From: a virus
Lineage: Duplodnaviria > Heunggongvirae > Uroviricota > Caudoviricetes
Length of the DNA: 64,000 nucleotides
IMG/VR virus record: IMGVR_UViG_3300032731_000668
Span: 1 to 64,000 of that record
Direction: 5' to 3' (one strand)
Below, one piece after another: positions 1 to 64,000 of the stretch (position 1 is the stretch's first letter; every line of letters starts with the position of its first letter). Position numbers and translations under genes: made by a program. The notes beneath the pieces were generated by a model. It saw nothing but the letters and a program-made list of their open reading frames with translations. It ran no database searches and was not told the origin of the DNA.

Positions 1-65
1 GAGCCCTTCCCCAGAGTGAGCCCTTCCCCAGAGTGAGCCCTTCCCCAGAGTGAGCCCTTCCCCAG
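1..65. repeat. GC-rich 17-nt tandem repeat gagcccttccccagagt, 3 full copies plus a partial fourth
   Basis: Direct reading of contiguous identical units at the window start; GC-rich in an AT-rich context. Confidence 0.9.
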
Positions 66-69
66 AACA

Positions 70-118
70 AGTTAACACGCAGAACACGCAGAACAAGCAG
101 AACAAGCCAGAACACAAA
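70..118. repeat. degenerate 9-nt tandem repeats (aacacgcag / aacaagcag units)
   Basis: Visible short repeats directly after the 17-mer array. Confidence 0.5.
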
Positions 119-217
119 AATTAACAGCCCTTAAAATCGGTTGTAAGCGGTTTAAAATAGATCGTTGATATAGAATACCCTTAAAAACATGACCTTTAAA
201 AAATCCATTTTTTACCC

Positions 218-246
218 TTGACAAAAAAACAAAAATACTTTAAAAT
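218..246 (+). promoter_or_regulatory. sigma70-like promoter TTGACA-17-TAAAAT
   Basis: TTGACA at 218-223, 17-nt spacer, TAAAAT at 241-246, upstream of CDS 277. Confidence 0.55.
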
Positions 247-276
247 CATTTTTAACGAATCAAGGAAATATAAAAA

Positions 277-474
277 ATGGTTATAAAAAAGAAAATTTTT
301 AAATTGTCAGAGATCAAAAAATATATAACAGATTTTAAAACTTATACGAACGAAAAAATCCCCTCATGGGTTGAATTGCAGGATAACGGTTCTAATAGTT
401 ATAGCGTGTTTGATTGTGTTAATGGTTGTGTTTTTCAGATCGGATACCTTAAAACAAACAAAAAATTATTTTAA
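277..474 (+). CDS. hypothetical small protein (65 aa)
   Basis: ORF with AAGGAA RBS 8 nt upstream; no recognisable domain. Confidence 0.5.
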   Translation: MVIKKKIFKLSEIKKYITDFKTYTNEKIPSWVELQDNGSNSYSVFDCVNGCVFQIGYLKTNKKLF

Positions 475-730
475 CAGAACAAAAAAAGGAAAAAATGGAT
501 AATATAGCTGACAATTACAATAACAAAATTATTAAATGCTATCATCATGATAGTAATACAATTTATGAATTAATAAAAAATGATACAGGGGATATTATGT
601 TAATCTTAATTGCAACGGTGAAAGAACAATTATAATAAAATTCCCCTCATATAACATCGCAGAAAGTACATCATATTTTTTTGCTATTCTATTTTGGGAT
701 GCATTAATTAAAAAAGGGGTAAAATAAAAG

Positions 731-772
731 CGGGAAGATTTTTACGGGAAGATTTTTACGGGAAGATTTTTA
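731..772. repeat. 14-nt tandem repeat cgggaagattttta x3
   Basis: Three contiguous identical units upstream of CDS 798; iteron-like. Confidence 0.85.
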
Positions 773-797
773 ATATAACTAAAAGGAAAATTATAAC

Positions 798-1091
798 ATG
801 GATAATATAAAATTAGAGGGTTATACAATTAACAAAAATAAAATTAAAACTATTAATGTAACTGGAGGTTTTGAAGATATAACGGCAGTGGTAGATCAAC
901 CAGTTAGAGCGATATACTCAAGCAGATTTTATAGCGTAATAATAAGAATTAAAGATCGAGATTGTTTATCAGATTTAGAATTTTCAAACAAAGAAAATGC
1001 TGAAACCATGATAAAATACTTAACAGATCAAAATATTAGAATTATGGGTGAAAAATCCATAACAAAATATAAAAATGAATATTATCAATAA
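798..1091 (+). CDS. hypothetical protein (97 aa)
   Basis: ORF with AAAAGGAAAA RBS; no recognisable domain. Confidence 0.55.
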   Translation: MDNIKLEGYTINKNKIKTINVTGGFEDITAVVDQPVRAIYSSRFYSVIIRIKDRDCLSDLEFSNKENAETMIKYLTDQNIRIMGEKSITKYKNEYYQ

Positions 1092-1118
1092 TAACTGATT
1101 TAAAAAGGAGAACAAAAA

Positions 1119-1382
1119 ATGTCTGAACAAGAAAAAGTATATAATTTTCAAGAATACATTAACAGATCGCCAAAGAATCAACCTGTAAGAATAACTGAAG
1201 AAGTTTTTGATTATTTTTTGGGTGTTCTTCCACCTGTAAGTATGGGGAAAACAATTAAGTTAAATGGTAGAATACAAAAAACATCTTTTGAATTTGCTGA
1301 AGGCTGGGAAAAGACAACAGCTTTTTGGCAAGTCGGAGAAAAATTTTATGCTCAAAAAACAAACAGAACGAATAGAAGTTAA
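1119..1382 (+). CDS. hypothetical protein (87 aa)
   Basis: ORF with AAAGGAG RBS. Confidence 0.55.
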   Translation: MSEQEKVYNFQEYINRSPKNQPVRITEEVFDYFLGVLPPVSMGKTIKLNGRIQKTSFEFAEGWEKTTAFWQVGEKFYAQKTNRTNRS

Positions 1383-1575
1383 TAAAAAAATTAAGCCAAT
1401 AAAAAAAGGAAAATAAATTATGATAACATTAATAAATTTGCCTCTAATAAACTTATATCTGAATGCAAGAAAAGAAATAACGGCTTTAGGTTATTGCGAA
1501 GCAAACGCAAAACAATACAGAAAATTAACAAACGCATTGTTCGTATTAACAAATCAATTTGTATAATTTGTATAT

Positions 1576-1603
1576 AGATAGAGGATTTTTTAATCCTCTA
1601 TCT
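1576..1603 (+). terminator. candidate hairpin terminator (12-bp perfect stem agatagaggatt/aatcctctatct, tttt loop)
   Basis: Perfect inverted repeat followed by tt; AT-rich stem so the terminator role is uncertain. Confidence 0.4.
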
Positions 1604-1638
1604 TTAGGATAAAATTATAAATAAAAGGAATATAAATT

Positions 1639-1890
1639 ATGAAGAAAAAAGAAAGCATATACCATATTGGAGTATGTATCAAGAACAAACAAACATTAAC
1701 GGTACAAGCGAGAAAATCAAAAGATTTTTTATCATGCGAATTAATTGATTATTACGGTGAACATATAACAACCAAAAAAGGGTTGAAAAACCGATTGACT
1801 TCAACAGTTAAAAAATCAATTTTACAAGATTATAATAATCGGTTTGCAGACAATAAACAATACAATTTTAAATATATTCAAATTGATTGA
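1639..1890 (+). CDS. hypothetical protein (83 aa)
   Basis: ORF with AAAAGGAA RBS. Confidence 0.55.
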   Translation: MKKKESIYHIGVCIKNKQTLTVQARKSKDFLSCELIDYYGEHITTKKGLKNRLTSTVKKSILQDYNNRFADNKQYNFKYIQID

Positions 1891-1913
1891 ATAGTAAAAA
1901 AGGAATAACTTAA

Positions 1914-2132
1914 ATGGATAATAAATACAACAATAAATTATACAGAATAACACATAAAACGGGGCGGTGCAGAAGCGGTGCAGATAAAACGGGAGTTATA
2001 ACACATGCGGTTATTGGAAATAATGCTATCTGTGGTCAGAATCCAAAAAAAAGATCGGGTTGGTCAGATAACATTGATAAAATAATCACTTGCAAAAAAT
2101 GCTTAAAAATATTAGAAAAGGAAAATAATTAA
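1914..2132 (+). CDS. hypothetical Cys-containing small protein (72 aa)
   Basis: ORF with AAAAGGAA RBS; CRSG...CGQN...CKKC pattern suggests a zinc ribbon. Confidence 0.5.
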   Translation: MDNKYNNKLYRITHKTGRCRSGADKTGVITHAVIGNNAICGQNPKKRSGWSDNIDKIITCKKCLKILEKENN

Positions 2133-2480
2133 ATGGATAACATTGAAAAAATAAATAACATTGAAAGAATGAATAAAGGCAAGTTAAATAAATCTCTTGA
2201 TCGTAAATACAGATTTTCAACAGGTGTAATGCCCTTGCGTGATTATCTCGAATCAAAAATATGGGTTAGCAAAACAACGTATATAACTAACACAAGCAAA
2301 AAACGTATAAATCTTGAATATAAACAAACAATTGATAAACGCACATATACTTTATGGGATGAGTCTGATATCGGTACAGAAGTTCCAAAAATGGTATATG
2401 ATACCTATAACATACCAGAAAAAATAAAAGATAATCGAATCAAACACGAAAAACTTTTAAATTGGCAATCGTTTAGATAA
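2133..2480 (+). CDS. hypothetical protein (115 aa)
   Basis: ORF start adjacent to the previous stop; GGAAAA RBS. Confidence 0.55.
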   Translation: MDNIEKINNIERMNKGKLNKSLDRKYRFSTGVMPLRDYLESKIWVSKTTYITNTSKKRINLEYKQTIDKRTYTLWDESDIGTEVPKMVYDTYNIPEKIKDNRIKHEKLLNWQSFR

Positions 2481-2490
2481 AACAGGCAAA

Positions 2491-2560
2491 ATATACCTAT
2501 ACGCAAGCACAGGATTGAATCTAACAGGTTTAAAAAGGCACATTGATATATAATGACCTT
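2491..2560 (+). repeat. 70-nt intergenic repeat, copy 1 (promoter-like, contains TGaTATATAAT)
   Basis: About 85% identical to 2866-2935; directly follows a stop codon and contains an extended -10-like TGnTATATAAT. Confidence 0.7.
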
Positions 2561-2620
2561 AAATAATTTTAAAACTGTTAGAACAAACAAACAGGTAGAA
2601 AAATAAAAGGAATAACAAAA

Positions 2621-2866
2621 ATGTATAAATACAAGAAAATTGAAACAGCTATTAAACACGAAAAAAATAAATTAATTATTCGTGTAAACAAAAAAGGAAT
2701 TTATGAAAATTTTGGTCAGAAAGAAGTTAGAAAAATTGGGGATCAATATATTGATAATTCATCATATACGGATGAAACGAACAAACAAAGGGATCAATTA
2801 AGAAATTTTAATAACTGGTGCATGACCTATAACGGAAAAGATCAAACACATAAAAACTGGATATAA
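2621..2866 (+). CDS. hypothetical protein (81 aa)
   Basis: ORF with AAAAGGAA RBS. Confidence 0.55.
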   Translation: MYKYKKIETAIKHEKNKLIIRVNKKGIYENFGQKEVRKIGDQYIDNSSYTDETNKQRDQLRNFNNWCMTYNGKDQTHKNWI

Positions 2867-2935
2867 TATACCTATACGCAAGCATAGAATCAAGTCTAAC
2901 AGGTTTAAAACGTACCATTGATATAGAATGACCTT
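2866..2935 (+). repeat. 70-nt intergenic repeat, copy 2
   Basis: Shares atatacctatacgcaagca...tctaacaggtttaaaa...cattgatata.aatgacctt with copy 1; a partial third copy lies at 3523-3547. Confidence 0.7.
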
Positions 2936-3169
2936 TTATAAACAACAAATCATTAGAAATAAAATTCAGGTAGAGAAAACAAAAAGGAATAGAAAAATGA
3001 CTGATAATCAAGAGAATAAATTAAAAAGCAAGGTTGAACAAGTATTAAAATTCAAGATCAAGAATTTTAACAAATTTTATGATTAGTCAGTTTTTCAGAA
3101 AATTTAAAAACGTGGTCAGTAAATATTTATATCGAAAAATAAATCTCATATAACTTAAAAGGAATTACA

Positions 3170-3436
3170 ATGCCAAAAATTCAAGAATCAAGTTACAACA
3201 ATTTTAACGAATATAACGAATACGAAAATGCTTGCAGTAATACAGATCAAATACCTATGCAATATATTTTTAACAAAAAACCAGATTTAAAAAAATTGCT
3301 TCAAGGTTTATACATTGGTGAGAAAAACACATCAAGGAATTGGAAAGAGATTATAAATGATTTATTTTTAGGGTTTGAAATAAATTTTACAGATCAAGAA
3401 AATAATAATTATTTTGTTAGGATCATTACAAGTTGA
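3170..3436 (+). CDS. hypothetical protein (88 aa)
   Basis: ORF with AAAAGGAA RBS. Confidence 0.55.
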   Translation: MPKIQESSYNNFNEYNEYENACSNTDQIPMQYIFNKKPDLKKLLQGLYIGEKNTSRNWKEIINDLFLGFEINFTDQENNNYFVRIITS

Positions 3437-3567
3437 ACCTTAAAAAATCGGATAAAATGCTTCTTTTATCGTGTTTTTATATGATTTTTGACACTATAAA
3501 ATCAATTCTAACCAATAAAAAACAGTATATTGATAGAATATGACCTTAAAAGAAAAAAACTTATTAG

Positions 3568-3790
3568 AGATAATGTCAGACAATAAAAACAATAAATATA
3601 ATAATTGTTATAAAAAATATAATAACTTTAAAAGATTGTCAGACAAAAATCTTAAGAAATTAGACTTTTTAAGATAAGGGTATTGACAAAATGAAATTAT
3701 TATGAGTGGAAGTAAAATAAATGCAAAAAAAGATTGTCAGACAATTACCTTAAATTATCCGATTTTTTAAGGTTGAGGGATTGACAAGAA
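3568..3790 (+). promoter_or_regulatory. non-coding regulatory region with three GTCAGACAA boxes and two duplicated hairpin + TTGACA modules
   Basis: No ORF between 3437 and 3948. Repeated (g)attgtcagacaa at about 3571, 3634 and 3731, each followed by an inverted repeat (cttaaga.. / ccttaaa..tttaagg) and gggtattgacaa / gggattgacaa. Confidence 0.5.
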
Positions 3791-3809
3791 ATTTTTTAAA
3801 TGTTAAAAT
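3781..3809 (+). promoter_or_regulatory. sigma70-like promoter TTGACA-17-TAAAAT
   Basis: TTGACA 3781-3786, TAAAAT 3804-3809; upstream of CDS 3949. Confidence 0.55.
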
Positions 3810-3948
3810 TTAATGGTAAGCAAAACCAGAACATTAAAATGAAAGGAAAATAAAAAATGAAAAAATGTCCTATATGATCCAGTAACTAATGAGATAGAAA
3901 TCGGGCGTGATATTGTAATTAAAGTAATATATAAAGGAAAAAAATAAA

Positions 3949-4227
3949 ATGAATACTACAAATAAAACAAACAATATAAACCATTTAAACAATGTTCATA
4001 ATTGGTTGGGGGATTTAACAGGTGAGATTGAAAAAGGAATAAATACTATTGATGAAGATTTTATAAAATATAGCAATGGTAATTGTGATGATGAAAAATC
4101 TCATAATGAAAGAGTATTGCAATCGCAATTTAATATTTTTATTATCAATTCAGAAGCATTAAGGGATAGTATTAATGAAATTCAAAGTAATATCATTGAA
4201 GTTATCGGAGAGATCGAATCGGCATAA
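3949..4227 (+). CDS. hypothetical protein (92 aa)
   Basis: ORF with AAAGGAAAAAA RBS. Confidence 0.55.
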   Translation: MNTTNKTNNINHLNNVHNWLGDLTGEIEKGINTIDEDFIKYSNGNCDDEKSHNERVLQSQFNIFIINSEALRDSINEIQSNIIEVIGEIESA

Positions 4228-4588
4228 CAGAAAACCAAATAAAAGGAAAAAATGGAATTAGCAATTAATTATAAACACTTTAAAAGATTTTTTTGTATCA
4301 AGTTTACTAAAAATCCTTGTAGTTATCTATTCTTTCATCAGGATGGAGTATTTAACAATAAGATATATTTAAATGAATTTTGGCGGTAAAATAAAAGGAA
4401 TAATACTATGATGAACAATAACATAAAAACCTATAACAGATTTTATACTATTGTATCAAGTATATTTATAGTGATAGCAATTATATTAAAAATCTTTTTA
4501 GGATAATTTAAGGTTTGCGTAGGATAACAGAACAGTATTAATGATATACTAAAATAAGATACAATAACAGATAAAAGGGCAACAGAAA

Positions 4589-4777
4589 ATGACTAAACAA
4601 GAATTAATCAAGGAACAAGAAAGATTAAAAATCTTAAAAGATTTTATGTTTGAAATCGAAAATGCTCTTGGGTTTGGGCGTATGTGCGAAAAAGATGATA
4701 AAATAATTCATGATTGGTGCAATTCTAAACGTAAAGAAATGAAAAAAAGAATCGAAGAAATATTTTTTGAATTATAA
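4589..4777 (+). CDS. hypothetical protein (62 aa)
   Basis: ORF with AAAAGGG RBS. Confidence 0.5.
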   Translation: MTKQELIKEQERLKILKDFMFEIENALGFGRMCEKDDKIIHDWCNSKRKEMKKRIEEIFFEL

Positions 4778-5066
4778 AAAGGAAAACATGAATAAAGAAA
4801 AAACTTATATTTTTCATAGTGATAGTGGGCATGGTTGGTTAGCAGTAAAGCGAGAAGAATTAATCGAATTGAATATAGAAACCGAAATATCTCAATTCAG
4901 TTTTGAAAAAGGCAAAACAATTTATCTTGAAGAAGATCGAGATTTAACAATATTTTTTATAACATTCAGACAAAAATACGGTCATGATCCTATTTTCAGA
5001 GAATCATATATAGATGGAAGATCACCCATTAGAAGCTATGAAATTTATCAAAACAAATATTTTTAA
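4767..5066 (+). CDS. hypothetical protein (99 aa)
   Basis: ORF with AAAAGGAAAA RBS; overlaps the previous stop. Confidence 0.55.
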   Translation: MNYKKENMNKEKTYIFHSDSGHGWLAVKREELIELNIETEISQFSFEKGKTIYLEEDRDLTIFFITFRQKYGHDPIFRESYIDGRSPIRSYEIYQNKYF

Positions 5067-5081
5067 AAGGAATATAAAAAT

Positions 5082-5291
5082 ATGGTAACAGTAATGAATT
5101 TATGTACTGGTGAAAAAACTATATACAGTTGTGAACCATTGATGGCGGTAATTTGCGCTTATGCTCAGAAACAGAAAAAAGATTTTAGTACATGGGATTA
5201 TAAAAGAAAATATCAATCATTAGTACAAAAAAGTAAATTAACTTTTTTATGTGGTGATTTTTCCGCATTCAAAGATGGCAGAATGTTTTAA
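5082..5291 (+). CDS. hypothetical protein (69 aa)
   Basis: ORF with AAAAGGAA RBS. Confidence 0.5.
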   Translation: MVTVMNLCTGEKTIYSCEPLMAVICAYAQKQKKDFSTWDYKRKYQSLVQKSKLTFLCGDFSAFKDGRMF

Positions 5292-5318
5292 TAAATTTTA
5301 TAAAGGAAAACATATAAA

Positions 5319-5582
5319 ATGAACGTTATGGATAAAGAGTTAAAAGAAATTGGTCAGAACAGAAACACGTTATTATCATTGAACACAACGTTAAAAAATG
5401 ATCTTGATAATAGCGCAAATATATGGCGTGTACCTTATAAAGGATGGCGTTTATGCTTTTTTGGAGATACAGATCAACAGAACACAGCCAAATACGTAGT
5501 TTGTTGGTTGGGATTGGGATCATTATCTGACTGGTTTATTGATTATGATAATCAAATTAAAATTGCATTAGATAATAAGTAA
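5319..5582 (+). CDS. hypothetical protein (87 aa)
   Basis: ORF with AAAGGAAAA RBS. Confidence 0.55.
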   Translation: MNVMDKELKEIGQNRNTLLSLNTTLKNDLDNSANIWRVPYKGWRLCFFGDTDQQNTAKYVVCWLGLGSLSDWFIDYDNQIKIALDNK

Positions 5583-5595
5583 AGGAATAAATAAC

Positions 5596-5826
5596 ATGAA
5601 TCCACGAAAATTATCTAACATAGAAATATTTACGTTGCCCGATAAATGGAAAATAGGAAATTCTATCGGTTGGGAAAATCCGAATGTAGATCAAAAAAAA
5701 TGTAAACCCTATGATTATCTATCTTTTTTTTATAGGGTATGGGAAGTAGATCAAGGCAGATATAAAACAAGTCAAAGAATCGGTAATTTATGCCAAAAAC
5801 ATAATAACAGATTTTATGTTGCATAA
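5596..5826 (+). CDS. hypothetical protein (76 aa)
   Basis: ORF with AAAGGAA RBS. Confidence 0.5.
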   Translation: MNPRKLSNIEIFTLPDKWKIGNSIGWENPNVDQKKCKPYDYLSFFYRVWEVDQGRYKTSQRIGNLCQKHNNRFYVA

Positions 5827-5838
5827 AGGAATAACAGA

Positions 5839-6006
5839 ATGACGGTTGGAGAATATAAAAATAAGTGTAGTGATTGTAAGAAGAAAAAAGAATCTCATCT
5901 TTACCCTTTTATGGTAGACAAAAAATGGGTTTGGTTATGTAAAGAATGTTGGAATCGTATAACCGATAATGAAGATCGAATAAATAAGGAAAAACAGAAT
6001 GAATAA
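5839..6006 (+). CDS. small CxxC...CxxC zinc-ribbon-like protein (55 aa)
   Basis: ORF below the track cutoff, AAAGGAA RBS; CSDC...CKEC pairs. Confidence 0.4.
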   Translation: MTVGEYKNKCSDCKKKKESHLYPFMVDKKWVWLCKECWNRITDNEDRINKEKQNE

Positions 6007-6184
6007 ACTACCAGAAGTATTAAAACAAGCAATTAGATCATACAGTTTTTTGATGAATAAAAATTCTTTTACCGTCAAGGAATTAGCCGAAGCAATCGAA
6101 AAATATTACAAGGAACACAATTTGCATAGTGGCAAAAATATTGTTTGGGCTGATATATATAAGGATCATGTAATAAAAATCTAA
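5999..6184 (+). CDS. hypothetical protein (61 aa)
   Basis: ORF with AAGGAAAAA RBS. Confidence 0.5.
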   Translation: MNKLPEVLKQAIRSYSFLMNKNSFTVKELAEAIEKYYKEHNLHSGKNIVWADIYKDHVIKI

Positions 6185-6289
6185 AACCAAATAAAATTTA
6201 TAAAAGGATATAACAGAATGAATAATAAGGAAAAAGAAAAATATTATAGCGAATATGATTATGCGGATAGTTTTAAAGGATAAAATAAT

Positions 6290-6730
6290 ATGAGTAAAAA
6301 TAAAAACGCAATAACAGCAAATATGAATCCATGTTTGAAAAATTTTTCAAACTTGATGAATACTCCAGACAATAAATTTGATTGTAATATTGGCAAGTTT
6401 GGAATTGAAAAAGAAAAAAAATCACATTTAGTTAATAAAGAACCATTTTTAATTATTGGCACACAATTTTTTTATAATGGTAATATTGGGTATAGGGTGC
6501 TAAGAGAGAGCGATAAACATTTTTTTGGATCACCAGTATCATCAAACAATGTTATTTTTATTAGTAGTAATGAGTTAGACATACTACAAAAAAGATATAA
6601 AAATATCTATAATAGTTATTGTGAAGAAAATTATACTTATTGGAATAGAACAAAAAATAGGTGGGAAGAAAAAATCGGTAGAAGTAATTTATACGGAAAG
6701 CCAAGTAATCAAGGTAGAAGTACCAGATAA
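6290..6730 (+). CDS. hypothetical protein (146 aa); 3' end overlaps an alternative-frame ORF 6621-6836
   Basis: ORF with AAAGGA RBS; C-terminal part low-complexity and overlapped by a second ORF in another frame. Confidence 0.45.
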   Translation: MSKNKNAITANMNPCLKNFSNLMNTPDNKFDCNIGKFGIEKEKKSHLVNKEPFLIIGTQFFYNGNIGYRVLRESDKHFFGSPVSSNNVIFISSNELDILQKRYKNIYNSYCEENYTYWNRTKNRWEEKIGRSNLYGKPSNQGRSTR

Positions 6731-6859
6731 TTTAAAATTTGACGAAGAAAAAATTGCGAAATTGGCGTTTGATAAGTTTGACTATAAATATCAGAATGGT
6801 AATTTAATATATAATTATGTTGCAGAATCAGATTAAATAAGGAATAAAGGAAAACAAAA

Positions 6860-7870
6860 ATGAAAATGAATACGAAAGAATTGAAAAAAGCATTAATAAT
6901 TGTAGGGCAAGCAGTCGCAAAAAGAAATTCACTACCAATATTGCAAAATGTATTAATTACTGCAAATGAGAATGTTAAATTGACTTGTACTGATTTGGAA
7001 TTATGTATTGTTCAGAATGTTGTTTCTGAATACGGTATTCCTTTTAAAACAACGGTCAATTATAAAATGTTGAGAGATACAGTAAAATCAATCAAAAATG
7101 AAACTGTGTCAATCAATTTGATTGATGATGAGTTAGTTATTAACGATATGATTACTCTTGATACAATTCCAGAAAATGAATTTCCTCTTGTTGAAGTTGA
7201 GCAAGCGGTTGATAGTTTTAGAATTGATTTAAAAGCAATCAAAAGAATAATACATTGTAGTTCTAAAGATCAAGCCAGACCAACATTAAACGGAATGTTT
7301 TTAAATAATACAGAAATTTGTTGTACAGATGGATTTAGAGTTGCGAAGAATAAAAATGCAAGTAATTCAAAAAGCAAGTTAGTCATTCCAAACAGCGCAT
7401 TAAAAGCAATTAGCAAGTTGAAAACTGATTTTATTGACGCAATCACATATGATAATAAAATTCATGTGGTTTATAAAAGCGGTTATCTAATCGCTATGTT
7501 GATAGAAGGAAATTATCCAGATTATAATGTTATTTTTAAACAAGCCAAAAATGAATTTACGATGACAGCAGATAAGAACGAATTATTAAATGCGGTAGAT
7601 TTGTTAATTCCTGCCTTGAAAGCAGAAGATCAAGTTGTCATTAAATTGACTTTGGGAAATGATCTAACTATTGACAATAGAGAGGGTGGCAAAGTAAGTG
7701 TAAAAGCGGTTTGCAGTAATCCTCTTGTGATCGGTTTGAATTATCAATATTTTACAGAAGCGATAAAAGCGATTGACGGTGATTTAATTACTATGAAGTA
7801 TAATAAGTGTGATACACCTGTTTTATTCGATAATACAGAATTATTAATGCCTATGCACATAGAAATTTAA
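6860..7870 (+). CDS. dnaN: DNA polymerase III beta sliding clamp homolog (DnaN-like, 336 aa)
   Basis: N-terminal LPILQNVLITA...LTCTDLELCIV matches the bacterial DnaN LPILxNxLL...LxxTDLE signature; length fits a three-domain clamp. Confidence 0.8.
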   Translation: MKMNTKELKKALIIVGQAVAKRNSLPILQNVLITANENVKLTCTDLELCIVQNVVSEYGIPFKTTVNYKMLRDTVKSIKNETVSINLIDDELVINDMITLDTIPENEFPLVEVEQAVDSFRIDLKAIKRIIHCSSKDQARPTLNGMFLNNTEICCTDGFRVAKNKNASNSKSKLVIPNSALKAISKLKTDFIDAITYDNKIHVVYKSGYLIAMLIEGNYPDYNVIFKQAKNEFTMTADKNELLNAVDLLIPALKAEDQVVIKLTLGNDLTIDNREGGKVSVKAVCSNPLVIGLNYQYFTEAIKAIDGDLITMKYNKCDTPVLFDNTELLMPMHIEI

Positions 7871-7927
7871 GGTTTGCGTAGGTTGACTTAACAGGAAGCA
7901 TGATAGAATATTTAAAGGAAAATAAGA

Positions 7928-8092
7928 ATGGAAATCAATAAAATTTGTCCAAACTGTAAAACAGTAATGTTATGTTATGATGATTTTCATGAAACATTCT
8001 CACACTCTGAATATGATGAAACAATACCACATCATTTATATTGTCCAAAGTGCGGAAAAAGAATAAACTTGAAAAGAAATAAAGGAAAATAA
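7928..8092 (+). CDS. small zinc-ribbon protein (54 aa; CPNC...CPKC)
   Basis: ORF with AAAGGAAAA RBS; two CxxC pairs. Confidence 0.4.
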   Translation: MEINKICPNCKTVMLCYDDFHETFSHSEYDETIPHHLYCPKCGKRINLKRNKGK

Positions 8093-8095
8093 ATT

Positions 8096-8362
8096 ATGTC
8101 GAATAAGACCTTTAAGTTACCCATTGATGAAAAATACATTCTGGCTGTGCAAATGGTATCCAATATGCGTAAATCATTCTGGATTTGGGATAAAGATGAA
8201 AGTTTGTTTGAAAGCGATACTTTAGTACGAATTGATACAAATCAAGATAGAATAATATACGTACACTTTTGTTCGGTGGAAAGTATTGACATCATTATTG
8301 AAAGTATTAAACAAATGCACTTTGTAAATAATCAACTATTATATGAATTAATGATGAGATAA
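8096..8362 (+). CDS. hypothetical protein (88 aa)
   Basis: ORF with GGAAAA RBS. Confidence 0.55.
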   Translation: MSNKTFKLPIDEKYILAVQMVSNMRKSFWIWDKDESLFESDTLVRIDTNQDRIIYVHFCSVESIDIIIESIKQMHFVNNQLLYELMMR

Positions 8363-8522
8363 ATAAATAAAATGTCCTTAGAAAAAGCTAAACGCAGAAG
8401 TAAAAAATATCGCAAGAAAAGATATGGTATGCGAATATCTAATAAGGGCATATTTTTGTTGGAAGAAATTAAAAAGAAAAGAGCCGATAGAATTAAAAGG
8501 AAAAAGAAAAGGAAAAAATAAA

Positions 8523-8732
8523 ATGTTATTAAAAATTGATGTAAATAGAGAAGATATTTTGATGAATAAAAAAGGTAGAATTGTTATTAAACTAAATTAT
8601 TATAGTGAGTTTTCTATTGGCGCACATTTGGCTACGGTAAAAGGAAGAACATTAGAAGATTTTGAAAACAACAACATGAGTTATGGCAAAAGTCTTTTTG
8701 TCGGTCAAAATGGTGGTATTTCAGTTAAATAA
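8523..8732 (+). CDS. hypothetical protein (start moved to the internal ATG that has a strong RBS)
   Basis: AAAGGAAAAAA RBS precedes ATG 8523; the longer track ORF 8424 lacks an RBS. Confidence 0.45.
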   Translation: MLLKIDVNREDILMNKKGRIVIKLNYYSEFSIGAHLATVKGRTLEDFENNNMSYGKSLFVGQNGGISVK

Positions 8733-8748
8733 CGCAAAGGAAAATAAA

Positions 8749-9153
8749 ATGAATATAATGCCAATAATACCAACACCATTTGAACGAATGAAAAACTTTT
8801 TAGAAAATGCAGGATATAAGCTACAACATTGTGTTTCTGAATATGGATCAGAGGGATATTTATATTTTCCAGAAACGTCAGATTGTTATGATGTTGCTAT
8901 TTATTTTGGATATCCGTCAGGAAAAGAATACTATTGGCAATTAGAGGGTAAAATCGCAGTAGAAAATCGTGCTTGCTTTGATAAGTGGTCAAAAGCACCC
9001 TTTTATGTTTGGCTTCCAGAGTCAGATAAAAAAGCTGAAAAAATTATGAAAGTTATTGAATTTCTTAAAACAGATCAGGGTATAATATGTCTAATAATTT
9101 TGGCGATATACACATCCTATTTGATTTTGAAATTCCAGAAAGGTAAAAAATGA
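8749..9153 (+). CDS. hypothetical protein with C-terminal TM helix (134 aa)
   Basis: AAAGGAAAATAAA RBS precedes ATG 8749; hydrophobic C-terminus. Confidence 0.5.
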   Translation: MNIMPIIPTPFERMKNFLENAGYKLQHCVSEYGSEGYLYFPETSDCYDVAIYFGYPSGKEYYWQLEGKIAVENRACFDKWSKAPFYVWLPESDKKAEKIMKVIEFLKTDQGIICLIILAIYTSYLILKFQKGKK

Positions 9154-9407
9154 AAAAATCTACTTTAAAATATTACAATGGCGGAGATAATTATAAAGGT
9201 ACTTTCAATATAAATTTGGTCGAAAGAAAACGGTGGCATAAAAAAGCTAAAGAAAGCGGTCAGGTTGGCTATCTGACTGGCTATCATTATGACTATGATG
9301 GGGAAAAATCAAGTGTGGTTTGTTATTTTAGAAAAAAACCATCTTTTGATACCATTAAACTAAGACGCAGAAATGGACTTCTTCGTGCTACGTGGTATTG
9401 GTTATAA
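9150..9407 (+). CDS. hypothetical protein (85 aa)
   Basis: ORF overlapping the previous stop; GGTAAAAA RBS. Confidence 0.5.
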   Translation: MKKSTLKYYNGGDNYKGTFNINLVERKRWHKKAKESGQVGYLTGYHYDYDGEKSSVVCYFRKKPSFDTIKLRRRNGLLRATWYWL

Positions 9408-9435
9408 CAAAACCACATAAAAGAGAGATTTTATT
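9407..9435. repeat. intergenic inverted-repeat element (AACCACATAAAA...ATTTTAT family)
   Basis: caaaaccacataaaagagagattttatt; motif begins at the stop codon of the upstream CDS. Confidence 0.7.
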
Positions 9436-9613
9436 ATGAAAATAAAAACAAAAATATTTATTAATGATATCAATGAATATGCGAAAAATAATCAATTGTT
9501 TTGGGTTTGTGCTATGGCAAAAGATTGCAACAAAATCTTAGTCAATCATTTAGATAAATTGCATGAAAGCGCAAGAATAGCAGTAGAACATTATAATAAT
9601 AAGGAGAATTAAT

Positions 9614-9841
9614 ATGGATAATCACATAGACATGAATCACAAAGAGATCATAACAGATTTAATGGTTAGATTATATTGTGAAAAAGTTAGTCTATACCAT
9701 CAGATTTTTGAGAAACAAGACGTATTGAATAATCAGATCATGATATTGCAAGAATTAATGTTAGCCGAAGGATTAGAGTATGGTATAAATTTTATGAGTT
9801 TCGACAATTTAATTAAGTATGACGTAGAGGAAAAATTTTAA
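9614..9841 (+). CDS. hypothetical protein (75 aa)
   Basis: ORF with AAGGAGAA RBS. Confidence 0.5.
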   Translation: MDNHIDMNHKEIITDLMVRLYCEKVSLYHQIFEKQDVLNNQIMILQELMLAEGLEYGINFMSFDNLIKYDVEEKF

Positions 9842-9842
9842 A

Positions 9843-10142
9843 ATGAACATCAATCAAATCGAAGTAATACACGATAGCAATAAATTATTTTCCTTTTTAG
9901 GCAACAATCCAGATATATTAAAAAGTTATATAAAAGAGCATAAAAAATTGATTGAGGAAGAATACCCCCATACAAATATAAATATCCATTTTGGAGAAAT
10001 AGATTGCAATACAATAATTAAAATGAACGGTAAAACATATAACAGTAATAATATTGGCGTATTAAATGATCCGAATTTTATACCAGAAAATATTTTATTT
10101 TTAGAAGATCAGATTGATTTATGCAACCTTAAAAAATGCTAA
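9843..10142 (+). CDS. hypothetical protein (99 aa)
   Basis: ORF adjacent to the previous stop. Confidence 0.55.
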   Translation: MNINQIEVIHDSNKLFSFLGNNPDILKSYIKEHKKLIEEEYPHTNINIHFGEIDCNTIIKMNGKTYNSNNIGVLNDPNFIPENILFLEDQIDLCNLKKC

Positions 10143-10147
10143 AACAC

Positions 10148-10175
10148 TTGACAAAAATATAAAAAAGTGTATAAT
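10148..10175 (+). promoter_or_regulatory. consensus sigma70-like promoter TTGACA-16-TATAAT
   Basis: TTGACA 10148-10153, TATAAT 10170-10175; drives CDS 10202 onward. Confidence 0.7.
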
Positions 10176-10201
10176 GAAGTAGGAATAAAGGAGAAAATAT
10201 T

Positions 10202-10402
10202 ATGAGAACAAGCAACAAGGTTTTTACAACAGGAGCACATTTATATCCACTTCTTGTTGCCTTTGAAAACGGCAACAAACAATGGCGTTGGGTTGTTAGT
10301 AGATTTGAAGACGATAGTTTTGGTGATGATGGTGAACCAGTTGATATATATGCATATGCAGACACAGAAGAAAAATTATTTGTTCCAGAAGATGAAGGAT
10401 AA
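10202..10402 (+). CDS. small highly acidic protein (66 aa)
   Basis: ORF with AAAGGAGAAAA RBS; Asp/Glu-rich C-terminal half. Confidence 0.55.
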   Translation: MRTSNKVFTTGAHLYPLLVAFENGNKQWRWVVSRFEDDSFGDDGEPVDIYAYADTEEKLFVPEDEG

Positions 10403-10405
10403 AAA

Positions 10406-10591
10406 ATGAAAAAATTTAATGTTTATTCTAACGAAACAGTATTCTATATGCAAACTATTGAAGCCGAAAACGAAAAAGAAGCATATGAAAAAGCCGACCA
10501 TGCAGGGAATTTTCTTCTTGGGGAAGATGATGTACAAGGTGGAATGGATTCTGGTTGGCATGTTGAATTTGTGGAAAAAGTTAAGGAATAA
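10406..10591 (+). CDS. small acidic protein (61 aa)
   Basis: ORF directly after 10202-10402; acidic. Confidence 0.55.
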   Translation: MKKFNVYSNETVFYMQTIEAENEKEAYEKADHAGNFLLGEDDVQGGMDSGWHVEFVEKVKE

Positions 10592-10594
10592 ATT

Positions 10595-11359
10595 ATGATT
10601 AAATCTCAATTACTACCAATACTAAGACAAGCAGTAAAATATGCACCCAAAAAAGATAGATGGGGCGAAACAAAGATACCTATTTTAGCAAATGCAAGAA
10701 TTATGTCTAACAATGGGGTTTTAGCAGTTGAAACAACCAATTTAGAAAAACATTTTGTCGGACATATAAAAGGTTCTGATATTCCCAATACAGAATTTCT
10801 TATTGATGTCAGATGGTTAAAAGATATAATCAACGTAATGGATAAAAAAGTAGATATTGAATTTGAAATTTCTTATCGTTGGCTATCCAGTAATGGGCAT
10901 AGTAAACAAGAACTTACTTCACCAGTATTGATCGTTAAACAAAATAGAACTATATTTAATCTAAAAGTTAGAATGAACTTGGAAGATTTTCCTCTCCATC
11001 CAGTTGATAATAATCTTAAGTATGTTGAAGAAAATATTGATGGCAAAAATTTTACTGGTATACTTTATACTTATGACAATGAAGATGAATATCAAAATCC
11101 TTATAAAATTCATAAAGATAAGAGAAAAGAATTAAATAAACTACTTCCAAAATATTTAGTAATTAATGGTGCTATCGCTATAAAAACAGGAATATCATAT
11201 GATCTTATTCCCAATAATAAGCCCAATTCTTACGACTACAAATATTATGGAAATTACGATTTATCCTATGGTTCAAATATACAAGATGATGTTAGAAAAA
11301 TATCTGTAAATGAAATCAAAAATTATGAAGCAGTTGATACGAAGAAAGAGAGAAAATAA
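10595..11359 (+). CDS. hypothetical protein whose N-terminus resembles the DnaN clamp N-terminus (254 aa)
   Basis: LLPILRQAV...IPILANARIM...LAVETTNLEKHF is reminiscent of the DnaN LPILxNxLL...TDLE region; weak. Confidence 0.6.
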   Translation: MIKSQLLPILRQAVKYAPKKDRWGETKIPILANARIMSNNGVLAVETTNLEKHFVGHIKGSDIPNTEFLIDVRWLKDIINVMDKKVDIEFEISYRWLSSNGHSKQELTSPVLIVKQNRTIFNLKVRMNLEDFPLHPVDNNLKYVEENIDGKNFTGILYTYDNEDEYQNPYKIHKDKRKELNKLLPKYLVINGAIAIKTGISYDLIPNNKPNSYDYKYYGNYDLSYGSNIQDDVRKISVNEIKNYEAVDTKKERK

Positions 11360-11370
11360 TAGGAGAAATA

Positions 11371-11559
11371 ATGTTTTTAATTTTGCTAAGAATTCCAGAA
11401 GTTGATAAATTTTGTATGAGTGTTGAGCATTTACACGTTGTCGAAATACAAAAGTTGTTAAAAAAGGAAAGATGTTTATGGAAAAGATATATTTTGAAAA
11501 AGTTGATCAAAATTGAGTTTGATGAATATAATTTTATGGAAAAGACAAATCAAAATTAG
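11371..11559 (+). CDS. hypothetical protein (62 aa)
   Basis: ORF with AGGAGAAATA RBS. Confidence 0.4.
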   Translation: MFLILLRIPEVDKFCMSVEHLHVVEIQKLLKKERCLWKRYILKKLIKIEFDEYNFMEKTNQN

Positions 11560-11574
11560 CAAAAGGAAAATAAA

Positions 11575-11814
11575 ATGGAACATTTTGAAACAGGCGTATT
11601 TGTTTTATTAGGGATTTTTATATTTTATATTTATAACGAGGGTGTTGGGAGTGATATTGTAAAAGAATCTAAATGGTTAACAGGTCTTTCTGATAGTCAA
11701 TTTATTCGATATATAATTTCCTGTATTGTTAGTTCTTTGACAGTTATAATTGGACTTCCAATATTTTGTGCAATAGCATACGTTTTTGGTTGGATGTTTT
11801 CACTATTTTTTTAA
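11575..11814 (+). CDS. small membrane protein (79 aa, two TM segments)
   Basis: ORF with AAAAGGAAAA RBS; hydrophobic stretches. Confidence 0.5.
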   Translation: MEHFETGVFVLLGIFIFYIYNEGVGSDIVKESKWLTGLSDSQFIRYIISCIVSSLTVIIGLPIFCAIAYVFGWMFSLFF

Positions 11815-12212
11815 AAGGAATAAAAGACAAGAAGCTAAGAGGAAAGAGATAACATGAAAATATGGATTGGACTTATTAGGAAAAGTCTTGCTTTTCGTTA
11901 ATGTAGGTTGTGTAATTATTAAAATTGCGCAAATAATGGCAAGACTATAAAAATCACATAAAATGATAGTTTCTGTGGTACACTAATAACAGATAAGGAG
12001 ATAAAATGTTTTGGTTGATTTTTGGACTATTATTTGCTTGGTTTGCAGACGATTTGCTACAATTTGAATGGAGTAATGCTTTTTTTGAGCCAGATTTTAG
12101 TAGAGTAGTAGCATTTTGTTTTTGTTTAATAATTGTGTATATGAAAGGGGTTTTTGAGGAAGACTAAACAACATAAAATGATAGTTTTATCATATAAAAA
12201 AGGAGATTAGAA

Positions 12213-12458
12213 ATGAAAAATAAAAAAATGAAAAAAATATTAGTTTTACTTATGCTTGTTCTTTTGATTTCATGCGCACCTGCTGATTTATACACATCCT
12301 CAAATTCGTCTTCAAATTCATCTTCAGAAGAATCTACGCAAAGATTAGACAGTAGTACGTTTTATAGGGTTTTCGATGTCGCAGAAATGGGTATCAGGTG
12401 TGTTTTTGTTGATGGATATCAGAATGGTGCAATGTGGTGTGTTGATTTAGATCAGTAA
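12213..12458 (+). CDS. putative lipoprotein (81 aa; signal peptide plus LISC lipobox)
   Basis: N-terminal KKILVLLMLVLLISC lipobox; Ser-rich linker. Confidence 0.55.
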   Translation: MKNKKMKKILVLLMLVLLISCAPADLYTSSNSSSNSSSEESTQRLDSSTFYRVFDVAEMGIRCVFVDGYQNGAMWCVDLDQ

Positions 12459-12647
12459 AAGGAGATTAAAATGGCAAGAAAAATTGTTTTTTATGATTTA
12501 TGTGGTAATACTCTAAGCTATTGCGTTGGCACAGTTGTTGTGGCTTTGATTTTTCATGATGTAAAACTTTTGGCTTTAATGATTCCCTGTATTGTGGGAA
12601 CATTTTCGCTTTATTTCTTGTGGGGTAGAAAGATAGAAGAATAAACA

Positions 12648-12672
12648 AACCACATAAAACGATAATTTTATC
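12648..12672. repeat. intergenic inverted-repeat element (AACCACATAAAA family)
   Basis: aaaccacataaaacgataattttatc. Confidence 0.7.
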
Positions 12673-12686
12673 TGAAAAGGAGAACT

Positions 12687-13463
12687 ATGTTAACAAAAAC
12701 ATTAAGGTTTGATGAACAAGTTTTAACAGTATTAAGGTCAATGGATTGGCAAAATGATGGTGAATTAGGTATTCTTACTTGCGGTCAGTTAGATCGCAAA
12801 ATGTATACTTCGGTAAATAAGGCATTAGACGCAATGGGCGGTAAATGGAATCGAAAATTAGGCGGTCATGTGTTCAAAATCGATCCAAGAAATCAAGTTG
12901 AAGGTCTTTTAGATTCTGGCGAATTGTTAGTAGAAAAAGACGGATTTTTTGAAACTCCCACCGAAGTAATCGATCGAATGTTTGAAGTTGCCCCACCTCT
13001 TATTAATGAAAGAGTATTAGAACCTTCCGCGGGAATCGGTGCGATTGCATTGAGATTAATTGAAGTTAGATATAAAGCTACATACCTTAATTTGATTGAA
13101 AAGAATGCTGTCAGAGTTGATATTTTGAAAGAAAAATTTAATGAAGCATCCATTAGGTGTATGGATTTTTTAAGTTTGAATCCATTGACAACTAACCGAA
13201 AATTTGATAGAATCTATATGAATCCACCATTTGAAAATTTACAAGACATAGATCATGTACAACATGCATATAAATTTTTATCTGATAATGGCATTATGGT
13301 TTCTGTAATGGCTGAATCTGCATTTTTTAGAAGCGATAAAAAATCAGTTGCGTTTAGAGAATGGCTTACTGGATATAACGAAGAACTACCAGAAGGATCA
13401 TTCAAATCATCTGGGACAATGGTCAAAGCTAGATTGGTTGTAATAAAAAGTAAAACCACATAA
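12687..13463 (+). CDS. N6-adenine DNA methyltransferase (258 aa)
   Basis: SAM motif I LEPSAGIGA and catalytic motif IV IYMNPPF (NPPF). Confidence 0.85.
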   Translation: MLTKTLRFDEQVLTVLRSMDWQNDGELGILTCGQLDRKMYTSVNKALDAMGGKWNRKLGGHVFKIDPRNQVEGLLDSGELLVEKDGFFETPTEVIDRMFEVAPPLINERVLEPSAGIGAIALRLIEVRYKATYLNLIEKNAVRVDILKEKFNEASIRCMDFLSLNPLTTNRKFDRIYMNPPFENLQDIDHVQHAYKFLSDNGIMVSVMAESAFFRSDKKSVAFREWLTGYNEELPEGSFKSSGTMVKARLVVIKSKTT

Positions 13464-13480
13464 AATAAGGATTTTATCAT
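13452..13480. repeat. intergenic inverted-repeat element (AACCACATAAAAT...ATTTTATC)
   Basis: aaaaccacataaaataaggattttatcat; the TAA inside the left arm is the MTase stop codon. Confidence 0.75.
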
Positions 13481-13494
13481 AAAAGGAGATTATT

Positions 13495-13905
13495 ATGTTC
13501 AAAAAAATAGTGCAAGAAAAATGTGCAATAGAAACACAAAAAAATAAGGAAGAATTAGAATTACAAAACAAAGAAACAAGGAAAGATATAGTAGAATTTT
13601 TATCCAATCTTTTTGGCGAACAATGGAAAGATATAAAATATGAAGAGCGTGCAAACTATATTTATATTGAATATGATAAATATAACATAGCGTTTCGTCA
13701 AAGTTACTCATGGCAACCTACTACGCAATTTACGCAATCTAAGTATTACTACTGTGTATTTTATCAATGTACTACATGCTTCTATAACGGTAGTTTTAGA
13801 AAAATTTGTAATGCTTGCGATATTGTATCTGTAATCAAACAGGCAGATCAACATAAATGCGAAATCAAAAAAACATTTTTTAGCTTTCTCAAAAGGAAAA
13901 AATGA
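13495..13905 (+). CDS. hypothetical Cys-rich protein (136 aa)
   Basis: ORF with AAAAGGAGA RBS; YYCVFYQCTTCFYNG...CNACD cysteine cluster. Confidence 0.55.
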   Translation: MFKKIVQEKCAIETQKNKEELELQNKETRKDIVEFLSNLFGEQWKDIKYEERANYIYIEYDKYNIAFRQSYSWQPTTQFTQSKYYYCVFYQCTTCFYNGSFRKICNACDIVSVIKQADQHKCEIKKTFFSFLKRKK

Positions 13906-14186
13906 GTTACGTCTTATCAAAATCAGGTCGTAAAATGCCATTACCAAAAAACAAATTTAGATTACGATTAGATTCAGGCAGAAAATGTATGAATGACTTA
14001 AGAGAATTTAATCAATGGCTTATAGATCAATCGGTTGCGGAATGTAAAGCAAATAATGATAGTTACAATATTCTTTTCTTCGAAAATGAGAGTGTAAAAA
14101 ACTTACCACAAGCATCTATCGACCTTATGAATTTATATTTGTTTGATGATGCAGATGGTGTTGATTTAGTAATACATGAAGAATAA
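13902..14186 (+). CDS. hypothetical protein (94 aa)
   Basis: ORF overlapping the previous stop; AAAAGGAAAAAA RBS. Confidence 0.5.
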   Translation: MSYVLSKSGRKMPLPKNKFRLRLDSGRKCMNDLREFNQWLIDQSVAECKANNDSYNILFFENESVKNLPQASIDLMNLYLFDDADGVDLVIHEE

Positions 14187-14209
14187 AACCGAGCAATTTA
14201 ATTAAACCC

Positions 14210-14238
14210 TTGACAAATAAGAAAAATTATGATATACT
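14210..14238 (+). promoter_or_regulatory. sigma70-like promoter TTGACA-17-TATACT
   Basis: TTGACA 14210-14215, TATACT 14233-14238. Confidence 0.6.
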
Positions 14239-14577
14239 AAAGTGCACTTACGAGAAAAAAAGATATACATATATTATTTTTTAAAAAAATGTAATATACG
14301 AAAATTTTGATTGAATAACAAATGTAGATAATCCGAAAAGAAAAACAGATAAAAGAAAGATTTTATTATATAAAAGGAGATTGAGATGAATATTTTTATA
14401 AAAATATTATTTTGGATAATATGGTGTTTATTAAGCGGTAGCGTTGTGGGAAGATGGGTTGCGAATAAAAGGGGCGGGTGGTTTCATCTTATTGTTGCTC
14501 TTATTGCCTTGTCTGTAATAAATTTAGGCATTTTATATTTGATCAATACTTATTTAATAGTATAAAAGGAGATTAAA

Positions 14578-14910
14578 ATGAATTTTGAATTTGGGTGTAG
14601 TGTTTTGATGGTTTTACTTATTATTGGGATGATTATTGGATTTTCGGTGGTAGATTTAGGAAATAAACAAACGCTCGAAGCAACGGTAACAGATACATTT
14701 ATTGATGAAGGGAATACATATTTTGTTTTGCAAAGTGTAGATACGGAAGAAAAATTTGCTTGCGAAAATGAAGATTCACTTTGGTACGGAAAGTGGAATT
14801 CAAATGATTTTATAGTTGATATAGAAGTAGGAAATACTTATCAATTCTTTCTTGTGGGATACAGAGTTCCATTTCTTAGTGCTTTCCCAAACATTGTTTC
14901 TTACAAATAA
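14578..14910 (+). CDS. membrane-anchored protein (110 aa, N-terminal TM)
   Basis: ORF with AAAAGGAGA RBS; hydrophobic N-terminus. Confidence 0.5.
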   Translation: MNFEFGCSVLMVLLIIGMIIGFSVVDLGNKQTLEATVTDTFIDEGNTYFVLQSVDTEEKFACENEDSLWYGKWNSNDFIVDIEVGNTYQFFLVGYRVPFLSAFPNIVSYK

Positions 14911-14911
14911 T

Positions 14912-15100
14912 ATGAGGAAAACTGTATTTGATTGTGTAGATTGTGGAATGGATACTGGCAAAAAAGGTGAGTACTATATGGTTCACGATAAGATATGGAT
15001 GCTTTCTGGATTAGGATCTTATAATAGCAAAATGTTGTGTCTTAATTGTTTAGAAAAAAGAATCGGAAGACCATTAACAAAAGATGATTTTCCAACATGA
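14912..15100 (+). CDS. small zinc-ribbon protein (62 aa; CVDCG...CLNC)
   Basis: Internal ATG coupled to the previous stop; two CxxC pairs. Confidence 0.4.
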   Translation: MRKTVFDCVDCGMDTGKKGEYYMVHDKIWMLSGLGSYNSKMLCLNCLEKRIGRPLTKDDFPT

Positions 15101-15192
15101 AGGCATTACTTATGTAATTTACGAGGATGAGTCTGGATACAAAGTAACATTTACTGAATATCCGATAACACTTATTACTTTAGAGGTAAAAG

Positions 15193-15402
15193 ATGGCACT
15201 AAGGAAAATTAATAAAGCATATAAGAAAGTAAATAATCAAATCGCTTCTCAAATTGATAAGTCCAGCAAGTATTCAAGAGGGCTTGCTTATGAGGGTTAT
15301 CTCGGTGGTTATTTACAGGCTTTGCGTGACGTTACGGCAGTATTGAGAAAAATTCCAGTATCTCATAAAATGGCAATGTATTGGGAAGAGGAGCCAAAAT
15401 GA
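15193..15402 (+). CDS. hypothetical protein (69 aa)
   Basis: ORF with GAGGTAAAAG RBS. Confidence 0.5.
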   Translation: MALRKINKAYKKVNNQIASQIDKSSKYSRGLAYEGYLGGYLQALRDVTAVLRKIPVSHKMAMYWEEEPK

Positions 15403-15752
15403 CTAAAAAATTAAACGAAAAAATGGCGGAAGTGATGGGGTGGCATAAGGGAAAAGGCACTAAATCGGTATTCTCTGGTCTCACGGTTATTTGGTGGCGA
15501 GATAGTAATGATGAAGCACAATGTAAACTTTTCGACTGGAATCCCACAGAGGACTTGAATCAGGCGGTGCGGTGTGTGTTTAAGTCTGGCGCATCAAAGG
15601 TTTCAATTACAGAGGTTGATGTTGATAGGTATATGGCAAGCATTTATCCAGATTGTTTTTCAGACGATAATAAGCCAACATGCAAAATTTCTAATACTGC
15701 TTCACTCGCCATCTGTGAAGCAATCCGAGAAGCGATACTTGAAACAAGATAA
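15399..15752 (+). CDS. hypothetical protein (117 aa) in a locally GC-richer segment
   Basis: GGAG RBS before ATG 15399; composition differs from its neighbours. Confidence 0.5.
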   Translation: MTKKLNEKMAEVMGWHKGKGTKSVFSGLTVIWWRDSNDEAQCKLFDWNPTEDLNQAVRCVFKSGASKVSITEVDVDRYMASIYPDCFSDDNKPTCKISNTASLAICEAIREAILETR

Positions 15753-15786
15753 AATCACGATTTTATCATAAAAAGGAAATAAAATA

Positions 15787-16569
15787 TTGAAAAAAATATT
15801 TTTAATAATATTATTGATATTATTAGTAATTACATCTTGTTCTATGCCAGTAGAGCATGAAATATCTGTTGATAATTCTTTTCCAACTAATGAAGTTGGA
15901 AAAGAATATACTGGCTATGTAACTTTTTGGTTTGACGATGGATATAATTCTACTTATAATGTAGCGTTTCCAGAACTTGAAAAAAGAGGGTGGGATGCAG
16001 TAATTGCTGTACTTGCCGACCGAGAATATGCAGTCAAGGCATTTTACCCAAAAGAAATTATTGCTTGGAACGAATTAGAAATACTTGAAAAAGCTGGATG
16101 GGAAATATCAAGTCATTCGACTCATCATCTTCATTTGAATACATATGGAGAAAAAGACGACAAAATATTTAAAGAAGAAATTACGGACTCTTCAGCAATA
16201 TTAAAAAAAATAGGTTTTGAAGTTGTTTCATTTACATTTCCATATGGAGAACAAGGTGGTACGGCTGGACAAAAATACGTAAAAGACAATTATGATTATT
16301 GGCGATCAAGTCAAAATGGAGTCAATGAATTACCAGCTTGGAAACATCTTTTAGCGTATTCAATTACACCAGATACAACAAAAAATGTAATTAGAAAGTG
16401 GATTACAGAAGCAGAAAATTCTGGATGGCTAATTATTAATTTCCATGATATTAGTGAAATATCCTATGATGATTGGGATCAATCAATAGAACAATTTATA
16501 GAATTATTGAAGATAATTGAGGAATCTAATTTACAAGTAGTTATTCCAAAACAAATATATGGTCAATAA
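15787..16569 (+). CDS. polysaccharide deacetylase (NodB/CE4-like) lipoprotein (260 aa, TTG start)
   Basis: Lipobox LLVITSC; NodB motifs TFWFDDGY and HSTHH. Confidence 0.7.
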   Translation: MKKIFLIILLILLVITSCSMPVEHEISVDNSFPTNEVGKEYTGYVTFWFDDGYNSTYNVAFPELEKRGWDAVIAVLADREYAVKAFYPKEIIAWNELEILEKAGWEISSHSTHHLHLNTYGEKDDKIFKEEITDSSAILKKIGFEVVSFTFPYGEQGGTAGQKYVKDNYDYWRSSQNGVNELPAWKHLLAYSITPDTTKNVIRKWITEAENSGWLIINFHDISEISYDDWDQSIEQFIELLKIIEESNLQVVIPKQIYGQ

Positions 16570-16991
16570 TGATGGCTTGGACAATAGTTCCCGTTAATAT
16601 AATGGAGTTGTGTGTGCAGAGGGTTCGATGGAACAGGGGTGGGGTTGATGCATTAAGGGATATTGGGTGGAATAGGGGAACATATAGAGACATTTTGCAA
16701 CATATATGGGGCAATATTGCCACCATTGTCTTAATGTATATTTATATTGGATGGATATTCTATATGATCAATACGAATAGTTATCATATTTATTATCATT
16801 GGTCTATACTGTTATTAATAATGTTTGGTATGTACGATAAAATATATCGAATAAAAAACTACGTTGATAACTTAAAAATATGTGATTGGTTAATAGCCAT
16901 TATCTTGATGCCAATATATAATCAGGTACAAACTATATTGTTATATATATCTTATGCGCAATCATTTGTGGGAACAAATAAAAATTGGTAA
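16569..16991 (+). CDS. multi-pass membrane protein (140 aa)
   Basis: ORF coupled to the previous stop; several hydrophobic segments. Confidence 0.55.
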   Translation: MMAWTIVPVNIMELCVQRVRWNRGGVDALRDIGWNRGTYRDILQHIWGNIATIVLMYIYIGWIFYMINTNSYHIYYHWSILLLIMFGMYDKIYRIKNYVDNLKICDWLIAIILMPIYNQVQTILLYISYAQSFVGTNKNW

Positions 16992-17253
16992 AAATAATAA
17001 AAGGAAAGGAGAGAAAAATGGATTATGGAATACCTGTACTTCCAGCAGCGGGTGGCGGAATTGCCTTAACAACATTTGGATTTTATAGTAATAATTATAT
17101 TGTCTTAATGTTGGGAGTAGTTTTATTAGCAGTAGTGTTAGTTAGTCATATCAAATTAAGAATAAATGAAAAGTAAGTAATAAATAATTGTTTCGCCGCC
17201 GCCAAAAAATATACGATAAAATCGTACTTTTATTGTGAGAAGAAAAAAATAAA

Positions 17254-17661
17254 ATGACAATTGAAAAAGATTTTTGGAAACATAAAACTTTAACAGAAAT
17301 GTCTTCAGAAGAATGGAACTCATTATGTAGCCGATGCGGAGTTTGTTGTCTATGTAAAATTATTGATACAGACGGAAAAATTCAGTGGACAAATATTGCC
17401 TGTTATTATCTGGATTTTGAAACCCGCACTTGCCAAATATATGATAACAGAAAAAATATATATCCGAGATGCATAAAGCTCACTCCTGACAATGTTAAAG
17501 ATTTTGAATATTTACCAGAAACATGTGTCTATCGTATGCTTGCAGATGGAAAGCCACTACCTGACTGGCATCCATTGATTACAGGTGATCCAAATTCTGT
17601 TTCTCAAAATCCTCATAAGCTTAAACTTGACAATATTATTAAAAAAAGCAAAGATAAATAA
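17254..17661 (+). CDS. CxxCxxCC zinc/iron-chelating domain protein (YkgJ-like, 135 aa)
   Basis: CSRCGVCCLC motif plus further Cys. Confidence 0.6.
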   Translation: MTIEKDFWKHKTLTEMSSEEWNSLCSRCGVCCLCKIIDTDGKIQWTNIACYYLDFETRTCQIYDNRKNIYPRCIKLTPDNVKDFEYLPETCVYRMLADGKPLPDWHPLITGDPNSVSQNPHKLKLDNIIKKSKDK

Positions 17662-17668
17662 AAATATC

Positions 17669-17697
17669 TTGACAGAGAATAAATTATGTGTTATGAT
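17669..17697 (+). promoter_or_regulatory. sigma70-like promoter TTGACA-17-TATGAT
   Basis: TTGACA 17669-17674, TATGAT 17692-17697, upstream of CDS 17715. Confidence 0.6.
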
Positions 17698-17714
17698 ATA
17701 TAGGAGATAATTTT

Positions 17715-17921
17715 ATGGAAAAAATATTAAATATAAATGGTTGTGGTTTTGATTGTCCGAACTTTAGAAGTTGTCCTACGCATAGCGGACAACTTTTTGA
17801 ATGTCTTTTGATAAATGAAAAAGTTTTAATACCTTATATGGATGGTGCTTCAAGCGAGATGGAAGTTTTAAAAAATTGGTTTGAAAATTTATGCACTCTG
17901 ACCAATGCCGAGAAAGAATAA
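17715..17921 (+). CDS. small Cys-containing protein (68 aa)
   Basis: ORF with AGGAGATAA RBS; CGFDCPNFRSCPTH. Confidence 0.5.
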   Translation: MEKILNINGCGFDCPNFRSCPTHSGQLFECLLINEKVLIPYMDGASSEMEVLKNWFENLCTLTNAEKE

Positions 17922-17924
17922 AAT

Positions 17925-18140
17925 ATGATTATTTCTATTTGGTTTAAAGATGGAGAGCGACGAACTCTAAAAAAAACTTCAGAAATATTTTTCGGAAAAT
18001 CAAAAAAGTTAGCAGGTAGTCATATAATGTTATTTGCAAGTGAAAAAGATAATATAATCAAGACTTACTATAGCTATCAAATAAAAAAAGTTACAATAAA
18101 AACACCAAAGGAAAAAAGTAAAAAATATGCCCACCAATAA
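17925..18140 (+). CDS. hypothetical protein (71 aa)
   Basis: ORF adjacent to the previous stop. Confidence 0.5.
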   Translation: MIISIWFKDGERRTLKKTSEIFFGKSKKLAGSHIMLFASEKDNIIKTYYSYQIKKVTIKTPKEKSKKYAHQ

Positions 18141-18780
18141 GAAAATTGTATGTTTTTCCGATACGCATGGACAGCATAGAAACTTAAAACTTAACAAATG
18201 GTTTGAAAATAATCCTGCCGATATTTTGATCTTCGCGGGCGATTGTCAGATGAATGATCAAGACAACGGTGAAGACTTTGTTGATTGGATGTCTAAATTG
18301 CCCTATAGATACAAGCTTGTTGTTCCAGGCAATCATGATAATAATTTTGTACATATAAAAGAATTAATCAAACGTCATTTTAAAGTTTATTTTGTTGTAC
18401 ATGACAGTATAACAGTTGAAGGAATAAGATTTTTTTGTTCAGCTTATAGTCGAACATTTGGGAATTGGTGGTTTATGGAATCAGAGAGTGTTTTAGAATA
18501 TCTTTATGAAAAAATTCCAGAAAATACAGAAATACTTGTAACACATACGCCCCCTTTTGAAAAACTTGACAAAACATTTATGGGAATCAATGCAGGGAGC
18601 GTAAGTCTAGGTGAAAGAATAACAAAATTACCAAATCTTCAATATAATATTTTTGGTCATATCCATGAAAGCAATGGATCTGAAACAATTGATGGTATTC
18701 GATATATCAATTGTAGCGTTACAAATAAGGGATATAATCTTGTAAATATGCCTTATATTTTTGAATTTGAAAAGAAATAA
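18127..18780 (+). CDS. calcineurin-like metallophosphoesterase (217 aa)
   Basis: Motifs FSDTHG, AGD, GNHD, THTPP, GHIHE. Confidence 0.8.
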   Translation: MPTNKKIVCFSDTHGQHRNLKLNKWFENNPADILIFAGDCQMNDQDNGEDFVDWMSKLPYRYKLVVPGNHDNNFVHIKELIKRHFKVYFVVHDSITVEGIRFFCSAYSRTFGNWWFMESESVLEYLYEKIPENTEILVTHTPPFEKLDKTFMGINAGSVSLGERITKLPNLQYNIFGHIHESNGSETIDGIRYINCSVTNKGYNLVNMPYIFEFEKK

Positions 18781-18857
18781 TAAATAAATTTAAAACAACA
18801 AGGAGAATATGATAATTTTTTGGTTAATACTTTTTGTCATAGGAACGATAGGAAGCA

Positions 18858-18883
18858 AATAAAATGACTATTTTATGTGGTTT
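18858..18883. repeat. intergenic inverted-repeat element (ATAAAAT...ATTTTATGTGGTTT)
   Basis: aaataaaatgactattttatgtggttt. Confidence 0.7.
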
Positions 18884-18913
18884 ACTCGGTAGTTTTTATA
18901 GGAGAGAAATAAA

Positions 18914-19549
18914 ATGACAAAAGATTTGAGAACTGGATGGTTGGCAAAATTAAAAATTGGTGATGAGGTAGTGGGTGTTAATGTAATAGGTAAAAAATCG
19001 TCTTTTATTGTAATGGTTATGGGGATATCCTCAAACGGAGATATAAGAGTTACTTCACAGGGAAGAAGATTTTTTTATACATTTAGCCATAAAGGTGAAC
19101 TTAGGTATAAAGGAATGTTTTTAGTGTCTTACCTTAAACAAATGAATACAGCAAGTTTGTATGAAGCCGTAGATCCAAAATGTCGAGATATGGTTGAATT
19201 TTTTAATGAAATGAATATTTCTACAATTAGTTCTTGTCAAGGTCATAATAATCTTCAAAACAATGCCTTTTACGTTATATTTGATGTTTGTGTTACTGAT
19301 AAAGATATTGATAATTTTTTGTCTATGTTTGATAAACATACAATCCATTCTCCGTTTATTGGGACATTTAAAAAATGGATGCGAAAAATCGACGGTATTA
19401 TTACGTCTAATTGGATTTATAGCATTGATTATGGAAAATATAAAATGAATCAAGAATTTGCATTAGAAGATTACAAAACTATGAAAAACAAGCGCGACGA
19501 GATTGACGGCGAATTTAATAATATGCCTAAGCCTTATAATTTGATATAG
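18914..19549 (+). CDS. hypothetical protein (211 aa)
   Basis: ORF with GGAGAGAAATAAA RBS; no recognisable motif. Confidence 0.6.
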   Translation: MTKDLRTGWLAKLKIGDEVVGVNVIGKKSSFIVMVMGISSNGDIRVTSQGRRFFYTFSHKGELRYKGMFLVSYLKQMNTASLYEAVDPKCRDMVEFFNEMNISTISSCQGHNNLQNNAFYVIFDVCVTDKDIDNFLSMFDKHTIHSPFIGTFKKWMRKIDGIITSNWIYSIDYGKYKMNQEFALEDYKTMKNKRDEIDGEFNNMPKPYNLI

Positions 19550-19572
19550 CTAAATAGTTGGGAGTATAAAAA

Positions 19573-19758
19573 ATGAACACGACAATTTTCCCCTATGACT
19601 TAATGCAAAAATTTTTTGATTATTATGCAGATATTGGCTATAGGACAGAATTTATAGTAAAAATGAAAGAACATGATATATCCGAAAGAGAGGCAATTAT
19701 TATTTGGCAGTCTTTTGATGTTGCATATGATAGATTGATAGACGGTATTAGGGAGTAG
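19573..19758 (+). CDS. hypothetical protein (61 aa)
   Basis: ORF with GGGAG RBS. Confidence 0.5.
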   Translation: MNTTIFPYDLMQKFFDYYADIGYRTEFIVKMKEHDISEREAIIIWQSFDVAYDRLIDGIRE

Positions 19759-19760
19759 CT

Positions 19761-19913
19761 ATGAAATGTAGGTATTGTAAAAGGTTAGGGGTAATATATG
19801 ATGAAGATGGACGTGCCGATATTTGTGTAAATTGCTATGGGATAGGTAAAGTAACTTTAAAAATATGGTTAAATCAGTTGTACGAGAAAATCGGACAACT
19901 CAAAACCACATAA
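19761..19913 (+). CDS. small zinc-ribbon protein (50 aa; CRYC...CVNC)
   Basis: Below the track cutoff; its stop codon lies inside the inverted-repeat element 19903-19930. Confidence 0.35.
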   Translation: MKCRYCKRLGVIYDEDGRADICVNCYGIGKVTLKIWLNQLYEKIGQLKTT

Positions 19914-19930
19914 AATTTATCTTTTATCAT
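19903..19930. repeat. intergenic inverted-repeat element (AACCACATAAAAT...TTTTATCAT)
   Basis: aaaaccacataaaatttatcttttatcat. Confidence 0.7.
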
Positions 19931-19968
19931 ACATAATTCTATATAATTGAAATATAAGGAGAAAATAA

Positions 19969-20154
19969 ATGTTAAATATGATCGGGGGTTTTGGATATCC
20001 TTCTTATAATTATGATTCTGCTACTTGGGTTTGTAAAGTATCTATATTTGAAGGAAATGGAGATTACAAAGATATAACAGGTTGTGGGGTCAATATTGCT
20101 CAAGCATTATGTCATTTAGTGATAGAACTTAAACATTATAAGGAAAATAAATGA
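19969..20154 (+). CDS. hypothetical protein (61 aa)
   Basis: ORF with AAGGAGAAAA RBS. Confidence 0.5.
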   Translation: MLNMIGGFGYPSYNYDSATWVCKVSIFEGNGDYKDITGCGVNIAQALCHLVIELKHYKENK

Positions 20155-21284
20155 AAACACTATATCAACTAGACAGCAATAACAATGTAAAGATCTGGAT
20201 GATTGAGGTTGTTAACAAGGACGATTATTCAGAAATGATTGTTAGAAGTGGCAGAAAAGGTGGTTCTTTGGTAGAGAATGTCGCTAAAATTATGGCTGGT
20301 AAAAACATAGGAAGATCCAATGAAACAACTCATTTTACTCAGGCTATTTCACAAATGGAATCTAAGATTGAGGCAAAATTAAAAAAAGGCTATGTTTACG
20401 ATTTAGCCAATGCGAAAAGTTCTTCTGTTTTAGGAAGTGGAATATCTGCCCCTATGTTAGCACAAAAATATAGTTGGGATGGTTCTCAAAAAGGTTCTAA
20501 AACATTGAGGCAGTTAGGAGTTGAAAATAAACCAATTATTGTTCAGCCAAAATTGGACGGGAATAGATGTTTAATTAAAATGGAAGATGGAAAATTGTTT
20601 ATGTACACACGAAAAGGTACAAAAATGACAGTACAACTTTCTCATATTTTAGAGGATTTAAAAGATGATTTATCAGAGGGCTATACTTTAGATGGAGAAT
20701 TGTTTTCAGATTCATTTTCTTTCAATATATTGAATGGTATTATAAAAAGAGAGACCATAACCCCAGAGGAAAAAGAACAACGAAAACTTATTAAATTTCA
20801 TCTGTACGATGTAATGTTGGATAAGGGGTATAAAGAACGTTATCATTATATTTGTAAATTTGTTTCTCCTAATGTAGTTATTGTTCCTAGTTATGAAATA
20901 GTGGCCTCGATTGCAAATATCAACATGTACTTAGAACAATTTCTTGCCGAAGGACACGAAGGACTAATGATACGACAGCTAAATATGAGCTACGAAAATA
21001 AACGATCCTGGCAATTATGTAAGATGAAAGTTTTTGAAGACGCCGAGTTCGAGTTGGTCGATTTTCAGGAAGATGTTAGAGGCGGTTTTGTTGGCTCTTT
21101 TGTCATGAAAGACAAGAATGGTAAAATTTTCAACGCGGGTGCAAGTGGACAAAATGTTGAAAAGAGAACCGCTATGTGGAACAATAAATCCGATTATATT
21201 GGGAAAATGGCTACAGTAGAATTTTTTGGCAAGAGTGAATATGATATTCCCAGATTCCCAAAATTCAAAGGAGTACGAAATTAA
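20151..21284 (+). CDS. ATP-dependent DNA ligase (377 aa)
   Basis: Adenylation motif I KLDGNR, motif IV EGLMIR, motif V LCKMK plus a C-terminal OB-like region. Confidence 0.85.
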   Translation: MKTLYQLDSNNNVKIWMIEVVNKDDYSEMIVRSGRKGGSLVENVAKIMAGKNIGRSNETTHFTQAISQMESKIEAKLKKGYVYDLANAKSSSVLGSGISAPMLAQKYSWDGSQKGSKTLRQLGVENKPIIVQPKLDGNRCLIKMEDGKLFMYTRKGTKMTVQLSHILEDLKDDLSEGYTLDGELFSDSFSFNILNGIIKRETITPEEKEQRKLIKFHLYDVMLDKGYKERYHYICKFVSPNVVIVPSYEIVASIANINMYLEQFLAEGHEGLMIRQLNMSYENKRSWQLCKMKVFEDAEFELVDFQEDVRGGFVGSFVMKDKNGKIFNAGASGQNVEKRTAMWNNKSDYIGKMATVEFFGKSEYDIPRFPKFKGVRN

Positions 21285-21296
21285 GAAATTGCACCC

Positions 21297-21325
21297 TTGA
21301 CAAAAATTGATTTATATGATAGAAT
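21297..21325 (+). promoter_or_regulatory. sigma70-like promoter TTGACA-17-TAGAAT
   Basis: TTGACA 21297-21302, TAGAAT 21320-21325. Confidence 0.6.
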
Positions 21326-21355
21326 ATAGTGTAATAAGAATATAAAAGGAGCAAG

Positions 21356-21547
21356 ATGAATATTCAAGAAGTTATGAAAGCCGGTCTACCTTTTCGCCGC
21401 AGAGGATGGATAGACGATGATGTTTTTATAGTTTATGAAAAAGGCGACATAGTGTTTACAATGGAGGAAGACGATCTTTCGTCAGCCAACATAGATTGCG
21501 AAGACATTCTTTCTGAGGATTGGTATATAAAAAATGACTGTAATTAA
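21356..21547 (+). CDS. small acidic protein (63 aa)
   Basis: ORF with AAAGGAG RBS. Confidence 0.5.
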   Translation: MNIQEVMKAGLPFRRRGWIDDDVFIVYEKGDIVFTMEEDDLSSANIDCEDILSEDWYIKNDCN

Positions 21548-21551
21548 TCTA

Positions 21552-21575
21552 GGCAACTATATACCTGACGCACAA
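21552..21575. repeat. 24-nt direct repeat ggcaactatatacctgacgcacaa, copy 1
   Basis: 22/24 identical to 22091-22114. Confidence 0.7.
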
Positions 21576-21605
21576 GTTATGTCTACAAAAACAATAGGAA
21601 TTTAA

Positions 21606-21782
21606 ATGAGTATTAAAAATAATCTTATAAAAGACAAAGAAACAAACAATTTATCATCTTTAAAAGATGTACTAAAAATTGCTAAAGAAATAGATAGTTT
21701 AAAAGTAATGCATATTTCAAAAGACTTGATTTTTAGAATCGCAATTCAAATTCATTTTTTGAAAAAGATTGAATTACCTTAA
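21606..21782 (+). CDS. hypothetical small protein (58 aa)
   Basis: Below the track cutoff; converges on the minus-strand gene. Confidence 0.35.
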   Translation: MSIKNNLIKDKETNNLSSLKDVLKIAKEIDSLKVMHISKDLIFRIAIQIHFLKKIELP

Positions 21783-21967
21783 TCTTTAATCAATATTGAT
21801 TCAGAAATTGTTTTTAATGTTTTTACATAGGCATTTGTAAACTTTTCAAGAAGTTGCTCTTGTGGTTCATCTGCCGATGAATTTGATACGACCGCTACTT
21901 TGACAATTTCCCAAGCTATAGAGGCATAGGCAACATGTATGTTTTCAGTATTTGGTAAGTCTGACAT
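21779..21967 (-). CDS. hypothetical protein (62 aa); the only minus-strand gene with good support
   Basis: Lies in a gap free of + ORFs; GAAAGGATAATAT-ATG RBS on the minus strand; divergent from the + genes at 22144. Confidence 0.45.
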   Translation of the reverse strand: MSDLPNTENIHVAYASIAWEIVKVAVVSNSSADEPQEQLLEKFTNAYVKTLKTISESILIKD

Positions 21968-22090
21968 ATATTATCCTTTCAAAATAGATTATGAATCAAT
22001 TGTATATTAAAAATTATATATTGTGTCTCAACATTATATATTACAAGAGAAAAGAAAGGAAACAAATTGAAACTAAATTATTTAAAAAAT

Positions 22091-22114
22091 GGTAACTATA
22101 TACTTGACGCACAA
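22091..22114. repeat. 24-nt direct repeat ggtaactatatacttgacgcacaa, copy 2
   Basis: Matches 21552-21575; sits just upstream of CDS 22144. Confidence 0.7.
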
Positions 22115-22143
22115 AATAGATTTTACCCCCTAAAAAGGATAAA

Positions 22144-22719
22144 ATGGGGGTTATGGGAAACTATAAAATACAAGACAGCAAGTTTATTCATTGGGTGCTC
22201 GAAAACATTTCTTGGGATATTTTCAGATGGTTTTGTGATTTATTATTTTCAATTTGCTGTACTCAAAAAATTTTTATCTATCCAAATATTCAAAAATGGT
22301 TACTTGCAATGAATATTCCTATGGTTGTATCAATACTTGGAATATTTATTATTATTTTTGTTATTACTTGGATATTTTTATCGTTGGTTGAGTGGTTGTA
22401 TAAAAAAATTAATTTTATCTTATTTTTGAAAAAACAAAAAGAAATAGTAATAAATACTTGGAATCTAGTAAATATCTCAGTAGAAAATTCTTTGTCATTT
22501 TTACAAGGGGTATCTTATTCAAATGAACCAAGTTTACAAGAACAATGCAAAATAACAAGAAATAGCGGTAAAGAATTGATGGAATATTTTCAAGACAAAG
22601 ATAATGGACTGAGTTGTTTTATAGAGCAAAGAAGAATAAAACAGACGAATTCTATACGCAAATGCCCGATATTGAGGCAGAAATGCGCCTCTATAAAGAC
22701 CAGTTTCGCGGTAAGGTAA
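22144..22719 (+). CDS. membrane protein (191 aa, 2-3 TM)
   Basis: AAAAGGATAAA RBS; hydrophobic segments; first gene of the higher-GC island. Confidence 0.55.
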   Translation: MGVMGNYKIQDSKFIHWVLENISWDIFRWFCDLLFSICCTQKIFIYPNIQKWLLAMNIPMVVSILGIFIIIFVITWIFLSLVEWLYKKINFILFLKKQKEIVINTWNLVNISVENSLSFLQGVSYSNEPSLQEQCKITRNSGKELMEYFQDKDNGLSCFIEQRRIKQTNSIRKCPILRQKCASIKTSFAVR

Positions 22720-22722
22720 TTT

Positions 22723-23925
22723 ATGGCACACATCAATCTCGCTAATGCTAAAAAGGTAAAGAACGACGAATTTTATACGCAATATTTTGATATTCAGAAA
22801 GAAATCTCGACATATTTAGAACACAACCCTGATGTCTTTCGGGGTAAGACTGTGCTTTTACCCTGTGATGACCCTGAATGGAGCAACTTTACCAAGTTTT
22901 TTGCCCAAAATTTTGAGCGGTTCGGGTTGAAAAAACTCATCAGTACAAGCTACGCTGTAAATAGCAAAACCTATAAGGGCGGATACCAACCAACGCTCTT
23001 TGAAACAAGTGCCCTCCAATTTGACGAAAATAAAACTGTGGAAAATGGGAAAATTTTCACACTGACCCACGACAAGACAGGTGACCGCAAGGTTGATGTG
23101 AATGACCTAGAATGGCTCTATCTTAAGGGTGACGGCGATTTTCGTAGCGACGAGATCAAAAAGTTTCGTGACGAAGCCGACATCATCATTACTAATCCAC
23201 CATTTTCGCTTTTCCGTGATTTTTTGGCATGGATAATGGAGGCTGACAAACAATTTGTAATAATAGGTAACCTAAATGCCATTACCTATAAAGAGGTATT
23301 CCCGTTACTTAAAGAAAACAAGGTTTGGTTAGGTAATAATTGTAAAGTAAATGGTGGTGCAATGTTTTATGAGATACCAGAAGACATTGCTAACTTGGAC
23401 CAAGTTCGTGAAATAAGGACAAACGAAATTGGCAAGGAGGTTTATATTACCAGGGTACAAGGTGTTCGTTGGTTTACCAATCTCGACCATGGGCGTCTTC
23501 ATCAACCCTTACCACTAATGACAGAGTCAGAGGTAGTCAAGTTCGTAACGAAAAAGCCATTTGTTAAATATGATAATTACGATGCAATAGAAGTATCGAG
23601 AGTTAAAAACATTCCAAGCGATTACAACGGAGTAATGGGAGTACCGGTTAGCTTTCTCGATAAATACAGTCCAGAACAATTTAAAATTTTGGGGGCAACA
23701 CAAAGAGGTTGTCATGATGAATTCCCTGACACAAAAAAATATAATGACTATAGCGAAGTAAGACAAAATGGGGAAAATACAGGTTCTTCTGGCGGAAAAA
23801 CAAATGAAAATGGGAATTTAGTTGGTAATGACGGAAAAAAGAATTATTTCATAAATGAAGATGGCAGAATAATTCAATCTGTGTATCAAAGAATATTCAT
23901 CAGACATAGGAATAAAACAACATGA
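22723..23925 (+). CDS. N6-adenine DNA methyltransferase, gamma-class-like (400 aa)
   Basis: DEFYTQ (FxTP-like motif X), catalytic [14 protein letters not shown]; local GC about 45%. Confidence 0.85.
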
Positions 23926-25091
23926 AAACAATCTTAATAACTGACATTACTGTCAAAAATATCTGCGAAGGATTTGTCTATAACGAACTTGAGGGCAAAG
24001 GACTATTTGGCTTGTCTGGCAAGTTAACCATCCAGCCAGAGTATCAGCGTAACTATATTTATGCATCCGATGGTGGTAAAAAAGAAGTTGCGGTGATTGA
24101 ATCCCTGCTGAAAGGATACCCATTGGGCTTAATTTATTTTAACAAAGTGAGTGATGAAAAACTGGAAGTGCTTGACGGTCAACAACGTATAACCAGTTTT
24201 GGACGATTTGTAACTAACAAATTTGCTATAAAAGATGAAAATGGCATGGAGCAATATTTCAGTGGTATTGCGGCTGATAAGCAATCTAAGATCTTGACAA
24301 CGGAACTGCTTATTTATGAATGCGAAGGGATTGAAAGTGAGATAAAAGAGTGGTTCAAAACGATCAATATTGCTGGCATACCACTTAATGATCAGGAACA
24401 GCTGAACGCCGTGTTTTCTGGGTCATTCGTGACACTTAGTAAGGCGGAGTTTAGTAACAGTCAGAATGCCAATATCCAAAAATGGAGAGCGTATATTAGA
24501 GGCAGTGTCAATCGACAGCATTTATTGGAACGCGCTCTTGATTGGGTTAGCAAAGGCAACATTGACGATTATATGAGCCGCCATCGGTACGACAACAACA
24601 TTACAGAGTTAAAAACGTATTTCAACAGTGTAATTGATTGGGTTTCAAGCGTATTTGTTGATGTAGAGGGTGAGATGCGCGGATTGGAGTGGGGACGATT
24701 GTACGAAGAGTATCATAATACATCTTATGACCCTGCAAAGGTTTCAAAAGATGTGCAAAAACTTTATGGCGATCCGTATATTAAAAACCGTAAGGGTATT
24801 TTTGAGTACATTCTTGGCGGTTCAATTGATACAAAATTATTAAATGTCCGAGTCTTTGATGATGCAACCAAGAATAATGTTTATTCAACACAGACTGCTA
24901 AGACCGAAGCTAAAGGTGAATCAAACTGTCCGCTCTGTGCTATTGGATATGATGCCAACAAAAGTAAAATCTGGAAGTTGAACGAAATGGATGCCGACCA
25001 TGTATCGGCATGGAGCAAAGGTGGCGCAACAGATATTAGCAATTGTCAAATGTTATGCAAAACTCACAATAGGGCAAAAGGAAATAAATAA
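23922..25091 (+). CDS. DUF262 (DGQQR ParB-like) + C-terminal HNH nuclease, GmrSD/type IV restriction-like (389 aa)
   Basis: LDGQQRITS motif in the N-terminal domain; C-terminal CPLC...[12 protein letters not shown]...[13 protein letters not shown] motif. Confidence 0.85.
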
Positions 25092-25260
25092 ATCAGATTT
25101 GTGCGATAGTTATATAATTACCAAAAATTAGCGTGCTCTATAGCGATTTTTGATAGCAATAATGATTATGAAGTGGCTAAATTCAACTTGTGTGTCAAGT
25201 ATATAGTCGCCTAAATTAATGTTTGCGTATAGATTAACCTCAAATCTTTCCAATAAAATA

Positions 25261-25287
25261 AATACCACATAAAACAAGAATTTTATC
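25261..25287. repeat. intergenic inverted-repeat element (ACCACATAAAA...ATTTTATC)
   Basis: aataccacataaaacaagaattttatc, immediately upstream of promoter 25293. Confidence 0.7.
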
Positions 25288-25292
25288 TGGTC

Positions 25293-25321
25293 TTGACAGG
25301 TTTTGAAATATATGATATAAT
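25293..25321 (+). promoter_or_regulatory. consensus sigma70-like promoter TTGACA-17-TATAAT
   Basis: TTGACA 25293-25298, TATAAT 25316-25321. Confidence 0.65.
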
Positions 25322-25337
25322 AATCAAGAGGAAATAT

Positions 25338-25529
25338 ATGGATAATAAAATTCCAATAGAAGAATTGCTTGAAGACTTTGGGGTAGAGAATGAGGACGAG
25401 CTGTACGCCAAATTAACGGATGATTCTAACACTATTCCATGCATCGTATGCGGGAAAGAAATTCCGATAGAAGAAATTAGAATTGTTGGTGATGATCCAT
25501 ATTGCAAGAGGTGCAAGAATAGTTTATGA
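25338..25529 (+). CDS. small zinc-ribbon protein (63 aa; CIVCG...CKRCK)
   Basis: AAGAGGAAATAT RBS before ATG 25338; the track ORF 25293 would begin inside the promoter. Confidence 0.5.
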   Translation: MDNKIPIEELLEDFGVENEDELYAKLTDDSNTIPCIVCGKEIPIEEIRIVGDDPYCKRCKNSL

Positions 25530-25858
25530 ACATTATTTTGAAATGGGATAGTAGTAGAGTTACTATAGAACAATTCGCCAATATGTGTAGATCTTATGCG
25601 GGACTGATGCCACAATATCAGATAGTTTATCATCTAATTGATATGGTTGCAACAATGGCTTTTGATACAGATATTAATGATTATGTTGATAAAGATGTTG
25701 CTATAAAAGTTTTGACTAAATTTAGTTATTATGATTTTTCTTTATTGGCCAAAGAATTAAATAAACAACAAGAAGAAAACGGGTTATTATTGATGGCACA
25801 AAATTTATTTGGAAATAATGTTAAGTTTTCGGAAACTAAAAAACACAATAAAATATAG
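25526..25858 (+). CDS. hypothetical protein (110 aa)
   Basis: ORF overlapping the previous stop. Confidence 0.55.
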   Translation: MNIILKWDSSRVTIEQFANMCRSYAGLMPQYQIVYHLIDMVATMAFDTDINDYVDKDVAIKVLTKFSYYDFSLLAKELNKQQEENGLLLMAQNLFGNNVKFSETKKHNKI

Positions 25859-25978
25859 ATTTTATGAGGAAATAAGATGAACATATATATTCAAATAGTT
25901 GTTGGTCTGTTGATAATAGTGGCATTTTTTTGCGTTATTTGTATCGGAGTTCTAATGATACAAATGCTAAAAATGAAG

Positions 25979-26007
25979 TAAACACAATAAAATGTACGTT
26001 TTATCAT
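25979..26007. repeat. intergenic inverted-repeat element (AACACAATAAAAT...TTTTATCAT)
   Basis: taaacacaataaaatgtacgttttatcat. Confidence 0.7.
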
Positions 26008-26099
26008 ATAAAAGGAGAATCATATATGGATTAACAGAAAAAATATTGAAGAAAAATAAATAATAAAATAAAAAATAACAATAGGAAGGTTTTATATAG

Positions 26100-27203
26100 A
26101 TGAATAACAATATAGATACACAGAAAGTTAACAGATGGATTAGAAGAGCCGTAAGTGGTGTGGTTGTTTTAATCATACTAGTTGTTTTTTTGGCGAATTC
26201 GTTTGTTTTAAAACGTGTTGAGCCTACTGAAATGGCAATTATTACTAGAGGCGGACAATTACAAAGTGTAGTTGGTTCGGGTACATATACTCAGTTTGGT
26301 TTTTTGAAAAAATCTAAACTCGATACATTCTCGGTTGCTATTATTCCTTTGAATTCTACTGACCCCGAAGTTTTGACGAAACCAACAGACAACAGTAAGA
26401 ATGATGAAAGTTCCGTTGGTATGCCTGTTGGATTTGAAATTGTTGGCGATATTCAGATTCCCACTGATCCCATAACTCTGATGAATAATTGGGCAAGATA
26501 TGGAGTAATGTATAAAAATCCTGAAACTCTTGAAGAAAGAGTTGATAGTTTTACAAGAGAAGCTATGAAAGTTTGTGGTGGTGCATTCACTTTTTATGAA
26601 ATCACTGCCTTAAGACGTGTCGAGTTTGCTACCTGTATTTCTGATGCTGTTACAGACAAGGTTGAAAAAGAGTATAGCGTAAGGGTAACGAATGTTACAA
26701 TTGCTAATATTATTTTAAGTAATACAGTTCTTGAACGTATCAACGCAGTTATTGACTTACAACAGCAGGTGGACTTAGAAAAACAAACAGCAGAACTAGC
26801 TACTGCTACCGGTGAACGAAAAGAAGCGGAAAATACGGCTTCAATTCAAGCTACAATGGCTACAGCGATAGAACAAGCAAAACAAGACGCAATTCTTGCT
26901 GTCCAAGAAGCTATAAGTGTTGCCTCACGACAAGAAGTTGTTATTGCCAAAATAGACTTGATTGCATTACAACAAGATTTGGCAGACGAAGAACTCACAT
27001 TGGCAAAAACAAAAGCTGTTGAACATCTTTCTAATGAAGCTCGTATGGCTGAAATTTTGCAAGGAAGTCCTAACTATTACAGTTTTTTGGTCGCAGAGTT
27101 GAACTCAAAAGCATTACAGAATGTTGACAAATTAATTGTTTCAGATGAAGGAACCGCACCACAAATTGTTATGGGCATAGATACAGTATATTCAGTAAAA
27201 TAA
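26100..27203 (+). CDS. SPFH/band-7 (prohibitin/stomatin/HflK-like) membrane protein with coiled-coil tail (367 aa)
   Basis: N-terminal TM, then a band-7-like core (VEPTEMAIITRGGQL...), then an Ala/Gln/Glu-rich coiled coil; GC-richer than the phage backbone. Confidence 0.7.
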   Translation: MNNNIDTQKVNRWIRRAVSGVVVLIILVVFLANSFVLKRVEPTEMAIITRGGQLQSVVGSGTYTQFGFLKKSKLDTFSVAIIPLNSTDPEVLTKPTDNSKNDESSVGMPVGFEIVGDIQIPTDPITLMNNWARYGVMYKNPETLEERVDSFTREAMKVCGGAFTFYEITALRRVEFATCISDAVTDKVEKEYSVRVTNVTIANIILSNTVLERINAVIDLQQQVDLEKQTAELATATGERKEAENTASIQATMATAIEQAKQDAILAVQEAISVASRQEVVIAKIDLIALQQDLADEELTLAKTKAVEHLSNEARMAEILQGSPNYYSFLVAELNSKALQNVDKLIVSDEGTAPQIVMGIDTVYSVK

Positions 27204-27223
27204 ACTATAGATAGAATTAATAG

Positions 27224-27279
27224 GGAAGGCTTTAGTTGGCGGAACATTACGTTTGCGAGTTCGAATCTCGCCCTTCCTT
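27224..27279 (+). tRNA. tRNA-like element lacking a D-arm (acceptor stem + anticodon-like hairpin + canonical T-arm), about 56 nt; pseudo-tRNA or recombination remnant
   Basis: 7-bp acceptor gggaagg/ccttcct, 5-bp hairpin with a 7-nt loop, T-stem gcgag/ctcgc with the consensus T-loop TTCGAAT; too short for a canonical tRNA and no CCA. Confidence 0.45.
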
Positions 27280-27581
27280 ATAAATAAAAAAATAAACATA
27301 AAGGAGGCAACATAAACATGATAAACTGGACTGATTTTTTATGCCTTGTTTTACCGCTTGTAATATTATTAATAGTAGCATTATGTGTACCGCTTATAAG
27401 GAAAAAATAAAATGACTCAAAAAATAAAAGAAATGCGTGTTTTTAAAGACGGAGATGCATGGTGTTTTGTGTTATCGGATTTTAAAAATTTACAAGAGTC
27501 TCCTTCTGCATGGCTTGATGAAACAGACACCAATATGGATATTATTCATGAACAATTGGTTGAAACAATGGAAGAAGACGG

Positions 27582-27606
27582 ATAAAATGTATATTTTATG
27601 TGGTTT
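27582..27606. repeat. intergenic inverted-repeat element (ATAAAAT...ATTTTATGTGGTTT)
   Basis: ataaaatgtatattttatgtggttt. Confidence 0.7.
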
Positions 27607-28365
27607 AAGGCAATAGTGAATAAGAAAAATTTGTTAATATGGGGTATTATAGGGTTGTTGTTATTTGGTGCATGCGGACAACCCTTTGATCTTCAAGTAT
27701 CTGAGCGGTTGCAATCTGCTCCTATAGCAAATATTGCCGAAGAAGCTATTGCGGAAGTCGCTGTTTGTGAGACTCCCCAGACTCGTTTTTTGAAAGATTA
27801 TCCCGATATTGCAATTGCACTTGGGGACAGTATTTCTATTGAAGATTATGATAGCGAAGTTGTCCAACTACACCTAACCGATTTGAATAAATTTCCTCCA
27901 GATATTCTAAGGGAAATTAAAAATTTTGGGTATAGGATTAGAGTTGGGGATAAAACAGTTACCGATTTCTCTGGGTTTGAGCATTTGAAAGGTTTGACCC
28001 CTCGTGGATGGGAAGGGACAGGACTAACTTGGGATGATGCTGCGGGGTGCAATAGCCGAAGCAAAATAACTGTAATCCTTGGTAATGGAATTCATTCATC
28101 TTCGAGTCTTGCATTACATGAAATAGCTCATGCGATTGACCATGTAATGGGAATAACCAAACTCCCCGAAATGGAATATTTTCATAAAAAAGCGTACAAT
28201 GGACTTGATGAATATTTTAAGCAAGATGGTCCTGGTGGTGAAATAGGAATGAAGGAGATGTTTGCTGAAAGCGTAGCCAATATTTTTCAAGATCAAGACT
28301 ATTGGAGTAAAGAATATGAACAGTTTGTTAAAGATATATTAGGAGTAAAAGAGGGTGGTTATTGA
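27598..28365 (+). CDS. secreted lipoprotein zinc metalloprotease, HExxH (anthrax lethal factor / M34-like) (255 aa)
   Basis: Signal peptide plus LLFGAC lipobox; LALHEIAHAIDH zinc-binding motif; GC-richer. Confidence 0.7.
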   Translation: MWFKAIVNKKNLLIWGIIGLLLFGACGQPFDLQVSERLQSAPIANIAEEAIAEVAVCETPQTRFLKDYPDIAIALGDSISIEDYDSEVVQLHLTDLNKFPPDILREIKNFGYRIRVGDKTVTDFSGFEHLKGLTPRGWEGTGLTWDDAAGCNSRSKITVILGNGIHSSSSLALHEIAHAIDHVMGITKLPEMEYFHKKAYNGLDEYFKQDGPGGEIGMKEMFAESVANIFQDQDYWSKEYEQFVKDILGVKEGGY

Positions 28366-28397
28366 GAAAACACGATAAGATAATGGTTTTATTGCAC

Positions 28398-28426
28398 TTG
28401 ACAAATATTGAATTATGTGATACAAT
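28398..28426 (+). promoter_or_regulatory. sigma70-like promoter TTGACA-17-TACAAT
   Basis: TTGACA 28398-28403, TACAAT 28421-28426. Confidence 0.6.
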
Positions 28427-28447
28427 TATATGTTTAGAGAATAAAAA

Positions 28448-28639
28448 ATGAATGAACAAATGACATTCGAACAAATTCATGAAATAACCGAGCCTTATTG
28501 TATTCACGGCGATGAATTCTATGGCAATTTAACATCCATAATTATTTTTTTACGTCAATTTGATACAATGGTTGATGTAAATAAGGTTGGCGTAAGCAAA
28601 TGGTTCAAAATAACACCAACAAATATGTGGTTAAATTGA
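28448..28639 (+). CDS. hypothetical protein (63 aa)
   Basis: ORF downstream of promoter 28398. Confidence 0.5.
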   Translation: MNEQMTFEQIHEITEPYCIHGDEFYGNLTSIIIFLRQFDTMVDVNKVGVSKWFKITPTNMWLN

Positions 28640-28656
28640 CAGGAGATTTCTTATAA

Positions 28657-28845
28657 ATGACTTATGTATATCAATGTAAAAAATGCAAAAAAGAATTTGA
28701 ACTTGTTGCTGGTTTTTTAACAATCTTATCATTAGAAAAACAATGTCCTCATTGTGGATCTAAAAAAGTGGCAAGAAAATTTGTTCCTATTGATTTTATT
28801 TTAAAGGGAAATGATTTTTATAGAAACAACAAAGAAGACAAGTGA
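28657..28845 (+). CDS. FmdB-type zinc-ribbon protein (62 aa)
   Basis: YQCKKCKKEF...CPHCGS pattern. Confidence 0.5.
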   Translation: MTYVYQCKKCKKEFELVAGFLTILSLEKQCPHCGSKKVARKFVPIDFILKGNDFYRNNKEDK

Positions 28846-30149
28846 ACATAGATCAAAAAATTATAAATTTTATTAAAGAGATAGAAAAAGATTTACGCAT
28901 TCCTGCATGTGTTCATAATAACTTTGACAATTTTGTACCCTATGAGACCCCTGTTTACTATTCTGGGCCATATTGGAATGATTTAGAAATTTTGGTGGCA
29001 ATTAAAACATTGATTTTGGGCGATTGGATTAGCGCAGGAAAGAATGTTCAAGAATTCGAAAAACAATTTGCAAAAGTTATTGATGAAAAATATGGAATAA
29101 TGGTAAACAGTGGTTCATCTGCAAACCTAGTAATGATTACAGCTTTAAAAAAATATTTTAATTGGAATGATGGTGATGAGATAATAGTGTCAGCAGTGGG
29201 GTTCCCGACTACAACCTCTGTTATTGTCCAAAACAATTTGACACCCATATTTATTGACATAGAAATGCAAACTCTAAATTTTGATTTGAATTTAATTAAA
29301 GAAAAAATTACCAAAAAAACAAGAGCAATATTCCTGTCCCCCGTTTTAGGCAATTCTCCCGATATCGATGTAATAAAAGAAATATGTATGAAGTATAACC
29401 TACAACTAATTTTAGATGATTGCGATTCTCTGGGAAGTAAATGGGATGGAAAATTTTTAAATAAATACTGTGTTGCTTCTTCTCATTCCTTTTATGCAGC
29501 CCATACAATTTCCACAGGAGAAGGTGGAATGATTGTTACTAGCAATGCGAAAATTGCTAAAATTGCCAGAAGTTTAGTGAACTGGGGTCGTGATTGCCAT
29601 TGTTATGGAAGTGAAGGATTAATTCCTGATGGGGCTTGCGGACATAGATTTTCAAATTGGCTCAGAAATTATAACGGGATTGTAGATCATAGGTATGTTT
29701 TTTCTAATATGGGATATAATTTCAAGCCATTGGATTTGCAGGGTGGTATCGGAAACGTCCAATTGACTAAACTAGAAGAAATATATCAAAAAAGAAATAT
29801 AAGCAAACAAAAAATCACCGAAATATTTAGTCGAATAGAGGGTGTAGATAACCCGATACAATTAAATAAGGCTAATACTATATGGTTCGGCACCCCTTTT
29901 ATCTGTCAAAATAAAAAATTAAAACAAAATCTTGTGTCATTTTTAGAAAGTAACAAGATTCAGACCAGAAATTATTTCGCGGGAAATATATTACTTCATG
30001 AAGGATATGAAACTTTAGGTAATTTCAATGATTATCCTAACGCAAATTTAGTGTTGGACTTAGTATTTTTTGTCGGGGCTTCGCCTCATTATAATGATAA
30101 AATATTTGACTATTTTAAATCTGTTTTGAAGGAATTTAAAAATGAATAA
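28842..30149 (+). CDS. DegT/DnrJ/EryC1/StrS-family sugar aminotransferase (435 aa)
   Basis: DGDEIIVSAVGFPTT...IFIDIE and SFYAAHTISTGEGGMIVT (PLP-lysine region) motifs. Confidence 0.85.
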   Translation: MNIDQKIINFIKEIEKDLRIPACVHNNFDNFVPYETPVYYSGPYWNDLEILVAIKTLILGDWISAGKNVQEFEKQFAKVIDEKYGIMVNSGSSANLVMITALKKYFNWNDGDEIIVSAVGFPTTTSVIVQNNLTPIFIDIEMQTLNFDLNLIKEKITKKTRAIFLSPVLGNSPDIDVIKEICMKYNLQLILDDCDSLGSKWDGKFLNKYCVASSHSFYAAHTISTGEGGMIVTSNAKIAKIARSLVNWGRDCHCYGSEGLIPDGACGHRFSNWLRNYNGIVDHRYVFSNMGYNFKPLDLQGGIGNVQLTKLEEIYQKRNISKQKITEIFSRIEGVDNPIQLNKANTIWFGTPFICQNKKLKQNLVSFLESNKIQTRNYFAGNILLHEGYETLGNFNDYPNANLVLDLVFFVGASPHYNDKIFDYFKSVLKEFKNE

Positions 30150-30840
30150 TGGCATTATTGTTCTTGGATATGGATTACTCGGAAAAGAAATAACAAAACA
30201 AACCGATTGGAACTATATAAGTCGCAAGGAACACGGTATCGATTTTAATAAAACTGATTGGTATCATCACATTCAACGTTATGATACAATTATAAATTGT
30301 ATTGCAAATACTAACACATATTCACACGAAAGAGAAGACCATTGGCCGACCAATTATATAAGCGTAATGAATTTAGTAGACTGGTGTAATGAAAATAATA
30401 AAAAAGCTATACAAATTTCTACAGACTATATTTACAGTGGGTCTAATCGTAATGCCTCTGAGGAAGACATTCCTCTACATAATAAAACTTGGTATACATA
30501 TACAAAACTACTTAGCGACGCCTATGTACAAGCAAGGGCAAAAAATTATTTGTTGATTCGAACATCTTTTAAGCCAACACCTTTTCCATACCCCGAAGCA
30601 ATTGTTACTCAGACTGGTAATTTTGATTATGTCGATAAAATATCAAAATTGATTATTGAACTTATTAATAAAAATGCTTTCGGTGTTTTTAATGTGGGAA
30701 CACGGAGGAAAACTATATATGATCTAGCAACTAAAACTAATCCAAATATTATAGGTGCATTTCGAATATTAAATAAAGAAATGCCAAGAGATGTAACAAT
30801 GAATGTTTCAAAAATGGAGAATTTTTTAAATGAAAGTTAG
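30142..30840 (+). CDS. RmlD-like dTDP-4-dehydrorhamnose reductase family protein, short form (232 aa)
   Basis: ISTDYIYSG (RmlD STDYVF motif), YTYTKLLSD (YxxxK), LLIRTSF. Confidence 0.7.
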   Translation: MNNGIIVLGYGLLGKEITKQTDWNYISRKEHGIDFNKTDWYHHIQRYDTIINCIANTNTYSHEREDHWPTNYISVMNLVDWCNENNKKAIQISTDYIYSGSNRNASEEDIPLHNKTWYTYTKLLSDAYVQARAKNYLLIRTSFKPTPFPYPEAIVTQTGNFDYVDKISKLIIELINKNAFGVFNVGTRRKTIYDLATKTNPNIIGAFRILNKEMPRDVTMNVSKMENFLNES

Positions 30841-31570
30841 CATAGCAATTCCAGTTTATGAAATGGGTGGAAGAGGTACAGAATTTTTAAAATACTGTCT
30901 TCGCTCTATTTTATTGCAAACGCATCCTGTGTATGAGATAGTCATCTCAGATCATTCAAAAAATGATGACATTCTTGATCTTTGTAGTCCATGGCCACCA
31001 AACGTAAAATATGTTCGAAATAAAGAAAATTACGGTGTTTTTGCGTCCAACATGAATAATTGTTTTAGTTATTGTACCGGCGATATTATTAAAATTATGC
31101 ATCAGGACGACTTCTTTTATAGAATGGATTCTTTATCGAAAATTGTAAACAATTTTGATTTAGATAAAGGTTGGTTACTAACTACATATTATCATTCTAG
31201 AAATGGGAAAGATCTTTTTAAATTACATACCCCAAGTATTAAGGAATGTCCTTTGTTTATTAATAAAATTGGTGCACCTACCTGCCTAACAATTAAGAAT
31301 GAAGATATTCTTTATTTTGATGAAAATTTAAAGTGGTATGTAGACAGTGATTACTACGTAAGGTTGTTGACAAAATATGGACTCCCTGTGATTTTAGAAA
31401 AGCCAACAGTGGTACAGCGATTATGGGAAGGACAGGTTACTAATACAATAATACATAAGGATGTGATTACAGAAGAAATATTGTATTTATATAAAAAGCA
31501 TGACGTAAAACTAGAAGACCTGACTGAAATAATAGGAAGACTTGGGTATTGTGAGGCATATGAAGATTAG
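30830..31570 (+). CDS. family 2 glycosyltransferase (246 aa)
   Basis: VSIAIPVYEMGGRG...ISDHSKNDD GT-A N-terminal signature; paralog of the next gene. Confidence 0.75.
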   Translation: MKVSIAIPVYEMGGRGTEFLKYCLRSILLQTHPVYEIVISDHSKNDDILDLCSPWPPNVKYVRNKENYGVFASNMNNCFSYCTGDIIKIMHQDDFFYRMDSLSKIVNNFDLDKGWLLTTYYHSRNGKDLFKLHTPSIKECPLFINKIGAPTCLTIKNEDILYFDENLKWYVDSDYYVRLLTKYGLPVILEKPTVVQRLWEGQVTNTIIHKDVITEEILYLYKKHDVKLEDLTEIIGRLGYCEAYED

Positions 31571-32258
31571 TATTGCGATTCCTACTTATGAAATGAGTGA
31601 TCGTGGAGTCGAATGTTTAGACTACAATTTTAAAAAAATTCACCAACAAACGTTCAAAGACTTCAACGTGATCATCTCTGATCATTCGAAAGATGATAAA
31701 ATTTTTCATTTATGTAATATGTGGGGCAAAAAATTGAATATCAAATATATCAAAAATGAAAAAGATAGAGGTTCGCTATCAAGTAACTTAAACAGTTGTA
31801 TAAAAAATTGTAGCGGAGAAATAATTAAGTTCATAATGCAGGATGATTATTTTTACCATAAAAATTCATTAGAAAAAATTGTAAATAGGTTTGGTATAGG
31901 CAAAAGATGGCTGGTGTCTTCGTATTTTCATACAAATGACAGAATAAAACTTTTTCGTTTGCATATACCTGAAATTAGTAAAGACATGCTTCTTATTAAT
32001 CGTATCGGAACCCCTACATGTCTTACTATAAAAAATAATATTGATATTAAATTTGACTTGAAATTAAACTGGTATGTAGATTCAGATTATTATACACAAT
32101 TATATAAAACATATGGTAAGCCAGTTATTTTAAGAGATCCAACTGCGGTACAACTTCTTTGGGAAGGCCAAACAACGAACACAATTATCAATGAGAAAAT
32201 TATTAAAAATGAAGAAATATATCTTATGAAAAAATATGGGGCATATAGAAATGGATAA
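31560..32258 (+). CDS. family 2 glycosyltransferase, tandem paralog (232 aa)
   Basis: ISIAIPTYEMSDRG...ISDHSKDDK; about 45% identical to 30830-31570. Confidence 0.75.
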   Translation: MKISIAIPTYEMSDRGVECLDYNFKKIHQQTFKDFNVIISDHSKDDKIFHLCNMWGKKLNIKYIKNEKDRGSLSSNLNSCIKNCSGEIIKFIMQDDYFYHKNSLEKIVNRFGIGKRWLVSSYFHTNDRIKLFRLHIPEISKDMLLINRIGTPTCLTIKNNIDIKFDLKLNWYVDSDYYTQLYKTYGKPVILRDPTAVQLLWEGQTTNTIINEKIIKNEEIYLMKKYGAYRNG

Positions 32259-32910
32259 AATTCAAATTCCTGAATTAACCCTTATCGCTGTATCATCTAT
32301 AAAAATAGATGAAACTATTTTGGCTTTACAGAAGAGTTATAAAGATATTTTATTTGGATCTATAAAACTAATTACACATGAACGCCCAGAAATTTTACCT
32401 AAAGAAATTAGTTTTGAAGAATGTCCTAAATTAGATGATATAAATAAATATAATCATTATGTTTTTATAGAATTAGGTAAACACGTAAAAACAAGTCATT
32501 GTTTATTAATCCAACATGATTCTTGGGTATTAAGCCCCAAGTTATGGGACGATGATTGGTTGCAATATGATTATTGTGGTAGTCCGTGGGAATGGAAAAC
32601 TAATTCATACCAAACAGATTATGGAGAACATGTCAGAGTAGGAAATGGCGGATTTTCTCTGAGATCTAAAAAGCTTTTAGATATACCTAAAAAACATAAT
32701 ATGTATCTAAAATCTGAGAAGGGGTGGAAAAACGAAGATGGACAAATTTGCGTTTATTGGCGAAAAGAATTATTAGATTATGGAATCAAATATGCACCCG
32801 TTGAAATAGCATCAAAATTTTCTTATGAAAATCCAGTTCCTGAGAATAACTTTGGGAAGATGAAAACTTTTGGATTTCATAAGAATTTAAATACAGGGAA
32901 TAAGAGATAG
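32236..32910 (+). CDS. hypothetical protein in the glycan locus (224 aa)
   Basis: ORF overlapping the previous stop; no confident motif. Confidence 0.55.
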   Translation: MGHIEMDKIQIPELTLIAVSSIKIDETILALQKSYKDILFGSIKLITHERPEILPKEISFEECPKLDDINKYNHYVFIELGKHVKTSHCLLIQHDSWVLSPKLWDDDWLQYDYCGSPWEWKTNSYQTDYGEHVRVGNGGFSLRSKKLLDIPKKHNMYLKSEKGWKNEDGQICVYWRKELLDYGIKYAPVEIASKFSYENPVPENNFGKMKTFGFHKNLNTGNKR

Positions 32911-32916
32911 GCCAAA

Positions 32917-33903
32917 ATGATTATTTCTAAAACAGTTTTTGTTCAAGTGGCAGGACAACGTTCTTATTATATTAATAAAGGATACAATCTGACGCCATAC
33001 ATGTACAAAAATAGAAAGGGGAAAATGGTAATACCCCGCGGAACAATTATTGAAGTAAGGGTAGACGACCTTCCGCCGCGAAGTTCAAGAAAAGTTTTAG
33101 CCCAATGCGATAATCCAAAATGTAAAAAAGAACGTTGGGTAGAATACGAAAAGTATACCTCTCTATGCCATAGATGCGCTCTACAAACAGAATCTTATAA
33201 AACTAATAATGGAAATGCAAATAGAGGTAAAAAAAGAACTGCTGGCCAAAAAGAAAGAAAGAGAAAACCAAACTATCTGGTTAGAGGCAAAAATAACATT
33301 AATTGGAATAAAAATATATCTGAAAAAGACAGGCTAAAAACAAACGAAAAAAGTAGGAATAGCGTAGAATATAGAGCGTGGAGATTGTCTGTTTTTAGAA
33401 AAAATTGTTATCAATGCCAAAATTGTGGGTATACCGGTAGAAAAATAAATGCCCATCATATAGAAAGTTATTTTACAAATAAAGACTTAAGGTTTGATGC
33501 TGACAACGGAATAGTATTGTGTACAAATTGCCACAAATTGTTTCACAGCACATATGGAAAAACAGGAAATCATAAGTACCAACTCGATAAATTTTTAAAA
33601 AATAATAAAAACAAAAAAGAATTTGTTAAGTTAAAATTTGATATTCATAAAGATACTCGCCAAGGAAGAAAAAATGTAAACAACAATGATTCCAGCATAT
33701 ATGTTGGTGTATCAAAAAATAAAAACAGAAAAAAATGGGAGGCCGGAATATACCATGATAAAATAAAATATTATTTAGGAATGTTTGAATATGAAGTTGA
33801 GGCGGCAATGGCCTATAATGAAGCGGCGTCAGAAATATGGGGATGGAAAGCAATCTTAAATAAAATAACAGAAGACGATATTATTAAATTATGGGAAAAC
33901 TAA
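32917..33903 (+). CDS. HNH homing endonuclease with C-terminal AP2 DNA-binding domain (328 aa)
   Basis: CQNCGY...HHIESY...NGIVLCTNCHKLFH HNH motif; YVGVSKNKNRKKWEAGIYHDKIKYYLGMFEYEVEAAMAYNEAA AP2-like. Confidence 0.85.
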   Translation: MIISKTVFVQVAGQRSYYINKGYNLTPYMYKNRKGKMVIPRGTIIEVRVDDLPPRSSRKVLAQCDNPKCKKERWVEYEKYTSLCHRCALQTESYKTNNGNANRGKKRTAGQKERKRKPNYLVRGKNNINWNKNISEKDRLKTNEKSRNSVEYRAWRLSVFRKNCYQCQNCGYTGRKINAHHIESYFTNKDLRFDADNGIVLCTNCHKLFHSTYGKTGNHKYQLDKFLKNNKNKKEFVKLKFDIHKDTRQGRKNVNNNDSSIYVGVSKNKNRKKWEAGIYHDKIKYYLGMFEYEVEAAMAYNEAASEIWGWKAILNKITEDDIIKLWEN

Positions 33904-34625
33904 TGCCTTCTATTGCTTTTCAAACATCGTGTTACGAAAAATCATATAAACATTTACTTAAAAATGGAGTTCTAAATCACTATCTTTCATTATTTCAAGA
34001 TATTGATTTTGAAGAAAAGACGGTTATAGTAAATAATGTTTCAGACCATAATAATATCAAATCCTTATTTAAAAATTTCAATAATATCGATTTTATTTTT
34101 TCTGAAAAAAATCCAGAAACAGTTTTAAGTTTTTTCAATTTATCTTTGTTGGATTTTCAGATAGGATTATATTATTCTATTCAGCATTTTACGGGAATTT
34201 ATTATACACAATGCGATTACTTGTTTCATGTTAGTGAAGATTGTGGGATCGATAATCTTGATTCTAACTTTATAAAAGAATCTGTAGAAATGCTAGAATC
34301 AAATGAAAAATATATTATTGCTATGCCGAGATGGTGTGAAGACGACAACGCAATTGAAAAAACTGAACCGGAGAGTGATAAATTTTTTATACAATATGGA
34401 TTTACTGATCAAATATATATTATAAAAACAAAAAAATTCAAAGAAGATATATACCATTATAGCCACCCTATGTCTGAAAGATATCCTAAGTATGGTGGCG
34501 AATGCTTTGAAAAAAGAATCGATTCTTTTATGAGATGCAATCAACATTATGGAGTTGTACATAAAAATTATATTTATGACAGCAAACATTATGATGCAAT
34601 AATAAAACAATATAAGGAGATATAA
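33891..34625 (+). CDS. hypothetical protein in the glycan locus (244 aa)
   Basis: ORF overlapping the previous stop. Confidence 0.55.
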   Translation: MGKLMPSIAFQTSCYEKSYKHLLKNGVLNHYLSLFQDIDFEEKTVIVNNVSDHNNIKSLFKNFNNIDFIFSEKNPETVLSFFNLSLLDFQIGLYYSIQHFTGIYYTQCDYLFHVSEDCGIDNLDSNFIKESVEMLESNEKYIIAMPRWCEDDNAIEKTEPESDKFFIQYGFTDQIYIIKTKKFKEDIYHYSHPMSERYPKYGGECFEKRIDSFMRCNQHYGVVHKNYIYDSKHYDAIIKQYKEI

Positions 34626-34628
34626 AAA

Positions 34629-35978
34629 TTGAAAAATAATAATCCATACGGAATGAAAGTTCCAGAATCTTTTTTTGTTGTCTCTAATTGGAATAACGAT
34701 GTTTCTTGGGTAGAAAAATATACAGATAACTATATTATATATGATAAAAGTAACACGTTGCCAGCCAATGATAGAACCATTAAACTAAAAAATGTTGGCT
34801 ATAATGTTTATGATATGGCTCATTTTATTGTCAACAATTATGATAATCTCCCCGAACTAACTGCCTTTCTTCAGGGAAATCCCTTTGACCATTGCAAGAA
34901 AGAAACATTCGATAGGTTGATTTATAACACATGTTTTACTCCACTTGAAGATTATACAGATGTGCCAGAATCAAACGCCCATATAAAAGATGTTGACGGT
35001 GGCTATATGGAAATTAATAATTCTTGGTATTTCAGAACGCATAGACAAGAACATGGTGCCGAAGTTGAAAAATATGTAACATCATATAATCGATTTCTAG
35101 ATGAAATATTCGAAAGTCCAGAGCATTTAAAATGGATTAGGTTTGCGCCTGGCGCGCAATATATTGTACCAAAAGAAAATATATTGTTTTATAGTAAAGA
35201 ATTTTATAGAAAATTGATGAGGTATGTTGACTATCATAGAATACCGTCGGAAGGATTCGCTTTAGAACGAGCAATGTATTATATTTTCACTAATAGATGG
35301 AGAGAAAGAATGAATGATGAGAAAAAAGAGTTAAATGAATTAGACATATTGGCAAGAAAGTATGGGACAGATAAAAGAACCAACGACACACTCCCAAGCA
35401 TTTATCATGGGTACACAGATACTTATTATAATTATTTATTTCCCGGAAAACTTGGGATAAAGAATCTGTTAGAAATTGGTGTAAGTAAAGGGTCATCTCA
35501 TTATATGTGGGCAGATTTTTTACCTAATGCTATGATTTATGGAATCGATAATTTTTTAGATCCTTCCTGTACTGTCAGTAAAGAGGAACTTGAATCAAAT
35601 CCACGAATAAAGATTATTGTTGGCGATCAATCAGATAAACTTGTTTTGAATAAATTTAAAGAAATTCCGTTAGATGTTATAATAGATGACGGTTCTCATT
35701 TTTCCTGGGATCAACAAAGAAGTTTCGATGTTCTTTGGGACTTTTTATTGCCAGGAGGATATTATTTTTTTGAGGACTTGGGGGAAAGTTTTAATAATGA
35801 CTTTAGAGAATTTGAGGATATGCGTTCTGCCACCGTTAGATGGCTACATACAATGAAAAAAGGAAAGGTTCCGTTTTCATATTATACTAGAGAAAGCAAG
35901 ATGGAAAGAATTTTTAAAGAGATTCTATCAGTAAAAGCTTTTGGCGAACTTGTTGTAATCCAGAAAAAGATTATATGA
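34629..35978 (+). CDS. two-domain protein: N-terminal domain paralogous to 36565-37212, C-terminal class I SAM methyltransferase (CmcI/TylF-like) (449 aa)
   Basis: LLEIGVSKGSS...IIDDGSH SAM-MTase motifs; N-domain shares LPELTAFLQGNPFDHCKKETFDRLIYNTCFTPLEDY with the 36565 ORF. Confidence 0.65.
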   Translation: MKNNNPYGMKVPESFFVVSNWNNDVSWVEKYTDNYIIYDKSNTLPANDRTIKLKNVGYNVYDMAHFIVNNYDNLPELTAFLQGNPFDHCKKETFDRLIYNTCFTPLEDYTDVPESNAHIKDVDGGYMEINNSWYFRTHRQEHGAEVEKYVTSYNRFLDEIFESPEHLKWIRFAPGAQYIVPKENILFYSKEFYRKLMRYVDYHRIPSEGFALERAMYYIFTNRWRERMNDEKKELNELDILARKYGTDKRTNDTLPSIYHGYTDTYYNYLFPGKLGIKNLLEIGVSKGSSHYMWADFLPNAMIYGIDNFLDPSCTVSKEELESNPRIKIIVGDQSDKLVLNKFKEIPLDVIIDDGSHFSWDQQRSFDVLWDFLLPGGYYFFEDLGESFNNDFREFEDMRSATVRWLHTMKKGKVPFSYYTRESKMERIFKEILSVKAFGELVVIQKKII

Positions 35979-36568
35979 ATAAAAAAGAAGTATTAGAACA
36001 TGCATTGTCGTTTAAGTATGGCGGGATGTTGGAAGTTGAATTGGGTTATGTCTATGACATATGCGCCAACAAAAACGTTTTAGAGTTGGGAAGCATGGTA
36101 GGCATGAGTAGCTATGTTATTGCTTCTGTCGCAAAAAGTCTTTCATGTGTTGATGTATGGTCTGATACATGGGAACATCTAGCACACGATCCAATACAAC
36201 AAAAGATTTACGAGCAATTTACAGGTGTTATTTTATCTATGCATGAAAGTTTTAAAAGAAACTGCAAAACTTTTATTGATTCTAAAAAAATTAGAATGTA
36301 CAAGGGAAATACAAGAGAGATGGTCGATAAATTCTTAGATGAAAGCTTTGACGTTATTTTAATAGATGCCGACCATTCTTATGAAGGTGTATTACGTGAT
36401 TTTAATCTTTATCAAAATAAAATAAAAGATAATGGATATATTGTTTTTCATGATTATGGTGATTCTATGTGGACAGGAATTGCCCAATTGGCAAATGAAA
36501 TGGCTTCTCAAAATAAGATAAAAATAGTGGGAAGAGTTGAAAGAATAGGAGTGTTTAAAAAAATATGA
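35975..36568 (+). CDS. class I SAM-dependent O-methyltransferase (197 aa)
   Basis: VLELGSMVGMSS (motif I) ... ILIDADHSYEGV ... IVFHDY. Confidence 0.75.
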   Translation: MNKKEVLEHALSFKYGGMLEVELGYVYDICANKNVLELGSMVGMSSYVIASVAKSLSCVDVWSDTWEHLAHDPIQQKIYEQFTGVILSMHESFKRNCKTFIDSKKIRMYKGNTREMVDKFLDESFDVILIDADHSYEGVLRDFNLYQNKIKDNGYIVFHDYGDSMWTGIAQLANEMASQNKIKIVGRVERIGVFKKI

Positions 36569-37212
36569 AACAACCAAAAGCTAAAATAATTATAAGTCGC
36601 TTCAAAGAGGATTTTGATTGGGTAAAAGAATATACCGAAGATTATCTTATATATAATAAAGGTGAGCCTATTGATGATCCACATATAATAAATACAAAAA
36701 ATATTGGAGGAAATCAAAGAGATATTTTTAAGTTTATCCATGATTTTTATGATGACCTACCCGATCTGATGGCTTTTATGCAGGCATATCCATTCGACCA
36801 CTGTAAAAAAGAAACGTTTGACAAACTAATTTATAACGAGTGTTTTACTTCGCTTGAGGACTATGGGGTAATACCCGCAAACGCATATGAAAAAAGAGAT
36901 CACGATGGCGGGTTCCTGGAAAGAAATAATAGCTGGTATATAGAAGCCAACAATGCAACCTACAATGTTGGTTGTAAATATTCTTCTTTTGATCAGTTTA
37001 TGGAAAAATTCTTTTCAAACTATAAAACAGGTGCACATGTTAGATTTGCGCCAGGTTCTCAATATATTATAGAAAAAAAACAAGCGTTACATTATCCAAA
37101 AATATTTTGGAGAAGTTTAATGAATGAACTTCCGGAGAACTTTATGTCTGAAGCACATATTATTGAAAGATCTTTATGGACGATACTGCAATGTGGCTTA
37201 ATAATGAGGTAG
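36565..37212 (+). CDS. hypothetical protein paralogous to the N-domain of 34629-35978 (215 aa)
   Basis: Shared conserved block ...AFMQAYPFDHCKKETFDKLIYNECFTSLEDY. Confidence 0.55.
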   Translation: MKQPKAKIIISRFKEDFDWVKEYTEDYLIYNKGEPIDDPHIINTKNIGGNQRDIFKFIHDFYDDLPDLMAFMQAYPFDHCKKETFDKLIYNECFTSLEDYGVIPANAYEKRDHDGGFLERNNSWYIEANNATYNVGCKYSSFDQFMEKFFSNYKTGAHVRFAPGSQYIIEKKQALHYPKIFWRSLMNELPENFMSEAHIIERSLWTILQCGLIMR

Positions 37213-37215
37213 ATT

Positions 37216-38142
37216 ATGAATTATAAAGAATATAGACCAGGCGTACACAAATTATTACGTCATTTAGGACATTTAGATTCCATTGTTAAAGGAGTCCCCG
37301 TAGCCCCAATTCATATTTCTGTTTGGCCAACCAATAAATGTCAATTAAATTGTGATTATTGTTGTTGTAGAAACACAATGCGAAATGATTCTGAGCTAGA
37401 TATCGAGCTATATAAAAAGGCATTGCTTATTTTTTCAAAATATGGGACAAAGGCTATAGAAATGTCCGGTGGGGGCGAACCTCTTTTATGGAAACATATA
37501 GACGAAGGAGTTGATTTTGCACATTCGATTGGGATGAAACAATCTTTGATAACTAATGGACTTGCCCTAGCGGATACATCCGTAGACACTTTACGCAAGT
37601 TTGAATGGATTAGGATTAGTGTTCAATCGGTAATTCATGCAAAAAAGATAGACTATGATTCCATACCAGTAAAAACCAGTTTATCATATATGGTTTCTAG
37701 TAATATTTGTTTATCTGATTTAATGGATCTACATGAATTTTCTAAAAGTATAAATATCCCAACGAGAATAGCTGTAGTTCGCCCGTGTTCAAAAGAAAGA
37801 GTAAGTGAAATAGAAAATATTGTTGACAATTTAGGGGCACCGGTTTTCTTTTCTAATAAAAAGTTAGGCAAGCCTAAAGGATGTTACATGGCATGGATAC
37901 GTGCCGCAATAGATTGGAATGGCAACTTTTTTCCGTGTCCTTCGATTCAATTAAATAAAGAGAACGAAGGATTTATTCCCGACAGTTTTATCCTATGCAA
38001 CATTAAAAATATAGAAAAGTGGATATTAAATAACTCCCCGCATGATTTAGGATATCAATGTTCATTTTGTAATTGTGGCAAAGAAGAAAATGATTTTATA
38101 CATGAATTATTGGAGGACACTATAGATGCCGATTTCGTTTAA
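37216..38142 (+). CDS. radical SAM enzyme with Cys-rich C-terminal (SPASM/twitch-like) region (308 aa)
   Basis: CQLNCDYCCC (CxxxCxxC) cluster; glycine-rich GGGEPLL; extra C-terminal cysteines. Confidence 0.8.
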   Translation: MNYKEYRPGVHKLLRHLGHLDSIVKGVPVAPIHISVWPTNKCQLNCDYCCCRNTMRNDSELDIELYKKALLIFSKYGTKAIEMSGGGEPLLWKHIDEGVDFAHSIGMKQSLITNGLALADTSVDTLRKFEWIRISVQSVIHAKKIDYDSIPVKTSLSYMVSSNICLSDLMDLHEFSKSINIPTRIAVVRPCSKERVSEIENIVDNLGAPVFFSNKKLGKPKGCYMAWIRAAIDWNGNFFPCPSIQLNKENEGFIPDSFILCNIKNIEKWILNNSPHDLGYQCSFCNCGKEENDFIHELLEDTIDADFV

Positions 38143-38773
38143 ATTAGATGGCTCTTTTTATGATGAAGACTATTTTGAAAATGGAAGAGCCACCAAAAAA
38201 AGTTGGTATACAAACTATCGTTGGTTGCCGCAAAGAAGTTTCCGAGAAGCATTCGTCTATCTTGACTATTTAAAACTAGATAAAGACAGTTATGTTTTAG
38301 ACTATGGTACAGCGAAGGGTTTTTTGGTAAGAGCTTTTCGTGAATTAGGTATAAAGGCTGATGGTTGTGATATTAGTAAATACGCACTATCATTTGCTCC
38401 AGAAGGATGTTGGAATTGCTCAGACTTATCACAGTGGAAAAATCGTAATTATTCCCACGTTGTTGTCAAAGATGTTTTTGAACACCTAAATGAAAGTCAA
38501 TTAGAAAGCACATTTGATCAATTGTCTAAAATTTCATTAAAAATGATGTGTGTTATTCCAATGGGAGATAATGGTACTTACAGAATAAAAGAATATCATA
38601 CAGATGTATCGCATCTAATTGCAGAGAATGAATCTTGGTGGCGCAATAAGTTCTATAACTCAGGATGGAAAATTATTGGAGAATCCTATTATGTCAAAGG
38701 ACTAAAAGATAACTGGATTTATATTCCTGAAGGAAATCGTGTTTTTGTGTTGGAGAACAATGATAAGAAATAG
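38126..38773 (+). CDS. class I SAM-dependent methyltransferase (215 aa)
   Basis: VLDYGTAKGFLVRAF...GCDIS motif I / post-I. Confidence 0.7.
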   Translation: MPISFKLDGSFYDEDYFENGRATKKSWYTNYRWLPQRSFREAFVYLDYLKLDKDSYVLDYGTAKGFLVRAFRELGIKADGCDISKYALSFAPEGCWNCSDLSQWKNRNYSHVVVKDVFEHLNESQLESTFDQLSKISLKMMCVIPMGDNGTYRIKEYHTDVSHLIAENESWWRNKFYNSGWKIIGESYYVKGLKDNWIYIPEGNRVFVLENNDKK

Positions 38774-39473
38774 TGAAAAAGAATTCTTTAAGTCAATTAA
38801 AAATACTTGTAAGGTTATTTTTGATATAGGTTGCAGGGAAGATATATATTATATTAAAAATAGCGAAGGTAAAGAAATTTATTTATTTGAACCAAATCTT
38901 ATCTCTTTTAATAATTGTAAGAAAGAGATAAATGCTTTTATTAAAGAATATGGCACCAACTTGAATAAAATTCGTCTATATAACTTTGGAATAGGAAATA
39001 TAAGTGAGACCAGACACTATTATGCAGACACTCAATCATTCTTTAAAAGACATCCTTATCCAAGTGTTGATTTCAAGCCTTGTGTTGCTATCATCAAGAA
39101 GTTTTCCGAGTTTTTAAAAGAGAACGACATTAAGTTTATTGATTTTTTAAAAATAGATACAGAGGGCTGCGAACCAGATATATTGTTGGACGATATTGAA
39201 TTTATAAAAACTAAAGTTCAATATATTCAGTTCGAGTGGGCGACTACATGGTTTGATAGAGATGACAATATTGCTTTTGCAGATATATTTAATGAGTATA
39301 TAAATAATTTTGAATTTTGGTTTTTATATGATGAAGACCATCCTTTATCTAGCAAATATGAAGAAATGTTATCTTCTATAATAACCCAAGAAGATTTCGA
39401 AGAATTGAATGAGAATATTTGTTTGGGGTATGGATTAGATATCGTTATGATAAAAAGAAAGAGGAATAAATGA
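38739..39473 (+). CDS. FkbM-family methyltransferase (244 aa)
   Basis: FDIGC...YLFEPN and LKIDTEGCEPDIL signature. Confidence 0.75.
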   Translation: MFLCWRTMIRNSEKEFFKSIKNTCKVIFDIGCREDIYYIKNSEGKEIYLFEPNLISFNNCKKEINAFIKEYGTNLNKIRLYNFGIGNISETRHYYADTQSFFKRHPYPSVDFKPCVAIIKKFSEFLKENDIKFIDFLKIDTEGCEPDILLDDIEFIKTKVQYIQFEWATTWFDRDDNIAFADIFNEYINNFEFWFLYDEDHPLSSKYEEMLSSIITQEDFEELNENICLGYGLDIVMIKRKRNK

Positions 39474-40315
39474 TAACTGTTGATCTTACTGGAAATATAG
39501 GTGATCATATTACAAGATATTTGCTATGCAGGACGGTTGCCGAGAAAAACAATTATGAATGGAGCATTAATAAAAAAACATCTCATGATTATTATGGTGG
39601 GCAGGAACAAATGAGTTTTTTTGATATAGATTATGGGCTTCCAAATGACACTCCTTACGGACAAATGCCTGAAGGAATAATGAATGTTTGGGAAGAAAAA
39701 TATGAACATCATGACACGTATGATTATCAACCCTATCAGCCAGATGTATTTAGCGTTCCCGACAACACAAAATTGGTAATTCGATGTGCCCATGACGCAA
39801 ATTATTATGATAAAGATAAAGTAATTGAATGGCTCAAGATTAAAGAAAATAATGCAAAAGAATATGAGATACTTTTATCAGAATTTAATGTTGATTTAAA
39901 AGATGAAAATCTTTGTGTATTAAATTGTCGTGGGGGAGAATATAGAGGTGTTCCTTCTTTATTTCTAGAAGAAAATTACTGGCGAAACGCAATCGGCAAC
40001 ATGTTAAATAAAAATTCAAAGATGAAATTTATTGTTATTACTGATGATCCAGAATATTTTAAAGACGTTTTTAATTATCCAACTTACCATTTTGATATTG
40101 GTTGTGATTATTATGTTGTTAATAATGCAAAAAACTTAATTATTTCTAACTCGGCATTTGGCATTTTTTCGACTTGGACAAACAGTAATAAACCTTATGT
40201 GATAGCGCCAAAATATTGGGCAAGACATAATGTGAGCGACGGATACTGGGCTAATAGTGATATGCAATCTTTTGGATGGAGTTTTATGGATCGGAGTGGA
40301 GATATAGATGGATAG
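39470..40315 (+). CDS. putative fucosyltransferase-like GT (GT11-like) (281 aa)
   Basis: CVLNCRGGEY resembles the HxRRGDY motif; IISNSAFGIFSTW resembles the GT11 SNSTFSWW motif; moderate. Confidence 0.55.
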   Translation: MITVDLTGNIGDHITRYLLCRTVAEKNNYEWSINKKTSHDYYGGQEQMSFFDIDYGLPNDTPYGQMPEGIMNVWEEKYEHHDTYDYQPYQPDVFSVPDNTKLVIRCAHDANYYDKDKVIEWLKIKENNAKEYEILLSEFNVDLKDENLCVLNCRGGEYRGVPSLFLEENYWRNAIGNMLNKNSKMKFIVITDDPEYFKDVFNYPTYHFDIGCDYYVVNNAKNLIISNSAFGIFSTWTNSNKPYVIAPKYWARHNVSDGYWANSDMQSFGWSFMDRSGDIDG

Positions 40316-41189
40316 AAAAGTTTACTGTTGTTTTATGTTTTTTAATGAACTTGAATTGTTAAAATTAAAGTTTGAAGAATTATATGATGCTGTTGACTAT
40401 TTCGTACTTTCGGAAAGTACAAAAACCCATAGCGGATTGGACAAACCATTATATTTTAAAGAAAACAAGCATTTATTTTCTAAATATACCGACAAAATTA
40501 TTCATCAGGTTGTTACAGATACACCCGCAAGCTTTCAGACTCTTATGAGTATGAATCCGATTAATAATTCTCATAGAAAAATAATTGACGATATAAAAAA
40601 ATCCTATTGGTTTGATAAAAAAGTAGAGGGCTATATACGAGACACATATGAAAAAGAAATGTTATTTCTACCCTTGACAAAATGTAAGGATTATGATATA
40701 ATTATTTTAGGTGATTGTGATGAGATTCCTAAAGCAAGTGCGATTAAGGAAATTCTAGGGAGTTTTGATGACAATCAGATTTATCATTTACAACATGATG
40801 TATTTTACTATTATTTAAATTTACGAAAGAATGAACCTTGGTATGGAAATATCATTCTGTCGTTTAGGAGTTTTACAATGAACTCATTTAATGAATTGCG
40901 CCACGCAAAGAGGGGAGTACTTATTGAAAATGGAGGATGGCATTTTTCCTATATGGGCGGACATGATAAGGTAAAACTTAAGATAGAGTCATTTGGTGAA
41001 CAAAGTTGTAATACAGAGAAGGTTAAAATCGAATTAAAAAATAGCATAGAAAATGCAGTAAATTTAAATAGAGATCTATATAATCGCCCGTGCAAATTTT
41101 GGATTGAAGAATTATCATATAAAACCCATCCTAAATATTTAGTTGACAACCAAGATGAATTTAAAAATTTTATTTATAAGGAGGTATAG
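40308..41189 (+). CDS. GT17-family glycosyltransferase (beta-1,4-GlcNAc-transferase-like) (293 aa)
   Basis: FMFFNELELLKLKFEEL..VDYFVLSES.KTHSG.DKPLYF matches the GT17 N-terminal signature. Confidence 0.75.
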   Translation: MDRKVYCCFMFFNELELLKLKFEELYDAVDYFVLSESTKTHSGLDKPLYFKENKHLFSKYTDKIIHQVVTDTPASFQTLMSMNPINNSHRKIIDDIKKSYWFDKKVEGYIRDTYEKEMLFLPLTKCKDYDIIILGDCDEIPKASAIKEILGSFDDNQIYHLQHDVFYYYLNLRKNEPWYGNIILSFRSFTMNSFNELRHAKRGVLIENGGWHFSYMGGHDKVKLKIESFGEQSCNTEKVKIELKNSIENAVNLNRDLYNRPCKFWIEELSYKTHPKYLVDNQDEFKNFIYKEV

Positions 41190-41831
41190 TTGAAATTCAC
41201 CGAACTATTCCCACTGATAACTTATATCAACTTAGATTCTCGTCAAGATAGAGATAGATTAGCCAAAAAAGAATTTGAAAAATTGGCTATAGATCCGACA
41301 AGAGTATCTGGAACAGTGATAAGAGCTACAGACAACCCTATGTGGAATGGAGTTTTAGGATGTACCTTATCCCATATCAGATGTTTAGAAATGGCATTGG
41401 AACAGAGACAAAACATATTTATTTTTGAAGATGATATAAAACTTGTTGATGACAGTTTTCAGGATATAGATAAGTGTTTCGATGAAATAAATAAAATAGA
41501 TTGGGACATGCTATATCTTGGAGGCAATGTCCTTAAACCAATATATCAAAAAACTGAACATGTTGGAAAACTCACCCATTGCCAAAGCACAGTAGCATAC
41601 GGAGTCAACAAAAATTTTTTAAAAAAACTAATATCATATATTCCAAGAAACAATATAATCCCGATCGATCTTGTCTATACAAATAAAGTAATTCCGAACA
41701 ATAATTGTTTTATCAGTATCCCTATGACTATAGTTCAAAGAGATTCTTTTAGCGATATAGAGGGAAAACAAGTACAGTATGAATCGTATCTTCAAAAAAG
41801 ATATAACAAAAATCTAATTTATTTAAAATAA
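41190..41831 (+). CDS. GT25-family (LPS/Lic2B-like) glycosyltransferase (213 aa, TTG start)
   Basis: ITYINLDSRQDRD...GVLGCTLSHIRCLE...IFIFEDDIKL. Confidence 0.65.
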   Translation: MKFTELFPLITYINLDSRQDRDRLAKKEFEKLAIDPTRVSGTVIRATDNPMWNGVLGCTLSHIRCLEMALEQRQNIFIFEDDIKLVDDSFQDIDKCFDEINKIDWDMLYLGGNVLKPIYQKTEHVGKLTHCQSTVAYGVNKNFLKKLISYIPRNNIIPIDLVYTNKVIPNNNCFISIPMTIVQRDSFSDIEGKQVQYESYLQKRYNKNLIYLK

Positions 41832-41846
41832 GGAGTATACTAATAT

Positions 41847-42713
41847 ATGAAAATTTATGATTGTTTCGGGTTTTTTAACGAACTAGATCTTCTAGAACTA
41901 CGTCTAGAAATGATGGCGCCTATAGTAGATCATTTTGTTATTACTGAATATACCATTACATATAAAGGAGACCCTAAGCCCCTATATTATAATGAAAATA
42001 AAGAAAGATATAAGAAATTTGAAGGTAAAATTATCCATCAAGTTATTGACGATGTTCCGATGGATTATGTTAATCTATCGTTAGATATGGGGAAAGACGA
42101 ACTACATACGCAAGTAATTGATCGTGTTATGAAAATGACTCATTTCCCCAAGACCCATGTTCCTTATGGAATCAATAGTTATGGAAAAGAATGTGTAATT
42201 AGAGCGCTGGGCGAATGTGCTGACGGAGATATTATAATGTATTCTGACTTGGACGAAATTCCGAACAACGTTACAGTGCAACAGATTATTGAAAATTTTG
42301 ATCACAGAAATATATATAATTTACGCCAAAAAATGTATTATTATTATATGAATTGTGAAAAAAATGAAATGTGGAATGGGGGATGGCTTATGGACTGGCA
42401 TAATTTTAACAAAATACCTGTCTCCGAGCAAAAGGTTAAACGCTATGGGGAATTTGTATACAATGGGGGTTGGCATTTTGGATTCTTGGGAGGGTCAGAA
42501 GGAATAAGAGCAAAGATGATGACGTGTGATGAGCCTTCATTTAATATCCCCGAACTTTTGAAAAATATTGAATATAGAGTTGAAAATTGTCAAACATGCG
42601 GAGTAGATATTTACAATAGAAGTGCAAAGTTTAATTTTGTTAGTGTGGAAGAAATGCCACAGTATGTTCAGGACAATTATGAAAAATATGAAAAATACTT
42701 TCGGTTCAAATAA
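41847..42713 (+). CDS. GT17-family glycosyltransferase, paralog (288 aa)
   Basis: YDCFGFFNELDLLELRLEMM..VDHFVITEY.ITYKGDPKPLYY. Confidence 0.75.
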   Translation: MKIYDCFGFFNELDLLELRLEMMAPIVDHFVITEYTITYKGDPKPLYYNENKERYKKFEGKIIHQVIDDVPMDYVNLSLDMGKDELHTQVIDRVMKMTHFPKTHVPYGINSYGKECVIRALGECADGDIIMYSDLDEIPNNVTVQQIIENFDHRNIYNLRQKMYYYYMNCEKNEMWNGGWLMDWHNFNKIPVSEQKVKRYGEFVYNGGWHFGFLGGSEGIRAKMMTCDEPSFNIPELLKNIEYRVENCQTCGVDIYNRSAKFNFVSVEEMPQYVQDNYEKYEKYFRFK

Positions 42714-42737
42714 AAAATCATTGAGGAGTATATTATA

Positions 42738-43718
42738 GTGTTATTACCAGATTATATTAGAAAAGTTTTCGTTACAGGAGGAGCGGGATTTATTGGAAGC
42801 CATGTTGTAGATATGTTGCTAGAAGGAGGGTATCAAGTTACTGCATTTGATAATCTATCCACCGGTAAAAAATGCTGGATTGAGCAACATCTTGATAACG
42901 ATAATTTTCAATTTATACAAGCTGAATTACTAAGTTTGGATGACGTAAAAAATTCAATGCAGGGAAGCGATTTGGTTTGGCACTTAGCCGCCAATACAAA
43001 TATCCCAATAGGTTTTACAAAGACTGACATTGATCTAAAAAGCAATGTAATTGGCACCTATAACGTATTAGAATCTATGCGCTTAAATAATATTCAGCCT
43101 ATACTATTCTCATCAACTGGAGCGATATATGGCGACTTATGCAAAAAGAATTCCGTGACGGAAAATGTTGGACCAATTTTGCCAGTATCTTTATATGGAG
43201 GTAGCAAATTAGGATGTGAAGGGTTTATTGCCGCATATTGTAGTCTATTTAATCTAAGGGCATGGATGTTTAGATTTGGGAATGTTGTTGGTGGTCGTAT
43301 GAAGCGCGGGGCGATTTATGATTTTATTAAGAAGTTAAATACAAACTCCGCAGAACTAGAAATATTGGGAGACGGTAAACAAGAAAAGAATTATTTTCTT
43401 GTAGAAGAATGTATTGATGGAATGATCTATGCGTTAAAAAACGCTAAACTTACTGATGAAAATCCTTGTGATATTTTTAATTTAGGAGCTGATTCGACCA
43501 CAAGAGTCACTACAATAGCCCAACTAGTTATTGAAGGAATGAAGTTAAAAAATGTGGGTACCTATTTTACGGGCGGTGAAAAGGGATGGGAGGGTGATCA
43601 ACCCCAAGTCCATATACTTTCTAATAAAATGCATGGTTTAGGCTGGCAGACAAAACATACTTCAAATGAGGCCGTAAGAATAGCCATAAAAAGGTTGTTA
43701 AAAGAATATGAAAAATAA
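42738..43718 (+). CDS. NAD-dependent sugar epimerase/dehydratase (GalE/SDR family) (326 aa, GTG start)
   Basis: VTGGAGFIGSHV Rossmann motif and YGGSKLGCE (YxxxK). Confidence 0.85.
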   Translation: MLLPDYIRKVFVTGGAGFIGSHVVDMLLEGGYQVTAFDNLSTGKKCWIEQHLDNDNFQFIQAELLSLDDVKNSMQGSDLVWHLAANTNIPIGFTKTDIDLKSNVIGTYNVLESMRLNNIQPILFSSTGAIYGDLCKKNSVTENVGPILPVSLYGGSKLGCEGFIAAYCSLFNLRAWMFRFGNVVGGRMKRGAIYDFIKKLNTNSAELEILGDGKQEKNYFLVEECIDGMIYALKNAKLTDENPCDIFNLGADSTTRVTTIAQLVIEGMKLKNVGTYFTGGEKGWEGDQPQVHILSNKMHGLGWQTKHTSNEAVRIAIKRLLKEYEK

Positions 43719-44544
43719 AACAATAGCGGTAATATTTAGCAAAAATAGAGCAATGCAATTAGATTGTTGCCTAAAAACTTTTTATAGGGAATGCCTAGAT
43801 GCAGATAAGATCAATGTATTTATCTTATACACTACAACAAACAAAAATCATGAAAGAGCATATGACATTCTTGAACAAGAATATCCTGACGTAAGTTTCA
43901 TTAAAGAAAGTAATTTCAAAGAAGATTTATTAGAAATTACATCAGGGAATGTTCACCTCTTATTCATTGTTGACGACACCATCTTTATCGATGAATTTTA
44001 TATTGCCGATATGACCGACTCTCTTGCATATCGCCACAACAAATATACTTTGGGTGTGAGTCTGCGTCTTGGTACAAACACCACATACTGTTATCCCCTA
44101 AGCAAAACTCAACAAATTCCTAAACTAATAAATGGGTGGTATGGACTTCAAAAATTTGACTGGACGAAAGCAGAGTACGATTTTAATTATCCACTAGAAT
44201 TGTCATCTAGCCTTTATAGATATAATGACTTAAAATTTATTTTGGAACAAACCTATTATAATAATCCAAATGAATTAGAATATTTATTAAGTATTAATTC
44301 GGTGGTTGTAAAAAAGGATTATTTATTATGTTATGAAAATTCTATGGCATTTTCTAATCCGCTTAACAAAGTTCAAAATACGAATAACAATAAATTCGCA
44401 ATTGAATCAATACATACCCCAGAATTTCTTTTATCAATGTTTCTAGATGAATTCAGAATAGAAACAACTATGTTTGAAGAATTTATGCCTTCGGGATGCC
44501 ACGAAGAAATAGAATTCTTATTTATAAAGGAGAAAAATGACTAA
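43708..44544 (+). CDS. hypothetical protein, possible GT-A fold (278 aa)
   Basis: ORF overlapping the previous stop; weak glycosyltransferase-like N-terminus. Confidence 0.5.
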   Translation: MKNKTIAVIFSKNRAMQLDCCLKTFYRECLDADKINVFILYTTTNKNHERAYDILEQEYPDVSFIKESNFKEDLLEITSGNVHLLFIVDDTIFIDEFYIADMTDSLAYRHNKYTLGVSLRLGTNTTYCYPLSKTQQIPKLINGWYGLQKFDWTKAEYDFNYPLELSSSLYRYNDLKFILEQTYYNNPNELEYLLSINSVVVKKDYLLCYENSMAFSNPLNKVQNTNNNKFAIESIHTPEFLLSMFLDEFRIETTMFEEFMPSGCHEEIEFLFIKEKND

Positions 44545-44983
44545 AAACTCTATATCAATCATTCTTGCTGTTCATAATCAAGAAAAACTTATTGGAGATG
44601 TTATAAAGGGAATTTTTAATAACATGTCAAACAATGTAATAGATATGTTTGTAATTCTTGAGGACTGTACAGATAATTCTGAAAATGAAATTTTAGTTGC
44701 TTTAGCAAAGCATAAAAAAGACGGTTTCTTTGATGTAAAGTTAGTGTATTCAGACTATAACAACAAATTAATAGCAAACAATATAGGATGTCAATCGTCA
44801 GAGAATGAATATTCTTTAATAGTTCCAGATAATATGATTATCGATGAGATGGATTTTGACAAAAGATTGTTGGAATCATTTGAATCAAGTAAGACCTTTA
44901 TAGAGGCTAGGGAGGGAAATATTTTGGTATTGTTGAAAAATAGTGAATTACCAGAATTGAATTTTGACGGAGTAGAACTATGA
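44537..44983 (+). CDS. short GT2-like protein (148 aa)
   Basis: ISIILAVHNQEKLIGDVIKGI GT2-like start. Confidence 0.5.
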   Translation: MTKNSISIILAVHNQEKLIGDVIKGIFNNMSNNVIDMFVILEDCTDNSENEILVALAKHKKDGFFDVKLVYSDYNNKLIANNIGCQSSENEYSLIVPDNMIIDEMDFDKRLLESFESSKTFIEAREGNILVLLKNSELPELNFDGVEL

Positions 44984-45759
44984 GTTTAAAAGAATTATCA
45001 AAAAAAGACATAGATAAATTTTGGGACAGTGTTGTAAAAAATGAAAGTAATAATTGTTGGGACTGGCGTGGAATTAAAGACAGGAACAACAGGGGAATAA
45101 TGTTTGCGGTGAATAAAAAAAATATTGTTTATAGTGCCGCACATATTTCATTGTTTTTGAATCGCAACATAGATGTTAGTGGTACACCGATAAGAAGATT
45201 GTGTGAAAATATGTGGTGCTGTAAGCCAGATCATTTGGTTATAAAGAAAAAAGATTTGAGTATACCTTTAGATATTGTTTTGACAAAAAAACGATTAAGA
45301 AATTTTTGGGCACGAGTAAAAATAAAAGATAAAGATGAATGTTGGGAATGGCAAGGATGCAAGGATAAAAAGGGTTATGGACAAATTAATTTAAATTATA
45401 AAACTTATAGGACGCACAGATTATCCTATATGATAAAACACAATTTAAGTTATATTTCTGGCGGAATGTGTGTTTTACATAAATGCGATAATCCCGTCTG
45501 TGTTAATCCCGACCACTTATGGCTTGGCACCAATTTTGATAATGTTCAAGATCGCCATGCAAAAGGAAGAAGTAGTGCTTCTAAAGGTGAATCTAGCCAT
45601 TTTCATAAACTCAATGAGAAAACGGTAAGAAAAATTAGGCAAGATTATAAAACCGGTAATTTTACAACAAGAAAGCTTGCTGTCAAATATAATACTTCGA
45701 AATCAAATATAGGCCACATTGTTCACAATAAAACATGGAGGGACATATCAATTGAGTAA
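44980..45759 (+). CDS. HNH homing endonuclease (tandem HNH_3-like repeats) (259 aa)
   Basis: Two CWxW...C.NxxCxNPDHL modules (CKPDHLVI, CVNPDHLWLGTNFDNVQDR). Confidence 0.8.
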   Translation: MSLKELSKKDIDKFWDSVVKNESNNCWDWRGIKDRNNRGIMFAVNKKNIVYSAAHISLFLNRNIDVSGTPIRRLCENMWCCKPDHLVIKKKDLSIPLDIVLTKKRLRNFWARVKIKDKDECWEWQGCKDKKGYGQINLNYKTYRTHRLSYMIKHNLSYISGGMCVLHKCDNPVCVNPDHLWLGTNFDNVQDRHAKGRSSASKGESSHFHKLNEKTVRKIRQDYKTGNFTTRKLAVKYNTSKSNIGHIVHNKTWRDISIE

Positions 45760-46585
45760 AAGAAAACGTACAAAGTATATAAATCTTGCAGAACCATTGG
45801 TAAGTGTAATAGTTCCGATTTATAATAGATTTAATTTTTTAGTCTTAACATTACAGTCTTTAAAAAATCAATCATATGATAATATTCAAGTTGTATGTGT
45901 GAATGATGGTGGCAAAAGTGCTGAGAAATATATTAAGGATTTAAATGATCCAAGATTTGAATACTATGAACACGAGGTCAACGGTGGATTGCCGAAGGCC
46001 CGTAATACAGCCTTAAAACACGCAAAGGGTTCTTATATTTCATTATTAGATTCAGATGATATTTATATGAAATATGCAATAGAATTTAGGATGTATATGA
46101 TGAAGAAGTTAAATGCCGAAATAGTTTTTACAAGATCTTTGCAAAACATTATGGATAAAGTAAAATTGCCGAATGGACAGGAAGTGTATAAAACTATTCA
46201 CTCCCAATTGTACTGGAATTCTGGGTTTTCTCGTGATCTTCTCTTAATCCAAAATGTTTCGCCGTGTTGCAATGTTTGTTTTTCTAGAAAATCCTGGGAA
46301 GATTCGGGTTATTGGTTCGATGAAACTATGACTAGTTCAGAGGATCATGATTTTTGGTGTGCTCTGAGTAGAAAGCATGACTTTGAGCCATTAGAATTGC
46401 TTGATACAGAATGTTCGCTTCGCCGAGACGGCAGTAATATGACGGGGACAATTAACTTTGTTCCAAACTGGATTAAAATTTTTAAAAAATGGAGACATAC
46501 CGCAGAAGATTTAGACTATGTTACGGATGCCCAAAATCGTATTTTGCAATCTGTCAACATTGACCCAAAAGAATATGGACTTTAA
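45752..46585 (+). CDS. family 2 glycosyltransferase (277 aa, TTG start)
   Basis: VSVIVPIYNRFNFLVLTLQSLKNQSY...VNDGG; start moved to the TTG with a GGAGGG RBS. Confidence 0.75.
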   Translation: MSKRKRTKYINLAEPLVSVIVPIYNRFNFLVLTLQSLKNQSYDNIQVVCVNDGGKSAEKYIKDLNDPRFEYYEHEVNGGLPKARNTALKHAKGSYISLLDSDDIYMKYAIEFRMYMMKKLNAEIVFTRSLQNIMDKVKLPNGQEVYKTIHSQLYWNSGFSRDLLLIQNVSPCCNVCFSRKSWEDSGYWFDETMTSSEDHDFWCALSRKHDFEPLELLDTECSLRRDGSNMTGTINFVPNWIKIFKKWRHTAEDLDYVTDAQNRILQSVNIDPKEYGL

Positions 46586-46601
46586 GGACTTATAGAGAAA
46601 T

Positions 46602-47531
46602 ATGACACCTATGAATGACTTAAAGGGAATGAAATATGGACTATTGACGGTCTTGCATAAAGTTAGTCGTCCAAGTTGGGCAAAAAATAAAAGTATTTAT
46701 TGGTTTTGTAGATGTGATTGTGGAAAAGAATTAATTATTTCTGCGTCTCGACTGAGGAGTAAGGGAAAACGGTCGTGTGGATGTGCACGATACAATGATT
46801 TAAGTGGAAAGATATTTGGGATTTTAACAGTTCTTATGGAGTATGGAAAAGATAAGAACGGGAAAAGGCTATGGATATGCAAGTGTGAGTGCGGAAATGA
46901 AAAAGAAGTAAAAGGAAGTTCCTTAAAATCCGGGAATACAAAATCTTGCGGGTGTTTAAGTAAAAATATGTTCCTGTCTAGCGCCGAGGATTTAGTTGAA
47001 CGAAGATTTGAGAGATTGGTTGTTCTAGAGATTGTTAAGGCTAATAAAACAGGATCTCATTGGTTATGTCAATGCGATTGCGGGAATAAAAAGGTTATTG
47101 CCGCAAAAAATTTAAAGCAGGGGTATACAAAGTCTTGCGGGTGTTTAAAAAAAGAAAGAGTAAGCGCTGCCCACAGATTAGAGGTATCGGAGGCGGCATT
47201 TAATGCAGTATTTTATGAATATAAAAGCAGCGCAAAAGCAAGGGGTTTTGAATTTCTTTTAAGTAAGAATAAATTTCGTATACTGACAGAACAAAATTGT
47301 TATTATTGTGGCTGTTCGCCAAGCAATGTCAGAAAAGCACAAAACAATAATGGAAACTATATTTATAGCGGAATAGACAGGGTTGATAATTTCAAAGGAT
47401 ACACAATAAAAAATACTGTGCCTTGTTGTAAAGATTGCAATTGGGCAAAAAAAGACAAGTCTTTGGGAGAATTTAAAAATTGGGTTAAATTAATTTATAA
47501 AAATTTTATTAAAAACAAGGAGCAAGAATGA
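46602..47531 (+). CDS. HNH-type endonuclease with repeated SCGC zinc-finger-like modules (309 aa)
   Basis: Three KRSCGC/KSCGC repeats; C-terminal YYCGC...IDRVDN...CCKDCNWAK HNH-like. Confidence 0.6.
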   Translation: MTPMNDLKGMKYGLLTVLHKVSRPSWAKNKSIYWFCRCDCGKELIISASRLRSKGKRSCGCARYNDLSGKIFGILTVLMEYGKDKNGKRLWICKCECGNEKEVKGSSLKSGNTKSCGCLSKNMFLSSAEDLVERRFERLVVLEIVKANKTGSHWLCQCDCGNKKVIAAKNLKQGYTKSCGCLKKERVSAAHRLEVSEAAFNAVFYEYKSSAKARGFEFLLSKNKFRILTEQNCYYCGCSPSNVRKAQNNNGNYIYSGIDRVDNFKGYTIKNTVPCCKDCNWAKKDKSLGEFKNWVKLIYKNFIKNKEQE

Positions 47532-48754
47532 ATCTCGTTTACGTGTACGCGGACCAGCCACAAACTGAAAATTGTTCAAAATGGAATTGTTATTATCCAG
47601 CGGAAGCGGTCAATAGAACTAAAGATCATCGTGCTAGTATTATGCACGTTAATCAATTCTCACAAAATACTTCAGAAGTAAATAAAATGTGTGCAAAGGC
47701 CGATATTCTTATCATTGAAAGAAATTTATTTGGCGACGTGCTTACTTTTATGACTTATTGGCGCATTAGAAATAAAACTGTATTGGCAATTTTTGATGAT
47801 GGTTATGATTGTATGACGGAAGACAATCCTGCATATGCATTTTGGCATCGAAATGAAATAAAAGTTATAGCGAACAATATTGCCAACAGTACTCTTAACC
47901 AAATGAATTCTCAAAAACAAAACAATGTTTTATGGAATAATATCCCTATGGAAGATAGAGACAAAATGATTGCGTTAGCTACATCAATGTTTGAAGGGAA
48001 GATGCCCATAGGACCAGAAACTAAAGTTTCAGATATTCCCTTTATGTCACAATTCAAATGGGGTTTAAAAATAGCAAAAGGAATACAAGTTCCGTCTAAG
48101 CGATTAGCTAATGACTGGAAAAAATATAACAAAACTTATTTTGTACATAATTATCTTGATATCAAACAATATATGAATGTTGAACCATTAATAAAACACG
48201 ATGATATATTTATTGGTTGGTGCGGAAGCCTGACTCACCTGCCCAGTTTTGTTGAAAGTGGCGCTATAGAAGCAATTAAAAACATTGTCGCTAAATACAA
48301 TAATGTAAAACTATTAATAGGTGGAGACAAAAAAGTATTTGATGCAATAGACATTCCAGAGGATAAGAAAATATTTCAAAAATATGTTCCTCATGAGCAA
48401 TGGACTAGCCTGTTAAAATCTATCGATATAGGATTGGCGCCATTGGCAACTGTTTATGATCGCAGACGCAGTTGGATTAAGGCACTTGAATATATGGCTC
48501 TTAAGACACCATGGATTGCATCAGACTTTCCTCCATATAAAGAATTACAAGGTTACGGAAAAATAGTTCAAAATTCAGTTGCTTCATGGGAAAATGCATT
48601 AGCGGACATGATTGACAATTTGCAAGACCATAGAGATAAAGCAGCAGCCGAACCATATGACTTTGCATTAACTCAAACCACCGACAAGAATATCTTGAAA
48701 ACTATTGCCTTATACCAAAAAATTATTGATGCGCCTTATCGCTGGCCAGCTTGA
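47528..48754 (+). CDS. GT-B fold glycosyltransferase (GT4-like) (408 aa)
   Basis: C-terminal EQWTSLLKSIDIGLAPL...IKALEYMALKTPWIASD resembles the GT4 EX7E region. Confidence 0.65.
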   Translation: MNLVYVYADQPQTENCSKWNCYYPAEAVNRTKDHRASIMHVNQFSQNTSEVNKMCAKADILIIERNLFGDVLTFMTYWRIRNKTVLAIFDDGYDCMTEDNPAYAFWHRNEIKVIANNIANSTLNQMNSQKQNNVLWNNIPMEDRDKMIALATSMFEGKMPIGPETKVSDIPFMSQFKWGLKIAKGIQVPSKRLANDWKKYNKTYFVHNYLDIKQYMNVEPLIKHDDIFIGWCGSLTHLPSFVESGAIEAIKNIVAKYNNVKLLIGGDKKVFDAIDIPEDKKIFQKYVPHEQWTSLLKSIDIGLAPLATVYDRRRSWIKALEYMALKTPWIASDFPPYKELQGYGKIVQNSVASWENALADMIDNLQDHRDKAAAEPYDFALTQTTDKNILKTIALYQKIIDAPYRWPA

Positions 48755-48779
48755 CAAAATAATAATTATGTGATAGAAT
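48751..48779 (+). promoter_or_regulatory. sigma70-like promoter TTGACA-17-TAGAAT (overlaps the stop of the previous gene)
   Basis: TTGACA 48751-48756, TAGAAT 48774-48779. Confidence 0.6.
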
Positions 48780-48784
48780 AAATT

Positions 48785-49357
48785 ATGAAAAAAAATATAA
48801 TAGAATCAGACAACAAAACATATGATACAGTTGGTGAAATGTTTGATGACATGAAAAAAGAATTCAAAAATAATCATCCGTTTCAATATTGGATTGACCA
48901 TTCTTTGTTTTCGGCGAAAGGATTTTTTGGTTATGCACCACACGTCTTTTTTATACGACCATGGATAGCCATAGAATTTGTTTGGGGGCATGTAGTATGG
49001 GCTTGGCAAAGAGTGTTTAATGGCTATGATGATCGTGTTATATGGGGTATAGATTTTTATTTATCTCGAATGATGCCGCTTTGGTTACAACAACTGAAGG
49101 AGAAAAAACATGGGGTTCCTGGAATAATGTTTGAAGAAGAAGATCATGATAAAAACGGGAATGTTTTAGACGATTCATTAGAAAAAAGATTAAAAGAATA
49201 CAATGCTATTCTTGACAAAATTATTTTGGGTTTTAAATCTTATACTGAATTAGACAACCGGTGTGATATTAGGAGCAAAGAATATAAAGTTTTACGGAAA
49301 AATTTTGATCAGGGATTTGATTTGCTAAAAAAATATTATGGTACTTTATGGGATTGA
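48785..49357 (+). CDS. hypothetical protein (190 aa)
   Basis: ORF downstream of promoter 48751. Confidence 0.55.
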   Translation: MKKNIIESDNKTYDTVGEMFDDMKKEFKNNHPFQYWIDHSLFSAKGFFGYAPHVFFIRPWIAIEFVWGHVVWAWQRVFNGYDDRVIWGIDFYLSRMMPLWLQQLKEKKHGVPGIMFEEEDHDKNGNVLDDSLEKRLKEYNAILDKIILGFKSYTELDNRCDIRSKEYKVLRKNFDQGFDLLKKYYGTLWD

Positions 49358-49366
49358 ATGAAAGAA

Positions 49367-49399
49367 AAAACACAATAAAATACAGGTTTTATGTGGTTT
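49367..49399. repeat. intergenic inverted-repeat element (AAACACAATAAAAT...TTTTATGTGGTTT)
   Basis: aaaacacaataaaatacaggttttatgtggttt. Confidence 0.75.
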
Positions 49400-49616
49400 A
49401 GAAAGGAAAAATGACTATTGAAAGTCAGTTTGATAATGAATATGATTGTATAGAACAAGAATTTGAAGAAGGTTTGATTGATGAAGATGAATATATTCGG
49501 CGCATGAAAAATCTTGAAGAAGAAGGAAGGCAAGCGAATATATTCGCAGACAACGATTTGCCTTTTTAGCAATAAAACTAAATAAAATTCAGATTTTATT
49601 GTATAAGGAGTAATAA

Positions 49617-49859
49617 ATGAACAAAGTGGTAGGCGAATATTCAACAGTAATTGAATTTGAAAATGAAGAGCCAAAAGAAATTTGCAAATTAGGTCTTGGC
49701 CAAGAATGTTGTGCCTTTCTGGTTTGTGGATTTACCGGATTTGAATGTTGGAGAATGAATTACCCCGACAATACAACAATTTTTAGTAGATTGGAAGCGG
49801 GAACAATGAACGCAAAAGGAATAGGAGAATGGGCAGGATGTCCTTGGAAAGATGAATAA
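49617..49859 (+). CDS. small Cys-rich protein (80 aa)
   Basis: AAGGAG RBS; CKLGLGQECCAFLVCGFTGFEC...CPW. Confidence 0.5.
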   Translation: MNKVVGEYSTVIEFENEEPKEICKLGLGQECCAFLVCGFTGFECWRMNYPDNTTIFSRLEAGTMNAKGIGEWAGCPWKDE

Positions 49860-50073
49860 ATTTCAAAAACTGTGGTATAATACAATAGGGAAAATAGCTA
49901 ATGCAAGAATCAGATTCTTCGTCAGGATGGCAGGATTTTGCAATGTAGATATGATGAAGATTGTTTGTACAAATAAACATGATCAAACAACTGTCACTAT
50001 GGATAGGGATGGAGCCATTCATAGAATTATTAGTATGAAAATCAATATAGATGTTGATAAAATTTTAAATTAA
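49852..50073 (+). CDS. hypothetical protein (73 aa)
   Basis: ORF overlapping the previous stop. Confidence 0.45.
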   Translation: MNKFQKLWYNTIGKIANARIRFFVRMAGFCNVDMMKIVCTNKHDQTTVTMDRDGAIHRIISMKINIDVDKILN

Positions 50074-50189
50074 TATGAGGTAATATGTCTGCTGATAATG
50101 GAATTTATATTCTTGAAATGAAAGATCAATCAAGAGTTATTCATACTCAAAATATTGAAAACCTATGGTAGTCTAATTTAGCCAATAGG

Positions 50190-50486
50190 ATGTGCAAAAA
50201 TATGGTTCCTACACGTATCATAGATTATTATGGTGACGCAAAATCAATGACTACTTCAGAAGCAAATGCTAAGGCAAGAGATATTTATGATGAAATTATG
50301 GATGATGATTTTTGTCCCATAGTAGAATATGGAATTTGTTATTTTAAAATAAATAAAACTTGGAAACAAATTTTCAAAGAGGCTAAGAAATTGGCGACTA
50401 AAGAACTAAAAATCTTGCAAAAAAATAATGAAGATAATTTCTATGAACATGAAATTAGGGTGTTGCAAAATATAATAAAAGAGTAA
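50190..50486 (+). CDS. hypothetical protein (98 aa)
   Basis: ORF with AGGATG-context start. Confidence 0.5.
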   Translation: MCKNMVPTRIIDYYGDAKSMTTSEANAKARDIYDEIMDDDFCPIVEYGICYFKINKTWKQIFKEAKKLATKELKILQKNNEDNFYEHEIRVLQNIIKE

Positions 50487-50513
50487 TTTTATTTGGTTTA
50501 AAAAGAAAATGAA

Positions 50514-50786
50514 ATGAAAAAAATAACTAAACACTTTATTTGGGCAAATATATTCGATGCTATTAGCACAGGTTTTGCCTTAAGCCAAGGCTGTGTCGAG
50601 ATGAATATTCTTGTGAATAGGTATGGATGGATTGTTGGCTGCGTAGCTAAAATCTTGGCGACAATACTTGTGGCCTATGTTTTAGAAAGAGTCAAAGAGT
50701 GGTGGTTTTTTTGGGTTCTTCCTATACTTATATGGTTGATTGTTGTATGGAATATTTTCAATGGTATTATGGTGGCAACACAATAA
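50514..50786 (+). CDS. small membrane protein (90 aa, 2-3 TM)
   Basis: Hydrophobic segments. Confidence 0.5.
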   Translation: MKKITKHFIWANIFDAISTGFALSQGCVEMNILVNRYGWIVGCVAKILATILVAYVLERVKEWWFFWVLPILIWLIVVWNIFNGIMVATQ

Positions 50787-50807
50787 AATAACTATTTTAT
50801 GTGGTTT
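50777..50807. repeat. intergenic inverted-repeat element (AACACAATAAAAT...ATTTTATGTGGTTT)
   Basis: aacacaataaaataactattttatgtggttt; left arm contains the stop of 50514-50786. Confidence 0.75.
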
Positions 50808-50820
50808 AAGAAGAGGAAAG

Positions 50821-51039
50821 ATGAAAATAAAAAACACTTATAGAAAATTAAACAAAGTAGAATATAGTTTTTCTAAACAAGATATTTTAAAAGCATTATC
50901 GAATCATTTTAAAATAAAAGTTGTGAATGAAAAATATGATTTTAGTATCTTTGAAGAACTTGATGATGCCAAAGGTTTTGGTTCAGGAACGTGTGCATCA
51001 TTGGTAGTATCTTATGAAGAACCAAGAGAGGAAAAATGA
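50821..51039 (+). CDS. hypothetical protein (72 aa; start moved to the ATG with an AGAGGAAAG RBS)
   Basis: RBS precedes ATG 50821; the track ORF 50740 begins inside the hairpin element. Confidence 0.45.
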   Translation: MKIKNTYRKLNKVEYSFSKQDILKALSNHFKIKVVNEKYDFSIFEELDDAKGFGSGTCASLVVSYEEPREEK

Positions 51040-51287
51040 AATTTAGAAAGAAACCAATAGTCGTTGAGGCCGAACAGTTTACAATGGATTCAAAAGATCA
51101 AGTGTTTAATTGGGTAAACTGCAATAGATATGCCGACTTTGTTGACGGCAAACCTGTATTGATAATACAAACACTTGAAGGCGATATGACTGTAAGCATT
51201 GGCGATTGGGTTATCGAAGGTATCAATGGAGAATTTTATCCTTGCAAACCAGATATTTTTGAAAAGACTTATGAAAAGGTAGAATAG
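51036..51287 (+). CDS. hypothetical protein (83 aa)
   Basis: ORF overlapping the previous stop. Confidence 0.5.
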   Translation: MKFRKKPIVVEAEQFTMDSKDQVFNWVNCNRYADFVDGKPVLIIQTLEGDMTVSIGDWVIEGINGEFYPCKPDIFEKTYEKVE

Positions 51288-51313
51288 CAGAATGACTTTA
51301 TGAGGAAAAAATA

Positions 51314-52579
51314 ATGAAAGAATTTTTTGAAAATTTCTTAAAAATATTACAAGAAAACCAGGTTCTTTTGACCACATTAGGTATCGGTGGTGCTGGAACA
51401 ATTATAATGTGGTTGAAGGGTGTGCCCCAAACATTTTTCAATTTATTAAAAAGAGAATTTACAACCGAGATGACTATCACTAGTCAAAATATTTCATTTT
51501 TTAATGTTATAAAATTGTTAGAAAAAACCTACGCAGATAAAAAATGGAGAAAATTAAAAGTTATGAACGGAAGATGGGGGGCTGAAGAAACTGTTCTTGG
51601 GATTGGATATGGACATCATACTTTGATATACAAAAAAAACCTTCTTTTTATAACCTTGGTAAAAGAATCTGCAAATCAAACCAATTATGACAAAGATTCA
51701 CTAACTTTTTTAAAGTTGGGCAGAGACTATGGACTTTTTAAACAAATTATAAGTGATGCTGATGAAATAGCAGAAGATAAAAGTTCTAACAAAATATACA
51801 AAATGGAGGACGGATGGCGCTATGTAAAAGACCAGAAAAAAAGGGCTTTAAGTAGTGTGTTTTTAGAAAAAACTAAGAAGAAATATTTATTAGAAACCAT
51901 AGATAAATTTATATCTAGCGAAGAATGGTATCTTTCACATGGTATTCCTTATCAATTAGGAATATTGTTATATGGTTCGCCTGGAACAGGTAAGACTAGC
52001 TTAATTAAGGCAATAGCGGCATATTTAAACTACTCAATTTATTATTTACCTAGTTCAAGATTATACAAAATTGAAAAAGCAGTGTCTTTATTGCCAGACA
52101 ATTCTATTTTGGTGATTGAAGATATTGATACTAATGATATTACTAATAGAAGAGACAATGGATGGGATCAACCAGACGTACCCGAAGGTGCAAGTGGGAC
52201 TGCTCCAACAACATCCAATAACAAATCTTCTGATGATAGAGACTTTGAAACTTTTTTGAAGATGGGATTGTCCGAGATACTAAATTCTTTAGATGGCATT
52301 TTTGCTACTCACGGAAGAATTTTAATTGCTACCACAAACTACCTAGAATCATTGGATTCTGCATTAATTCGTCCTGGCAGAATAGATATAAAAATAGAAG
52401 TAGGATATGTAAACAACGAAGTATTGAAAGAGTTTTGCAATAGTTTCTTTCCCGAAAACAAAATTAATTTTGATGAAATAAAGATTAAGAAAAATAAACT
52501 TACCGTAGCATTATTGCAAAATATGATACTTGAAGGTAAAACATTACAAAATATTTTAGACTTTGTAGAAACCCAATAA
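51314..52579 (+). CDS. BCS1-like AAA+ ATPase with N-terminal TM segment (421 aa)
   Basis: Walker A GSPGTGKTS, Walker B LVIEDIDT; BCS1-type LSEILNSLDGIF...ATTNYLESLDSALIRPGRIDIKIEVGY. Confidence 0.8.
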   Translation: MKEFFENFLKILQENQVLLTTLGIGGAGTIIMWLKGVPQTFFNLLKREFTTEMTITSQNISFFNVIKLLEKTYADKKWRKLKVMNGRWGAEETVLGIGYGHHTLIYKKNLLFITLVKESANQTNYDKDSLTFLKLGRDYGLFKQIISDADEIAEDKSSNKIYKMEDGWRYVKDQKKRALSSVFLEKTKKKYLLETIDKFISSEEWYLSHGIPYQLGILLYGSPGTGKTSLIKAIAAYLNYSIYYLPSSRLYKIEKAVSLLPDNSILVIEDIDTNDITNRRDNGWDQPDVPEGASGTAPTTSNNKSSDDRDFETFLKMGLSEILNSLDGIFATHGRILIATTNYLESLDSALIRPGRIDIKIEVGYVNNEVLKEFCNSFFPENKINFDEIKIKKNKLTVALLQNMILEGKTLQNILDFVETQ

Positions 52580-52604
52580 AAGAATGATTTTATGAGATAA
52601 GATA

Positions 52605-52790
52605 ATGTATAAATATAAACATACCATCACAAAAGAAATTATTGAGATAGAAGATATTATTGTTGATAGCAATATAAATTATTTCGATTCTCAGTTTGTT
52701 GAATGGTGGTGCCACATAAATGACATAACTAAAGAAATAGATAAATGGTCTGCAACTTATACGATTAGTGATAACGGTATGTTTAAGTAA
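52605..52790 (+). CDS. hypothetical protein (61 aa)
   Basis: ORF after element 52572-52597. Confidence 0.45.
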   Translation: MYKYKHTITKEIIEIEDIIVDSNINYFDSQFVEWWCHINDITKEIDKWSATYTISDNGMFK

Positions 52791-52791
52791 A

Positions 52792-53094
52792 ATGAAGTAT
52801 CAAACAACGAAAGAGATCGAATTTGCTTGTATTAAACATGTTTGGAACGGCGGATCTTATCTTATAATCCCGAATGTAAAAGATGGGTTCTTTGGGAAAA
52901 GAGAAGCTGACTTATTGGTTATTACTCCATCAAATTATCTGTTTGAAATTGAAATCAAGATAAGTATGGCTGACCTAAAAAAGATGGTCAAAAAAATTTA
53001 TTGCTACAAGATATATACTCTAATGATCTTAGAATCAAGAAAAAAATTTTTGCAATACCTGAAGAAATGTTTAATAAATATGAAGATAAAATAA
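52792..53094 (+). CDS. hypothetical protein with PD-(D/E)xK-like EADLL...EIEIK motif (100 aa); may continue by frameshift into 53001-53366
   Basis: GKREADLLVITPSNYLFEIEIKIS nuclease-like motif; overlaps the next ORF across an A7 tract. Confidence 0.45.
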   Translation: MKYQTTKEIEFACIKHVWNGGSYLIIPNVKDGFFGKREADLLVITPSNYLFEIEIKISMADLKKMVKKIYCYKIYTLMILESRKKFLQYLKKCLINMKIK

Positions 53095-53366
53095 TTAAGT
53101 TATTGCCTAATTATGCAGGTTTATGGGTGGTTAAGAAATCAGGTGGTTATGTGGTTGAGAAATTAAAGGCTAAAAATAAAATAGGTGCCCGTAAATTGTC
53201 CGACAAAGAAAAAAATACTTTAATGAGACTAGGTTGTTTGAGGCTTTGGGGAATAAAGGGAAAATCTGTAGAGATTGACAGTATTAAAAAAGATATAAGA
53301 AAGGTATTAAAAGGCGAAGATGTCAAAATATTGAAACAATATGTTGAAAAAAAGAAATATTGGTAG
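53001..53366 (+). CDS. hypothetical protein (TTG start in the track); possibly the C-terminal part of a frameshifted gene
   Basis: Frame opens at 52980 inside the previous ORF; no independent RBS. Confidence 0.4.
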   Translation: MLQDIYSNDLRIKKKIFAIPEEMFNKYEDKIIKLLPNYAGLWVVKKSGGYVVEKLKAKNKIGARKLSDKEKNTLMRLGCLRLWGIKGKSVEIDSIKKDIRKVLKGEDVKILKQYVEKKKYW

Positions 53367-53391
53367 TATTTACCCTTGAAGAAAAATAGAC

Positions 53392-54111
53392 ATGATAATA
53401 TATTTAACGACCAATAATATAAAAGGTAAAGTATACGTCGGCAAGCTGGTTGACGAAAGTAAGTCAACTTATCTCGGTTCTGGAACATGTGTTGGACGAG
53501 CGATCAAGCAATACGGTAAAGAAAATTTTAGCAGAATAACCTTAGAAGGCGGAATTACTGACCATGATTATTTGTGCAAAAGAGAAATTTATTGGATAGA
53601 ATTCTATGATTCTACTAATCCAGAGATAGGATATAACCTTAGCGAAGGCGGACGCGGAGGTTATTCTGGATGTAAACATACGCCAGAAACACTTGAAAAA
53701 ATGTCCGAAGCACAAAAGGGCGAAAACCACCCCATGTATGGGAAAAGAGGAAAAGAAACAGGTATGTTTGGAAAACACCATACGGAAGAGGCGCGTAAAA
53801 AAATGTCTGAAGCAAACAAAGGCAAAAATCATCCAATGTACGGAAAACATCACACAGAAGAAGCATGTAAAAACATGTCTAAGTCGGCCAGAAATAGACC
53901 TCCTGCGTCTGAAGAAACATGCAAGAAAATATCGGAATCGAAAAGGGGAATAAATAATCCCAATGTCCTTGAAAAGGGAATGGTGTTGAATGTTTTAAAA
54001 CTATTGAAAGATAATGTTTCTATGAAAAATATAACTAAAGAATTAAAAGTTTGCAATAGAACTATCCACAAAGTTAAAAACGGTGGCTATGATGATATTT
54101 ATGATTTGTGA
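53392..54111 (+). CDS. GIY-YIG homing endonuclease with NUMOD3 repeats (239 aa)
   Basis: IIYLTTNNIKGKVYVGKL...YLGSG GIY-YIG core; repeated GKHHTEEARKKMSEANKG NUMOD3-like modules. Confidence 0.85.
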   Translation: MIIYLTTNNIKGKVYVGKLVDESKSTYLGSGTCVGRAIKQYGKENFSRITLEGGITDHDYLCKREIYWIEFYDSTNPEIGYNLSEGGRGGYSGCKHTPETLEKMSEAQKGENHPMYGKRGKETGMFGKHHTEEARKKMSEANKGKNHPMYGKHHTEEACKNMSKSARNRPPASEETCKKISESKRGINNPNVLEKGMVLNVLKLLKDNVSMKNITKELKVCNRTIHKVKNGGYDDIYDL

Positions 54112-54118
54112 AAGTGTC

Positions 54119-54147
54119 TTGACAAAACGCAAATAGTATGATATGAT
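54119..54147 (+). promoter_or_regulatory. sigma70-like promoter TTGACA-17-TATGAT
   Basis: TTGACA 54119-54124, TATGAT 54142-54147; upstream of the recombinase gene. Confidence 0.65.
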
Positions 54148-54173
54148 ACTATCATTAACTATGGAGGTTTTCG

Positions 54174-55091
54174 GTGAATAAATCTTTTATTGAATTAGAA
54201 AAATATTATGAATTAAAATCCATTGATTGTACTAAGGCGACCCTTTTTTATTATAAAAATACACTTGATAAATTTGTTTTATATTTTGATATAAAAAACA
54301 TTAGTGATTTATCAAATATAAAATCCGAGGATATACAACAGTACATGTATTTCTTAGCCAATAATAAAAATGCTAAAAATTCTAATACTGCAAAAAATTC
54401 CGCCAATGCTCATTTTCGGGTTATTAAAGCTTTCTGTAACTGGTTAATAGAACAAGATTATCTTGCAAAATCACCATGTGAAGGTATTAAACAATTTAAG
54501 ATAGCTAAAGAAATAAAATTTTATTTAAAGAAAGATGAAATAAAATCTATTTTGTTGAATTGTAGAAGCGCAAAAGATAAACTTATAATTGCTCTATTAT
54601 TATATACCGGTATTCGTGTTGGGGAAATATCCAAGATAAAAATTTCTGATATTGACGATAACCATCTTTTGATTCACGGCAAGGGACGTAAGGAGAGAAA
54701 TGTAATTCTGATTCCTTATATTATAGATTTATTAGGAAAATACTTAGAAACAAGATCAGATGAAAACGAATTTTTACTTGTTTCTAGAAAGAATTTTGGA
54801 AAAAGGTCAAGGGAATTACACAGTGTTACACCCCAAGCTGTCAGAGATGTTATTAAAAAAATAGCCAAAAGATCTGACATTGATACAAATAGAATAAATA
54901 ACATTACGCCCCATACATTTAGACGAACGTTTGCTGTCAATCTTGCCAAAAATGGACACGCTTCTTCTTTTCAAATTCAAAAAGCATTGGGGCATTCAAA
55001 TATTCAAACTACCCAAATTTATCTTGAGGCGGCCGGAGCCGAGATTTCAGATTCGGCATTATTAGGTCAGGTTGTGCCTATTGGAATATAA
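54174..55091 (+). CDS. tyrosine recombinase/integrase (XerC/D-like) (305 aa, GTG start)
   Basis: C-terminal catalytic region HTFRRTFAV...LGHSNIQTTQIYL (R..HxxR..Y); GGAGG RBS. Confidence 0.85.
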   Translation: MNKSFIELEKYYELKSIDCTKATLFYYKNTLDKFVLYFDIKNISDLSNIKSEDIQQYMYFLANNKNAKNSNTAKNSANAHFRVIKAFCNWLIEQDYLAKSPCEGIKQFKIAKEIKFYLKKDEIKSILLNCRSAKDKLIIALLLYTGIRVGEISKIKISDIDDNHLLIHGKGRKERNVILIPYIIDLLGKYLETRSDENEFLLVSRKNFGKRSRELHSVTPQAVRDVIKKIAKRSDIDTNRINNITPHTFRRTFAVNLAKNGHASSFQIQKALGHSNIQTTQIYLEAAGAEISDSALLGQVVPIGI

Positions 55092-55276
55092 TAAAAGGAG
55101 AACTTATTATGGTTGGTATTTTAAGATTTATCAGCAACATGTTCGTGACACTTATAGTTGTTCAGGAATTGTTTTTTCCAGAATTACTTAAACCTTGGGC
55201 ATGGTATAAATGGGTGTTCTTGGCAATTGGTGTTATTATTGTTAATTATCAAGAATAGTAATAAAAGGAGGATTTT

Positions 55277-55552
55277 ATGCAAGAATATAAAGGAACAGTC
55301 AGACGAGAAGAGAGTGAAGATTTAGAGGTTTTGAATCTTGTTCCGTCTTTTCACGAGAGTAATATCAAACGTCAGTCAGTTTGTATAGCTCCATTAACGA
55401 GACATGAAACTTCAATTATAATGTCAAAGACAAATGAAAAAGGAGGGTCTTCATTCTGTCATTTCATATTTACCGAAAGAGAAACAGACATGTTGATTGA
55501 GGCTCTGCAAGAAGTAAAAACTAGATGGAAAGAGAATAAGGTAATAGAATGA
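55277..55552 (+). CDS. hypothetical protein (91 aa)
   Basis: ORF with AAAAGGAGGA RBS. Confidence 0.5.
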   Translation: MQEYKGTVRREESEDLEVLNLVPSFHESNIKRQSVCIAPLTRHETSIIMSKTNEKGGSSFCHFIFTERETDMLIEALQEVKTRWKENKVIE

Positions 55553-55558
55553 AGAAAG

Positions 55559-55753
55559 ATGGTTTTTATGCATACTAATATAAAAAAGTTAAAAAAGATG
55601 ATAGGGTATTTTCAGGGATTTTCCGACGAAGAAGTTGTAGAAGTTGAAGTTGGAGATGTTAAAAAAGCATTATTAGACCTTTTAGAGTTAAAAGAAATGG
55701 TTGATGTTATTGCTCGCCAGGTTGAGAAATATTACGGAATACCAATAGGATAA
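55559..55753 (+). CDS. hypothetical protein (64 aa)
   Basis: ORF adjacent to the previous stop. Confidence 0.45.
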   Translation: MVFMHTNIKKLKKMIGYFQGFSDEEVVEVEVGDVKKALLDLLELKEMVDVIARQVEKYYGIPIG

Positions 55754-55776
55754 AAGAAACATTTTATGAGGTTTAA

Positions 55777-55980
55777 ATGGAAGAAAAAGTAATTAATGGA
55801 GTTTTATGTTTCTCTAAAGATAGCGATTTGAAAGGTGGCGAAACAGAATGGGTTCCTTATACGCTTGAATCATTGACAACTGCTTTTAGGGCAATGAGAT
55901 CAATGTATGAATCTGCTGATCGAAGAGCAAATAAATTAAATTGCATTGTTGAAAATGTTAGAAAAGATGTTAGATGGTAA
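55777..55980 (+). CDS. hypothetical protein (67 aa)
   Basis: ORF with GAGG RBS. Confidence 0.5.
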   Translation: MEEKVINGVLCFSKDSDLKGGETEWVPYTLESLTTAFRAMRSMYESADRRANKLNCIVENVRKDVRW

Positions 55981-56201
55981 CATCCTATTCAAGAGGCCAT
56001 AAAACATATTACAATGGGAGTGAGTGGCTATATTGTGATAACAATAAGCCAGAAGACGAAATGAGACCATGCGCAAGGTGCGGGAAGTCTCCCACGCCAG
56101 AAGGATATGATGCTTGCTTAGGTTATATTGAGGGAGTTAAAAGTGCTTGTTGTGGGCATGGAGTGTCTGTTGTAATAGAAATGAAAGATGAAACACAATA
56201 A
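55974..56201 (+). CDS. Cys-rich small protein (75 aa)
   Basis: CARCGKSP...CLGY...CCGHG cysteines. Confidence 0.5.
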   Translation: MVTSYSRGHKTYYNGSEWLYCDNNKPEDEMRPCARCGKSPTPEGYDACLGYIEGVKSACCGHGVSVVIEMKDETQ

Positions 56202-56224
56202 AATTACAATTTTATGTGGTTTTA
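56191..56224. repeat. intergenic inverted-repeat element (AAACACAATAAAAT...ATTTTATGTGGTTTT)
   Basis: aaacacaataaaattacaattttatgtggtttt; embeds the stop of 55974-56201. Confidence 0.75.
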
Positions 56225-56233
56225 GGAAAACTT

Positions 56234-56722
56234 ATGGAAATAAAAAAAGTTAAAGCCCCAGTTTACAAAAATATTATAGATGGATATAAGGAAGTAAACG
56301 TTTATATAACTTCCGATGGACAAAAATTTTCGGAACGCGATAAAGATGACGCTAACCGACACGAACATAGACTAAATTACGAAAAAAGATTATCTGATAT
56401 AGAACAAGTAACTATCGAAAACATGTTTGATATGGTCCCTGAAAAATGGTTTTATGCTTCTACCAAAGAAGATTTGGATTTTTTGACAAACCTAAAAGAA
56501 GACAAATATAGAAAAGTAGAAATAAACGGAGACTTAAAAGTTGGCGAATGGATAGGGTGTTATGTTTTTGATTGTGGAGACTCAGGAGAAACTGCAATGT
56601 ATTATACTCTTTCTTATATAAGGAGCAAAACTATTGAGTTTTTGGAAGATGTTATGAGTAAAACAAATTTAACTATATCTGATAATCGCGAAGAACTTAA
56701 TCGGAAAGATACTTCCGACTAG
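56234..56722 (+). CDS. hypothetical protein (162 aa)
   Basis: AGGAAAA RBS before ATG 56234. Confidence 0.5.
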   Translation: MEIKKVKAPVYKNIIDGYKEVNVYITSDGQKFSERDKDDANRHEHRLNYEKRLSDIEQVTIENMFDMVPEKWFYASTKEDLDFLTNLKEDKYRKVEINGDLKVGEWIGCYVFDCGDSGETAMYYTLSYIRSKTIEFLEDVMSKTNLTISDNREELNRKDTSD

Positions 56723-56776
56723 AAGCATAAAACGTACTTAATCGGCAATATGTTGCCGATTAAAAAAGGAGAAATA

Positions 56777-56992
56777 ATGACATTAACAAACGAAGATTTA
56801 AATAATAGATTTACATATCATAAGCCAAATGAAAAAACTATAATGACCCATCAACTAATTCGTAATTTTGGTTTAGAATTAGCCAATGAATTAAACAATC
56901 TTTTGCCCGATGGACGAGAAAAGTCTTTGGCAATTACAAAATTAGAAGAAGTAGTTATGTGGGCAAACGCTTCTTTAGCGAGGAATAGCTAA
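56777..56992 (+). CDS. small conserved protein, tandem paralog A (71 aa)
   Basis: AAAAAGGAGAAATA RBS; about 60% identical to 57041-57256. Confidence 0.5.
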   Translation: MTLTNEDLNNRFTYHKPNEKTIMTHQLIRNFGLELANELNNLLPDGREKSLAITKLEEVVMWANASLARNS

Positions 56993-57019
56993 AACCACAT
57001 AAAAGATTGATTTTATATG
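56991..57019. repeat. intergenic inverted-repeat element (AAAACCACATAAAA...ATTTTAT)
   Basis: aaaaccacataaaagattgattttatatg. Confidence 0.7.
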
Positions 57020-57040
57020 ATTTAGAAAAGGAAAAATAAA

Positions 57041-57256
57041 ATGACATTAGACGAAAAAGATTTATTAAATAGATTTACTTATCATGCACCAAACGAAAGA
57101 GATGTATTAAACCATGAAGCAATTCGAAATTTTGGATTAGATTTAGCGAGAATATTGAATGACTTATTACCAGACTCAAGAGAAAAGTCATTAGCTATGA
57201 CAAAACTTGAAGAAGCTATAATGTGGGCAAATGCTGCAATAGCGAGGAATAAGTAA
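57041..57256 (+). CDS. small conserved protein, tandem paralog B (71 aa)
   Basis: AAAGGAAAAATAAA RBS; RFTYHxPNE...AIRNFGL.LA..LN.LLPD.REKSLA.TKLEE..MWANA shared with paralog A. Confidence 0.5.
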   Translation: MTLDEKDLLNRFTYHAPNERDVLNHEAIRNFGLDLARILNDLLPDSREKSLAMTKLEEAIMWANAAIARNK

Positions 57257-57283
57257 AACCACATAAAAATATAATTTTATCAT
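57255..57283. repeat. intergenic inverted-repeat element (AAAACCACATAAAAAT...ATTTTATCAT)
   Basis: aaaaccacataaaaatataattttatcat. Confidence 0.7.
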
Positions 57284-57309
57284 ATTTTAAAGAGGCTACG
57301 AACATATAA

Positions 57310-57843
57310 ATGAATAGAAAAAAATACATTAATAGATACGATATTCAGAAACGTGTCGAAGAATTGGCGATTGAAATAGATTGTGATTATAGCGGTTTGG
57401 ATGATCGTATTTGTATTGTCGGCATTTTGCGTGGCGCTTTTATTTTCTTGGCGGATATGTCAAGATTATTAGATACGAGACACACTATTGATTTTATTTC
57501 AATTGGTAGTTATGATAAAGATAATTCAGGAAATGTTAGGTTATTGATGGATACAAGAACCGATGTTTCAGGAAAACATGTTCTTATTGTAGAAGACATT
57601 ATTGATAGCGGCAAAACAATTAATTATCTTGTTGACTTATTTTTAAATCGAAATGTAGCAAGTGTAAAAACATGTACCTTATTTAGAAAAAATGGATCAA
57701 AAGAAACCTCTAACATAGATTATATTGGATTTGATGTCCCTAAAGAACATTGGCTCGTTGGTTATGGCTTAGATTTTGATAATAAATATAGAACATTACC
57801 AGATGTCGAAATATTAAAACAATCAGATGAGGAGCTAAATTAA
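57310..57843 (+). CDS. hpt: hypoxanthine(-guanine) phosphoribosyltransferase (177 aa)
   Basis: PRPP-binding motif VLIVEDIIDSGKT and LVGYGLDFDNKYRTLP match bacterial Hpt closely. Confidence 0.9.
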   Translation: MNRKKYINRYDIQKRVEELAIEIDCDYSGLDDRICIVGILRGAFIFLADMSRLLDTRHTIDFISIGSYDKDNSGNVRLLMDTRTDVSGKHVLIVEDIIDSGKTINYLVDLFLNRNVASVKTCTLFRKNGSKETSNIDYIGFDVPKEHWLVGYGLDFDNKYRTLPDVEILKQSDEELN

Positions 57844-58910
57844 TGCATAGAGGCGCATATATTATTGTCGGTGCACAATGGGGCGATGAGGCAAAAGGAA
57901 TGGTGAGTGCTTATTTGTCCATAAGAGAAAATGCTAAAATTGTTTGTAGGGCTGGAACTGGACCAAACGCAGAACATGGTGTTTTTCTAAAAGATGAAAA
58001 AACATATATAAAAACAAATCAGTTGCCTTTAGGTTGGATATTCAATCCTGATATTCAAATTCGTATTGGGTCTGGTGTAGCCGTTGATCCAGTCAAACTA
58101 ATGTATGAAATAAATAAATATAAATTACATAATCGTGTAAAAATAGATTATCGTTGTCCTATTATTACATCAGAACACATTAAAGCAGAGAAAAACAGCA
58201 AGGGAATGGCCTCTATTGGCTCAACATTTAGTGGAACCGGTTATTGTCGAGCAGACTTTATTTTACGAAAAGCAAAGCAGGCACGAGACATAGAAGCATT
58301 AAAAGACTATATAACGGATTGTAGCACTGAGATAAATAATGAGGCTAGAACTGAAATTGTAATTATAGAGTCTTCACAAGGAACATTTCTTTCATTAGCT
58401 TTAAGCGAAGATTATCCAAACACAACCTCCGATAATGTTACTGCAATGGCTGCCGCCGATGACGTATTGTTAAATTGGAAAAACTTAAAAGAAGTAATTT
58501 TAGTTGTAAAAGCATTACCTACTCGCGAAGGTAGCGGAGATATAGGAGCAAGAGAATTATCGTCTGAAGAAATTATTTCTAAAGGGTTGGTTGAACCAAG
58601 TTCAATTGGCGGGAAAACAAGAAGAAAAGCCGAGGGAATTAATTTCGACATGCTAAAATATGCAGTAGAAGTAAATGGGGCAACACAAATCGCACTTACA
58701 TTTTGTGATCATTATGACCCTCAAATTAAAAATGCTAAAGCAATAAGTAAAATTACTCCAAGAATATGGGAATTGATTTATGAAATCGAAACTTCTACTG
58801 GTGTACCGGTTACTATTCTAAATACAGGTAAACCGTATAATTGTATTATTGATCGAACTGAAAATTCTGTTGATTGGGAGAGTATAGATAACAATATTCT
58901 GAAATTATGA
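57843..58910 (+). CDS. purA: adenylosuccinate synthetase family protein, short form (PurA-like; PurZ candidate) (355 aa)
   Basis: N-terminal P-loop IIVGAQWGDEAKG (PurA VxGxQWGDEGKG); conserved blocks IGSGVAVDP, ESSQGTFLS; about 75 aa shorter than bacterial PurA; guanine-specificity TKLD region reads TFCD. Confidence 0.85.
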   Translation: MHRGAYIIVGAQWGDEAKGMVSAYLSIRENAKIVCRAGTGPNAEHGVFLKDEKTYIKTNQLPLGWIFNPDIQIRIGSGVAVDPVKLMYEINKYKLHNRVKIDYRCPIITSEHIKAEKNSKGMASIGSTFSGTGYCRADFILRKAKQARDIEALKDYITDCSTEINNEARTEIVIIESSQGTFLSLALSEDYPNTTSDNVTAMAAADDVLLNWKNLKEVILVVKALPTREGSGDIGARELSSEEIISKGLVEPSSIGGKTRRKAEGINFDMLKYAVEVNGATQIALTFCDHYDPQIKNAKAISKITPRIWELIYEIETSTGVPVTILNTGKPYNCIIDRTENSVDWESIDNNILKL

Positions 58911-59227
58911 CAAAATTTATAAGAAAATTTATGGGAATATTTAAAAAACCCGAAGCTAAAAAACCTGATGACAAATATACCAAAGTTTTTAGGCAATTGG
59001 TGCAAGCTCCTAAGATAGACAAAGACATTGCAAATCTTCGTCGGTTTGGTAAGGGATATGTGCTTTCCAATCCAGAGGAGGGTCTATTCTGGGGGAATGA
59101 TGAGAAAACAGCCATCAGGATTTACATGGATGAGGAAGCAGCTACTTTTGACCGAGACCGCTTGCCATCTTCCGATGGTTGGCGTGTTTTTTCGGTTGCA
59201 GTATTTTATACAGGCAAGAATAGTTAA
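58907..59227 (+). CDS. hypothetical protein (106 aa)
   Basis: ORF overlapping the previous stop. Confidence 0.5.
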   Translation: MTKFIRKFMGIFKKPEAKKPDDKYTKVFRQLVQAPKIDKDIANLRRFGKGYVLSNPEEGLFWGNDEKTAIRIYMDEEAATFDRDRLPSSDGWRVFSVAVFYTGKNS

Positions 59228-59233
59228 GATAAA

Positions 59234-59563
59234 ATGATTAAAATTTCAAAAAACAACAGGTGGCCTAGACCTAATAGTACTAGATTGCGTATGATGCATG
59301 AAAATAATCCTTGTTGTATTTGGTGTGGGGAAAAAACAGTTTTATATGAAAAATATATCGCGTATTTATCAGACGATGCGGCAACAGTAGACCATCTGTT
59401 TGTCAGAAAAGATCCTCGAAGAATATATTGCAAAAAACATGGAATTCCATCTTTACTTATTTTAGCTTGCCATAAGTGTAACCAAAGAAGAGACGATATG
59501 CTTTGGGAAAGATTTTGCAGAATAAAGAAAGTTGATATAAATTTTGATTTTGTTTATTGTTAG
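59234..59563 (+). CDS. HNH endonuclease (109 aa)
   Basis: CCIWCG...VDHLFVRKD...ACHKCNQRR HNH/zinc motif. Confidence 0.75.
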   Translation: MIKISKNNRWPRPNSTRLRMMHENNPCCIWCGEKTVLYEKYIAYLSDDAATVDHLFVRKDPRRIYCKKHGIPSLLILACHKCNQRRDDMLWERFCRIKKVDINFDFVYC

Positions 59564-59751
59564 GAGTAATCATGAAAAGAGATAAGGACAAATTGACGAT
59601 GAATTTTATAGAAGAGTGGTGCTATAAAGAAGCGGTTCTTGATGCCTATGACGACTTTGGTTTGGAACTTACCGAAGATGAGGTAATGGAATATTATCAT
59701 CATCTTTTAAAACGAATCGATAAAAGGAGTAGAGATGAAACAATATGTTGA
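59557..59751 (+). CDS. hypothetical protein (64 aa)
   Basis: ORF with AGGAG RBS. Confidence 0.45.
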   Translation: MLGVIMKRDKDKLTMNFIEEWCYKEAVLDAYDDFGLELTEDEVMEYYHHLLKRIDKRSRDETIC

Positions 59752-59880
59752 ATTTACTGTGTGGAATTATAAAGAGGAAAGACCCGCCACCGAAGAAGAA
59801 ATAAAAGAACACATTTATATTATATATCATAATGGAAAATGTGTTGTCGAGTGCGATAATGATTATAGCCTGTTGATGGA

Positions 59881-59905
59881 ATAAAATTGAGATTTTATGT
59901 GGTTT
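59881..59905. repeat. intergenic inverted-repeat element (ATAAAAT...ATTTTATGTGGTTT)
   Basis: ataaaattgagattttatgtggttt. Confidence 0.7.
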
Positions 59906-59908
59906 AAT

Positions 59909-60094
59909 ATGAAACATTTGCGAAACGACACTTGGACAAAACGATTGAAGGGTATTAGAAGAAAAGGAATTAGATGGGACTATAATTTAGACGGAAGATC
60001 TGATCATGAAGAGATGTCTTCTTATTGGAAAAAGTATTGGCGTAGGTGGCGAAGAAGAAAATCGCGCAAGGAGATTGATTTTGAAAACAATTGA
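59909..60094 (+). CDS. small basic Arg/Trp-rich protein (61 aa)
   Basis: ATG after the hairpin element; overlaps the next ORF, so one of the two may be spurious. Confidence 0.35.
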   Translation: MKHLRNDTWTKRLKGIRRKGIRWDYNLDGRSDHEEMSSYWKKYWRRWRRRKSRKEIDFENN

Positions 60095-60353
60095 TAAAAA
60101 ATATTTTAAAAATCCAGAAAAATATATCCCAAAGGGAATATACTGCTATAAAACAACTTCTATTACTTATGACGATAGTGGATATCCACAAATTCATACT
60201 GATATTTGTCCTTTTTTTGAGTGGCTAATAAATAAAGAAGGGGCATATTGTCACTACGAAGAGTCTAGCGACGATATATTTTTATCGGATCAAGTAAAAA
60301 TATGTAATATCAATCATTATACCGATGAAGAAATGACGGAGATGAATGAATGA
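60081..60353 (+). CDS. hypothetical protein (start uncertain: TTG 60081 with an AGGAG RBS, or ATG 60006)
   Basis: Overlaps 59909-60094 in another frame. Confidence 0.35.
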   Translation: MKTIDKKYFKNPEKYIPKGIYCYKTTSITYDDSGYPQIHTDICPFFEWLINKEGAYCHYEESSDDIFLSDQVKICNINHYTDEEMTEMNE

Positions 60354-60553
60354 TAAAAATATTGACAATAGGAAAACATAGTTTGATATTTCAAAATAAA
60401 AGATTTTATATTGTTTTAAATAGACAATTATGGTTTTGGTCTGATAAATGGCAAGAAAGCGAAAAACAAGTTGATCAAGATATAAAAGACGGCAATATTC
60501 AAACATTCAATAGTGTTGATGAATTTTTTGATGGTTTAAAAGAAGAGGAATAA
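60350..60553 (+). CDS. hypothetical protein (67 aa)
   Basis: ORF overlapping the previous stop. Confidence 0.45.
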   Translation: MIKILTIGKHSLIFQNKRFYIVLNRQLWFWSDKWQESEKQVDQDIKDGNIQTFNSVDEFFDGLKEEE

Positions 60554-60554
60554 A

Positions 60555-61148
60555 ATGAATGATAAAGAAAGAATACTTACTACAATTTTAGATCAATTTT
60601 ATTATACTCAAACTTTATGTTTTCATTCCCCCAAAGAAAATGATTTTATTAAAAGTGGTGGTGATACATATGTTCATTTTGGCGCATATGATGATCGTAA
60701 AATTAAAGTGGGCGATTTAGTTATGGGGAAAACTGGTAAGGTTCATGATTTCAAAATAGGATTTGTTCATGAAATTTTGTCTAAATTTGAGATGGTTATC
60801 AGGGAGATAGGTAGCAACAAATTGTGTAATTATTCTAATGAATCGTTCACAAGAATTGTTGGACTTAAACCAAGTGACTTATATGAAAAAGGCCAATATG
60901 GTTTCTATCAAAAAGTATTAAAAGCTTTTACAAGAGGGAATGAATATTCTTATAGATATGGTGGACTAGAATTTTTAGGAGATAATATTGCAAAAATTTG
61001 GATTAGAGAGGCGTTCGGTGGTTTTGGGGAGTGTAAATCAAGTCCTTTTTCTTTTAAAATAGAATGGAATAAAAGAACAACAATAAAAGAAATACTCAAC
61101 CTAATGATTGAAAATGGATATGGAACAAAAAAATTTGAAAGGGAATAA
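60555..61148 (+). CDS. hypothetical protein (197 aa)
   Basis: ORF adjacent to the previous stop. Confidence 0.55.
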   Translation: MNDKERILTTILDQFYYTQTLCFHSPKENDFIKSGGDTYVHFGAYDDRKIKVGDLVMGKTGKVHDFKIGFVHEILSKFEMVIREIGSNKLCNYSNESFTRIVGLKPSDLYEKGQYGFYQKVLKAFTRGNEYSYRYGGLEFLGDNIAKIWIREAFGGFGECKSSPFSFKIEWNKRTTIKEILNLMIENGYGTKKFERE

Positions 61149-61836
61149 AACATTGGAACTAAATAAAATTTATTTTGGTGATAATTTAGAGTATGATATC
61201 GATGTTGTTCCAGATCTTGTTTTTGCTGATATGATTTATGAAAACCTTGATTTTAGATGGGTCGAAAAGTATTGGTGTATTTTGAGACATGACGGAATAT
61301 TTATTGTTATGACAGACTATCATACCGTTGCCCAATTAAAAATATTTATGGATCAATTAGAAAAATCTACCTTTGTAAATTGGTGTATCTATAAGCAAGA
61401 GTGGGGCGGGGTGCCAAAGAAGTCTTTTCCACATAAGCATGACGATATTCTTATATATTGCAAGGGCAAAGATTATAAGTGGTATGGGGACAGAATCCAA
61501 ATTCCAAAAGTTACCGCAGGTACAAAATTAGATAAAAAGGGAACTGGATTAAAAACTCCGTGCTCAGTGTTTGATGATCTTGGAAATTTCAGTACTATTA
61601 GTCGAGAGAGAGTGAAAAAAGACGATGGCCACAATATTCAATGGCAGAAACCCCTAAAACTAATGGACAGATTATTGTTGCCCTTTACCGACGAAGGAGA
61701 TTTGATTATAGATCCGTTTTTCGGTTCTGGAACAACTGGCGAATGGTGTATAAAAAATAACCGTAATTTTATTGGGATTGAAAATTGTCAAGAACCTTAT
61801 GAGATAGCCCTGAAAAGAATGAAGTTAAACAAATGA
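61114..61836 (+). CDS. beta-class N4/N6 DNA methyltransferase homolog with a degenerate catalytic motif (DPPY replaced by DMIY)
   Basis: DLVFADMIYENL at the position of DLIFxDPPY; C-terminal DPFFGSGTTG SAM motif I. Confidence 0.7.
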   Translation: MDMEQKNLKGNKTLELNKIYFGDNLEYDIDVVPDLVFADMIYENLDFRWVEKYWCILRHDGIFIVMTDYHTVAQLKIFMDQLEKSTFVNWCIYKQEWGGVPKKSFPHKHDDILIYCKGKDYKWYGDRIQIPKVTAGTKLDKKGTGLKTPCSVFDDLGNFSTISRERVKKDDGHNIQWQKPLKLMDRLLLPFTDEGDLIIDPFFGSGTTGEWCIKNNRNFIGIENCQEPYEIALKRMKLNK

Positions 61837-62111
61837 AAATATTAAAATCAATCATGGTAGAAAAAGCAGAAACGGTCGCAATTGTATGTAATAAATGCGG
61901 TACACAATTTGATTGTGAAAAAGATCTTGCCGCCAATCTAATTCATGGATTTCACATACAGTTTTGTTACGGAAGTAAACATGATTTAGAAGAATGGTAT
62001 TTTGATTTATGTGAAAAATGTATAGATAAATTGACGGGTTCTTTTAAAATTAAGCCCACAAAACTTGAAATAGGTCCATTCGGCGAACAATACGGAAGAG
62101 AGTTAAAATGA
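61833..62111 (+). CDS. small zinc-ribbon-like protein (92 aa; CNKCG...CEKC)
   Basis: ORF overlapping the previous stop. Confidence 0.5.
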   Translation: MKILKSIMVEKAETVAIVCNKCGTQFDCEKDLAANLIHGFHIQFCYGSKHDLEEWYFDLCEKCIDKLTGSFKIKPTKLEIGPFGEQYGRELK

Positions 62112-62371
62112 CTACACAAATAGAACATATAGAATGGCATAGTGCAGAGAATCCGCCCAAAACGGACGGTGTCCACAGCGTACCGATATTGGCTCAGTCA
62201 GCAGATAGACAATATAAAAGTACGTCTTATATGAGTGTATTAAAACATGGAGAACCAACCAGAGAATGGTTTTATGCTTGGTCTGAATACGATGCAGATA
62301 ATTATTGTTATAAACAAAAGGAAGTTATCGCATGGGCAGAGAGACCTAAAGGTTGGCAGGAGACAAAATGA
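62108..62371 (+). CDS. hypothetical protein (87 aa)
   Basis: ORF overlapping the previous stop. Confidence 0.5.
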   Translation: MTTQIEHIEWHSAENPPKTDGVHSVPILAQSADRQYKSTSYMSVLKHGEPTREWFYAWSEYDADNYCYKQKEVIAWAERPKGWQETK

Positions 62372-62583
62372 GTATGTACTTGATTGGAGAAATGTCGTTT
62401 GATCCATATTATATGAGTCGTGGTGGGCCACTAATTGAACTTTGGAATGGTGAAATCTATCACACTAAATCTAGAGCCGGAAAAGAACTAAAGAAATTAA
62501 AAAAACGATTAGCCGACGAAGGAAATCCTTATCCTCAGCTTTGTCTTATTGACGACGATAAATATAATGTAATTAAAGAATAA
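62353..62583 (+). CDS. hypothetical protein (76 aa)
   Basis: ORF overlapping the previous stop. Confidence 0.5.
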   Translation: MAGDKMSMYLIGEMSFDPYYMSRGGPLIELWNGEIYHTKSRAGKELKKLKKRLADEGNPYPQLCLIDDDKYNVIKE

Positions 62584-62613
62584 AACACAATAAAATCACA
62601 GTTTTATGTGTTT
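62582..62613. repeat. intergenic inverted-repeat element (AAAACACAATAAAAT...TTTTATGTGTTT) running into a TTGACA -35
   Basis: aaaacacaataaaatcacagttttatgtgttt, followed directly by promoter 62612. Confidence 0.75.
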
Positions 62614-62640
62614 GACAAAAATGGCAATCTATGTTACACT
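62612..62640 (+). promoter_or_regulatory. sigma70-like promoter TTGACA-17-TACACT
   Basis: TTGACA 62612-62617, TACACT 62635-62640. Confidence 0.6.
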
Positions 62641-62664
62641 GAATAGTGTATAAGTTGGAATAAA

Positions 62665-62994
62665 ATGAAAAAACGAAAATGGATTTATATACAGAAACCA
62701 CAGAGTTATGGAGTTTCTTGTAATTTGTGCAAAGGAATAAATATTGAGTGGTCTGAATATGAGCATATGATATGGTGCTTTGATTGTGAGAAAGACGTAT
62801 CGGGTACAGATGGAATATTTAATGGGCCAATGTTAATGCATACATCTAATTTGTTGGGCATGAATTTTGATAGAATAGAACTAAAAACCGGACAACGATT
62901 ATATATGACGCGAAGAGGCGATAAGTTTATTTGGTGTCATAAAAAACCTAATCCAAAATATGATCCACAATACATAAAAAGAAAAGGTAAATAA
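62665..62994 (+). CDS. Cys-containing protein (109 aa)
   Basis: CNLCKG...CFDCEKD. Confidence 0.55.
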   Translation: MKKRKWIYIQKPQSYGVSCNLCKGINIEWSEYEHMIWCFDCEKDVSGTDGIFNGPMLMHTSNLLGMNFDRIELKTGQRLYMTRRGDKFIWCHKKPNPKYDPQYIKRKGK

Positions 62995-62997
62995 ATT

Positions 62998-63228
62998 ATG
63001 AATAATCAAATAGTTAAAAATTGGGAAGAGATTTTCTTAGAATATGCCGATCATATGGCAAAAGAATACGGAGAGAAGGCACGTACCGATACTGATATGC
63101 GTGGAGCATGGTTTTCGCGTGGAGTTGCTAGCGCATACGAAGCACTAAAAGTGGAATTTTATTGTGCAAAGCATGGAATTGAGCTTGTTCAACCTGAAAC
63201 GATCGCATCAGAAAAAGCATTGGAGTAG
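62998..63228 (+). CDS. hypothetical protein (76 aa)
   Basis: ORF adjacent to the previous stop. Confidence 0.5.
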   Translation: MNNQIVKNWEEIFLEYADHMAKEYGEKARTDTDMRGAWFSRGVASAYEALKVEFYCAKHGIELVQPETIASEKALE

Positions 63229-63497
63229 TGATGAAGAAACCATTTAAGATGAGGTTTTTAATCCACCAGAAACATTCGGCTGTAATCAATGGGAGACGAA
63301 AGATGACTAAAGAAATTGAAATAAACAATGTCGAGGTGCTAAAAGAAATACGCAGAAAACAGTGTATTAATATTGCAAGGCTAACCGCAGAAAACAGCAA
63401 ACTTAAAGACCTTATCCGTAGTCTTTACAGCGATTATTGCGAAGATATGCTTGATAAAATAAGCCTAAGTGTTTTGAGCGAGGAAAACAACAGATGA
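63228..63497 (+). CDS. hypothetical protein (89 aa)
   Basis: ORF overlapping the previous stop. Confidence 0.5.
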   Translation: MMKKPFKMRFLIHQKHSAVINGRRKMTKEIEINNVEVLKEIRRKQCINIARLTAENSKLKDLIRSLYSDYCEDMLDKISLSVLSEENNR

Positions 63498-63778
63498 TTG
63501 AATTTGTAAGGTATAGTTTACCAAACGGAAGAAGGACAACCGAAACGATATCCATTGACCCAGAAACAGATCGGCTTGGAAATAAATTGATTGAATCCGG
63601 CATTGTTTTTTCGACTGAAATTCTAACAACTGGAATGGTTGCACTGTACGCAATAAATAAAAATCTTCCAGATGCCGAAGAACAGGAACTTTGTTACATT
63701 TCACAAAACGGGCCAGAAATAATTGGCAAGGTGAGAGATATGATAAATGAAGCATCTAAAATGTGGAATAAACAATAA
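63494..63778 (+). CDS. hypothetical protein (94 aa)
   Basis: ORF overlapping the previous stop. Confidence 0.5.
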   Translation: MIEFVRYSLPNGRRTTETISIDPETDRLGNKLIESGIVFSTEILTTGMVALYAINKNLPDAEEQELCYISQNGPEIIGKVRDMINEASKMWNKQ

Positions 63779-63969
63779 TGAAAAAATTATTTATATTGTT
63801 TATATTATTTTTATTCAAAAAAACCATAAAGATTTCAATGTATGACAATATTGGAGGGTATTTTGTTGACGAGATAGAAGTATCTCAACATGCCCACGGA
63901 GAAGAAAAAATTAGAATTACATTAAGGTCAAGGCAAAACACAATAAAACCACAATTTTATAAGGTTTAA
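63778..63969 (+). CDS. hypothetical protein (63 aa); C-terminal codons coincide with a hairpin element
   Basis: ORF overlapping the previous stop; element 63945-63967 lies inside its 3' end. Confidence 0.45.
   Translation: MKKLFILFILFLFKKTIKISMYDNIGGYFVDEIEVSQHAHGEEKIRITLRSRQNTIKPQFYKV
63945..63967. repeat. inverted-repeat element (AAAACACAATAAAA...ATTTTAT)
   Basis: aaaacacaataaaaccacaattttataaggttt. Confidence 0.65.
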
Positions 63970-63972
63970 AAA

Positions 63973-64000
63973 ATGAATCAAATAACTTTAGAACTAGTAA
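63973..64000 (+). CDS. 5' end of a CDS running off the window
   Basis: ATG 63973 after AAGG; truncated by the window edge. Confidence 0.3.

What the first reader, a model, noticed from the sequence alone, without database searches (positions are those of the whole stretch)
57310..58910. HPRT plus a short PurA-family enzyme: purine-salvage module or candidate PurZ (2-aminoadenine pathway)
A high-confidence Hpt homolog sits directly upstream of, and is translationally coupled to, a 355-aa adenylosuccinate-synthetase-family protein. That protein is about 75 residues shorter than bacterial PurA, similar in size to archaeal PurA and phage PurZ. Its guanine-specificity region, which reads TKLD in E. 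coli PurA, reads TFCD here. This suggests an altered nucleotide-triphosphate preference, as reported for PurZ, which uses ATP/dATP and dGMP. Two readings are possible. One is an Hpt to IMP to adenylosuccinate salvage route that boosts A supply for a 70% AT genome. The other is a PurZ-like enzyme producing the 2-aminoadenine (Z) precursor. Either is a notable auxiliary metabolic module.
Basis: partly seen in the sequence, partly recalled or inferred. Interest (0 to 1): 0.75.

Follow-up and report, generated by a model that had tools for sequence, protein, structure and literature searches.

The report
Phage purine-salvage pair, not PurZ
A virus-like element carries two coupled genes, a hypoxanthine phosphoribosyltransferase and a short adenylosuccinate synthetase of the type found in Microgenomates-group bacteria, that most likely turn salvaged purine bases into the AMP precursor; it is not the enzyme that makes the alternative DNA base 2-aminoadenine.

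Summary
A canonical Hpt (57310-57843) overlaps by one base (TAATG) a 355-aa PurA-family gene (57843-58910) whose TKLD-equivalent motif reads TFCD.

The PurZ reading fails every sequence test I could run:
- The catalytic Asp13 is kept, whereas all PurZ/PurZ0 have Ser.
- The PurZ loop insertion is absent.
- The PurZ model scores 117 bits against a 300-bit cutoff.
- A neighbour-joining tree places the protein among Asp13-bearing short PurAs, away from PurZ/PurZ0.
- The structure model matches Pyrococcus PurA bound to GTP, IMP and hadacidin (TM 0.90-0.94).
- No DatZ, MazZ, DpoZ, DutZ or DmtZ homolog occurs in the window.

TFCD keeps the guanine-reading Asp. The Phe is shared with canonical-site relatives and with PurZ0.

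The protein belongs to a well-supported clade found in Woesebacteria/Microgenomates genomes and in phage-like contigs. There it sits beside other IMP-handling enzymes (phosphoribosyltransferases, GMP-reductase/IMPDH-family proteins), which points to IMP as substrate.

Best reading: an auxiliary purine-salvage module, hypoxanthine to IMP to adenylosuccinate, finished by a host PurB.

One point is unexplained. The clade has rewired aspartate-loop residues (T301, R303) and two new invariant glutamates.

This is a new member of a known kind, of modest interest.

The parts
57310..57843 (+). hpt: canonical bacterial-type hypoxanthine(-guanine) phosphoribosyltransferase, 177 aa
   Evidence: TIGR01203 scores 164.2 bits (cutoff 150) and PF00156 2e-26. 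It aligns full length to solved bacterial HPRTs, E 1e-35. The PRPP motif VLIVEDIIDSGKT and the C-terminal VGYGLDFDNKYRTLP are visible in the sequence. It is about 50-55% identical to Hpt of many bacterial phyla. GC3 is 0.208, like its neighbours.
57829..57845 (+). hpt/purA junction: GAGGAG ribosome-binding site inside the hpt 3' end, with TAATG stop/start overlap
   Evidence: Read directly from the sequence. Translational coupling is inferred from the 1-nt overlap.
57843..58910 (+). Short (355 aa) adenylosuccinate-synthetase-family protein with Asp13 retained, belonging to a CPR/phage-specific clade
   Evidence: PF00709 scores 2e-43. NF003295 (archaeal-type PurA) gives 294.6 bits (cutoff 368) and the PurZ model NF038379 gives 117 bits (cutoff 300). 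P. horikoshii PurA scores 231 bits against 42-55 bits for PurZ/PurZ0; with a family profile the scores are 320 against 66-89. The clade has 99% NJ bootstrap and lies outside the Ser13 PurZ clade. The model has pLDDT 94.3 and TM 0.90/0.94 to 5K7X.
58907..59227 (+). 106-aa ORF of unknown function whose start overlaps the purA stop (ATGA); membership in the module is doubtful
   Evidence: The overlap is visible in the sequence. It has no Pfam, NCBIfam or PADLOC hit. It has no homolog next to the PurA-like gene in the 18 related loci held at that stage, apart from the identical contig L001.

Best explanation
This is a two-gene auxiliary purine-salvage module on a virus-like element. Hpt condenses hypoxanthine (possibly also guanine) with PRPP to give IMP (or GMP). 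The co-translated short PurA then uses GTP and L-aspartate to convert IMP to adenylosuccinate. A host adenylosuccinate lyase (PurB; none is seen in the window) completes AMP synthesis. The effect is to channel salvaged purine bases into the adenylate pool during replication of a 69% A+T genome. The PurA gene is of the type found in Woesebacteria/Microgenomates (Candidate Phyla Radiation), so the host is probably such a bacterium. Shown here: gene identities, coupling, retention of the catalytic and IMP/GTP-contact residues, non-membership in PurZ, and recurrent linkage to IMP-handling enzymes. Inferred: the actual substrates, the use of host PurB, the benefit to replication and the identity of the host.
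For: 1. Hpt is above the curated equivalog cutoff.
2. The PurA-like protein keeps the E. coli-numbered residues Asp13, Asn38, His41, Thr129, Arg143, Gln224, Thr239, Arg304/305 and Asp333.
3. Its closest solved relative is P. horikoshii PurA, by sequence and by fold: 5K7X with GTP, IMP and hadacidin, TM 0.90/0.94, rmsd 1.6 A.
4. Its clade includes cellular genes annotated as adenylosuccinate synthetase in Candidatus Woesebacteria (905-kb contig) and in a Microgenomates bin.
5. Cellular gene contexts are purine-centred. L027 reads PRTase, then a GMPR/IMPDH-family gene, then the PurA-like gene, among ribosomal-protein and tRNA-synthetase genes. L010 reads APRT-like, then HPRT-like (4-nt overlap), then the PurA-like gene, with a PNP and a xanthine/uracil permease nearby.
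6. Phage-like relatives pair the same PurA with other IMP enzymes. A GMP-reductase-like gene lies directly upstream in L012/L013, whose PurA is 78% identical. An IMPDH lies directly downstream in L015, and a GMPR/IMPDH-family gene in L018.
7. Two other IMG/VR contigs (L054, L057) have hpt immediately followed by a canonical long PurA. This is an independent occurrence of the same pairing.
8. GC3 of both genes (0.208) equals that of neighbouring genes, so they are resident genes rather than assembly contamination.
Against: The protein is below the curated cutoff of every NCBIfam PurA equivalog (best 294.6 against 368). Its clade has lost two residues that are invariant in PurA and contact aspartate and the IMP 2'-OH: T301 is Gly here and variable in the clade, and R303 is Lys here and V/K/A/N in the clade. 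The clade has also gained invariant Glu at positions 40 and 273. Canonical aspartate binding is therefore not assured. No PurB was seen in the window. Only 64 kb (plus about 5 kb) of a contig of at least 168 kb was available. No enzyme of this clade has been assayed, as far as the searched literature shows.
Confidence: 0.75

Rival explanations
1. It is a PurZ or PurZ0-type enzyme that makes N6-succino-2-amino-2'-deoxyadenylate from dGMP, so the element would have a 2-aminoadenine (Z) genome.
For: It is short like PurZ. It shares Phe at the TKLD-equivalent position with PurZ/PurZ0 and Lys at position 303 with PurZ. The PHROG family it hits is labelled '2-aminooxy adenylosuccinate synthetase'.
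Against: Asp13 is retained, whereas Ser replaces it in 100% of 147 phage PurZ/PurZ0 sequences (PMC12884076 section 24; also PMC8515928) and in the three phage references aligned here (phiVC8, Ghobes, vB_BpsS-140), all of which fall in the Ser13 group of the tree (69 Ser13 sequences in all). It has Trp rather than Phe before the P-loop Gly. It lacks the 2-12-residue insertion after the R-V motif. The loop tip reads SSIGG rather than TTVT. The PurZ HMM scores 117 against a 300 cutoff. It lies outside the PurZ clade. There is no DatZ, MazZ, DpoZ, PrimPol, DutZ or DmtZ homolog by phmmer at E<=1, and no HD, MazG, dUTPase, PolA or NDT Pfam hit among 117 ORF scans. Its partners in relatives produce or consume ribonucleotide IMP.
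Confidence: 0.03
2. The enzyme has the PurA fold and phosphoryl-transfer chemistry but a changed second substrate or nucleotide. Its clade would carry out a ligation other than IMP + aspartate, for example with another amine donor, or acting on dIMP, XMP or GMP.
For: Active-site positions that are invariant in PurA and PurZ are changed in a clade-invariant way: G40E, T/S42G, V273E, T300I, and G130F/M. T301 and R303, which contact aspartate and the 2'-OH, have become variable (the R303 role is quoted in PMC8342488). The score is below all curated PurA cutoffs.
Against: It is found in reduced Microgenomates-group genomes, annotated as adenylosuccinate synthetase, in operons with purine PRTases and a GMPR-like enzyme. 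That is what a housekeeping PurA would look like. Whether it is their only PurA could not be checked. Invariant S298/S299, R304, R305 and K306 could rebuild an aspartate site. The fold superposes on the fully ligated archaeal enzyme at 1.6 A.
Confidence: 0.1
3. The enzymes are the same, but their role is counter-defence. The pair would rebuild the adenylate pool after host immunity degrades or deaminates ATP, analogous to phage NAD+ reconstitution pathways.
For: Two tandem Acb2/Tad1-hairpin sponge genes (67 and 76 bits; cutoff 27) lie directly upstream, 53 nt from hpt, on the same strand with no + strand terminator between them. Anti-defence genes tend to cluster (my own knowledge).
Against: The evidence is adjacency only. 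Relatives carry the PurA-like gene without Acb2-like neighbours. No PADLOC or literature link was found. A general metabolic boost explains the data equally well.
Confidence: 0.1

Closest known systems
Archaeal-type short adenylosuccinate synthetase (Pyrococcus horikoshii PurA, PDB 5K7X/2D7U; NCBIfam NF003295)
   Same: Same length class, without the roughly 75-residue insertions of bacterial PurA. About 38-40% identical. The model superposes at TM 0.90/0.94 and rmsd 1.6 A. Catalytic Asp13/His41, the IMP contacts and the guanine-reading Asp are conserved.
   Different: Scores 294.6 bits, below the 368-bit equivalog cutoff. G40E, S42G, V273E, T300I, T301G and R303K, plus a one-residue insertion in the aspartate loop.
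PurZ / PurZ0 (succino-2-amino-deoxyadenylate synthase of Z-genome phages; PDB 6FM1, 7ODX, 7VF6)
   Same: Same superfamily and similar size. Phe at the position after the Thr/Asn/Ser of the TKLD-equivalent motif. Phage-borne.
   Different: Asp rather than Ser at position 13. No loop insertion after R-V. A different aspartate-loop tip. 27-33% identical. Lies in a separate clade. No Z-cluster partner genes.
Cellular operons around the PurA-like gene in Microgenomates-group and related reduced genomes (PRTase / GMPR-like / PurA-like; loci L027 and L010)
   Same: The PurA clade is the same (57-60% identical). The logic is the same: an IMP-producing enzyme immediately upstream and overlapping or abutting the PurA-like gene.
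   Different: The window's Hpt is a canonical bacterial HPRT unrelated by BLAST to the PRTases of those operons. The viral pair was therefore assembled from two sources rather than copied as a unit.
hpt followed by canonical purA on IMG/VR contigs (L054, L057)
   Same: hpt is immediately followed by a PurA-family gene on a viral contig.
   Different: There the PurA is the long bacterial type (35-41% identical to E. coli PurA, 24-27% to the window protein).
Phage NAD+ reconstitution pathways (NARP1/NARP2; recalled from my own knowledge, not tested here)
   Same: Two-enzyme phage modules that rebuild a depleted nucleotide cofactor. This is the template for the counter-defence reading.
   Different: Different enzymes and a different metabolite. 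No experimental or comparative support here beyond adjacency to the Acb2/Tad1-like genes.

Membership tests
PurZ/PurZ0 | Ser replaces the catalytic Asp13 (E. coli PurA numbering) | tested here: not met
   The window reads GAQWGDEAKG with Asp. The three phage PurZ/PurZ0 references aligned here have Ser, and 69 sequences in the tree have Ser13. The literature reports 100% Ser in phage PurZ.
PurZ/PurZ0 | Insertion after the conserved R-V (S-2L A242-W250) that pushes Val towards C2' | tested here: not met
   PTREGSG has no insertion. phiVC8, Ghobes and vB_BpsS-140 carry 2-12 extra residues. The feature is described in PMC8342488.
PurZ/PurZ0 | Curated PurZ HMM NF038379 at or above 300 bits | tested here: not met
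   117.1 bits.
PurZ/PurZ0 | Phylogenetic placement inside the PurZ/PurZ0 clade | tested here: not met
   In the NJ tree of 130 sequences it sits in an Asp13 clade (99% bootstrap) with a canonical-site sister group (71.5%), away from the PurZ/PurZ0 references and the bulk of the Ser13 sequences. This is NJ only, not maximum likelihood.
PurZ/PurZ0 | Co-occurring Z-cluster genes (datZ, mazZ/DUF550 and dpoZ, or dutZ/dmtZ) | tested here: not met
   No phmmer hit at E<=1 in the window plus L001. No relevant Pfam family among 70 and 47 scanned ORFs. Caveat: only about 69 kb of a contig of at least 168 kb could be read.
PurZ/PurZ0 | 2-aminoadenine replaces adenine in the DNA | not testable with these tools
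   Requires nucleoside LC-MS or restriction/nanopore signal analysis.
Adenylosuccinate synthetase (PurA, EC 6.3.4.4) | PF00709 fold with the GDEGKG P-loop, catalytic Asp13 and His41 | tested here: met
   PF00709 at 2e-43. D, K and H are conserved. TM 0.90/0.94 to 5K7X.
Adenylosuccinate synthetase (PurA, EC 6.3.4.4) | IMP contacts Asn38, Thr129, Arg143', Gln224, Thr239 | tested here: met
   All are identical in the window protein and in at least 118 of 120 clade members.
Adenylosuccinate synthetase (PurA, EC 6.3.4.4) | Guanine-specific acidic residue (Asp333 of TKLD) | tested here: met
   Asp in TFCD. The clade has D (57) or E (63).
Adenylosuccinate synthetase (PurA, EC 6.3.4.4) | Aspartate-loop residues Thr301 and Arg303 | tested here: not met
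   Gly and Lys in the window. Both positions are variable in the clade, while R304, R305 and K306 are invariant. The loop alignment carries a 1-residue indel, so the assignment is approximate.
Adenylosuccinate synthetase (PurA, EC 6.3.4.4) | Score above a curated NCBIfam PurA equivalog cutoff | tested here: not met
   Best is NF003295 at 294.6 against 368. TIGR00184 gives 177.9 against 395.55.
Adenylosuccinate synthetase (PurA, EC 6.3.4.4) | IMP + Asp + GTP to adenylosuccinate activity | not testable with these tools
   Needs an enzyme assay or purA complementation.
Hypoxanthine phosphoribosyltransferase (TIGR01203) | Score above the equivalog cutoff, full-length match and PRPP-binding motif | tested here: met
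   164.2 bits against 150, covering residues 7-169 of 177. VLIVEDIIDSGKT is present. E 1e-35 to solved HPRTs.

The most novel reading that the evidence does not exclude
There are two non-exclusive novel readings. First, the window enzyme belongs to a CPR/phage-specific PurA clade that has dropped the canonical aspartate and 2'-OH contacts (T301, R303) and fixed two new active-site glutamates (E40, E273). It may therefore catalyse a ligation different from classical adenylosuccinate synthesis. Second, the Hpt-PurA pair sits directly behind two Acb2/Tad1 sponge genes and may be an 'adenylate reconstitution' counter-defence module on a phage of Candidate Phyla Radiation bacteria.
Probability: 0.12. 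Interest if true: 0.7.

Novelty: new member of a known kind. Interest (0 to 1): 0.3.

Why it matters
It removes a tempting false positive for Z-genome biology. Size and a non-TKLD motif do not identify PurZ, whereas Asp13 versus Ser13 does. It documents a purine-salvage auxiliary module on a large virus-like element whose PurA is of the Microgenomates/Woesebacteria type. That is a hint about hosts that, by general knowledge of CPR metabolism (not tested here), rely on salvage for nucleotides. It also flags an unassayed, widespread PurA clade with a rewired aspartate site that would be cheap to test biochemically.

Tried and rejected
- Megablast of 24 kb of the window against 50,697 phage records found only an 80-bp chance-level match, so no known relative exists.
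- Single-protein pattern scans of genome and viral collections found only two Chloroflexota loci and nothing viral. An alignment-based scan was needed.
- The promoter/terminator scan was no better than shuffles (39 against 34.6 expected), with no + strand terminator, so it did not define the operon.
- A search with the beta-clamp for host inference gave only 27%-identical cellular hits and was uninformative.
- No tRNA genes were found.
- PADLOC gave nothing for Hpt, PurA or the flanking small ORFs.
- Attempts to walk beyond the window showed that position 1 is a contig end. Only about 5 kb beyond position 64000 could be read, so the rest of the 168-kb contig could not be screened for Z-cluster, purB or structural genes.
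- The idea that hpt and purA were captured together from a CPR operon was rejected. The window Hpt has no BLAST similarity to the CPR PRTases and resembles ordinary bacterial Hpt.
- A slow MAFFT run timed out and was repeated with --auto.
- The literature search found no paper linking phage HPRT and PurA.

Full report
**Observation.** The two ORFs exist exactly as described: 57310-57843 (177 aa) and 57843-58910 (355 aa) on the + strand. The hpt stop and the purA start share one base (TAATG), with a GAGGAG eight bases upstream. The purA stop overlaps the start of a further 106-aa ORF (ATGA).

The first protein is a bona fide Hpt. It scores 164.2 bits on TIGR01203 against a cutoff of 150 and matches solved bacterial HPRTs full length at E 1e-35.

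The second protein is an adenylosuccinate-synthetase-family protein (PF00709, 2e-43). It is 77 residues shorter than E. coli PurA. The E. coli motif TKLD aligns with TFCD.

**Is it PurZ?** No, on every sequence-level criterion I could test.

[quoted passage not shown] The window protein reads GAQWGDEAKG: Asp, preceded by Trp as in PurA rather than Phe as in PurZ.
- It lacks the insertion after the R-V motif that PurZ, PurZ0 and the vB_BpsS-140 homolog carry.
- The curated PurZ model gives 117 bits against a cutoff of 300.
- Against solved structures, P. horikoshii PurA scores 231 bits, PurZ0 55 and PurZ 42-46. With a family profile the scores are 320 against 89, 80 and 66.
- An AlphaFold model (pLDDT 94.3) superposes best on P. 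horikoshii PurA bound to GTP, IMP and hadacidin (5K7X: TM 0.90/0.94, rmsd 1.6 A). PurZ0 gives 0.82/0.80 and PurZ 0.78/0.80.
- I built a neighbour-joining tree from 117 full-length representatives of the 1.8-billion-protein library, plus seven further family members and six reference sequences including the window protein. The window protein falls in a clade with 99% bootstrap in which all members have Asp13. That clade is sister (71.5%) to short PurAs with fully canonical active sites, and both sit among archaeal-type Asp13 enzymes. The PurZ/PurZ0 references and most of the 69 Ser13 sequences lie elsewhere in the tree.
- No homolog of DatZ, MazZ, DpoZ, PrimPol, DutZ or DmtZ was found in the window or in the 5 kb beyond it (phmmer, E<=1). 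Pfam scans of 70 and 47 ORFs show no HD, MazG, dUTPase, PolA or NDT family. The caveat is that only about 69 kb of a contig of at least 168 kb could be read.

**The TFCD argument.** The functionally important residue of TKLD is the Asp that reads guanine. It is retained here, and all 120 clade members have D or E at that position. The Lys is already absent in archaeal PurA (TMLD). The Phe is shared with the canonical-site sister group (signature ...RFD) and with PurZ0 (SFAD). From my own recollection of Tong et al. 2023, PurZ0 uses GTP; the bioRxiv paper likewise describes the later transition of PurZ to ATP/dATP. ATP-using PurZ has Asn at this position (NFCN), whose counterpart in S-2L (Q308) is said to clash with a guanine 2-amino group. 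TFCD is therefore not evidence for a changed NTP preference.

**What the protein is.** About 560 metagenomic proteins match at E<=1e-10, and the best 120 are 55-78% identical. Named members are annotated as adenylosuccinate synthetase in Candidatus Woesebacteria (905-kb contig) and in a Microgenomates-group bin.

Cellular gene contexts:
- L008 places it among a leucyl/isoleucyl-type tRNA-synthetase-family gene, a tRNA methyltransferase (MnmA-family) and other cellular genes.
- L010 reads APRT-like, then a divergent HPRT-like gene with a 4-nt overlap, then the PurA-like gene, with a PNP and a xanthine/uracil permease nearby.
- L027 lies among ribosomal-protein genes and reads PRTase, then a GMPR/IMPDH-family gene (343 aa), then the PurA-like gene.

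Contexts on phage-like contigs, which are full of small unknown ORFs, integrases, DNA methylases and primase-helicase genes:
- The 78%-identical relative has a 323-aa protein directly upstream that aligns full length to GMP reductase models.
- An IMG/VR contig has a 471-aa IMPDH starting one base after the PurA-like stop. Another has a 321-aa GMPR/IMPDH-family gene 12 nt downstream, followed within about 3 kb by ORFs that look like ThyX and dUTPase from their N-terminal sequences (not scanned against a family library). A third has a GMPR-like gene 5 kb away.
- Independently, two other IMG/VR contigs place hpt immediately upstream of a canonical long PurA.

The common denominator of all these partners is IMP. 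That is the comparative argument that this enzyme works on ribonucleotide IMP.

**Origin.** The window Hpt is about 50-55% identical to Hpt from many bacterial phyla and has no BLAST similarity to the PRTases of the CPR operons. The pair was therefore assembled on the element from two sources and converged on the cellular gene order. Both genes have GC3 of 0.208, like their neighbours. They are long-resident genes, not contamination.

**Mechanism proposed.** Hypoxanthine + PRPP gives IMP (Hpt). IMP + GTP + Asp gives adenylosuccinate (PurA-like). Adenylosuccinate is converted to AMP by a host PurB. This channels salvaged purines to adenylate for a 69% A+T genome. The enzyme identities and their coupling are shown. 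The substrates, the dependence on host PurB and the benefit to replication are inferred.

**What remains odd.** The clade keeps Asp13, Asn38, His41, Thr129, Arg143, Gln224, Thr239 and Arg304/305. It has nevertheless fixed G40E, T/S42G, V273E and T300I and replaced G130 with F/M. It has let T301 (G/E/K/A) and R303 (V/K/A/N) drift, and has a new invariant Lys at 306.

In E. coli PurA, R303 contacts the aspartate substrate and the IMP 2'-OH. From my own knowledge of the E. coli mutagenesis literature, T301 contacts aspartate. The protein is also below every curated PurA cutoff. I take this as a rewired aspartate site in a genuine PurA, because it sits in purine-salvage contexts in reduced Microgenomates-group genomes where it is annotated as the adenylosuccinate synthetase (I could not check whether those genomes carry a second PurA). 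A changed substrate cannot be excluded without an assay.

**Context.** Directly upstream, 53 nt from hpt, are two tandem Acb2/Tad1-hairpin genes (67 and 76 bits against a cutoff of 27). A counter-defence role for adenylate rebuilding is therefore conceivable, but it rests on adjacency alone. Relatives lack this neighbourhood.

The window contains no capsid or terminase hit. Its viral nature rests on gene content (integrase, homing endonucleases, methylases, a divergent clamp, a ligase) and on relatives in IMG/VR.

**Novelty.** PF00709 homologs in phages are already catalogued by the hundred. Hpt homologs occur on many IMG/VR contigs, and hpt-purA pairs exist there. This is a new member of a known kind of auxiliary nucleotide-metabolism module. 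Two modest points of interest remain: the Microgenomates-type origin of its PurA, and the unassayed active-site variant.

Noticed in passing
window 56750-56992 and 57041-57256 (+): Two tandem paralogous (69% identical) small ORFs with the Acb2/Tad1 hairpin domain (PF24729, 67 and 76 bits against a cutoff of 27). These are candidate sponges for cyclic-nucleotide immune signals, and they lie immediately upstream of hpt.
   Followed up: partly
window 22723-25091 (+): An EcoRI-type adenine methyltransferase (PF13651, 4e-119) overlaps by 4 nt a GmrSD_N+HNH protein that matches the PADLOC type II restriction enzyme model at 266 bits. This is an apparently complete R-M system carried by the element. 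GAATTC is not avoided (18 observed, 20 expected).
   Followed up: partly
window 28842-48754 (+): About 20 kb of back-to-back glycan-biosynthesis genes: a DegT aminotransferase, two NAD-dependent epimerase/dehydratases, several GT2 and GT17 glycosyltransferases and a GT1, plus methyltransferases. This is unusual in size for a phage. Related loci L012 and L016 (phage-like) and the cellular locus L027 also carry sugar-modification genes near the PurA-like gene: glycosyltransferases and methyltransferases in L012 and L027 (Pfam), and in L016 unscanned ORFs that look like sugar-nucleotide-modifying enzymes.
   Followed up: no
window 1-64000: Every sizeable ORF is on the + strand. GC skew is positive throughout, and A is 38.6% against T 30.2% on that strand. 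There are no tRNA genes. Window position 1 coincides with a contig end.
   Followed up: no
window 6860-7870, 20151-21284, 26100-27203, 51314-52579 (+): A highly divergent DNA polymerase III beta clamp (27% identical to the nearest cellular homolog), an ATP-dependent DNA ligase, an SPFH/Band7 protein and an AAA/BCS1_N ATPase with weak IetA similarity.
   Followed up: partly
window 59234-59563 (+) and 53392-54111 (+): Selfish nuclease-type genes flank the module. ORF109 has CxxC...DH...CHKCN motifs that I judge HNH-like by eye, with no Pfam hit. There is also a NUMOD3 homing-endonuclease-type protein. An integrase lies at 54174-55091, and relative L014 also has an integrase a few kb upstream of its PurA-like gene.
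   Followed up: no
proteins P0175, P0183, P0248 (also P0187, P0195, P0203, P0205, P0215, P0218, P0225, P0240, P0263); not in the window: Metagenomic Ser13 (PurZ-type) proteins of about 520-560 aa. The three that were scanned (P0175, P0183, P0248) carry an N-terminal P-loop nucleotide-kinase-like domain (AAA_18/AAA_17/AAA_33). This is a possible kinase-PurZ fusion of the Z pathway.
   Followed up: partly
window 56737-56764: A perfect 12-bp-stem palindrome (TTAATCGGCAAC / GTTGCCGATTAA region) straddles the start of the first Acb2/Tad1-like ORF. The terminator scan picked it up on the minus strand. It may be an operator or a regulatory hairpin.
   Followed up: no
PMC12884076 section 24: [quoted passage not shown] This seems inverted relative to PMC8342488 (PurZ uses ATP/dATP) and to the description of PurZ0 elsewhere. 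Care is needed when citing it.
   Followed up: no
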